A stretch of DNA of 32,000 bases from Nitrosococcus oceani ATCC 19707 (GTDB lineage: Bacteria > Pseudomonadota > Gammaproteobacteria > Nitrosococcales > Nitrosococcaceae). Where the stretch lies: NCBI RefSeq assembly GCF_000012805.1, contig NC_007484.1:1470001-1502000 (forward strand). Direction: 5' to 3'. Shown piece after piece: positions 1 through 32,000 of the stretch (positions within the stretch are counted from its first letter, which is position 1; every line of letters begins with the position of its first letter). The notes under the pieces are model-generated. The model was not told the origin of the DNA, did not search any database, and saw nothing but the letters and a program-made list of their open reading frames with translations. The translations under genes were made by a program, and so were the position numbers.

Positions 1-744
1 CACCGAAAGCAAAATTTTGTTGAGGCGGGAGCGTACCGGAAAATAGTGCCGTTCCTGCTCTGGTGGAACAGTGAATAACTCTTGGATATGCACATTCCGG
101 GGATTTTGGGCCTGCGCCTTAAGGCTGTAAAGAATAGCCAGAGGAACCATAACTGTCCGCGACCAATAGGAGACTTTGCTCAAATGGAAGGGAAACCAAC
201 GGGGCAGAAGCATGATTTCCACGGGAATAAAAGGAACTCCACGCCAGGGAATCTGGCTAAACATGGCCAAGGCAAGGCGGGTGAAAACGTTAGCGCGGGC
301 ACCGCCGCCCTGGGCGAGAATGGCCTCGCGGGCCCGGCGCATGTGGGGCGCATTGGGATCATCCCCGACCAATTTTAGGGCGTAGTAGACTTTCACTGAA
401 CAGCTAATGTCCAAATCGCCCCCTTCGTACAGGGGCCAGCCCCCATGGCTGGCTTGCTTAGCACGCAAGCGAGCGGCGAGTTTACGCTCGATTTCAGGTT
501 CCAGCTCGCCCGTGAAGTGGGTCCAGAGAATATACTCAGCAGGGATGGTGCAATCTGCTTCCAGCATAAAGCACCAATGACCATCCGCTTGCTGGAGTTT
601 GAGTAAAGCATCCCGGGCAGCGGTGATGGCCCCACTGATCTCTCTAGGGTGGGTATCTTGGCCTGAAGTTTCAGTTGCTGGTGAAGCGGCGGCAATACCT
701 ATGGCGCCAGCCGATTCCGGAGCTTGTCGAAGTGCGCGGGTCAT
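1..744 (-). CDS. shc: squalene-hopene cyclase, N-terminal 248 codons; the gene continues beyond the left edge
   Basis: Absent from the ORF track because it has no stop in the window. My reverse-strand translation from the ATG at 744 stays open to position 1: MTRALRQAPES...LQQADGHWCFMLEADCTIPAEYILWTHF...HGGWPLYEGG...YWSRTVMVPLAILYSLKAQ. This matches the conserved N-terminal region of bacterial squalene-hopene cyclases. It starts 36 nt downstream of the sqs stop on the same strand. Confidence 0.85.
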   Translation of the reverse strand, partial: MTRALRQAPESAGAIGIAAASPATETSGQDTHPREISGAITAARDALLKLQQADGHWCFMLEADCTIPAEYILWTHFTGELEPEIERKLAARLRAKQASHGGWPLYEGGDLDISCSVKVYYALKLVGDDPNAPHMRRAREAILAQGGGARANVFTRLALAMFSQIPWRGVPFIPVEIMLLPRWFPFHLSKVSYWSRTVMVPLAILYSLKAQAQNPRNVHIQELFTVPPEQERHYFPVRSRLNKILLSV

Positions 745-780
745 AATGTGATCCCCTTGGGTTTATTAATTCCATGAAGC

Positions 781-1881
781 CTATTTCTCTGGCGACGCTT
801 GCGGCATAGATGTTTGTTTACTGTCGTTGCTATTTACCTTTAGTGGTATAAAAGGTACACCTTTTGACGCAAGATTAAACAGGAATGTTAATACCTTATC
901 GTGATTTGCTGCAATACTTGTTAAGAGTATTGTTGTTTTTACGCTACGGCGGGAGATCTTGACTTGCCAGCTAGCCGAAAAATTCCGACGCCGATGAAGT
1001 TTGCGCAATGTCAGCATGGCAAGGCCAATAGCCCATAGACAAAAACGCCGGATACCTCCTTCTTCCGGGGGAATGAGTAGGGTATAGGTTAAGGCGTTGC
1101 GGAGATGGGCATGGGTGACGCCAATGAGGTGTTGGAGACCATCGCCAAAGGCAGATTGATAGTGGCCGGGCTCAAGGTTATCCAAATTAAAGCCTGCTTG
1201 TTCGAAGACGGTGCGCGGCAGCCAGCAAATCCGCCTTTTTCTATCGTCCCAGATGTCCTTGAGGATGTTGGTCATCTGCAAACCCTGGCCAAAAGAGACC
1301 ATGAGATTGCGTAGAGCTTCACGGTTGCGGTTGATCCCAGGAGAGTAATCACAGAAAAGTTCCGTCAGCATTTCGCCGACGACGCCGGCGACAAAGTAGC
1401 AATATTGGTCCATGGCCTCCATATCGGCTAGGCCTCGTAAGCTGGCGGTATTCTGAAAGCGAGGCATACCGTCGCACATAATGCATACACAGCGTTCCAA
1501 GGCAGCTCGTTGGCGGGGGTTGAAGCTGTAAGTGATCCGGAGAATCCGTGGCGCATTTTGAATAAGTTCCCGTTCGGCAGCTAGGGTATGCTCCGATAGG
1601 AGAGGGTATAGGGAGCAGGCAAAAGATTCAGCCGAGGTTTGCCCCGCGACTACGGTAACGAAAAGGTTGGAAAAGTATTTTTTCTGGGCGATGCTGAGGG
1701 TGGGTTCATCCTCAATGGTATCGGCTATGCGGCACAGGAGATAGCCATTGGCTACCACCTCTTGCAAGGGGGGAGGGAGTTGGGGAATAGTGAGGGCAAA
1801 GGTACGGGAGACGCCAGGAAGAATATAATCCTGGTAGTTTTTATCAGCTGAATCGTAACTAGTATGATAAGAGCCCATCAT
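781..1881 (-). CDS. sqs: squalene synthase (farnesyl-diphosphate farnesyltransferase), trans-isoprenyl diphosphate synthase head-to-head family
   Basis: 366 aa ORF. The first Asp-rich box is YLLCRIADTIEDE and the second acidic box is NILKDIWDDRKR. The length is typical of single-enzyme SQS rather than the shorter HpnC/HpnD. It lies directly upstream of shc. Confidence 0.85.
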   Translation of the reverse strand: MMGSYHTSYDSADKNYQDYILPGVSRTFALTIPQLPPPLQEVVANGYLLCRIADTIEDEPTLSIAQKKYFSNLFVTVVAGQTSAESFACSLYPLLSEHTLAAERELIQNAPRILRITYSFNPRQRAALERCVCIMCDGMPRFQNTASLRGLADMEAMDQYCYFVAGVVGEMLTELFCDYSPGINRNREALRNLMVSFGQGLQMTNILKDIWDDRKRRICWLPRTVFEQAGFNLDNLEPGHYQSAFGDGLQHLIGVTHAHLRNALTYTLLIPPEEGGIRRFCLWAIGLAMLTLRKLHRRRNFSASWQVKISRRSVKTTILLTSIAANHDKVLTFLFNLASKGVPFIPLKVNSNDSKQTSMPQASPEK

Positions 1882-2172
1882 TATTTACAAGGAGGCGCTA
1901 TTATTTTCCTGGTTGTTAAGGACGTGTTGAGAAATGTGGTTACGTGTTCCGAAGCTTAATATTACCGGAATGGCAAGGGTAAGTCTCCATGGAGGGTATA
2001 ATTTTAAGGAAAAAGTATTTATTTTTTCTTCTGGAGCTTGCCAGAGATATTATACGATGCTTTTTCTCAACGATGATATGCGGTTGAAAGGGCGTAGAAG
2101 CATTAAAGTGCGAGGGATAGCGCGCAATCCCGGTATGCTGGAGGGTGTTAGCTTGATGGAGGCGATGATTGG

Positions 2173-3081
2173 ATGACTGCCATTAGGAAGCACCGCCGAA
2201 ACCCGAATGGCGGCGAGCCAGAAAGATCTGTTGGAGGGGCGGGAGCGGATAAGCGGGTTCCCTTAAAAAAGCTGGCTTTAACTATACTGCTTCTAGGCTT
2301 GGTGGTTTTAGCCTGGTTGGGTACCCTCAGCCAGTACGGGGAGGATTATATTGACCGGGTTTTTACGCAGGCACTGACTACATTTGCGGTAGCACGGGCC
2401 TTGAATGGGGTGATTTCCGTGGCCCAGGGCACCAAATTGGCTGTTGAACCGGCAGGCGTGGGAGCGAATTTTGCGCTGGGAGAAGTGCTCGATCCTATCA
2501 ATGACCTTATCGAGCGTTTTTCCTGGGTCATGCTGGCCAGCACCACTGCTTTGGGTCTACAAAAGCTGTTGCTGGAGATGGCAGGTTGGTGGGGAATACG
2601 CATTTTTCTACTTGGCTCAGCACTATTGTTTATGGCCTGCCTGTGGTGGCCGGCCCGTATTTATTGGCAGTTCTCTCCCTGGGTAAAGCAATTATTACTG
2701 ATGGCTTTACTCCTTAATTTCGCTGTGCCCACGGTGGCTTTTCTTAGCGGCCAGGTGTTTGAAGATTTTATCAGGGAGAAACAGCAAGTCTCAATGAGAG
2801 CTCTAGAGCGGGAGAGTCAGGAGTTCAAGCGGATTGAAGAATCGTTGCCGTCTGAGGAAGACCGGATAAAGGAGCAGACCTGGCAGGAGAAATTATCCCA
2901 GCTAATGGGAGGAATGCGGAAATCTTTGGATTTCGAGGCAGAGATTCAACGGTTAAAGGTAAAATCGGAAGAGATTGCCGAGCATGTGATTGCTTTGATT
3001 GTGGTTTTTGTTTTACAGACGATTATTCTTCCCTTACTGCTAATCTGGTTATTACTGCGGGCTATCAGAATCATCCAGTGA
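2173..3081 (+). CDS. hypothetical multi-pass membrane protein with a charged coiled-coil-like segment
   Basis: 302 aa ORF. GGAGG lies 10 nt upstream of the ATG. There are several hydrophobic helices (LALTILLLGLVVLAWL, IFLLGSALLFMACLWW, LLLMALLLNFAVPTVAFL, ALIVVFVLQTIILPLLLIWLLL). A long E/K/R/Q-rich stretch (REKQQVSMRALERESQEFKRIEESLPSEEDRIKEQ...) sits before the last helix. I recognise no family. Confidence 0.6.
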   Translation: MTAIRKHRRNPNGGEPERSVGGAGADKRVPLKKLALTILLLGLVVLAWLGTLSQYGEDYIDRVFTQALTTFAVARALNGVISVAQGTKLAVEPAGVGANFALGEVLDPINDLIERFSWVMLASTTALGLQKLLLEMAGWWGIRIFLLGSALLFMACLWWPARIYWQFSPWVKQLLLMALLLNFAVPTVAFLSGQVFEDFIREKQQVSMRALERESQEFKRIEESLPSEEDRIKEQTWQEKLSQLMGGMRKSLDFEAEIQRLKVKSEEIAEHVIALIVVFVLQTIILPLLLIWLLLRAIRIIQ

Positions 3082-3103
3082 GCTGGGTACAAACCAATCC
3101 TGC

Positions 3104-3135
3104 CTCCGGAGCACAAAGATCCTTTGGTGCTGGAG
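3104..3135. terminator. imperfect hairpin between convergent genes (possible bidirectional terminator)
   Basis: ctccggagcacaaag-atc-ctttggtgctggag forms a stem with two small bulges. It lies between the stop of the 2173..3081 gene and the stop of the peroxiredoxin gene. There is no strong U-tract. Confidence 0.3.
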
Positions 3136-3190
3136 CAAGCTTCTTTAGGCGAGCTAGGGGAGGGAATCCCCCCCGCTCAATAGCGAAAGT

Positions 3191-3763
3191 TCAGCCGACA
3201 AATGCGCGCCGTGGCTCCGATACTTCCGTTGGCTCCTCTCCCTTGAGGGCAGCTAGCATGGTATCGGCATCGGAAACCTGGAAGGGATCAGTGGGGCAGT
3301 TATCGGAAAAGTCAGGTTCCACGAATAATTCTTCAATCTTTCCATCATCTACCAGCATGGAGTAACGCCAGGCACGCATGCCAAAGCCAAGGTTGCTCTT
3401 ATCTACCAGCATCCCCATCTTGCGGGTAAACTCGCCATTGCCATCGGGCAACATTTTGACTTTCTTCGCTTCCATATGGCGGCTCCATTGGAACATGACA
3501 AAGGCATCGTTCACCGAGATACAATAAATTTCATCTATCCCCATGGCCTTGAATTCATCATAAAGTTCCTCATAACGGGGTAGATGGTTGGATGAGCAAG
3601 TTGGCGTGAAGGCCCCGGGCAAGGAGAAAACAATCACCTTCTTGCCGGCAAAAATTTCCTTGCTGGTGATATCCTGCCAGCGATAAGGATTGGAGCCTTC
3701 AAGGGATTCATCTCTGACCCGGGTTTTAAAGGTGGCGTCAGGAACATATTCTATTCTGTGCAT
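3191..3763 (-). CDS. peroxiredoxin, Prx5/type-2 (AhpC/TSA superfamily)
   Basis: 190 aa ORF with the peroxidatic Cys motif PGAFTPTCS and the downstream ISVNDAFVM pattern typical of Prx5-like peroxiredoxins. Confidence 0.85.
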   Translation of the reverse strand: MHRIEYVPDATFKTRVRDESLEGSNPYRWQDITSKEIFAGKKVIVFSLPGAFTPTCSSNHLPRYEELYDEFKAMGIDEIYCISVNDAFVMFQWSRHMEAKKVKMLPDGNGEFTRKMGMLVDKSNLGFGMRAWRYSMLVDDGKIEELFVEPDFSDNCPTDPFQVSDADTMLAALKGEEPTEVSEPRRAFVG

Positions 3764-4109
3764 GTTCTACTCTCCTTAGATGCGCCATGCTTGAATAAAC
3801 CACCCCGATGCCTTTTAGGCGCAATAGCGACGGCATCCAGGTGAATGAGTGATAATTGCAAGGTTTTCTTTTAAGACGGTTTAAATATCTTAATTAACCA
3901 TAGCTCATGAGATGCTTTCCAGCAAATTTTAGATGAGAAGCAGGGAAGGCGCAGCGTTGCTTTTCCCCAAGTTACGCTATTTAGCAAGACATAGTTCCGT
4001 TCATGAACCGACTCAGCGTCTCTGCCATCCGCTATTTCAATCAAAAAATAGACTATTGGGTAATTAAAAAGTTGGCAATTAGCTAGGACGAAATGGCCGC
4101 TTGGGGCTC

Positions 4110-4682
4110 CTACCACCAAAATCCATAGGGCCAACCATAATAGCCATAAAAATTTCCATAATATGGGTAAGGTCCGTAGAACCAAGGATTGTATCGTTCA
4201 TAGCTATAATAGTCGGAGCGAGGTTTCCATAGGTAGGATGAATCCACCGTAATAACTGGGAATTGGTAAGGAAATTCGCCGATGGAGTGGGTCTCTATGC
4301 CACTCACGGTACCAAAGATTGTCAGATCCTGTTTTACGCTGTAGATAGCTGGATCAAGAAATCCTTTAAATTTAGCAATGAAGCGTCCCTCGCTCTGACT
4401 ATAATCCTTGGGCCGCCCCTCGCTATCAAGTTGATGGGAGATTACCTCAATAGAGGTTTCGGATTTACCATTCTGAATGGCGGTAATGGTGCCACCCCAT
4501 CGCACCTGGGTTTCCATATAATGGCTTACATCGGCACGGACTTCCGCTACGCTTGGATTTTCCGGGGGAGGGATGCGGATGACCACCGGTACTTGGCTTG
4601 CGCAGCCGACCCCCCATAGCCCCACGAAGACTATTCCTATTTTCCAGTTTAGAAGCATCTTTCGAATCAACATGATCTGCAC
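4110..4682 (-). CDS. slp: Slp family outer-membrane lipoprotein
   Basis: 190 aa ORF. Lipobox LWGVGC follows a hydrophobic signal. The Slp signature VRWGGTI is present, and the C-terminal tail is rich in Tyr, Gly, Trp and Pro. The true start may be an internal ATG (MLLNWK...). Confidence 0.8.
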   Translation of the reverse strand: MQIMLIRKMLLNWKIGIVFVGLWGVGCASQVPVVIRIPPPENPSVAEVRADVSHYMETQVRWGGTITAIQNGKSETSIEVISHQLDSEGRPKDYSQSEGRFIAKFKGFLDPAIYSVKQDLTIFGTVSGIETHSIGEFPYQFPVITVDSSYLWKPRSDYYSYERYNPWFYGPYPYYGNFYGYYGWPYGFWW

Positions 4683-4685
4683 TCA

Positions 4686-4727
4686 AGACTATAAAAATAG
4701 TCTACTTTGTATAAAAATAGACTATTT
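4686..4727. promoter_or_regulatory. repeated AT-rich motif immediately upstream of slp (possible operator/promoter element)
   Basis: agactat-aaaa-atagtct (7-4-7 inverted repeat, 4686..4703) is followed 20 bp later by a near-direct copy, tataaaaatagactat (4710..4725). A third copy, aaaaaatagactattggg, sits at 4043..4060 just past the slp stop. Confidence 0.25.
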
Positions 4728-4865
4728 ATGGGATCCAATACATAGTTGGATGAGCGGAAGACGCTTTGCCCAAGCAGACAAAATGCTTCTGAAGGGCCTG
4801 TACTCGATAATTTAAAGTGGTCGCCGCCGAAAGGAAAGCCCTTCGCTGGACGGCTCCATTAGATA

Positions 4866-5726
4866 TTAATCCCTATTAGGCCATTGGCGGCGATTGATGG
4901 CATAGTCGGTTATTCGGCCAATGAAGGGCAACCGCAGCATTCCCGGCAGCCAGGCGCAGTGGCAGAGATTGCGAAAAGTATGGATGCCAATGTCCATAGT
5001 CTTATGGCCTGCGCGGGGTTGATCGCGGTAGGTGCCGAGCAGCCGATCCCACCAAGGCAGGTTGAAGCCAAAGTTGGAATTGGTCTCATCGTCTTCCACG
5101 GAATGATGTACGCGGTGCATATCAGGGGTCACCAAAAACCTGCGTAGTATTTTATCCAACGGGATAGGGAGATATACATTACTATGATTGAACATGGAAG
5201 TGGCATTCAGCAGAATTTCGAAGATGATGACCGCTACCACAGGCGGCCCTAGTACCGCAATGGCGGTAAATTTGATCCCCATAGACAGCACTATTTCCAG
5301 GGGATGGAAACGGATCCCAGTGGTGAGATCAAAGTCGAGATCGGCATGGTGGACCCGGTGGAGTCGCCACAGAGCGGGTACGGCATGGAACATGACATGC
5401 TGAAGCCAAATAGCAAAGTCCAGTATTAGCACCGAAAGGGCAACAGCCCACCAGAGGGGAAGTGGATAGATATTGAAAAGACCCCAATTGTGTTCGGAAG
5501 CGAACACCGCCATACCTACCGCAGCGGCGGGGAAAAGCCACCGTAAAAGGAGAGTATTAAAGAATACCAGGGCGAGGTTGTTCAGCCACCGCACCGGTTT
5601 GGATACGGAGAGCTTGCGCCGGGGGGCGGCGAGTTCCCATAGTGCCATGAGGCCGAAAATGCCAAGAAAAAATCCCAAGCGAAGGGGTATCTCCTGGGAG
5701 AGGATAAACTCACTCAAATTCGCCAT
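4866..5726 (-). CDS. fatty acid hydroxylase superfamily / sterol desaturase family membrane protein
   Basis: 286 aa ORF with several hydrophobic helices and the di-iron histidine boxes HVMFH, HRVHHAD and HRVHHSVE. Confidence 0.8.
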   Translation of the reverse strand: MANLSEFILSQEIPLRLGFFLGIFGLMALWELAAPRRKLSVSKPVRWLNNLALVFFNTLLLRWLFPAAAVGMAVFASEHNWGLFNIYPLPLWWAVALSVLILDFAIWLQHVMFHAVPALWRLHRVHHADLDFDLTTGIRFHPLEIVLSMGIKFTAIAVLGPPVVAVIIFEILLNATSMFNHSNVYLPIPLDKILRRFLVTPDMHRVHHSVEDDETNSNFGFNLPWWDRLLGTYRDQPRAGHKTMDIGIHTFRNLCHCAWLPGMLRLPFIGRITDYAINRRQWPNRD

Positions 5727-5890
5727 CCCGTTGTGGTATTCGCTTCATTATAAATCACCCTGGGCATAAGCCGTGGTTTAGAGGCATCTTTGTGGTGGAG
5801 CTCTCAGCACGCGCCAAGAGGTCATATAGTTTTGCTTCATAAAGGTTTAAAGGGATAATTGCGGCTGTAATGGTTTTGCAACAGTGAAGC

Positions 5891-6625
5891 CTATTGGCCA
5901 TAGCGCCCATCATCCGTTATCAATTCCCACACATCGGGACGTTCCAGTTTAACCTGGGATAACATCGGGGCGAGTTCCGCGTAGCAGGGTTGGCGCCAGC
6001 CATGGTACTCAATAAGAGGCCCTGAATTTATAAAATGGATACCTACTCGCTTCAGCATACGCAACAGCGCTGGCTCCATTACCGCGCTCCAATGGGTAAC
6101 GCCATATTTGTAACTATTACCCACTAAGGCTTGGATCAGCCCCAAGCATAGATGGGGTATCTTTCTTCCCTGTTCCCTTGCTTGCGCTTCATGCCACTCG
6201 GTGCTAACTCCACTTGGAGAGCTGGCTTCACCAAGGCGCCGTCTAAAATTTTTAGACACGGCAAACCGGGATACCTCCGCTAACGTAGAACGCGGCAGTA
6301 AATTAAGGTCGTTCAGCAGAGGTTCCCGGCACAGCTGGTTGATAGGGAGCGCTAACGCTGGATTATCCTCGGAGGGGAGAACCAATCTCACCGTGCCCGC
6401 AGTAAGGCTTGTCTGCCGGTGTACTAACAAACTGTGGATGGAACAGTCATCAAATGGGTCCTTTTCTAACCCATCAGGGTGATGAGATGAGTCTTCAAAT
6501 GGATTTTCCACGCAATATACTTGAAAACGGAGCCGATAGACTTCGGCGAGTTGCTCTGGCGCTTCATCGACTTGCGGATAAATTTCAAAGTATTTTTTGT
6601 AAATCTCGGCGAGTGATTCAGTCAT
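5891..6625 (-). CDS. LuxI-fold/GNAT-related N-acyltransferase of the 'PEP-CTERM/exosortase system-associated acyltransferase' (N-acyl amino acid synthase-like) type
   Basis: 244 aa ORF. The blocks YRLRFQVYCVE, GTVRLVL, AEVSRFAVSKNFRRR and GVTHWSAVMEPALLRMLKRVGIHF match what I remember of TIGR03694-type proteins. This is recognition from memory, not a search. Confidence 0.7.
   Translation of the reverse strand: MTESLAEIYKKYFEIYPQVDEAPEQLAEVYRLRFQVYCVENPFEDSSHHPDGLEKDPFDDCSIHSLLVHRQTSLTAGTVRLVLPSEDNPALALPINQLCREPLLNDLNLLPRSTLAEVSRFAVSKNFRRRLGEASSPSGVSTEWHEAQAREQGRKIPHLCLGLIQALVGNSYKYGVTHWSAVMEPALLRMLKRVGIHFINSGPLIEYHGWRQPCYAELAPMLSQVKLERPDVWELITDDGRYGQ
6026..6400. repeat. copy 1 of a 375 bp dispersed direct repeat (internal part of the acyltransferase gene)
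   Basis: It aligns base for base with 12643..13017. My manual alignment found 11 substitutions and no indels. Confidence 0.9.
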
Positions 6626-6801
6626 TTTTTTCTCCTGGAAACCTTATCCCTTATGGTATTGGCACCTAATTTCATAGGGTTTAATAAACTTTAAATGAAG
6701 CCTAAGATCAAGTGAGGCATACATAGTGCCAATTTTCATATCGGTTTAGAGATGGCGGCAAAGAATACTTCCCATGGATACCCGCCAAGATCGCCAATTT
6801 C

Positions 6802-6841
6802 ACGACGCTTTATCGTCAATAGATTGACGATAAAGCGTCGT
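6802..6841. repeat. perfect 40 bp palindrome (19 bp arms, 2 nt centre)
   Basis: acgacgctttatcgtcaat-ag-attgacgataaagcgtcgt. It lies about 180 bp upstream of the acyltransferase start in an AT-rich gap. No flanking T-run on either strand, so it is unlikely to be an intrinsic terminator. Confidence 0.9.
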
Positions 6842-7136
6842 AAATCCGACAACTACTTCTGCCCAAAGATTTAAAGAATCATTTCTCCTAATCTTTTATC
6901 CTAGCGACTTGCGCTTCTTCCCCACGTACGGTTGCTTATCAGCGCAGAGAAATGATTAAGCAGCGTCAAATCAATGCGGTTTTTACGCTAGATGTTTAGC
7001 CATTATTCTTCCCAGCATGAGCCCCATTCCATAAAATGGTATTTTATTTGTATGTTATATCCTTTAAAGGACCAAAGTAAGTAAAAAACGTGGCTTATAG
7101 CTGCTCCTCGTTTTCCTGTTATCTAAAGAGAACGAT

Positions 7137-7235
7137 ATGATTGCTTGGTATTGGTCGATTATCATCCTCTGGATGGGGTTATTGATAGGTATCTGCATAA
7201 TATCCCTCTTTATCCACGGAGAAGATGACAAATGA
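7137..7235 (+). CDS. candidate 32 aa single-helix membrane mini-protein (speculative)
   Basis: It translates as MIAWYWSIIILWMGLLIGICIISLFIHGEDDK. Its stop overlaps (ATGA) the start of a 9-codon ORF (7232..7261). That ORF's stop in turn overlaps (TAATG) a 33 aa ORF (7261..7362). The RBS is weak (aagaga). Confidence 0.25.
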   Translation: MIAWYWSIIILWMGLLIGICIISLFIHGEDDK

Positions 7236-7544
7236 AAACTATTTCTGTACGGTCTTCATAATGTTTGGAGAGATTATTACCACGCCTACCAAACATCAGG
7301 GCCGATTCGCGAAAGGGAGAAGCAGCATTTTACTTACTGTTATTTACTGGCTAAGCAAATAAACTCCACAACCGAATGTCATTTCCCTTCTACTCACCTA
7401 CGGACTCGGTAGGGGGCAAAAGCATAAAGCGGTAGAAGGCACGGAGAGGCGAACGCAAAGCGTTTCTTTCAGCGGGTGCTAATTAGATTCCGTTTGAGAG
7501 CAGAATAGGATTATTTAAAATTGCAATGTAATCAGGAGGAAATA

Positions 7545-8993
7545 ATGAGTGGAACCTCTGAACGCGTATCCACTGGGCTTGAGGCGTTGGACCATATCCT
7601 CTCCGGAGGTCTTATTAAACAGTCGGCTTACTTGGTGCGCGGGGGGCCAGGCCAAGGAAAAACAACCCTGGGTCTGCACTTTCTTGCTGCTGCGGATGGC
7701 CAGAGCTCCCCGCTCTTTATTGGCTTTCAAGAACCAGAAGAACAACTCCGAGTCAATGCCGAATCGGTAGGTATTGACATATCCAATTTTCGTTTCCTGA
7801 GTTTGACCCCTGAGGAGCATTTTTTTACCGAACAACAAAGCTATGATGTTTTCGCTGCCGCTGACGTAGAGCAAGAACCCCTTGCAAAATCCGTCATGGA
7901 AACGGTAGAACGAGCTATTCCTACCCATGTTTTTGTTGATTCCATGACCCAGCTACGTTTTCTTTCGGCAGATGTTTATCAGTACCGTAAACAAGTCTTA
8001 TCCTTTTTACGCTATTTCCGAGAGCGAGGCGCCACCATCTTATTTACCTCGGAGCTTAGTGCGGAGCTCCCCGATGAGGATCTTCAATTTATTGCTGATG
8101 GGGTCATCACCTTGGATACCGCGCCTAATGGTTCTTTTTTACAAGTATCTAAGTTTCGCGGCTCCAACTTTTTACGGGGCCCGCATCAGATGCGGGTGGG
8201 CAATCGGGGTTTGGAAATCTTCCCCCGTCCCTTACCCCCCAAAGCAAATCTTGGCGAGGACGAGCGTTGGCGTTGGAGTACCGGGATTGAAAAGTTGGAT
8301 AAGATTCTGGGTGGCGGCCTCGAAGCTGGAACAATTTCGCTCATTACTGGCCCCTCCGGCACTGGTAAATCTACCCTCGCCTCACTTTTCGTGGCCCAGG
8401 CCGCGGCCCAAGGACGGAAAGCGGCAATCTATCTCTTTGAGGAGGAAATAGATGCCCTCCTTCATCGCGCTTCTTCCTTAAGTATTGATCTAAAGAACCC
8501 CCTGAGAGAGGGACAAATAAAATTGGAGCAGGTTGAGCCTTTGCGCTATCTCACGGATGAATTCGCAACGTTAGTTAGCCAAGAGGTGGAAGAAGAAGGC
8601 GTGGAGCTCATCGTATTGGACAGTATCGCCGGATTTGAGCTCACCCTCGGTGGAGACGAGGAAGCTAAAAGGGCACTTCATGCCTTGGCTAAAAGTTTAT
8701 CGCGGCGGGGGGCATCGGTATTGCTAGTTAATGAGATCGAAGCACTGACGGGACAGTTTAAAATTTCCGGGAAAGGCATCAGCTACCTCTCAGATAACGT
8801 GATATTTTTGCGTTTTATGGAAATTGAAGGCGCACTTAAAAAATCATTAGGCGTGTTGAAAAAAAGACTAAGCGCGTTTGATACGCGGATGTATAGTTAT
8901 GAGATTGGCCCCACCGCTTTGTTGATTGGCGATCCCGTGGGCAAACAAGGCTGGCAGGGTGTGCTTGACGGTCAACAGGCTGTCCACCCATAA
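7545..8993 (+). CDS. kaiC: KaiC-like double-domain RecA-superfamily ATPase
   Basis: There are two tandem KaiC-type domains. Each begins with the G(L/I)E.LD.IL.GGL motif and carries Walker A (GGPGQGKT; GPSGTGKS) and Walker B (HVFVDSM; LIVLDSI). AGGAGG lies 5 nt upstream of the ATG at 7545. The ORF-track start at 7521 is probably too early. Confidence 0.85.
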   Translation: MSGTSERVSTGLEALDHILSGGLIKQSAYLVRGGPGQGKTTLGLHFLAAADGQSSPLFIGFQEPEEQLRVNAESVGIDISNFRFLSLTPEEHFFTEQQSYDVFAAADVEQEPLAKSVMETVERAIPTHVFVDSMTQLRFLSADVYQYRKQVLSFLRYFRERGATILFTSELSAELPDEDLQFIADGVITLDTAPNGSFLQVSKFRGSNFLRGPHQMRVGNRGLEIFPRPLPPKANLGEDERWRWSTGIEKLDKILGGGLEAGTISLITGPSGTGKSTLASLFVAQAAAQGRKAAIYLFEEEIDALLHRASSLSIDLKNPLREGQIKLEQVEPLRYLTDEFATLVSQEVEEEGVELIVLDSIAGFELTLGGDEEAKRALHALAKSLSRRGASVLLVNEIEALTGQFKISGKGISYLSDNVIFLRFMEIEGALKKSLGVLKKRLSAFDTRMYSYEIGPTALLIGDPVGKQGWQGVLDGQQAVHP

Positions 8994-9002
8994 ACGAAAG
9001 AA

Positions 9003-9374
9003 GTGCTAGTGCCTGAAATTCTCCTAGTGATACGTAAGCGGGGTAATATTCGGGTACTCCGCCAAGCCTTGGAAGCGCATAAGCTCACTTGTGTGGAAGT
9101 AAGTAGTAAAGAAGCGCTTGAAGGGCTACTTGAGAAACCTTTATGCCCTGATTTGGCTCTGGTTGATGTCTCCGGATTCGGGGAATCCATAAAGTCTATG
9201 TGCGAGCTGTTACAACAGAAGGAAATACCTTTCATTGTGCTATCTGCTAAAGGGGAACTGAGCCTAAGCAATCAAGCTTTATACCATGGCGCCGCTAGTA
9301 TTCTGGAAAAACCCATCATCAAACCCTTACTATTAAAACTTATTAGGAGGATGGTCCATGCAGGTGCATGCTAG
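9003..9374 (+). CDS. stand-alone CheY-like receiver-fold protein with a degenerate acidic pocket (pseudo-receiver)
   Basis: 123 aa, GTG start 9 nt after the kaiC-like stop. The REC topology is readable: beta3 LALVDVSG with Asp, beta4 FIVLSA, beta5 LEKP with Lys. However beta1 reads ILLVIRKRGN instead of the usual hhhhDD. Confidence 0.7.
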   Translation: MLVPEILLVIRKRGNIRVLRQALEAHKLTCVEVSSKEALEGLLEKPLCPDLALVDVSGFGESIKSMCELLQQKEIPFIVLSAKGELSLSNQALYHGAASILEKPIIKPLLLKLIRRMVHAGAC

Positions 9375-9401
9375 CCGTCAGTTTATGTTGGCTACTACTT
9401 A

Positions 9402-11183
9402 GTGAGCGATTACCAGGGATTCGCGGTAATGAAAGAACAAAGTAAAGTCACCTGGATAGAGTGGCGCGGTTCACACCCGTCCCAGATGGAAAGCGGGAAA
9501 GCACCAGATAAAAACGATCAGTATGGGAAAAATCGGGTAATGTTGCTAGTGAACAGCAGCGGCAACAGAGCCCTCCTGGCTAATCATTTACGTCCCTATT
9601 GTCAGCTTGTAGAACCCAACGATCCTTCGCTAAAGCCAGAATCATTTGACCTCGCTATTGTAGATATGGAAGGTTTGCGGCAATGGCAAAAGCAATTGCT
9701 AGACGCCAAGCAACGCGAAGAACCCGTATTCCTTCCGGTCGTATTAATCCTTTCCCGCAGCGAATTAAAACGCCGTTTTAAGACTTTTTGGGATCTTATT
9801 GATGAGTTTATTCTCTCTCCCATAGAACGGCGAGAGTTTACAGAGCGCGTATCCATGCTCCTTAGAACCCGTCAGCTAGCACTGACTCAGCGCTCACACC
9901 TTGCATATCTGGTCAATCATGATCGCCTGACCGGTCTACCCAATCAAACTCTGTTCATGGAACACCTGATAGATTCGGTGCGCGATGCCTCAATTTTAAA
10001 CAAGCAAGTCTATGTCACTGTGGTCCATATTCCGCTGGCGCGCACCATGAGATCCCTAGGTCATTACGGCTTGGAGCGCGTTGTGGCTAACTGCTCAACA
10101 CGTCTTAACGCGGTACTGCGGGATGAAGTATTGCTGGCCCGGCTTACTACAGAAGAGTGGGGACTAATTCACAGACCCGGTGAGACGTTAAGCCGGGTTC
10201 TCGAGATTTGCAGGCGCATTCAGCTTCTAGCAGACGAGCCTATTCCTGTAAGGGGGGAGCATATCCGTTTAGCCCCACGCATTGGCGTTGGAATCTATCC
10301 CGATGACAGCTCTGATGCGAATGGAACGCTCGAATGCGCCATGGCGGCCCTCTCGGAGGATAAAGGACCTGCCCCGGTTTTTTATTCGCGTCGGATTCAA
10401 CACGAGGCGCTACGATTTATTCGCACTGAATCAAAGCTATACGAAGCCCTGGAAAAAGAGGAATTTGAACTATGGTTCCAACCCCAGGTAAGTTTTGAAA
10501 CCGAAAAGCCCGTTGGGGTAGAAGCACTGGTGCGGTGGCGCCTTCCCAACGGAGAATTGGCGCCACCGGGTGAATTCTTACCGGTCGCCGCCTCAACCGG
10601 ACAAATTCTAAGAATTGACCGATGGGTGCTGGAAAAAGCCTGCGCCACAATGAATGCATGGCGTGACGACAATATAGGCTTACAACGCGTTTCAGTGAAT
10701 GTAACGGTGGAAGATATTGATGCTCCGGATTTCGTGGAATTTATCAAAAGGGCGCTCGATCAATATCAACTACCGCCTCCCTCTTTGGAGTTAGAATTGA
10801 CCGAAACAACGTTTTTTAAAAGTAGTCCTGCAAATCTTGAAAAACTCAATTTACTTCGCTCTGAAGGTATTAGTGTCGCCGTGGATGATTTTGGCAAGGG
10901 TTACTCATCCTTGAATTATCTTCATAAACTGCCCATTACCACGTTAAAGATAGATAAAGAATTTATTGAAAACGCCATTAATAATCCAACCAGTGCTGCA
11001 ATTGTGGAAACCATTGTATGGCTAGCCAAAAAATTTAAATTGGAGACCGTCGCTGAGGGTATCGAAACTAAAGCACAGGTAGAATTTCTTCGCTCGCTTG
11101 GGGTAACCACCGCCCAGGGTTTTTTTTACAGTCAACCTATTCCAGAGGCAGAATTACGAGAATGGATAAAATATTACCGCTAA
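9402..11183 (+). CDS. pseudo-receiver / degenerate GGDEF / EAL-domain protein (predicted c-di-GMP phosphodiesterase)
   Basis: - N-terminal REC-like domain: MLLVNSSGN, LAIVDMEG, VLILSRS, ILSPI.
- GGDEF-fold region: DRLTGLPNQ is present, but the active site reads RLTTEEWG.
- EAL domain with all signature blocks: EALVRW, VSVNV, ELELTE, DDFGKGYSSL, LKIDK, EGIE, AQGF.
- The start is uncertain; the ATG at 9429 is an alternative. Confidence 0.85.
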   Translation: MSDYQGFAVMKEQSKVTWIEWRGSHPSQMESGKAPDKNDQYGKNRVMLLVNSSGNRALLANHLRPYCQLVEPNDPSLKPESFDLAIVDMEGLRQWQKQLLDAKQREEPVFLPVVLILSRSELKRRFKTFWDLIDEFILSPIERREFTERVSMLLRTRQLALTQRSHLAYLVNHDRLTGLPNQTLFMEHLIDSVRDASILNKQVYVTVVHIPLARTMRSLGHYGLERVVANCSTRLNAVLRDEVLLARLTTEEWGLIHRPGETLSRVLEICRRIQLLADEPIPVRGEHIRLAPRIGVGIYPDDSSDANGTLECAMAALSEDKGPAPVFYSRRIQHEALRFIRTESKLYEALEKEEFELWFQPQVSFETEKPVGVEALVRWRLPNGELAPPGEFLPVAASTGQILRIDRWVLEKACATMNAWRDDNIGLQRVSVNVTVEDIDAPDFVEFIKRALDQYQLPPPSLELELTETTFFKSSPANLEKLNLLRSEGISVAVDDFGKGYSSLNYLHKLPITTLKIDKEFIENAINNPTSAAIVETIVWLAKKFKLETVAEGIETKAQVEFLRSLGVTTAQGFFYSQPIPEAELREWIKYYR

Positions 11184-11293
11184 GGGAGAGTGAACCCTTC
11201 ACGTTATAAATCCTTGCAGTGGGCAACCTATTTTCTTAAGGCTTACCATGCTATAGTAATTTGCATTAATAAAGTTACATATTATAATGCGGT

Positions 11294-11605
11294 ATGACTT
11301 ATTCATTAGATATGAGGAATGCTATTATATCGTTTGTTAAAAACGGTGGTAGCAAAACCGAAGCCGCACGCTTATTCAATGTTTCCCGCAATACATTATA
11401 TAGATGGCTTGGTCTTGATGATTTAGCGCCCAAAAAACATGGTCCTCGCAGCCGGAAGATCGACAAGGGCAAGCTGAAGGAGCATGTTGAAGATTACCCG
11501 GACATGTTTGTGCATGAGCGTGCGGAGATATTTGGTGTTCACGCCAGTTCGATTAGCCGTGCGTTGAAGAGATTGCGGATCGTAAAAAAAAGAGCGCGGG
11601 TATAA
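11294..11605 (+). CDS. IS630 transposase, N-terminal HTH part (orfA)
   Basis: 103 aa with a helix-turn-helix (SKTEAARLFNVSRNTLYRWL). It ends just after an A8 run at 11584..11591. Confidence 0.8.
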   Translation: MTYSLDMRNAIISFVKNGGSKTEAARLFNVSRNTLYRWLGLDDLAPKKHGPRSRKIDKGKLKEHVEDYPDMFVHERAEIFGVHASSISRALKRLRIVKKRARV

Positions 11606-11618
11606 AGAGCGATGCGAT

Positions 11619-12143
11619 ATGAAAAGGCTCGCTTTCCTTGAGAAGCTGGAAAGCGAGCATCGGCGATTTGGCTTTAAAAACCTTATCTACATGGATGAAA
11701 CCGGTTTTGACGCCCATTGTTATCGCGATGCCGGATGGGTTAAGAAGGGGCAGAAAATCCTTGGCCTTGTGACCGGCAAGCGAGAACAGCGCACTCATTT
11801 GATGATGGCGCAAAGGCATGCAGCGAAAGGAGGCAAGAGGCAGTGGCTTGCCCCCATGCTTTTTAAAGGCTCATGCAATGCCAAAATCGTTGAAACATGG
11901 ATTGAACATTTTCTGATGAAAGAGCTTCATGAACCCACCATCGTGGTCATGGACAATGCCTCCTTTCATAACCATGAACGTATCCAGAAAATACTGGCAA
12001 AAGATTATCATTATTTGATCCCGCTGCCACCCTACTCGCCAGACCTCAACCCCATAGAACAAACCTTTGGCGCCATGAAAAAAAGAAGACAAAGTATGCC
12101 GGATGGAACAACAATCGGCGATCTTATATCGTCCTATTCTTAA
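11619..12143 (+). CDS. IS630 transposase, DDE catalytic part (orfB)
   Basis: The DDE motifs are IYMDETG, VVMDNASFH and PPYSPDLNPIEQ. This frame is already open from 11586 (KKERGYKERCD...). It is offset +1 from orfA within the A8 run. Confidence 0.8.
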   Translation: MKRLAFLEKLESEHRRFGFKNLIYMDETGFDAHCYRDAGWVKKGQKILGLVTGKREQRTHLMMAQRHAAKGGKRQWLAPMLFKGSCNAKIVETWIEHFLMKELHEPTIVVMDNASFHNHERIQKILAKDYHYLIPLPPYSPDLNPIEQTFGAMKKRRQSMPDGTTIGDLISSYS

Positions 12144-12229
12144 TACAAAATACTATAAAAGTAAACAACTGCTCCGCAAAACGGAAAATCACGCATTCAG
12201 CCCCACATTTCTACGTAAGAAAGTGCTGC

Positions 12230-12642
12230 TCAAAATCCGCTATGGATGATAATCTCATCCAGCGCCTTGCGCTGTCGCTCACGGGAGCCCCGTTGAGCGT
12301 ATTTCTCCGGCACCAGGGAGGATTCGCCGACGTAGCCGGTTGCCAGCCCGGTAAAAGGCTCCAGCGAACCGAAGAGGCCGAATACCCGCCGCGCCTTGTC
12401 AGGTTCGATGCCGATCATCTGATGGACGCTTAAACCGCGCGCAGTGGCCTCGAAGGTGAGGCAGGCCGATGCGGCGCCTAGGTCGTGGACCGCCGCCTTG
12501 TTCTGCTCGCCGTTATGCTCAAATTTGTGCTCGACTAGGCCCAGGGCAAGCACCGGCGCGTTCTTCGCCCACGGCTGATTACCTTCCACAAGTACGCCGA
12601 GCACCTGCTCCCAGATCTCCTGGCTACGCTCCCGAACACCGT
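12230..12642 (-). pseudogene. nitroreductase-family gene fragment, 5'-truncated
   Basis: The C-terminal two-thirds of a nitroreductase fold is readable (NQPWAKNAPVLALGLV...HDLGAASACLTFEATARGLSVHQM...). The reading frame is broken at about 12642, where the duplicated acyltransferase DNA begins. The 'MERGNGASAVAYAKAGRYPFYK' N-terminus in the ORF track is out-of-frame acyltransferase DNA. Confidence 0.7.
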
Positions 12643-13017
12643 ATTTATAAAATGGATACCTACCCGCTTTAGCATACGCAACAGCGCTGGCTCCATTACC
12701 GCGCTCCAATGAGTAACGCCATATTTGTAACTATTACCCACTAAGGCTTGGATCAGCCCCAAGCATAGATGGGGTATCTTTCTTCCCTGTTCCCTTGCTT
12801 GCGCTTCATGCCACTCGGCGCTAATACCGCTTGGAGAGCTGGCTTCACCAAGGCGCCGTCTAAAATTTTTAGACACGGCAAACCGGGATACCTCCGCTAA
12901 CGTAGAACGCGGCAGCAAATTAAGGTCGTTCAGCAGAAGCTCCCGGCACAGCTGGTTGATAGGGAGCGTTAACGCTGGATTATCCTCGGAGGGGAGAACC
13001 AATCTCACCGTGCCCGC
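12643..13017 (-). pseudogene. copy 2 of the 375 bp repeat: an internal fragment (about codons 76-200) of the acyltransferase gene, lacking both ends
   Basis: Near-identical to 6026..6400. The translated segment RLVLPSEDNPALTLPINQL...GVTHWSAVMEPALLRMLKRVGIHFIN matches the intact gene. It then runs into nitroreductase DNA in the wrong frame; this is the ORF-track entry 12535..13008. Confidence 0.85.
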
Positions 13018-13060
13018 GGCGTCTAGCCATTGCGCAGCTCCTCTACGGCACTGAAGAGCC

Positions 13061-13429
13061 CGCTTTAGCGGGTGCTATGATGAAAGACGCTTTGGGCTCA
13101 AAACGCTCCCGCGGCGGCTCATGATCCTGCCCGGTGCCAAGCTGCAATGGCAATTTAAAGCCTTTTATCTCTATGGCGCGGTGGAGCCTCTGAGTGGGGA
13201 ACGTTTCTTTTTGGAATGCTCTCATCACTATAGTCCTGAGCTCAATCCGATCGAACGCCTTTGGCAGCATATGAAAGAGCAGCTCAGTTGGGTGCTCTTT
13301 AGCACCCTGGACTCCCTTCAACAGAGCGTCACTGACATCCTCCATGAGCTTACTCCACGAATAATTCGTTCTTTAATCGCTTACCCCTTCATCCTCTCCG
13401 CCTTTAAATATTTAGAAAAATGGTATTAG
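13061..13429 (+). pseudogene. degraded IS630-family transposase remnant with an internal deletion
   Basis: The translation reads ...ERRFGLKTLPRRLMILPGAKLQWQFKAFYLYGAVEPLSGERFFLE and then jumps directly to HHYSPELNPIERLWQHMKEQL. The block between the first and last DDE regions is missing, and so is the N-terminal HTH part. Confidence 0.7.
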
Positions 13430-13506
13430 CTAAGTATATTAGCGGCGCCTTTTGGGTCTGTATTTTGCGATCTAGCCCTACTTCATGGCTGCTTTTCGTA
13501 GCATCC

Positions 13507-14097
13507 TTACCTGATTGATTTCGCAGCCAACGCAATCATCACATACGACCAGCCGTGAAAGAGCATTTCAATTGCCACCAGAAGACCTATTACCCACAAC
13601 GCCGAAACGGGCCATTGAAAAAGGATCATCCCGCCCAGAACTAGCGATACCACCCCGGCAAACACAACCCAACCCCAGCGAACACCGGTGCCCTTTAGAT
13701 GGAAGCCCATTACAATCCGTAAAACTCCCGTCGCAACGAAAGCACCACCCAGAAGGGCCGTTAACGCTAGCGAACCGGCAATCGGTTCAGTTATTAACAT
13801 GACACCAGCCGTTATATAGAGCAGCGCAATCAAAATATGCAGCAAGACACTTCTCCACCCCTTACATTTGAATGCCTCAACAATTTGGAAAATCCCGCCT
13901 ATCGATAGCAGAACGCCGAAGAACAGCACGGTGACAACCGTAAGGGTCACACTCATTCCAAGCGCAATCGTTCCCAATACTATGAACAACATGCCCAAGG
14001 CTAATAACCAGCCCCAGTGTTTACCTAGATCTCCGAATACTCTCTCTATTTCGGGAGCCCGTTCCTTGGTAAATGTCTTGCTCGTTATTTCAGTCAT
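13507..14097 (-). CDS. hdeD: HdeD-family (DUF308) acid-resistance membrane protein
   Basis: 196 aa with six regularly spaced hydrophobic helices and the repeated G.L.I..G pattern (WGWLLALGMLFIVLGTIAL..., ALLYITAGVMLI, LVLGGMILF) typical of HdeD/DUF308. Confidence 0.75.
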   Translation of the reverse strand: MTEITSKTFTKERAPEIERVFGDLGKHWGWLLALGMLFIVLGTIALGMSVTLTVVTVLFFGVLLSIGGIFQIVEAFKCKGWRSVLLHILIALLYITAGVMLITEPIAGSLALTALLGGAFVATGVLRIVMGFHLKGTGVRWGWVVFAGVVSLVLGGMILFQWPVSALWVIGLLVAIEMLFHGWSYVMIALAAKSIR

Positions 14098-14160
14098 TTT
14101 TCTCTCCTATCTGTTTAATGAGAAATGGTTAGCACAAAGCTTCCAGATAGCCTTAATGAG

Positions 14161-14550
14161 TTAGCGTTGATGAGGAACTGAAATAGGATCTCCTTTTATT
14201 TTAATAAAAAACACAAGAAGTTTGCCTTCTTTGATATTACTCATATTTTTCATCACCGTATGTATCTCATCAGGGGTTTCATAAAATGTATCCCCGGGAT
14301 TTAGCACTTTTTCTTTTTTGCCTTTTACCTACATCATGATACTGCCCTCCAGCGCATAAACAAATGTATGTGCGTTATGCTTGTGGGGCGAGTTAGATTC
14401 ACCTGGTTGAAGTTCAACGGTTAGCATTGCAATTTCCTGGTTATCAGGTAACGGTGGAATGTCTACATTCAATAGCTGAGTTATATCCGCAGCATTTAGA
14501 TGGGTGTTAATGCCTATAGATAAAAGAATAGTAAGTAGCATTTTATTCAT
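14161..14550 (-). pseudogene. secreted cupin-domain protein interrupted by a single in-frame TAG
   Basis: The ORF-track entry 14329..14550 (signal peptide MNKMLLTILLSIGINTHLNA, then cupin motif 1 PGESNSPHKHNAHTFVYALEGSIMM) stops at the TAG at 14329..14331. The same frame continues directly with VKGKKEKVLNPGDTFYETPDEIHTVMKNMSNIKEGKLLVFFIK..., which is cupin motif 2. It reaches a TAA at 14161..14163. Confidence 0.7.
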
Positions 14551-14671
14551 TTTCCCTCCTGTTTAGATGCTTTTCAAAATATAAATTAGCCTCTAACCTA
14601 GTATAGGAATTAAATTCCTCTTTAATATAATTATAGAGAAATCTTCTCCATATAACGCTAGTAGAAGGCTG

Positions 14672-14701
14672 TTGACGGTTGTTCTCTGACTTGACTATAC
14701 T
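14672..14701 (+). promoter_or_regulatory. candidate sigma70-type promoter for the metal-efflux gene string
   Basis: TTGACG (14672..14677), an 18 nt spacer, then TATACT (14696..14701). It lies about 45 nt upstream of the ATG at 14748. Confidence 0.35.
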
Positions 14702-14747
14702 GGAACCGATCCCCTCGGGAATATGGGTAATACCTTAAGCAAAATCA

Positions 14748-15200
14748 ATGTATCGTTTCCACCGCTCAAAAGGATGGCTTAGCCTGTGGCTTATCGTCGC
14801 GGTGCTGGGGCATTTCGGCTTAAGTCACACTGAAGCCTCTGCTTGGGTGCTTTGCTTTGGGGTAGACAGCCATGTGGCGGTGGAGCCTGCCGATCATAAC
14901 CATTTTGTTCCGCCTACCTCGAATGGTATTTCTCTTGCTAAAGGGGATGTTTATACTGAGGGGCTAACAACAGGGGAAAGTCCGTGCCTGGATATTCCCG
15001 TGGTGAGCGAAGACCATGGCGCCCACAAGCCCTTGAGCGGATTTCAACAGCCTTCCCTCGATGAAGGTCTGGCGGCGGTGGTGCTAATTATCGCCGTTAT
15101 TCTCTTCCCTCACACGATAACTAAACCAGCTTTTCTTCCCGATCCTTCTATTGTTGACTCTAGGCTGGTTGCCCTTCGTAGCGTTGTCCTTCTGAATTAA
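14748..15200 (+). CDS. hypothetical membrane-anchored protein with Cys/His-containing segments, upstream of czcB
   Basis: 150 aa with an N-terminal helix (WLSLWLIVAVLGHFGL) and a second helix (LAAVVLIIAVILF). Candidate metal-ligand stretches are CFGVDSHVAVEPADHNH and SEDHGAH. I recognise no family; its position is the main support. Confidence 0.45.
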   Translation: MYRFHRSKGWLSLWLIVAVLGHFGLSHTEASAWVLCFGVDSHVAVEPADHNHFVPPTSNGISLAKGDVYTEGLTTGESPCLDIPVVSEDHGAHKPLSGFQQPSLDEGLAAVVLIIAVILFPHTITKPAFLPDPSIVDSRLVALRSVVLLN

Positions 15201-15367
15201 ATCCTTAATTGCTGTGCTCCCGCGCCGTGTTTCCCTTAAGGGGGGATAACGGTGCCGTACTGCTTGCCTGGAGAACCTGCTTGCAGAACAGGATTCTCTC
15301 GCTGGAGTGCTCTTCCCCAGGCAATAAGGATTTTTCTGCTGCTCAACTTTGGATTAAAACTTGGACA

Positions 15368-16876
15368 ATGAAAAGTAAAAGTGTATTCGCTGGGGTTAGC
15401 GTGATTTTGGTAGGGCTTGTTCTGGCCTGGCTTATCCTCCATCAGGAAGAAGAGTCACCTAATGGGCCTGCTGAAGGGGAAGCCCATGCCGGCCATGAAG
15501 AAGACGGAAAGGCTGAGGAACGCCACCGGCGGCACTTGATCCAAAATGGATTCGAGCTTGAAGTTGGGCTTGAAGAGGGGCAGGAAAGTTCCCCCCATTT
15601 TCGGGTTTTTGCCTATGAACAGGAACAGCTGATTAATCCAAAGTCCACGCAACTTGCTTTCCAACTCCAGCGGCCGGGAGAGGCCCCAGAGTTTATAGGT
15701 TTTCAGGCTGACGGAGAATCTCTACGTAGTACCCAGCCCATTGCTGAACCCCATATATTTAGGGTTCGAGTGGCAGCCGAGTATCAAGGCAAAACCTACC
15801 AGTGGAAATACTGGCAGGTGGAAGGGGGAATCGAATTACAACCGGGCGCTATTGCAGAGGCGGGGATTGGGATTAAGGTGGCTGGTCCCGCGCCCATTAA
15901 GACTACCGTGGCCTTCCCCGGCGAAATTCAATACAACCCCCGCCAAGTGGCCCATGTGGTGCCTCGGGTGGAGGGAGTCGTCACCGAGGTGCGCAAGTTC
16001 CTCGGCGATAAGGTGAAAGAAGGCGAAATTCTAGCGGTGCTGAAAAGCCGGGAGCTGGCGGATCTGAAAAGTCAATATTTGGTGACTCTTAAACGTTTGG
16101 ATTTGGCTCAAGAAATTTTTGAGCGGGAAGAACGCTTGTGGAAGGAAAAAGTGTCCGCGGAACAGGACTACCTGGTAGCCAAAAAGGAGCTGGCTGAAGC
16201 CCAGGTGCTGATGGAGGCGGCGGCACAAAAACTCCGCGCTTTGGACTTTTCCAAGGTTGATTTGCAGGCTATGGATTCGGAAACCGGAGCGCTTTTTAGC
16301 CGTTATGAGCTGGAAACTCCTTTTAGTGGGGAGGTGGTGGAAAAGCATTTGGCTTTGGGGGAGGCCGTGACTGCCAACGCAAAAATCTATACGATTGCCG
16401 ATCTGTCCACGGTTTGGGGCGAGATTACTGTCTACAGCAAAGATTTAAATCAGGTTCGGCGAGGCCAGGAAGTGACGGTGAAAGCGACGGATATGGCGCT
16501 TTCCACAGAGGGCAAGGTGTTTTATATGGGACCGCTGGTGGGGCAGCAGACCCGTTCGGCCAAGGCCTATGTGGAAATTCCCAACCCCCAAGGACGCTGG
16601 CGTCCGGGATTATTCATCACAGTGGAGGTCGTGCAGGAGAAAATCAAGGTTCCGGTAGCAGTGACCGCCGAGGCGGTTCAAACTTATCAGAATCGCCCGG
16701 TAGTATTCGTTCAGCACGGAAACCTTTTTGAGCCCCGGCCAGTGGTGCTGGGAAGGGGATCGGGCCAGTGGGTAGAGGTGCGCCAGGGGCTCTCGGCAGG
16801 CGAGCATTACGTTGCTAGCAACAGCTTCGTGCTTAAATCCGAGCTCGGTAAATCCACTGCCACCCATCAGCATTAA
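15368..16876 (+). CDS. czcB: RND efflux periplasmic adaptor (membrane fusion protein), CzcB-like
   Basis: Likely start at MKSKSVFAGVSVILVGLVLAWL, which is internal to ORF 15209..16876. It has a His/Glu-rich N-terminal stretch (AEGEAHAGHEEDGKAEERHRRH). HlyD-type lipoyl, coiled-coil and beta-barrel regions follow (GDKVKEGEILAVLKS..., RLWKEKVSAEQDY...). It lies 15 nt upstream of czcA. Confidence 0.85.
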   Translation: MKSKSVFAGVSVILVGLVLAWLILHQEEESPNGPAEGEAHAGHEEDGKAEERHRRHLIQNGFELEVGLEEGQESSPHFRVFAYEQEQLINPKSTQLAFQLQRPGEAPEFIGFQADGESLRSTQPIAEPHIFRVRVAAEYQGKTYQWKYWQVEGGIELQPGAIAEAGIGIKVAGPAPIKTTVAFPGEIQYNPRQVAHVVPRVEGVVTEVRKFLGDKVKEGEILAVLKSRELADLKSQYLVTLKRLDLAQEIFEREERLWKEKVSAEQDYLVAKKELAEAQVLMEAAAQKLRALDFSKVDLQAMDSETGALFSRYELETPFSGEVVEKHLALGEAVTANAKIYTIADLSTVWGEITVYSKDLNQVRRGQEVTVKATDMALSTEGKVFYMGPLVGQQTRSAKAYVEIPNPQGRWRPGLFITVEVVQEKIKVPVAVTAEAVQTYQNRPVVFVQHGNLFEPRPVVLGRGSGQWVEVRQGLSAGEHYVASNSFVLKSELGKSTATHQH

Positions 16877-16891
16877 TTCAGGAAGGAAGCT

Positions 16892-19800
16892 ATGTTTGAA
16901 CGGTTATTAAGATCCTCTATCGAGCACCGGGGATTGGTCATGCTGGCCATGGTGGGGCTGATCCTGCTGGGAATTTATAACTTCCAGCGTTTGTCCATCG
17001 ACGCGGTGCCTGATATCACCAACATCCAGGTCCAGATCAATACCGCCGCGCCCGGCTACTCGCCCCTCGAAACCGAGCAACTCATCACCTTCCCGGTGGA
17101 GCTGGCCATGTTGGGCGCTCCCCGGCTCCAGGAGACCCGTTCGATTTCCAAATATGGGCTCTCCCAGGTGACCGTGATCTTCGAGGAAGGTACGGATATC
17201 TATTTTGCCCGCCAGCAAATCAACGAGCGCATCCAGCAGGCCAAGGGCCAGCTTCCCTCGGGCATTGAGCCCCGCATGGGGCCTATCGCGACGGGACTGG
17301 GGGAAATCGTTCTCTGGACCATGGAGGCGGAACCCGGGGCGCGCCAGCCAGATGGTAGTCCCGTGACCAGTACATATCTGCGCACCCTGCTGGATTGGGT
17401 GATTCGTCCCCAGCTTCTTACCCTCCCTGGGGTGACGGAAGTCAACAGCATCGGCGGCTATAAGAAACAATATCATGTGACCCCGAGTCCGGAAAAGCTT
17501 ATCGCCTATGGGCTTAGCTTCCGGGACGTTATGACGGCCCTGGCGGAGAACAATCAAATGAAGGGGGCCGGCTATATCGAGCACCACGGGGAGCAATTCC
17601 TGATCCGGATTCCAGGGCGGGTTTATACGCTGGAAGAGATCCGTAATATCCGGGTAGGCACCTATCAGGGCATCCCCATCCTTATTAAGGACCTAGCGGA
17701 AGTTTTGCTGGGTAAGGAATTACGCACGGGTGTGGCCACGAGAGACGGCCAGGAAGCGGTCATCGGCACTGCTTTTATGCTCATGGGAGAAAATAGCCGC
17801 GCTGTGGCTCAGGCGGTGGGAGAAAAGCTCACTGAAGCCAATCGCTCCTTGCCGGAAGGAGTGGAAGCCGAGATTTTCTATGACCGGACGAACTTGGTGG
17901 ACAAGGCGGTCGTCACGGTACGGAACAATCTGGTGGAAGGGGCGGCTCTGGTGATCGCCGTATTGTTTTTTTTGCTGGGCAATATCCGGGCGGCGCTGAT
18001 CACCGCCATGGTGATCCCTCTGTCCATGTTGTTTGCCATCACCGGTATGGTATCGGAGGGGGTAAGCGCCAACTTGATGAGCCTGGGGGCCATTGATTTT
18101 GGCATCATCGTGGATGGCGCGGTGGTCATTGTGGAGAATAGCGTGCGCCATTTGGCGGAGGAGCAACAGCGGCGGGGACGGACGCTAACTCTTTCTGAAC
18201 GCCTCAAAGTGGTGTATGAATCTTCCGAGGAAGCCCGTCGAGCGATCCTGTTTGGGCAGATGATTATCATGGTGGTTTACATTCCCATTTTCGCCCTCTC
18301 CGGGGTAGAAGGCAAAATGTTCCACCCCATGGCTCAGACCGTCATTATGGCGCTGTTTGGGGCCATGATTCTTTCCATTACCTTCGTCCCCGCCGCTGTG
18401 GCTTTGTTCATCGGCAAGCGGGTTTCGGAAAAGGAAAATTTCTTCATGAGATGGGGTAGCAAGGCCTATCTGCCCACCCTTGACTTTGCTTTGCATCACC
18501 GCACCTTAATGGTGACCTCTGCCGTGGTCATCGTGGCCTTGAGTGGATTGCTGGCGACCCGCCTGGGCACGGAGTTTGTGCCTAGCCTGGATGAGGGGGA
18601 TATTGCGCTCCAGGTTTTGCGCACCCCGGGCACGGGCCTCCAGCAATCCATTGCCATGCAAGAGAAGGTAGAGCAAGCGTTCAACACGTTTCCGGAAGTA
18701 GAAACGGTCGCGGCCCGGATTGGGACGGCGGAGGTGGCCACCGATGTGATGGGGCCCAACATCAGCGATATCTATATCATGCTCAAGCCTCGGGAAGAAT
18801 GGCCCGACCCGGACCGGCCCAAGGAGGATCTCATCGAGGCCATGTCCCAGCGGATCGCCCGGCTTCCCGGCGGCAAGTACGAATTTAGCCAGCCCATTGA
18901 GCTGCGTTTTAATGAGTTGCTTTCCGGGGTTAAAGCCGATGTAGCGGTCAAGGTCTTTGGCGATAATAGGTCGGTTTTGTTAGAGACGGCGGAACAGATC
19001 GCGGTTGTCCTCAGAACCGTGCCGGGGGCCTCGGATGTACGGGTAGAGCAAGTCACGGGGTTGCCGGTGCTAACCGTGGAGATAAAACGGCCGGAGCTGG
19101 CCCGCTACGGGCTCAATGTGGCCGATATTCAACGAACCGTCGAGGCCGCCATGGGCGGGGTGGCGGTAGGTAAAATCTATCAAGGGGATCGCCGCTTCGA
19201 TTTGGTGGTGCGCTTACCGGAGCGATACCGGACGGATGTGGATGCCTTAAGGCGCTTGCCCATCCTTATTCCGCCAAGTCTTGGGGCTAGGGCTGGGGCT
19301 GCCCAGATTCCAGCTCCGGCTTATATTCCCCTGAGCACCATCGCCGAGGTGCAAATAAGTCCAGGACCTAACCGTATTAGCCGGGAGAACAGTAAGCGCC
19401 GAGTGACCACCACCTTCAATGTCCGGGGCCGGGATATGGGCTCCGTGGTGGCGGAAGCACAAGCCAAAATTCAGGCACGGGTGGAGATCCCGCCAGGCTA
19501 TTGGATCGACTGGGGCGGCCAATTTGAACTGATGACCGAGGCGGCTGAGCGCCTGAGCCTTGTGGTCCCCGTTGCTCTGTTGCTCATCTTTATTTTTCTC
19601 TATAGCACCTTTGGCAATCTGAAAGATGGGTTATTGGTCTTTACCGGTGTACCCTTTGCCCTCACGGGGGGCGTACTGAGCCTGTGGTTGCGGGAAATTC
19701 CCCTGTCCATTTCCGCAGGAGTGGGATTTATTGCCCTCTCCGGAGTGGCGGTGCTCAATGGGTTAGTGATGATCACGTTCATTCGCATGTTGCGCGATCA

Positions 19801-20035
19801 GGGCTTGTCCCTAGAAGAGGCCATCCGCCAGGGGGCCCTTACTCGCTTACGCCCGGTGCTCATGACCGCCCTGGTTGCTTCCCTGGGTTTTGTGCCCATG
19901 GCCCTGGCCACCAGCACCGGGGCGGAGGTGCAGCGGCCCTTGGCTACGGTGGTCATCGGGGGGATCATCTCTTCGACCCTATTGACCCTTCTGGTATTAC
20001 CCGTGCTTTACCGGATAATCCATTACAGGGAGTAA
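16892..20035 (+). CDS. czcA: heavy-metal-efflux RND inner-membrane pump, CzcA type
   Basis: 1047 aa with 12-TM RND architecture. TM4 reads AIDFGIIVDGAVVIVEN, the DFG..DGA..VEN signature I associate with divalent-cation (Zn/Co/Cd) HME-RND pumps rather than the CusA type. Confidence 0.9.
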   Translation: MFERLLRSSIEHRGLVMLAMVGLILLGIYNFQRLSIDAVPDITNIQVQINTAAPGYSPLETEQLITFPVELAMLGAPRLQETRSISKYGLSQVTVIFEEGTDIYFARQQINERIQQAKGQLPSGIEPRMGPIATGLGEIVLWTMEAEPGARQPDGSPVTSTYLRTLLDWVIRPQLLTLPGVTEVNSIGGYKKQYHVTPSPEKLIAYGLSFRDVMTALAENNQMKGAGYIEHHGEQFLIRIPGRVYTLEEIRNIRVGTYQGIPILIKDLAEVLLGKELRTGVATRDGQEAVIGTAFMLMGENSRAVAQAVGEKLTEANRSLPEGVEAEIFYDRTNLVDKAVVTVRNNLVEGAALVIAVLFFLLGNIRAALITAMVIPLSMLFAITGMVSEGVSANLMSLGAIDFGIIVDGAVVIVENSVRHLAEEQQRRGRTLTLSERLKVVYESSEEARRAILFGQMIIMVVYIPIFALSGVEGKMFHPMAQTVIMALFGAMILSITFVPAAVALFIGKRVSEKENFFMRWGSKAYLPTLDFALHHRTLMVTSAVVIVALSGLLATRLGTEFVPSLDEGDIALQVLRTPGTGLQQSIAMQEKVEQAFNTFPEVETVAARIGTAEVATDVMGPNISDIYIMLKPREEWPDPDRPKEDLIEAMSQRIARLPGGKYEFSQPIELRFNELLSGVKADVAVKVFGDNRSVLLETAEQIAVVLRTVPGASDVRVEQVTGLPVLTVEIKRPELARYGLNVADIQRTVEAAMGGVAVGKIYQGDRRFDLVVRLPERYRTDVDALRRLPILIPPSLGARAGAAQIPAPAYIPLSTIAEVQISPGPNRISRENSKRRVTTTFNVRGRDMGSVVAEAQAKIQARVEIPPGYWIDWGGQFELMTEAAERLSLVVPVALLLIFIFLYSTFGNLKDGLLVFTGVPFALTGGVLSLWLREIPLSISAGVGFIALSGVAVLNGLVMITFIRMLRDQGLSLEEAIRQGALTRLRPVLMTALVASLGFVPMALATSTGAEVQRPLATVVIGGIISSTLLTLLVLPVLYRIIHYRE

Positions 20036-20209
20036 AGCGGGTCCATGGCGAATTATTGTGAGAATGAGTAGTTACGGGAAGGAAGTTTGTCTCCGCCGGT
20101 ATTTGTTTTTTCGATAAAAAACGATGTGCTACACTGTTACTATGGGCACTGCTTTCACCCTCTAACATCTACAGCCAAAAAGTATAATGGTTTCTATGGA
20201 GGAATAAAA

Positions 20210-20791
20210 ATGAGCGAAATTCGAAAAGAAATCCTGGCGGCTAACCAGAGCTATGCGGCCAACTTTGGCGATAAAGCAGACTTGCCCATGCCCCCTGGCC
20301 GCCATTTTGCTATCTTGACCTGTATGGATGCCCGTTCAGATCCAGCGCAATATGCGGGTTTGGCAGAAGGCGATGCCCATGTCATCCGTAATGCGGGGGG
20401 ACGGGCCAGCGATGATGCTATCCGTTCCCTAGTTATTTCTTATAAGCTTCTTGGTACCCGGGAATGGTTTGTGATCCATCACACTGACTGCGGTATGGAA
20501 ACATTTACCAATGAAGTTATGGACAAATTATTGTCTAGCAGCCTTAAGTCCGCCATCCTGGATGGTAGTGGCTGGCATGATAACGGGCCGGGACCCGGAA
20601 GTTCGGAAGGCAAATACATCAATTGGTTGACCATTAAGGATCAGACCCAAAGCGTGTTGGAAGATGTAAAGCGTATTCGCCATCATCCTTTAGTCCCTGG
20701 GGATCTTCCTATTTACGGTTATGTCTATGACGTCAAAACAGGTAAACTTATAGAGGTGCCCGAAGCGACGGCGGCAGGAAAAGTAGTTTAA
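20210..20791 (+). CDS. beta-class carbonic anhydrase (clade D, Rv1284/COS-hydrolase-like)
   Basis: GGAGG precedes the ATG at 20210 ([15 protein letters not shown]...). The zinc-ligand blocks CMDAR and HHTDCGM are present, along with VIRNAGGR. The ORF-track start at 20087 is probably too early. Confidence 0.85.
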
Positions 20792-20806
20792 GCTAAGCTT
20801 GTTGGG

Positions 20807-21976
20807 ATGATGGGGGCGGCAACTCTCCTATCTTTGTTAAAAATGCAAGACTTTCTAATAGTTTTCGGCCTTGCCTTGTTGCCCGCATTGGGGAATTTTG
20901 TCGGCGGGCTGTGGGCGGAATTTCTTCGAACCTCAGAACGCGCCCTCAACCGGGCGCTCCACGCCGCGGCCGGTATCGTCCTTGCTATCGTCGCCATTGA
21001 ACTGATGCCCGAGGCGCTGAAAAGTATCTCCCCCTGGATGATTGCCTTGGCCTTTGCCCTGGGCGGCTTCGCCTATATGGCCCTGGAAGCGGCGATTGAG
21101 TATTTGCAGAAGAAAAAAGGAAAGAATAGCTCTGGAAGCACGGCCATGTGGATGCTCTATGGGGCGGTGGCTACGGATTTGTTCAGTGATGGCCTCATGA
21201 TTGGTGCCGGTTCGGCTGTTTCACCCAGTATGGCGCTTATTTTGGCGCTGGGACAGGTGCTGGCCGATGTTCCGGAAGGGTATGCCGCGATCGCCAATTT
21301 CAAGGATAAAAACATCCCCCGTAGACGGCGGTTTTGGCTTTCCGCTTCTTTCGCTTTGCCAGCGCTAACCGCTGCCACTCTGGCTTATTTCCTGCTTCGT
21401 GACCAGAATGAAACCCTAAAAATGGCGGGATTAGTTTTTACGGCGGGACTGCTTACGGTAGCCGCTGTGGAGGACATGGTTTCCGAGGCTCATGAAATCG
21501 CGCAAGATACGCGCTGGTCGGACTTTTCCTTCATTGGTGGCTTTGTCTTATTTATCCTTGTTTCCGCCGGTTTCAAAAGCTACCTGATAGAAGAGCCTGA
21601 ATCTGCTGTAGCGGCCAAAGCAGGGGCGGAGGCGCTACCGGCGCTTTCGGTTTCCGAAACAGCCAAGTCTGGGGAAAAAGAGTCTCTCGTAACGCGCCTC
21701 CAGGAACGTTCCCGCGAAAAAGACGCCGACATGATTACTAGGCTTCCTCCTACGTCGGCAACCAAAAAATCACAGGAAAAGCGTGCGTTAACGTCTAGGC
21801 TGCCGAAAAGGTTGGTTGTCCAGCACGGTGATACCTTGTCGCAGATCGCGGCGCGTCTCTATGGCGATCCTGCTCAATGGCGACTCCTGTATGCGGCCAA
21901 TCGGGACAGACTTGATAATCCTGATTTACTCAGAGCAGGAATGGAGCTTGTTGTTCCCCTTGATTCGGAAAAATAG
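20807..21976 (+). CDS. ZIP-family metal transporter fused to a C-terminal LysM domain
   Basis: Eight hydrophobic helices. The ZIP TM4- and TM5-like motifs read TDLFSDG and ADVPEG. An approximately 80 aa charged linker carries three TRL-containing short repeats (LVTRLQERS, MITRLPPTS, LTSRLPKR). A clear LysM domain follows (HGDTLSQIAARLYGDPAQWRLLYAANRDRLDNPDLLRAGMELVVP). The start could be the internal MQDFL. Confidence 0.75.
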   Translation: MMGAATLLSLLKMQDFLIVFGLALLPALGNFVGGLWAEFLRTSERALNRALHAAAGIVLAIVAIELMPEALKSISPWMIALAFALGGFAYMALEAAIEYLQKKKGKNSSGSTAMWMLYGAVATDLFSDGLMIGAGSAVSPSMALILALGQVLADVPEGYAAIANFKDKNIPRRRRFWLSASFALPALTAATLAYFLLRDQNETLKMAGLVFTAGLLTVAAVEDMVSEAHEIAQDTRWSDFSFIGGFVLFILVSAGFKSYLIEEPESAVAAKAGAEALPALSVSETAKSGEKESLVTRLQERSREKDADMITRLPPTSATKKSQEKRALTSRLPKRLVVQHGDTLSQIAARLYGDPAQWRLLYAANRDRLDNPDLLRAGMELVVPLDSEK

Positions 21977-22037
21977 AGCGATTAGCTCCGCATGGTTTTT
22001 TCTATTAGGCTCTATTAATAAATGGAGAATTACAACA

Positions 22038-22310
22038 TTGGAATACAAAGTGCTCCTCACAGTTTTTGTCGCAGTCTTCATTGCTGAGCTTGGCGACAAA
22101 ACTCAATTAGCCACTATGTTATTTGCAGCAGATAAAGAGGTAAGTAAGCTCGCTGTATTTATTGGGGCCTCGTTAGCATTAATTGTGGCTTCAGGTATGG
22201 GTGTTCTCGCTGGCGGCATCATTTCGCAATATATCAGTGAAAAACATCTGCATTACATTGCTGGAGTTGGGTTCATTGGCATCGGCATATGGATGCTTTT
22301 AAAAGCATGA
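22038..22310 (+). CDS. UPF0016/GDT1/TMEM165-family half-size (single-repeat) cation transporter
   Basis: The signature E-x-G-D-K-T is present (FIAELGDKTQLAT), with three helices over about 90 aa. Likely start is the TTG at 22038, or the GTG at 22050, after GGAGA. The upstream part of ORF 21816..22310 overlaps the LysM region in another frame and is not credible. Confidence 0.7.
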   Translation: MEYKVLLTVFVAVFIAELGDKTQLATMLFAADKEVSKLAVFIGASLALIVASGMGVLAGGIISQYISEKHLHYIAGVGFIGIGIWMLLKA

Positions 22311-22337
22311 GCGCCTAACAAGGCAAATTCACTCGGA

Positions 22338-22382
22338 CGGCAAAAAAAGCACCGCTCCTTCGTCGCTCTGCTTTTTTTGCCG
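22338..22382. terminator. hairpin between convergent genes (bidirectional terminator candidate)
   Basis: cggcaaaaaaagc (22338..22350) pairs with gctttttttgccg (22370..22382), giving a 13 bp stem and a 19 nt loop. The A and T runs lie within the stem arms. Confidence 0.45.
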
Positions 22383-22416
22383 CTGGTGATCTGCGGCGGT
22401 ATTTTATCCAATAAAA

Positions 22417-23937
22417 TTACTTCACGTACCGATGGAACCGCACTTCCACCAAGCCATCATAATTCCCATCGGGTGCTAGTTGATAATGACTGATACCTTG
22501 ATGGGCTGCGAACACGTTATCTTCGTACCAAAGAGGCACATAAGGCAGTTGTTCCAGAAGGCGTGCTTGTAACCGGCGGTAGAGATTGGCTTGCTGGTTT
22601 TGATTGTCTGTATTTCCCGCCCGTTCAATTAAAAAATCACTTTGAGGATCGTTAAAATGGCCTCGGTTCGCCCCTTGAGGTGGAGCCGACTCGCTATGAA
22701 AGATGTAATGAAAGGCATCCGGCAATTTAACGCCTACCCAGGATAGGCTATACATTTGGAAACGCCCGGCCTTAATATCGCCGTAAAAGGTTCCCCAATC
22801 ATAACTTTGCACCTCTACCTGAATGCCCACTTGTTGCAGTTGATGCTGAATAATGGTGGCCAGGCGAACCCGGAAAGGATCGCTAGAGGTCTTATAGCTA
22901 ACGCGGGCCGGAGAATGGGCATTGAAGCCAGCTTCCTTAAGCAGTTTCCTGGCCCGCTGGGGATCATAGGCGTGCGGGGGTAAAGCCGGGTGGCCTGCCC
23001 AATGCTCGGGCGGCAGCAGGGCCTGAGCTGGCCGGGCTGCTCCTTTAAAAACATAGCGAATGATCTTTTGACGATCCAAAGCATGGGCGATCGCTAAACG
23101 CACTTGAGGTTGGCCTGTTACCGGATCATCGAGATTAAATCCTAGATACGTAAACGTATTCCCCCGACCCCGTTGCAGGGAAATTTCCTCCTTATCTTCC
23201 AGGTAAGCCACCAGCTCCTGGGGAAGATCGTTTTGCAGCATGTGGATCTCCCCACGGAGTAATTTTAATACCCGCACCGTGGGATCGGGTACATGAACAA
23301 ATACAAACCCCTGTCTATCTCGTCGCCGCTGGAGTATCAATCGGCCCTCTTCCGGCCACGCCTTAAAGCGAAAGGGACCATTGCCTACCGGAATGCGATT
23401 CAAAGGGTGACCCACAGCTATTAGGGAAGCAGGGATTATCCCCAGGGTAAGCCGCCCTGGAAACAGGGAATCAGGTTCTTTCAAAACGAAGTCAATGGTT
23501 TCTGGATTGGGCACCGCAATAGACTGCACTTTATCCAAGGAAGCTAAAAAAGGCGAGCCATTATCTGGATCAAGTACCGAGGTATAGGTCGCTTTCACAT
23601 CCTGAGCGCTAAGCTTGCTGCCATCGTGAAAGCGAGGACGATCAAGCTGTAATCGAAACCGGTAGCGGCTCGGAGACAGTTGTTGCCAATGGGCTAAACT
23701 GGGGATGGGCTTGCCGCTGGCATCCAAATCAACGAGGGGTTGATACAAGAGGCGGGTAATACGGGCTGAGGCGGCATCCGTGGCATAGCGGGGATCAAGG
23801 GTAAGGGGTGAGGTCGCCAGGCCAAAACGTAAAGAATTCCTGTCCTCATAACCAGAACTACAGCCTATGAGCAAAACTATGCCAATCAACAAACCCAACG
23901 TTCGCCACCACCGGACTATGTTTCTTGTTCCTCTCAT
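22417..23937 (-). CDS. ABC transporter substrate-binding lipoprotein, family 5 (peptide/nickel/opine type)
   Basis: 506 aa with lipobox LLIGCSSG. SBP_bac_5-like blocks are present (LTLDPRYATDAASARITRLLYQPLV, FHDGSKLSAQDVKATY). No permease or ATPase genes are adjacent. Confidence 0.8.
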   Translation of the reverse strand: MRGTRNIVRWWRTLGLLIGIVLLIGCSSGYEDRNSLRFGLATSPLTLDPRYATDAASARITRLLYQPLVDLDASGKPIPSLAHWQQLSPSRYRFRLQLDRPRFHDGSKLSAQDVKATYTSVLDPDNGSPFLASLDKVQSIAVPNPETIDFVLKEPDSLFPGRLTLGIIPASLIAVGHPLNRIPVGNGPFRFKAWPEEGRLILQRRRDRQGFVFVHVPDPTVRVLKLLRGEIHMLQNDLPQELVAYLEDKEEISLQRGRGNTFTYLGFNLDDPVTGQPQVRLAIAHALDRQKIIRYVFKGAARPAQALLPPEHWAGHPALPPHAYDPQRARKLLKEAGFNAHSPARVSYKTSSDPFRVRLATIIQHQLQQVGIQVEVQSYDWGTFYGDIKAGRFQMYSLSWVGVKLPDAFHYIFHSESAPPQGANRGHFNDPQSDFLIERAGNTDNQNQQANLYRRLQARLLEQLPYVPLWYEDNVFAAHQGISHYQLAPDGNYDGLVEVRFHRYVK

Positions 23938-24554
23938 TTCGGCAAAACCATTGAATAATGGGCACTCAATGTAGCGAGTTGCCCCATAAAAATTAGCGTT
24001 ATTTTTAGGGCAATCAAAGCTAATATTAAAAAAAACAGCAGAGAACAGCAGAGATAAGTTGACTCAAGAGAGGGTACCAATATAACCCGTTTTCATTCTT
24101 GGCTCCGCCGGCCACTTTCTGGCCTGACCTTAGTGTAAAAATAATAGTCCTAATTATCATCCTATAGCCTCTCACGCTATAGTTACCCAGCCAGAAGAAA
24201 CGTGGAAGAAAGAAGTCCTATTAGTCTACTTAGTACTGGAGAGCTAGTGGAAAGAAAACGTTGGAGATAAATCTGAGTGAATCAGTTTACTGGTTTATTT
24301 CTGCATAGGAGGGCGCAACTCTAGGGTACAAAATTGAGGGGGCGGGCTTCCGAGACTTGAGCTTGAAGAAAGCGCTTATCGGCGGAGCACTTTTCAAAGC
24401 AGCAAAGATTAATCTCGCTGATTTGCGTCAACTGAACCGCGAAGTATTGACCCAAGAAAGCTATCTCGCATTCCAAAAAGCCTCAAAAAAAGCAAATATC
24501 TGATGCCGAGCGCTAGTTAGGTCGCTCCCGAACAGCCGGATAACCGCTTAAATA

Positions 24555-25391
24555 TTAAGTAATCTTGCTATATCCCTGGCAATCTACAAAAAACCATTGC
24601 GGTTCCTCCTTATCTAGGCGCAAGGCTACTAACTGCCCTCCCCAGACACAACCTCCATCCAGCGCGAAAACAGGCCCTTCGTAAGGGCCAACCTCCAGAG
24701 TAGCCCAATGGCCAAAGACGATGCGTTCTCCGTGGCTTGCTCGATGAGGCACCTTAAACCAGGGCATCAAGCCGCCCTTCGTTTGAGTTCCCGGAGATTC
24801 TTTGAATTTCAGGGAAAACCGCCCTTTAGCGTCACAATAACGCAACCGAGTCAAACAGTTGCTAATCGTCCGCAGACGCTCCCAGCCTTTTAGATCATCT
24901 CTCCATTGCACTGGTTTATCACCATACATATGGGCCAGAAAATCCCGCCAGTTTGGCCCCTGCAATACCGCTTCCAATTCTCTGGCGCAGGACTCTGCCG
25001 TGGCAATATCCCATTGGGGGGGTAACCCAGCGTGAATGAGCGTTATTCCCAGCTTAGAATTCCGATATAACAAGGGAAGATGGCGTAACCAGGTTATGAG
25101 TTCCTCCCGATCCGGCGCCGAGAGAATAGCAGCTAAGGTATCCTTGGAATGGAGGGGCTGAAGACCCGCTGCCACCGCCAGTAAATGGAGGTCATGATTG
25201 CCCAGTACGGTAATCGCCCGCTTTCCCAGGCCGTGGACGAAACGTATAACCTCTAATGATTTGGGCCCCCGGTTGACCAGATCGCCGGCAAGCCAGAGCT
25301 GATCCGCCTGCTCGTCAAAATGAATTTCTTTTAATAACTGCTGGAATTCATCGTAGCATCCCTGGATGTCGCCAATCGCGTAGATAGCCAT
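24555..25391 (-). CDS. apaH: bis(5'-nucleosyl)-tetraphosphatase, symmetrical
   Basis: 278 aa with the metallophosphoesterase motifs IGDIQGC, GDLVNRGP and GNHD, and the ApaH-specific N-terminus MAIYAIGDIQGCYDEFQQLL. Confidence 0.9.
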   Translation of the reverse strand: MAIYAIGDIQGCYDEFQQLLKEIHFDEQADQLWLAGDLVNRGPKSLEVIRFVHGLGKRAITVLGNHDLHLLAVAAGLQPLHSKDTLAAILSAPDREELITWLRHLPLLYRNSKLGITLIHAGLPPQWDIATAESCARELEAVLQGPNWRDFLAHMYGDKPVQWRDDLKGWERLRTISNCLTRLRYCDAKGRFSLKFKESPGTQTKGGLMPWFKVPHRASHGERIVFGHWATLEVGPYEGPVFALDGGCVWGGQLVALRLDKEEPQWFFVDCQGYSKIT

Positions 25392-25395
25392 ACCT

Positions 25396-25779
25396 TCAAT
25401 GTAAGGAGCCCGGCATCGCTAGGGTGAAAGCGGCGATCTCGGCATCAAAGGTTACGCCATCTTCTCCTACCATGCCATAACAACCATGCATGGTGCCTAC
25501 CGGTGTTTCGATCATGGCTCCGCTGGTATAGCAAAATTGTTCCCCTGGTTTGAGAGAAGGCTGCTCTCCTATGACCCCTTGCCCCCGAACTTCCCGAACT
25601 TGACCTTCCCCGTCGGTAATGACCCAGTGCCGGGTTAGCAGCTTGACGGCAATCGTTCCCAAATTATGAATAGTAATAGTATAAGCAAAGACATAACGGG
25701 CTACAGCAGGATCGGATTGTTCTTCGATAAAAGTTGTCGCTACTTCTACTATTATCTTATAAGGCTTAGGTTGTTCCAT
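25396..25779 (-). CDS. apaG: ApaG (DUF525) protein
   Basis: The ApaG core RYVFAYTITIHNLG...HWVITDGEGQVREVRGQGVIGEQP...YTSG...GTMHGCY is present. It lies 4 nt upstream of apaH. I prefer the MEQPKPYK start (25779) by length comparison with E. coli ApaG. The ORF-track start at 25824 remains possible. Confidence 0.85.
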   Translation of the reverse strand: MEQPKPYKIIVEVATTFIEEQSDPAVARYVFAYTITIHNLGTIAVKLLTRHWVITDGEGQVREVRGQGVIGEQPSLKPGEQFCYTSGAMIETPVGTMHGCYGMVGEDGVTFDAEIAAFTLAMPGSLH

Positions 25780-25810
25780 AAAACAAATATTATCTAAAGC
25801 ATCAACAATT

Positions 25811-26818
25811 CTATAATTGCTCATAAGCTAATCTCATTGCTAATCGCGAGGCTCCCAGCAGGCCAACCTTGGACTCCAATATGACCTTGACAGGGATTTG
25901 TTGCATAAGCTCAGAGAGTCGTCCTTTACTTAGGAAAGCCTCCATAAATCCGCCCGCCTGCAGGCGTTCGAGGATCTTGGGCGCGATGCCGCCAGCAACG
26001 AAAAGTCCTCCCCGCGGTAAACAAGCTAGGGCTAAATTGCCCGCTTGCGCGCCATAGATCTGGACCAGCAGATCCAACGCTTGTCCTGCTAACGGGTCTC
26101 CATGCTCCAGAGCAGAGCGGCTGATGGCCGCTGCCTGATCGCCCTCGCTCAACGCCTTTTTCAAGGCCGGGCTTTCAGCCATGCCGCTGGTTTCCTTCAA
26201 AAAATGGTAGAGCGTGACTAAGCCGCCGCCTGATAATACCCGTTCGTAGGAAACATGGTCTAACTGACGAGAAAGATAAGTCAGCAATGCAATCTGGAGT
26301 TTTCCCTGAGGGGCAAAGTCTACATGACCTCCTTCAGTAGGTAAAACCTGGTAGTGACCCGTTTGCTCCTGCCATACGAGCAATGCCTGTCCAAGCCCGG
26401 TCCCAGCGCCAATAACCGCCTGGGGAGCGGCGGCTTCCGGCTTGCCTGACTGGAGTATTGCGAAATCGTCTGGCGTTAGACCTTCAATGCCATAGCCGAT
26501 GGCCGTGAAATCATTGATTAAAACCACTTGAGGCAGCTCGAATGTTGCCTCCAAATGTGTTGCATCCAGCCGCCAGGGGAGATTAGTGGCCGTCGCCACG
26601 CCTTGCGTCACGACGCCTGCTACAGCAAAACAAGCACCCCTAAGGCCGTTTCCTGTACTGCTCGTCTCTGTCAAAAATGTTCGCAGGAGATCATCAAAGC
26701 TTGAATAATCACCGCTGAGATAACGCTGTTCCGCAAGAACCTGCGGAGTGTTTTCCCCCCAGTCAGCGATCTGAAGTAAGGTTTTGGTTCCTCCAATATC
26801 CGCAGCCAATACTTTCAT
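25811..26818 (-). CDS. glk: glucokinase
   Basis: MKVLAADIGGTKT carries the ATP-binding motif, and the length (about 335 aa) fits glucokinase. The ATG at 26818 overlaps the pgl stop (ATGA) and follows GGGAGG. Confidence 0.8.
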   Translation of the reverse strand: MKVLAADIGGTKTLLQIADWGENTPQVLAEQRYLSGDYSSFDDLLRTFLTETSSTGNGLRGACFAVAGVVTQGVATATNLPWRLDATHLEATFELPQVVLINDFTAIGYGIEGLTPDDFAILQSGKPEAAAPQAVIGAGTGLGQALLVWQEQTGHYQVLPTEGGHVDFAPQGKLQIALLTYLSRQLDHVSYERVLSGGGLVTLYHFLKETSGMAESPALKKALSEGDQAAAISRSALEHGDPLAGQALDLLVQIYGAQAGNLALACLPRGGLFVAGGIAPKILERLQAGGFMEAFLSKGRLSELMQQIPVKVILESKVGLLGASRLAMRLAYEQL

Positions 26819-27543
26819 TTTGTTACCTCCCACTTGCGGGCTGCCTCCGCATCCAAATACCAGCTAACCTCACCTTGAGCCTGCAAATGCTGCACCGGCA
26901 AAGTCTTGTCCGCTGAGGGGGATAAGACGTGGGTAACGACCGCCGCCTTATCAGCGCCAGTGACAAGAAACAGGATCTGGCGAGCTTTTTCAACGGCGGG
27001 GTAGGTTATACTAATACGCCAAGCCTTTAATTTTTTTACATAAACTGCCGCTGCCAAACGATCACGGACTGTCAATATGGGGGTCTCGGGAAACAAAGAG
27101 GCGGTATGGCCGTCTGCGCCTAACCCCAATAATATCAGATCAAAAATTTCCCCCTCCGGCAAATGAGACTGTAGCACTTGCGCATAGTCGTCTGCCGCCA
27201 GCTCGGGTTCCGGAAACTCGGTCTGTATTCTTAAAATCTGTTCCGGAGGAATGGCTACCGAATCGAGCAAGGCCTCTCGGGCCATACGGTAATTACTATC
27301 CGGGTGATCTCTGGGCACATAGCGTTCGTCCCCAAAGTAGACATGAATCCGGCGCCAGTCTATTTGGCCGGCATAAGGCTCCGTTGCTAATAATTGATAT
27401 AAGGCTCTCGGCGTGCTCCCCCCGGCCAAGGCGATATGGAAGGTTCCCGCCCTTTCAATGGCTCTTTTAGCCGTTCTCACCCAATACTCCGCCGCACTGT
27501 GATAAAGGGCCGCCGGAGTAGGAAAAACCTGAATATTAGCCAT
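26815..27543 (-). CDS. pgl: 6-phosphogluconolactonase
   Basis: 242 aa with IALAGGSTPRALYQLL and LLGLGADGHTASLFP, typical of the Pgl/NagB fold. Confidence 0.85.
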   Translation of the reverse strand: MANIQVFPTPAALYHSAAEYWVRTAKRAIERAGTFHIALAGGSTPRALYQLLATEPYAGQIDWRRIHVYFGDERYVPRDHPDSNYRMAREALLDSVAIPPEQILRIQTEFPEPELAADDYAQVLQSHLPEGEIFDLILLGLGADGHTASLFPETPILTVRDRLAAAVYVKKLKAWRISITYPAVEKARQILFLVTGADKAAVVTHVLSPSADKTLPVQHLQAQGEVSWYLDAEAARKWEVTK

Positions 27544-27681
27544 AGTAATCCTCTAATGAGTTCTAGCAAAATGAACGCAATCCCGCTCCAGCAGGGCATC
27601 TAGCAGCATTTGCTGCGCACGCTAAAAGCGAGTAACGCGGTAATTCAGCAAACGCCACTTTTCTGTTCCGCCGGTACCAAG

Positions 27682-27972
27682 TTAACCGCCATCATCAGTT
27701 CTCACAATCTCAATTTTTATTTGTTTAAACAAGGCCACCAGCGCACTTAGTGCCAACAACATCGGGGTAAAAAATAGCAATATCCCACCGATCGCGACCC
27801 CGACCGTCAGCGGAATCTCCATAAAAACATGGCCGCTAGGCTTGCGGATAACCAAACGATGCAAGTTACCCTTTTTGAGCCATTTATTAATAAAATTCAA
27901 AACTTCTTCATATTTCTCCTGGGTTTTATCTATCTGAGGGCGGTTTATATTTTTCCCGGATTGCTCTCCCAT
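27682..27972 (-). CDS. DUF4342-domain small membrane protein
   Basis: 96 aa. The pattern KKGNLHRLVIRKPSGHVFMEIPLTVGVAIGGILLFFTPMLLALSALVALFKQIKIEIVR matches my memory of DUF4342 proteins. Confidence 0.6.
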   Translation of the reverse strand: MGEQSGKNINRPQIDKTQEKYEEVLNFINKWLKKGNLHRLVIRKPSGHVFMEIPLTVGVAIGGILLFFTPMLLALSALVALFKQIKIEIVRTDDGG

Positions 27973-28109
27973 CTCATTCCCCTATCGTTAACGATTCTCC
28001 CAAAAAATCCTGCGGTTAATCTTATTTTCAGATCAATCTATTACGTTGGTATAGCCCAAAATATTTCTAACCGGGATAAAACCGCCCAATGCGGATTAAG
28101 GGGATATCA

Positions 28110-28871
28110 GTGTTTACAAAAAAAAGATATAAGGTTCGAAAATCTGCTGTTATTTTAGCTATTTTCTCGCTAGCTATGCCAGCTATCAGCAACTCAGCAG
28201 AGGACGTTCCGTCCAATTCCTATCCCCATATCCCCGAACCCATGGTATTTGATTTGGTCCGCCCTCTTGGGGCGCTGAAAGGAGAATTGGAAGCGAATAC
28301 CCTGCTGCAATATGACTTTGCTCATGATCGGACAGAAGCAAATCCAGAGGTAGAGTATACCTTTGCCGATGGCTACGGCATTGAATTTGAGCTACCGATA
28401 GACAATACCTCCGAGGAAGGTACTTCTATTGCAGCCTATAAAATTTCATTGCAGGGCACTTTTAATTACCCGCAGAGCAGTCAATTTATCCATGGTTGGC
28501 AGTATTCTGGGGAGTATTTCCCTGATCAAAACCAATATCAAAACAATGCACTTTATTTATTCGGATATCGGTTTAATAAACGTTGGAGCACGCTTAACAT
28601 GGTGGGATTGCGCCGTACCGATCTTAGCTCAAAAGGACATTTTGAGGGTTTATTCAATAGCAATCTCTTCTACACCCTATCGCCTCGATTAACAATGGGA
28701 TTGGAGATCAATTGGAAATATAAATCCAATCGCCCTGATCAAGTTTTAATCATTCCCCAGGCGCATTTAAAATTTACTAAACACACCGCGCTGCAATTTG
28801 GCGCCGGCATGCAGCGCGTACTAAACCGTAATTTTGCCCACCTAGCGGCACGGCTCATTTTTACATTCTAA
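28110..28871 (+). CDS. putative outer-membrane beta-barrel protein
   Basis: A GTG start follows AAGGGGA. The signal peptide is KKRYKVRKSAVILAIFSLAMPAISNSA. Alternating hydrophobic and aromatic beta-strand patterns run throughout, and the protein ends in the C-terminal aromatic ARLIFTF. The segment HIPEPMVFDLVRPLG is reminiscent of the 'HAEPLYID' family name; that link is tentative. Confidence 0.55.
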   Translation: MFTKKRYKVRKSAVILAIFSLAMPAISNSAEDVPSNSYPHIPEPMVFDLVRPLGALKGELEANTLLQYDFAHDRTEANPEVEYTFADGYGIEFELPIDNTSEEGTSIAAYKISLQGTFNYPQSSQFIHGWQYSGEYFPDQNQYQNNALYLFGYRFNKRWSTLNMVGLRRTDLSSKGHFEGLFNSNLFYTLSPRLTMGLEINWKYKSNRPDQVLIIPQAHLKFTKHTALQFGAGMQRVLNRNFAHLAARLIFTF

Positions 28872-28956
28872 GTATCAATCCTTATTCATAAATAATTCAG
28901 GCACGGATCGTAAAGTGATCACTCGATACTCAGCAACACCCCTTAAGGAGGGTTCA

Positions 28957-29268
28957 ATGAACGCAAGAAAATTGATGTTAATCATGAGCATTCTAGGTTT
29001 GGCGGGTACAGGGATAGCCCATGCCGATGATATCGGTCCAGACCAGGCAATTAAGTTGATGCAGGAGGGTAAAATTCAGTCCTTTGAAAAACTCAACGAA
29101 GCTGCCCTTGCTAAACATCCCGGCGCCACCGTAGAAGAGACCGAGCTGGAGAAAGAGCGCGGCGGCTATGTGTATGAAGTAGAACTGCGGGATACCCAGG
29201 GCGTTGAGTGGAAGGTAGAACTCGATGCGGTAAGCGGTAAAATTCTTCGTGATGATAAGGATGATTAA
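28957..29268 (+). CDS. secreted PepSY-domain protein (paralog 1)
   Basis: AAGGAGG precedes the ATG at 28957. The signal peptide is MNARKLMLIMSILGLAGTGIAHA. The PepSY core is ALAKHPGATVEETELEKERGGYVYEVELRDTQGVEWKVELDAVSGKIL. Confidence 0.8.
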   Translation: MNARKLMLIMSILGLAGTGIAHADDIGPDQAIKLMQEGKIQSFEKLNEAALAKHPGATVEETELEKERGGYVYEVELRDTQGVEWKVELDAVSGKILRDDKDD

Positions 29269-29276
29269 TGACCCAT

Positions 29277-29301
29277 GGGGCGGCTAGAAGGCCGCCCCTT
29301 T
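29277..29301 (+). terminator. intrinsic terminator candidate after PepSY paralog 1
   Basis: A perfect 8 bp GC stem ggggcggc / gccgcccc with a 6 nt loop (tagaag), followed by ttt. Confidence 0.55.
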
Positions 29302-29397
29302 CACCTGGAAATACCCCCCGGCTCTTTGCAAGCCCCGTTCATTTAGAATCGTACAGTTGGATACTCAATACGCAGCAACAGCCCCTAAGGAGCGCCC

Positions 29398-29716
29398 ATG
29401 AACATAGAACAATTGTCATTAATTGCAAGTATTTTAAGCCTGGCTGGCACGATGATAGGGTATACCGATACTATTAGCGTTGATCCGAACCAAGCGGTAG
29501 AATTGGTGAAAGAAGATAAAATTCAACCCTTTGAACAGCTTAACAGATTTGCGCTTGCCAAGCATACCAATGCCACTATGGAAACTAGCAAACTGGAATC
29601 GGAATATGGCCACTATACTTAACAAAGTAGAATTGCGGGACGCCCAAGGTATTCAATGGGAAGTGGAGCTAGACCCAACCAATGGTAAGATTATCCGTGA
29701 TCAGCAAGACGACTAA
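29398..29716 (+). pseudogene. PepSY-domain paralog 2, split by a 1 nt frameshift
   Basis: ORF 29398..29622 ends ...KLESEYGHYT*. The rest of the domain ([33 protein letters not shown]) continues in another frame (ORF 29531..29716). Joined together, the two pieces are colinear with paralog 1. Confidence 0.7.
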
Positions 29717-30026
29717 GCGCCCCTGGACGGTCCTTCTGGTTATCCTCACCCTTGCCTTGGGTATGTCGGGCACGCTAAAAGCACGGGACTTGGGCCATGA
29801 GGAAGCGCTCCGCTTGCGGCAAACGGGTACTATCCTTCCCTTTGAGCAGATCCTGGCGCGGGCGCTCAAGGCTTACCCTGGCGCTCAATTGCTGGAATCG
29901 GAGCTGGAGCGGGAAGACGGCCTCTATGTCTATGAACTGGAAATACTCACTCCCGCCGGCGTGGTCCATGAAATTGAAATCAACGCCAACAATGGTCAAT
30001 TCATCGAGGACGAGATAGAGGACTAA
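29682..30026 (+). CDS. secreted or membrane-anchored PepSY-domain protein (paralog 3)
   Basis: 114 aa with an N-terminal hydrophobic segment ([16 protein letters not shown]) and the PepSY core [48 protein letters not shown]. Its stop overlaps the response-regulator start (TAATG). Confidence 0.75.
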
Positions 30027-30685
30027 TGCGCCTGCTGCTGGTGGAAGACAATGTGGCCCTGGCCGATGAACTTTTGCCTTTGTTTAAGGGCTATGGCTAC
30101 GCGGTGGATTGGCGGGTGGATGGTCGGGATGCATTACTGGCGGTTCACGATGAATCTTATGATATGGTCGTTCTGGATCTGGGCCTGCCGGGCCTGGATG
30201 GTCTTCAGGTGCTGCAGCACTGGCGTGCTGAGGGGGTAACTCTGCCGGTGCTGATTCTCACTGCCCGGGATGCCTGGGCAGAGCGTCTGGAAGGCTTGCG
30301 CGCTGGTGCCGACGATTATCTGAGCAAGCCATTCCACCCGGACGAGTTGCTATTGCGGGTGCAAGCAGTGTTGCGGCGCAGCCATGGCACGGTCAATAGC
30401 CCGCGGCTGGAAGCCGGGGGGCTGGCCCTGGATGAAGACCGACAGAGTGTTTGGCAGGGGGATCAGGAATACGAACTGACCCGGGGGGAATTTCGCTTAT
30501 TGCGTTGCTTTATGCTGCACCCGGGCAAGGTGCTTAGTCGGATGGAGCTGAGCGAACATCTCTATGATGGTGAAAGCGAGCGGGACAGCAATGTATTGGA
30601 GGTGCATATTAGCCGGCTACGCCGCAAACTGGGTGACCCAGTGATTGAAACCCGTCGGAACCAAGGCTACCGCTTCAAGAAATGA
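30026..30685 (+). CDS. OmpR/PhoB-family response regulator
   Basis: A canonical receiver ([31 protein letters not shown]) plus a winged-helix output domain ([12 protein letters not shown]..., [11 protein letters not shown]). Confidence 0.9.
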
Positions 30686-32000
30686 GCTCTATCGGCCGCC
30701 AATTAGGCGTTAGTTTATTTATCAGTTTGCTGGTGCCGGGTGTGCTGGCGGGACAAACTGCTATCTGGTGGCTGGATCAGCGCCAACGCGCCACCCTCGC
30801 CGCTAGCCTGCGAGAAGAAACCGTCAGCGTGCTGGCGGCATTAGCCCGGGGGGGCAACGGCCTGCGCCTAGACCGCCAAGCCCTTGATCAAGTCTACCAG
30901 CGGCCCTTATCTGGTCGCTATTTTCTGATTATTACCCCACAAGCGCGTTGGCGCTCCCGCTCCTTATGGGATACTCAGTTTGAGGAACCAGAGCAGGAGG
31001 GGCTTAGTGCTACCTTGGTAGATGGTCCCCAGGATCAAAAACTATTGCGCTATCGCGCCCATTATCAAATGGCGAGTCAGCCCGTTATTGTGGTGGTAGC
31101 CCAGGATTATGCGCCGCAATTGCAGGATTTCAGCCGCCTTAAAACAGGCGCTCTGGTAGCTTGGATAGCGCTCCTCGCGGTACTGGCGGCCGTTCAGCAG
31201 GGACTCATCCGGCGCGGGCTTCGCCCGCTTCTCCAAGTGCGCCAGCAATTGCAACAATTCCGTAAAGGCCAGCGCGCTACGCTGGATAAAAACGTGGCGC
31301 GCGAACTTAAACCCCTGGTAGAAGAAGTGAACCGACTCCAGGGCGATATTGAACGGCAACTACGCCGCTCTCGCCATGCCCTGGGAGATCTAAGCCATGG
31401 GTTGAAAACCCCACTGGCAGTCATGAAAAATCAGTCCCGTACACAATTGCTTGCTCTTTCTCCTGTTCTTGCAGGCAGCTTCAATGAGCAACTCTCGCAA
31501 ATGGAAGCTGGCATCAAGCGAGCCTTGGGGCGGGCCCGTATTGCTGCCAGCACAACCCCCACCAACCGTTTTACACCTGTTGAAGATGTCCCCCTATTGC
31601 TGCGTACTCTGCAACGGGCACATGATCGTGATCTAAATCTGGCGATCGAGGGGGTGTTGCCGCCAGCATTGCCCCTGGAACGGGAGGATATGCTAGAAAT
31701 TCTCGGCAATCTGCTGGACAATGCCTGTAAATGGACCCATCGCACCGTTGCCCTATCGTTGCAACGACAATCTACCGCGCTACTTATTACCGTGGTGGAT
31801 GATGGTCCGGGGATTGCACCGTCACAGCGGCAGGCAGTGTTGGCGCGGGGTCAACGTCTGGATCAGCAAGTACCTGGCCAAGGGCTAGGACTAGGGATTG
31901 TCAGTGACATGGTGGACGCCTATGGCGGAGAGCTAACCTTGGATGAAAATCCTGGAGGTGGATTGTTAGTACGGGTACGTTTGCCGCTGGCTGATTTGGG
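30682..32000 (+). CDS. sensor histidine kinase (partner of the OmpR-type regulator), 3' end beyond the window
   Basis: Not in the ORF track because it has no stop in the window. The ATG overlaps the regulator stop (ATGA). My translation gives two TM segments flanking an approximately 130 aa periplasmic region, then a HAMP-like region. The kinase boxes follow: H-box [16 protein letters not shown]-box [12 protein letters not shown]1 DDGPGI and G2 GQGLGLGIV. Confidence 0.85.

What the first reader, a model, noticed from the sequence alone, without database searches (positions are those of the whole stretch)
7545..11183. KaiC-like double ATPase operon whose only recognisable output is a c-di-GMP phosphodiesterase
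Three same-strand genes are separated by only 9 and 27 nt:
- a two-domain KaiC-family ATPase (7545..8993);
- a 123 aa stand-alone receiver-fold protein (9003..9374);
- a receiver-fold / degenerate-GGDEF / intact-EAL protein (9402..11183).

The window contains no kaiA, no kaiB and no SasA/CikA-like histidine kinase near this operon. Both receiver folds lack the phospho-acceptor chemistry, so ordinary His-Asp phosphotransfer is unlikely to link the parts.

The architecture suggests that the nucleotide or autophosphorylation state of a KaiC-like hexamer is read by docking of pseudo-receiver domains and converted into c-di-GMP hydrolysis. The stand-alone pseudo-receiver could act as competitor, adaptor or buffer. 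This parallels how the pseudo-receiver domains of cyanobacterial KaiA and CikA plug into the Kai oscillator. I do not know of a KaiC-to-EAL module having been characterised.
Basis: partly seen in the sequence, partly recalled or inferred. Interest (0 to 1): 0.7.

Follow-up and report, generated by a model that had tools for sequence, protein, structure and literature searches.

The report
KaiC-like ATPase cassette with c-di-GMP phosphodiesterase
A Nitrosococcus oceani three-gene cassette (non-clock KaiC-like ATPase, small pseudo-receiver, pseudo-receiver fused to a c-di-GMP phosphodiesterase) is the gammaproteobacterial version of a widespread but mechanistically unstudied signalling module that usually ends in a histidine kinase.

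Summary
The three genes exist as described and are very probably an operon. Gene 1 is a two-domain KaiC-family ATPase, not RadA/RecA and not a clock KaiC orthologue: its phosphosite pair is Ser-Tyr, it lacks the KaiA-binding tail, and the window has no kaiA or kaiB. Gene 2 is a receiver that keeps the acceptor Asp and the Lys, but a basic residue replaces the Mg-binding Asp. Gene 3 has an N-terminal receiver-fold domain that Pfam misses (I call it REC*; it keeps only the Asp), a dead GGDEF and an intact EAL.

The cassette recurs. Of 73 related loci with enough downstream sequence, 69 have KaiC-like followed by REC*-output, and 46 also carry the small receiver. The output is a histidine kinase in most phyla. 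It is GGDEF*-EAL only in one gammaproteobacterial clade, and elsewhere sometimes active GGDEF, HD-GYP or PP2C.

The constant REC* domain is therefore the likely coupler to KaiC-like.

Prior work already covers part of this. A 2011 comparison listed NOC_1328, most likely this gene, and kaiC-REC/HK/GGDEF-EAL contexts, and Pseudomonas KaiC-HK-RR binding has been shown.

Verdict: a real new variant of a known kind, of moderate interest.

The parts
7494..7521 (+). Promoter-like site (TTGAGA-16-TAAAAT) 24 nt upstream of the kaiC-like start
   Evidence: 10 of 12 matches. Such sites are not enriched over shuffles, so this is only a candidate.
7545..8993 (+). KaiC-like double-domain ATPase, 482 aa, 'SY type'
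   Evidence: Pfam PF06745 in two stretches, 9.8e-67. PDB KaiC 5.5e-43 over residues 6-465. Below the clock-KaiC equivalog cut-offs: 206.7 against 408 bits. The exact protein is present in N. oceani assemblies.
7560..8225 (+). CI-like half (aa 6-227): Walker A GGPGQGKT, Q62-E63 in place of KaiC E77-E78, Walker B D132
   Evidence: Alignment to KaiC. In 81 family members K39, T40 and D132 are invariant, the E78 position is E in 74 of 81, and the E77 position is G/E/Q.
8271..8939 (+). CII-like half (aa 243-465): Walker A GPSGTGKS, catalytic E299-E300, Walker B D359
   Evidence: K275, E300 and D359 are invariant in 81 of 81; E299 is E in 77 of 81.
8781..8786 (+). Codons S413-Y414, aligned with the KaiC phosphosites S431-T432
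   Evidence: alignment. The pair is SY in 77 of 81 family members.
9003..9374 (+). REC1: stand-alone pseudo-receiver, 123 aa. It keeps D55, S/T and K103. The acidic pair is replaced by I10-R11.
   Evidence: PF00072 at 32 bits; 34 of 35 orthologues hit PF00072. In the family, D57 is kept in 51/51, K109 in 51/51, and the D13 position is R/K/H in 44/51.
9165..9167 (+). Codon of REC1 Asp55, the acceptor position (CheY D57)
9402..11183 (+). REC*-GGDEF*-EAL protein: 593 aa from GTG 9402, or 584 aa from ATG 9429 as annotated publicly
9531..9881 (+). REC*: divergent receiver-fold input domain (aa 44-160). Only the acceptor-position Asp (D88) is kept; DD, T and K are lost; the loop after the Asp is 2 residues shorter.
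   Evidence: No Pfham-level call: no Pfam hit. AF2 pLDDT 89.5 with a (beta-alpha)5 pattern. Foldseek top hits are the PhoP, PhoB and PleD receivers. Residue counts are. hhalign against REC1 gives probability 97.2%.
9915..10364 (+). Degenerate GGDEF domain (motif TTEEW, no RxxD I-site)
   Evidence: PF00990 at 3.1e-13. The motif is degenerate in 17 of 17 clade members.
10434..11138 (+). EAL phosphodiesterase domain with all catalytic motifs: EALxR, N, ELTE, DDFGxGYSS, KID, EGxE, QG
   Evidence: PF00563 at 1.4e-72. The motifs are intact in 17 of 17 clade members.

Best explanation
This is a self-contained KaiC-like signalling cassette.

**Proposed mechanism**
- A KaiC-family double-ring ATPase that is not a circadian KaiC acts as the sensing or timing element. 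Both ATPase halves look intact, Ser413-Tyr414 sit at the phosphosite positions, there is no KaiA-binding tail, and no KaiB is present.
- Its nucleotide or phosphorylation state is read through protein-protein contact by the N-terminal receiver-fold domain (REC*) of the downstream effector.
- In the gammaproteobacterial clade that includes Nitrosococcus, the effector is a dead-GGDEF/active-EAL c-di-GMP phosphodiesterase. The output is then a change in c-di-GMP hydrolysis.
- The small REC1 protein is a paralogous pseudo-receiver. It acts with REC* as an adaptor, competitor or partner, and is accessory rather than essential.

**Shown here**
- Gene order and domain identities.
- Residue conservation in all three proteins.
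- Conservation of the cassette across phyla.
- Modular exchange of the output behind a constant REC*.
- REC1-REC* fusion proteins.

**Inferred, not shown**
- Hexamer formation.
- Which KaiC-like state is read.
- Direct docking of the receiver-like domains.
- The direction of phosphodiesterase control.
For: **Operon-like anatomy**
- The genes are tightly spaced on one strand, with a strong ribosome-binding site before the first.

**KaiC-like protein**
- It is KaiC-family with catalytic residues intact. The Walker A/B motifs of both halves are invariant, the CII Glu pair is E299 in 77 and E300 in 81 of 81 sequences, and the phosphosite pair is SY in 77 of 81.

**Cassette conservation**
- 69 of 73 loci with at least 1.5 kb downstream have REC*-X directly after KaiC-like. 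46 of them also have REC1.
- Flanking genes differ between N. oceani, N. wardiae and Kineobactrum, so only the three genes travel together.
- Two proteins found through the REC* profile alone both lie downstream of KaiC-like plus REC.

**REC* as a constant input module**
- It sits at the extreme N-terminus of proteins with varied outputs. HATPase_c is present in 46 of 56 locus proteins and 65 of 85 representatives. Other outputs are active GGEEF, HD-GYP, SpoIIE and GerE.
- The EAL-output loci form a single KaiC-like clade in a neighbour-joining tree.

**Links between the receiver-like domains**
- REC1-REC*-X fusions occur in L031, P0248 and P0267.
- REC1 is absent in 23 of 69 cassettes, including 2 of the EAL type, so it is accessory.

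**Against a nearby kinase partner**
- In the EAL clade, histidine kinases lie nearby in only 3 of 20 loci.

**Precedents in the literature**
- P. putida KaiC binds the kinase encoded next to it through that kinase's first 138 residues, and also binds the single-domain regulator.
- De Luca 2011 proposed the N-terminal domain of kaiC-linked kinases as a KaiC-docking module.
- KaiC-REC fusions exist in Methanosarcinaceae.
Against: - No interaction or enzymatic data exist for this family, so docking is inferred from genomic context only.
- The acceptor-position Asp is almost invariant in both receiver-like families (REC1 51/51, REC* 68/71). REC1 also keeps the Lys in 51/51 and Ser/Thr in 42/51. 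That degree of conservation would also fit a phosphorylation-based mechanism.
- In most cassettes the output is itself a histidine kinase that could phosphorylate REC1.
- LbKaiC2 of Leptolyngbya boryana matches this family's reported features, but I did not verify its membership by sequence. It showed no autophosphorylation in vitro, so the 'phosphorylation state' part of the model may be wrong.
- One clade member, L008, has no downstream partners.
Confidence: 0.55

Rival explanations
1. **Conventional or near-conventional phosphorelay.** REC1 and/or REC* are phosphorylated on their conserved Asp by a histidine kinase encoded elsewhere in the genome, or by acetyl phosphate. KaiC-like only modulates that flow, for example as a scaffold or phosphatase-like partner.
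For: - The Asp is invariant in REC1 (51/51) and nearly so in REC* (68/71). REC1 keeps the Lys (51/51) and mostly Ser/Thr.
- Most cassettes outside the gamma clade carry a histidine kinase as the third gene, a natural phosphodonor for REC1.
- Terrettaz et al. suggest the linked single-domain regulators act as phosphate sinks.
Against: - The Mg-binding acidic pair is gone. The D13 position is R/K/H in 44 of 51 REC1 sequences.
- In the gamma clade REC* has lost D12, T87 (0/15) and K109 (0/15).
- From my own knowledge, not tested here: CheY D13K/R substitutions block phosphorylation and give a phosphorylation-independent active form.
- No kinase lies in or near the cassette in 17 of 20 EAL-type loci.
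- By the definition in PMC12632262, both domains are pseudo-receivers.
Confidence: 0.2
2. **KaiC-like as a trans-acting protein kinase.** KaiC-like phosphorylates REC1 and/or the phosphodiesterase on Ser/Thr/Tyr, or hands its own phosphoryl group to them, rather than merely being bound by them.
For: - The CII catalytic Glu pair and Ser413 are conserved.
- Public databases name relatives 'non-specific serine/threonine protein kinase'.
- Pseudomonas KaiC homologues are phosphorylated in vivo.
Against: - To my knowledge, KaiC-family proteins characterised so far autophosphorylate only.
- LbKaiC2, which has the same feature set, showed no autophosphorylation.
- I did not identify a conserved candidate acceptor Ser/Thr on REC* beyond the active-site positions.
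Confidence: 0.1
3. **Hourglass or diel timer.** The KaiC-like protein runs a KaiA/KaiB-independent phosphorylation or ATPase timer, and the phosphodiesterase gives a time-of-day c-di-GMP output. This is compatible with the best explanation but adds a timing claim.
For: - Phosphorylatable residues sit at both KaiC phosphosite positions (S413, Y414) and at the T426 position.
- De Luca 2011 raised the hourglass idea for kaiB-less SY/TY-type KaiC homologues.
Against: - There is no kaiB in the window.
- In Pseudomonas, KaiC phosphorylation follows culture age rather than circadian cues.
- The family occurs in many non-phototrophs.
- No data here bear on rhythmicity.
Confidence: 0.1
4. **Not a signalling unit.** The three genes are adjacent by chance or through mobile-element traffic, or the first gene is a RadA/RecA-type repair or defence ATPase.
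For: - IS630 and IS1595 fragments flank the cassette in two Nitrosococcus species.
- There are weak P-loop-level hits to RecA/DnaB/RadA models and to a PADLOC 'mad8' model.
Against: - The cassette order is conserved across at least six phyla.
- All repair and defence hits cover only the Walker A region or score far below their cut-offs.
Confidence: 0.02

Closest known systems
Pseudomonas KaiC-like / histidine kinase / single-domain response regulator modules (Terrettaz et al., bioRxiv 10.1101/2022.01.26.477890; Environ Microbiol 2023)
   Same: - A KaiB-less KaiC homologue sits in one predicted operon with two-component-type proteins.
- Group I has a TY/SY phosphosite pair.
- KaiC binds the adjacent kinase through that kinase's N-terminal 138 residues, and also binds the regulator.
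   Different: - The output there is a histidine kinase, and the docking domain is described as PAS.
- Here the output is a GGDEF*-EAL phosphodiesterase with a receiver-fold N-terminus.
- I could not test orthology with the Pseudomonas groups because their sequences are not held.
kaiC gene contexts catalogued by De Luca et al. 2011 (PMC3164672), including NOC_1328 and the Ramlibacter Rta_04330/Rta_04340 KaiC-'Nt_HK' pair
   Same: - They describe kaiC followed by a receiver gene or by HK/GGDEF-EAL genes.
- They list NOC_1328, most likely this N. oceani gene, as having an SY profile.
- They propose that a receiver-like N-terminal domain of the linked kinase docks on KaiC.
   Different: - It is purely a catalogue.
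- NOC_1328 was placed in the heterogeneous 'third' group.
- There is no analysis of the REC1/REC* residues, the output modularity or the EAL clade.
SasA-KaiC output of the Synechococcus clock
   Same: An effector enzyme carries an N-terminal docking domain that reads the state of a KaiC hexamer and changes its catalytic output. This works like the model proposed here.
   Different: - SasA docks through a KaiB-like thioredoxin-type fold, not a receiver fold.
- Its output is a histidine kinase acting on RpaA.
- It needs a true clock KaiC with KaiA and KaiB.
- These points rest on my own knowledge.
KidA (PAS x4-GGDEF-EAL) of S. elongatus (PMC9478674)
   Same: It is the only experimentally shown physical link between the Kai system and a GGDEF-EAL protein.
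   Different: [quoted passage not shown]
- Its GGDEF and EAL domains both look active.
- It is not encoded with kaiC.
- No control of c-di-GMP turnover by the clock was shown.
CikA and KaiA pseudo-receiver domains
   Same: They are receiver-fold domains without phosphotransfer chemistry, used as protein-interaction or sensing modules in a KaiC system.
   Different: - To my knowledge (not tested here), CikA's pseudo-receiver binds KaiB on the KaiC CI ring, and KaiA contacts KaiC through its C-terminal domain.
- CikA's pseudo-receiver lacks the Asp, whereas REC1 and REC* keep it.
LbKaiC2 of Leptolyngbya boryana (PMC11680916)
   Same: - The reported feature set is the same: one CI Glu, the CII Glu pair, a single Ser at the phosphosite, no C-terminal extension, and a histidine kinase gene 3 nt downstream.
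- It forms a hexamer or pentamer and has a low, temperature-dependent ATPase.
   Different: - The output is a kinase.
- No autophosphorylation was detected.
- Membership in the same family is inferred from the published features, not from a sequence comparison here.
Archaeal KaiC-like 'signal transduction hubs' and KaiC-REC fusions (Makarova et al. 2017, cited in PMC5847659)
   Same: KaiC-family ATPases are linked or fused to receiver and output domains, and are proposed as signalling hubs.
   Different: - They are archaeal and often single-domain or inactivated KaiC.
- The partner domains differ.
- The primary paper could not be read here.

Membership tests
KaiC family ATPase (Pfam PF06745, double domain) | Two tandem RecA-like KaiC domains | tested here: met
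   PF06745 in two stretches, 9.8e-67. Aligns with PDB KaiC over residues 6-465, 5.5e-43.
KaiC family ATPase (Pfam PF06745, double domain) | Walker A and Walker B motifs in both halves | tested here: met
   K39/T40/D132 and K275/S276/D359. The Lys and Asp positions are invariant in 81 of 81 relatives.
Circadian clock KaiC (NCBIfam PRK09302 / TIGR02655 equivalogs) | Score above the curated equivalog cut-off | tested here: not met
   206.7 bits against 408, and 121.5 bits against 546.
Circadian clock KaiC (NCBIfam PRK09302 / TIGR02655 equivalogs) | Ser431-Thr432 phosphosite pair | tested here: not met
   Ser413-Tyr414 here. The pair is SY in 77 of 81 family members.
Circadian clock KaiC (NCBIfam PRK09302 / TIGR02655 equivalogs) | Catalytic Glu pairs in CI (E77, E78) and CII (E318, E319) | tested here: inconclusive
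   CII has the pair E299-E300. CI has Q62-E63. In the family the first CI position is G/E/Q.
Circadian clock KaiC (NCBIfam PRK09302 / TIGR02655 equivalogs) | C-terminal extension that binds KaiA; kaiA and kaiB partner genes | tested here: not met
   The protein ends 17 residues after the aligned CII core. No kaiA or kaiB lies within +/-10 kb. There is no KaiB-like ORF in the window, using a KaiB sequence recalled from memory. The rest of the genome was not searchable.
RadA/Sms or RecA repair proteins | Score above the equivalog cut-off; single RecA domain plus Zn finger and Lon-like domain (RadA) | tested here: not met
   TIGR00416 at 83.2 bits against 403. RecA at 40.5 bits against 325. The hits cover only the P-loop region.
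Canonical phosphorylatable receiver (PF00072): REC1 | Five active-site residues: DD, D, T/S, K | tested here: not met
   D55, S and K103 are present. The DD pair is replaced by I10-R11. In the family the D13 position is R/K/H in 44 of 51.
Canonical phosphorylatable receiver (PF00072): REC* of the third protein | Five active-site residues: DD, D, T/S, K | tested here: not met
   Only D88 is kept. In the gamma clade T87 is 0/15 and K109 is 0/15. The loop after the Asp is 2 residues shorter. There is no PF00072 hit.
Pseudo-receiver as defined in PMC12632262 (lacks at least one of the five residues) | Receiver fold with at least one catalytic residue missing | tested here: met
   REC1 hits PF00072 and lacks DD. 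REC* has an AF2/Foldseek receiver fold and lacks DD, T and K. The definition is quoted. Neither domain is 'aspartate-less'.
EAL c-di-GMP phosphodiesterase | Catalytic and metal-binding motifs: EALxR, N, ELTE, DDFGxGYSS, KID, EGxE, QG | tested here: met
   All are present in the window protein and in 17 of 17 clade members. PF00563 at 1.4e-72. Enzyme activity is not testable here.
GGDEF diguanylate cyclase | GG(D/E)EF active-site motif and RxxD I-site | tested here: not met
   The motif is TTEEW and there is no RxxD. It is degenerate in 17 of 17 clade members.
SasA-type KaiC output kinase | N-terminal KaiB-like domain plus HisKA/HATPase_c | tested here: not met
   The N-terminus has a receiver fold. 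The window protein has no kinase domain.
KaiC-like / REC1 / REC*-output cassette (defined here) | SY-type KaiC-like gene followed on the same strand by a REC1-type gene (optional) and a gene whose product starts with REC* | tested here: met
   The window matches. 69 of 73 related loci share the arrangement. The reciprocal check was positive in 2 of 2 cases.
Known anti-phage defence systems (PADLOC) | Significant full-length match of the components | tested here: not met
   Only a P-loop-region hit to mad8 (residues 259-314). Nothing for the other two proteins.

The most novel reading that the evidence does not exclude
The receiver active site has been repurposed as a reader, or acceptor, of KaiC-like phosphorylation.

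- In REC1 the acceptor Asp and the Lys are invariant, while the Mg-binding Asp is systematically replaced by Arg/Lys/His.
- This pocket could recognise phospho-Ser413 of KaiC-like. Alternatively it could take part in a metal-independent Ser-to-Asp phosphoryl hand-over, in the way KaiC is known to run its kinase reaction backwards.
- That would make the cassette a third kind of phospho-signalling link between a RecA-type autokinase and two-component-type effectors.
- It would give bacterial pseudo-receivers a defined activation mechanism.
Probability: 0.1. Interest if true: 0.85.

Novelty: new variant of a known kind. Interest (0 to 1): 0.5.

Why it matters
- **Non-clock KaiC signalling.** Non-clock KaiC homologues are common in bacteria, but how they pass information on is largely unknown. 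This cassette gives a compact, widely conserved test case: a KaiC-like ATPase, one or two pseudo-receiver domains, and an exchangeable output.
- **An easy read-out.** In the Nitrosococcus/Halomonas/Marinobacter/Salinivibrio clade the output is a phosphodiesterase that is simple to assay. Coupling can then be measured directly as c-di-GMP hydrolysis.
- **An unannotated domain.** REC* is missed by Pfam (371 representative clusters at E<=1e-30) and marks the effectors of this system.
- **Pseudo-receiver regulation.** A recent review says the activation mechanisms of bacterial pseudo-receivers 'remain a mystery'. This cassette offers a concrete candidate regulator for them.
- **Physiology.** For Nitrosococcus it would link an energy-, age- or time-sensing ATPase to c-di-GMP-controlled behaviour.

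Tried and rejected
- **REC* profile search, word-indexed database.** It returned only 17 short fragments and was useless for an architecture census. I replaced it with the exhaustive representative search plus Pfam typing.
- **Structure prediction with locus-derived alignment rows.** I redid it with the window sequence plus database fragments.
- **Pfam typing of 117 representatives.** This exceeded the residue limit, so I reduced it to 85.
- **Makarova et al. 2017.** The paper could not be read. It is cited only through PMC5847659 and PMC11680916.
- **RadA/Sms, RecA, DnaB and defence-system readings of gene 1.** Rejected: the hits are P-loop-only or far below cut-off.
- **kaiB in the window.** None found.
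- **Nearby histidine kinase as partner.** It is not a conserved feature of the EAL clade. The window's own kinase at 30.7-32 kb is paired with its own OmpR-type regulator.
- **Promoter and terminator scan.** It gave no enrichment over shuffles.
- **Not attempted.**
  - A complex prediction of KaiC-like with the receiver folds, because no multimer tool was available.
  - A REC1 structure model, judged too weak as side-chain-level evidence to justify the last large database search.

Full report
**1. Observation**

The window holds three co-directional ORFs at 7545-8993, 9003-9374 and 9402-11183.
- An AGGAGG sits just before ATG 7545.
- The first gap is 9 nt. The second is 27 nt with the GTG start at 9402, or 54 nt with the ATG at 9429 that public annotation uses, giving 584 aa.
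- No + strand terminator-like site separates the genes. A promoter-like site lies at 7494-7521, but such sites are not enriched over shuffles.

Pfam gives the following.
- Gene 1: KaiC PF06745 in two stretches, 9.8e-67.
- Gene 2: Response_reg at 32.0 bits against a cut-off of 30.2.
- Gene 3: GGDEF at 3.1e-13 and EAL at 1.4e-72, with nothing on its first ~165 residues.

**2. Source and surroundings**

The KaiC-like protein occurs with exactly this sequence in several Nitrosococcus oceani assemblies.

Genes within +/-10 kb:
- hopanoid genes, a peroxiredoxin, an Slp-family gene and a fatty-acid hydroxylase;
- a divergently oriented PEP-CTERM/exosortase-associated acyltransferase (TIGR03694, 309 bits);
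- an IS630-type transposase and a CzcCBA-type efflux system.

There is no kaiA, kaiB or histidine kinase in that range. The rest of the window holds one classical PepSY/OmpR-type regulator/membrane kinase unit at 29.7-32 kb. A tblastn with a KaiB sequence recalled from memory found nothing.

In N. wardiae and Kineobactrum salinum the same three genes sit among entirely different neighbours. The three genes are therefore the unit.

**3. Gene 1: KaiC-like ATPase**

Its best solved relatives are KaiC proteins, 5.5e-43 over residues 6-465. Scores against the clock-KaiC equivalogs are far below cut-off (206.7 against 408 bits; 121.5 against 546). RadA, RecA and DnaB models match only around the P-loop.

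Residue counts in 81 family members:

| Feature | Result |
|---|---|
| Walker A Lys/Thr and Walker B Asp, both halves | invariant |
| CII catalytic pair E299-E300 | E in 77 and 81 of 81 |
| CI position of KaiC E77 | G/E/Q (Q62 in the window) |
| CI position of KaiC E78 | E in 74 of 81 |
| Pair aligned with KaiC S431-T432 | Ser-Tyr in 77 of 81 (S413-Y414 here) |
| Position of KaiC T426 | Thr or Ser in all |

The protein ends 17 residues after the CII core, so it has no KaiA-binding extension.

It is therefore a KaiC-family ATPase of a distinct 'SY type', not a clock KaiC orthologue.

**4. Gene 2: REC1**

I aligned 51 orthologues with CheY and Spo0F.
- The acceptor-position Asp (D55) and the Lys (K103) are invariant.
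- The Thr position is Ser in 39 and Thr in 3.
- The second Asp of the acidic pair is Arg/Lys/His in 44 of 51, and in all 13 gamma-clade members.
- The first Asp of the pair is hydrophobic in the gamma clade.

34 of 35 orthologues still hit PF00072. By the definition in PMC12632262, which counts any of the five residues missing, this is a pseudo-receiver but not an aspartate-less one. From my own knowledge, CheY D13K/R mutants cannot be phosphorylated and are constitutively active. REC1 carries that substitution naturally.

**5. Gene 3**

*REC\*.* Residues ~44-160 form a domain that I call REC*.
- Pfam misses it: the window copy gets no hit, and only 9 of 58 orthologous domains reach PF00072 at E<=0.01. 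Five match the GlnR pseudo-receiver family instead.
- An AF2 model has pLDDT 89.5 with a (beta-alpha)5 pattern.
- The best PDB matches are all receivers (PhoP, PhoB, PleD, DctD) with probability 1.00 and TM 0.6-0.76.
- In the family the acceptor-position Asp is kept in 68 of 71 sequences and the Lys in only 7 of 71. The loop after the Asp is two residues shorter.
- In the gamma clade the Thr is also lost, 0 of 15.
- REC1 and REC* are related to each other: hhalign probability 97.2%, E 3.8e-11.

*GGDEF and EAL.* The GGDEF motif is TTEEW with no RxxD site. It is degenerate in all 17 clade members. Every EAL catalytic motif is intact in all 17. The protein is thus predicted to be a phosphodiesterase only.

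**6. Comparative genomics**

*From the KaiC-like side.* A scan of one genome per species returned 80 loci encoding relatives of the KaiC-like protein.
- 73 have at least 1.5 kb downstream. In 69 of these a gene whose product begins with REC* follows directly on the same strand.
- 46 of the 69 also have a REC1 gene in between, often with 4-nt overlaps.

*Outputs behind REC\*.*

| Output | Where |
|---|---|
| GGDEF*-EAL | 14 gammaproteobacterial loci (Arhodomonas, Modicisalibacter, Vreelandella, Billgrantia, Salinivibrio, Marinobacter, Saccharospirillum, Pseudohongiellaceae, Ectothiorhodospiraceae and others) |
| HisKA/HATPase_c kinase, often with PAS/GAF | 46 of the 56 other loci (Chloroflexota, Cyanobacteria, Gemmatimonadota, Armatimonadota, Desulfobacterota and others) |
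| GGDEF with intact GGEEF | 3 loci (L028, L069, L076) |
| HD-GYP-type HD_5 | 2 loci |

- The EAL-type loci form one clade in a neighbour-joining tree of the KaiC-like proteins. This points to a single output swap.
- Histidine kinase genes are near the EAL-type cassette in only 3 of 20 loci.

*From the REC\* side.*
- An exhaustive profile search found 371 representative clusters at E<=1e-30 and 1540 at E<=1e-10. The domain is almost always at residues 1-130.
- Of 85 typed representatives, 65 are kinases, 3 are SpoIIE phosphatases, 3 are GGDEF proteins and 1 is a GerE regulator.
- Two REC* proteins picked without reference to KaiC both lie behind KaiC-like plus REC.

*Fusions and exceptions.*
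- Three proteins fuse REC1 to REC*-X: L031, P0248 and P0267.
- REC1 is missing from 23 of 69 cassettes, including two of the EAL type.
- One clade member, L008, is an orphan KaiC-like gene.

**7. What was already known**

- De Luca et al. 2011 compared kaiC contexts. They noted that kaiC is often followed by a receiver gene or lies near HK or GGDEF/EAL genes. They listed NOC_1328, most likely this N. oceani gene (inferred from the locus tag, not checked by sequence), as having an SY profile. They also proposed that a receiver-like N-terminal domain of kaiC-linked kinases docks on KaiC.
- Terrettaz et al. showed that in Pseudomonas KaiC homologues sit in operons with a kinase and a single-domain regulator. 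KaiC binds both, and the kinase's first 138 residues suffice for binding. Phosphorylation tracks culture age.
- LbKaiC2 of Leptolyngbya boryana has the same reported feature set as this family. It forms a hexamer or pentamer and has a low, temperature-dependent ATPase, with no detectable autophosphorylation.
- KidA, a PAS-GGDEF-EAL protein, binds fold-switched KaiB.
- KaiC-REC fusions exist in archaea.
- Searches for KaiC with EAL, GGDEF or c-di-GMP found no paper that characterises a KaiC-like-to-phosphodiesterase module.

**8. Mechanism**

*Best-supported reading.* The cassette is a signalling unit in which REC* couples the effector to the KaiC-like ATPase by protein contact. REC1 is an accessory partner. 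In this clade the regulated activity is c-di-GMP hydrolysis.

*Main arguments.*
- The constant REC* in front of exchangeable outputs.
- The REC1-REC* fusions.
- The loss of phosphotransfer residues, strongest in the EAL clade.
- The absence of linked kinases in that clade.
- The Pseudomonas binding data.

*Weak points.*
- There is no direct evidence for this family.
- The strict conservation of the Asp in both domains, and of the Lys in REC1, calls for an explanation. The options are a structural salt bridge, residual phosphorylation, or phosphate recognition.
- It is uncertain whether the state being read is phosphorylation or nucleotide turnover.

*Rivals.*
- Phosphorylation by an unlinked kinase.
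- Trans-phosphorylation by KaiC-like.
- An hourglass timer layered on the same wiring.
- Chance adjacency or a repair/defence role, which I reject.

**9. Novelty**

The gene arrangement is real and conserved, and its mechanism is uncharacterised. The general kind (a KaiB-less KaiC homologue wired to two-component-type proteins) is known, and this arrangement, probably this very gene, was catalogued in 2011.

What this analysis adds:
- the definition of REC* as the constant input domain;
- the peculiar active sites of REC1 and REC*;
- the modular set of outputs;
- the finding that the phosphodiesterase output marks a single gammaproteobacterial clade.

I rate it a new variant of a known kind, with moderate interest.

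Noticed in passing
window 6026-6325 and 12643-12942: A 300-nt direct repeat at 97% identity. It is a partial second copy of the PEP-CTERM/exosortase-associated acyltransferase gene (full copy at 5891-6625, minus strand, TIGR03694 at 309 bits). The two copies bracket the KaiC cassette plus an IS630-type transposase, which suggests an IS-associated rearrangement or insertion. Terrettaz et al. report Pseudomonas group I kaiC genes near an 'EPS sortase', but the adjacency is not conserved in N. wardiae or Kineobactrum.
   Followed up: partly
window 6802-6841: A perfect palindrome with 18-nt arms (ACGACGCTTTATCGTCAA / TTGACGATAAAGCGTCGT) and a TAGA loop. It is unique in the window and lies in the 919-nt intergenic region between the acyltransferase gene and the kaiC-like gene. 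It could be an operator or a hairpin element.
   Followed up: partly
window 11294-12143 and 13121-13429: An IS630-family transposase split into an HTH ORF (11294-11605) and a DDE_3 ORF (11619-12143), probably by a programmed or accidental frameshift. A further DDE_3 fragment lies at 13121-13429.
   Followed up: no
window 29682-32000: A classical unit of PepSY protein, OmpR-type response regulator (30026-30685) and membrane histidine kinase that runs off the window end. It is the only histidine kinase in the window and is about 19 kb from the cassette.
   Followed up: partly
window 7138-7236: A small ORF that would encode a 32-aa hydrophobic peptide (MIAWYWSIIILWMGLLIGICIISLFIHGEDDK), upstream of the kaiC-like gene. 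It is not annotated in the public records I saw and was read by eye only.
   Followed up: no
L031 8425-10539; proteins P0248 and P0267: Natural fusions of REC1 to REC*-output proteins: REC1 at residues ~1-120 and REC* at ~144-272.
   Followed up: yes
L008 7001-8452: An Ectothiorhodospiraceae member of the EAL-type KaiC-like clade has no REC1 or REC*-EAL gene downstream. The next genes are on the other strand and include a ~340-aa ORF that by eye looks like an AraC-type regulator; I did not check it against a profile library.
   Followed up: partly
L087 3191-5859: A cassette in which the KaiC-like gene is split into three fragments and the REC*-GGDEF gene into two. This is either a decaying copy or an assembly with frameshift errors.
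   Followed up: no
L017 4673-6250; L001/L002 1-6176: Three EAL-type loci do have histidine kinase genes close upstream of KaiC-like. In Marinobacter caseinilyticus the kinase is on the same strand and REC1 is absent. In two gammaproteobacterial MAGs there are two large kinases on the opposite strand.
   Followed up: no
window 14748-21976: A CzcCBA-type RND metal-efflux operon followed by a beta-carbonic anhydrase and a ZIP-family/LysM protein. It is unrelated to the finding.
   Followed up: no
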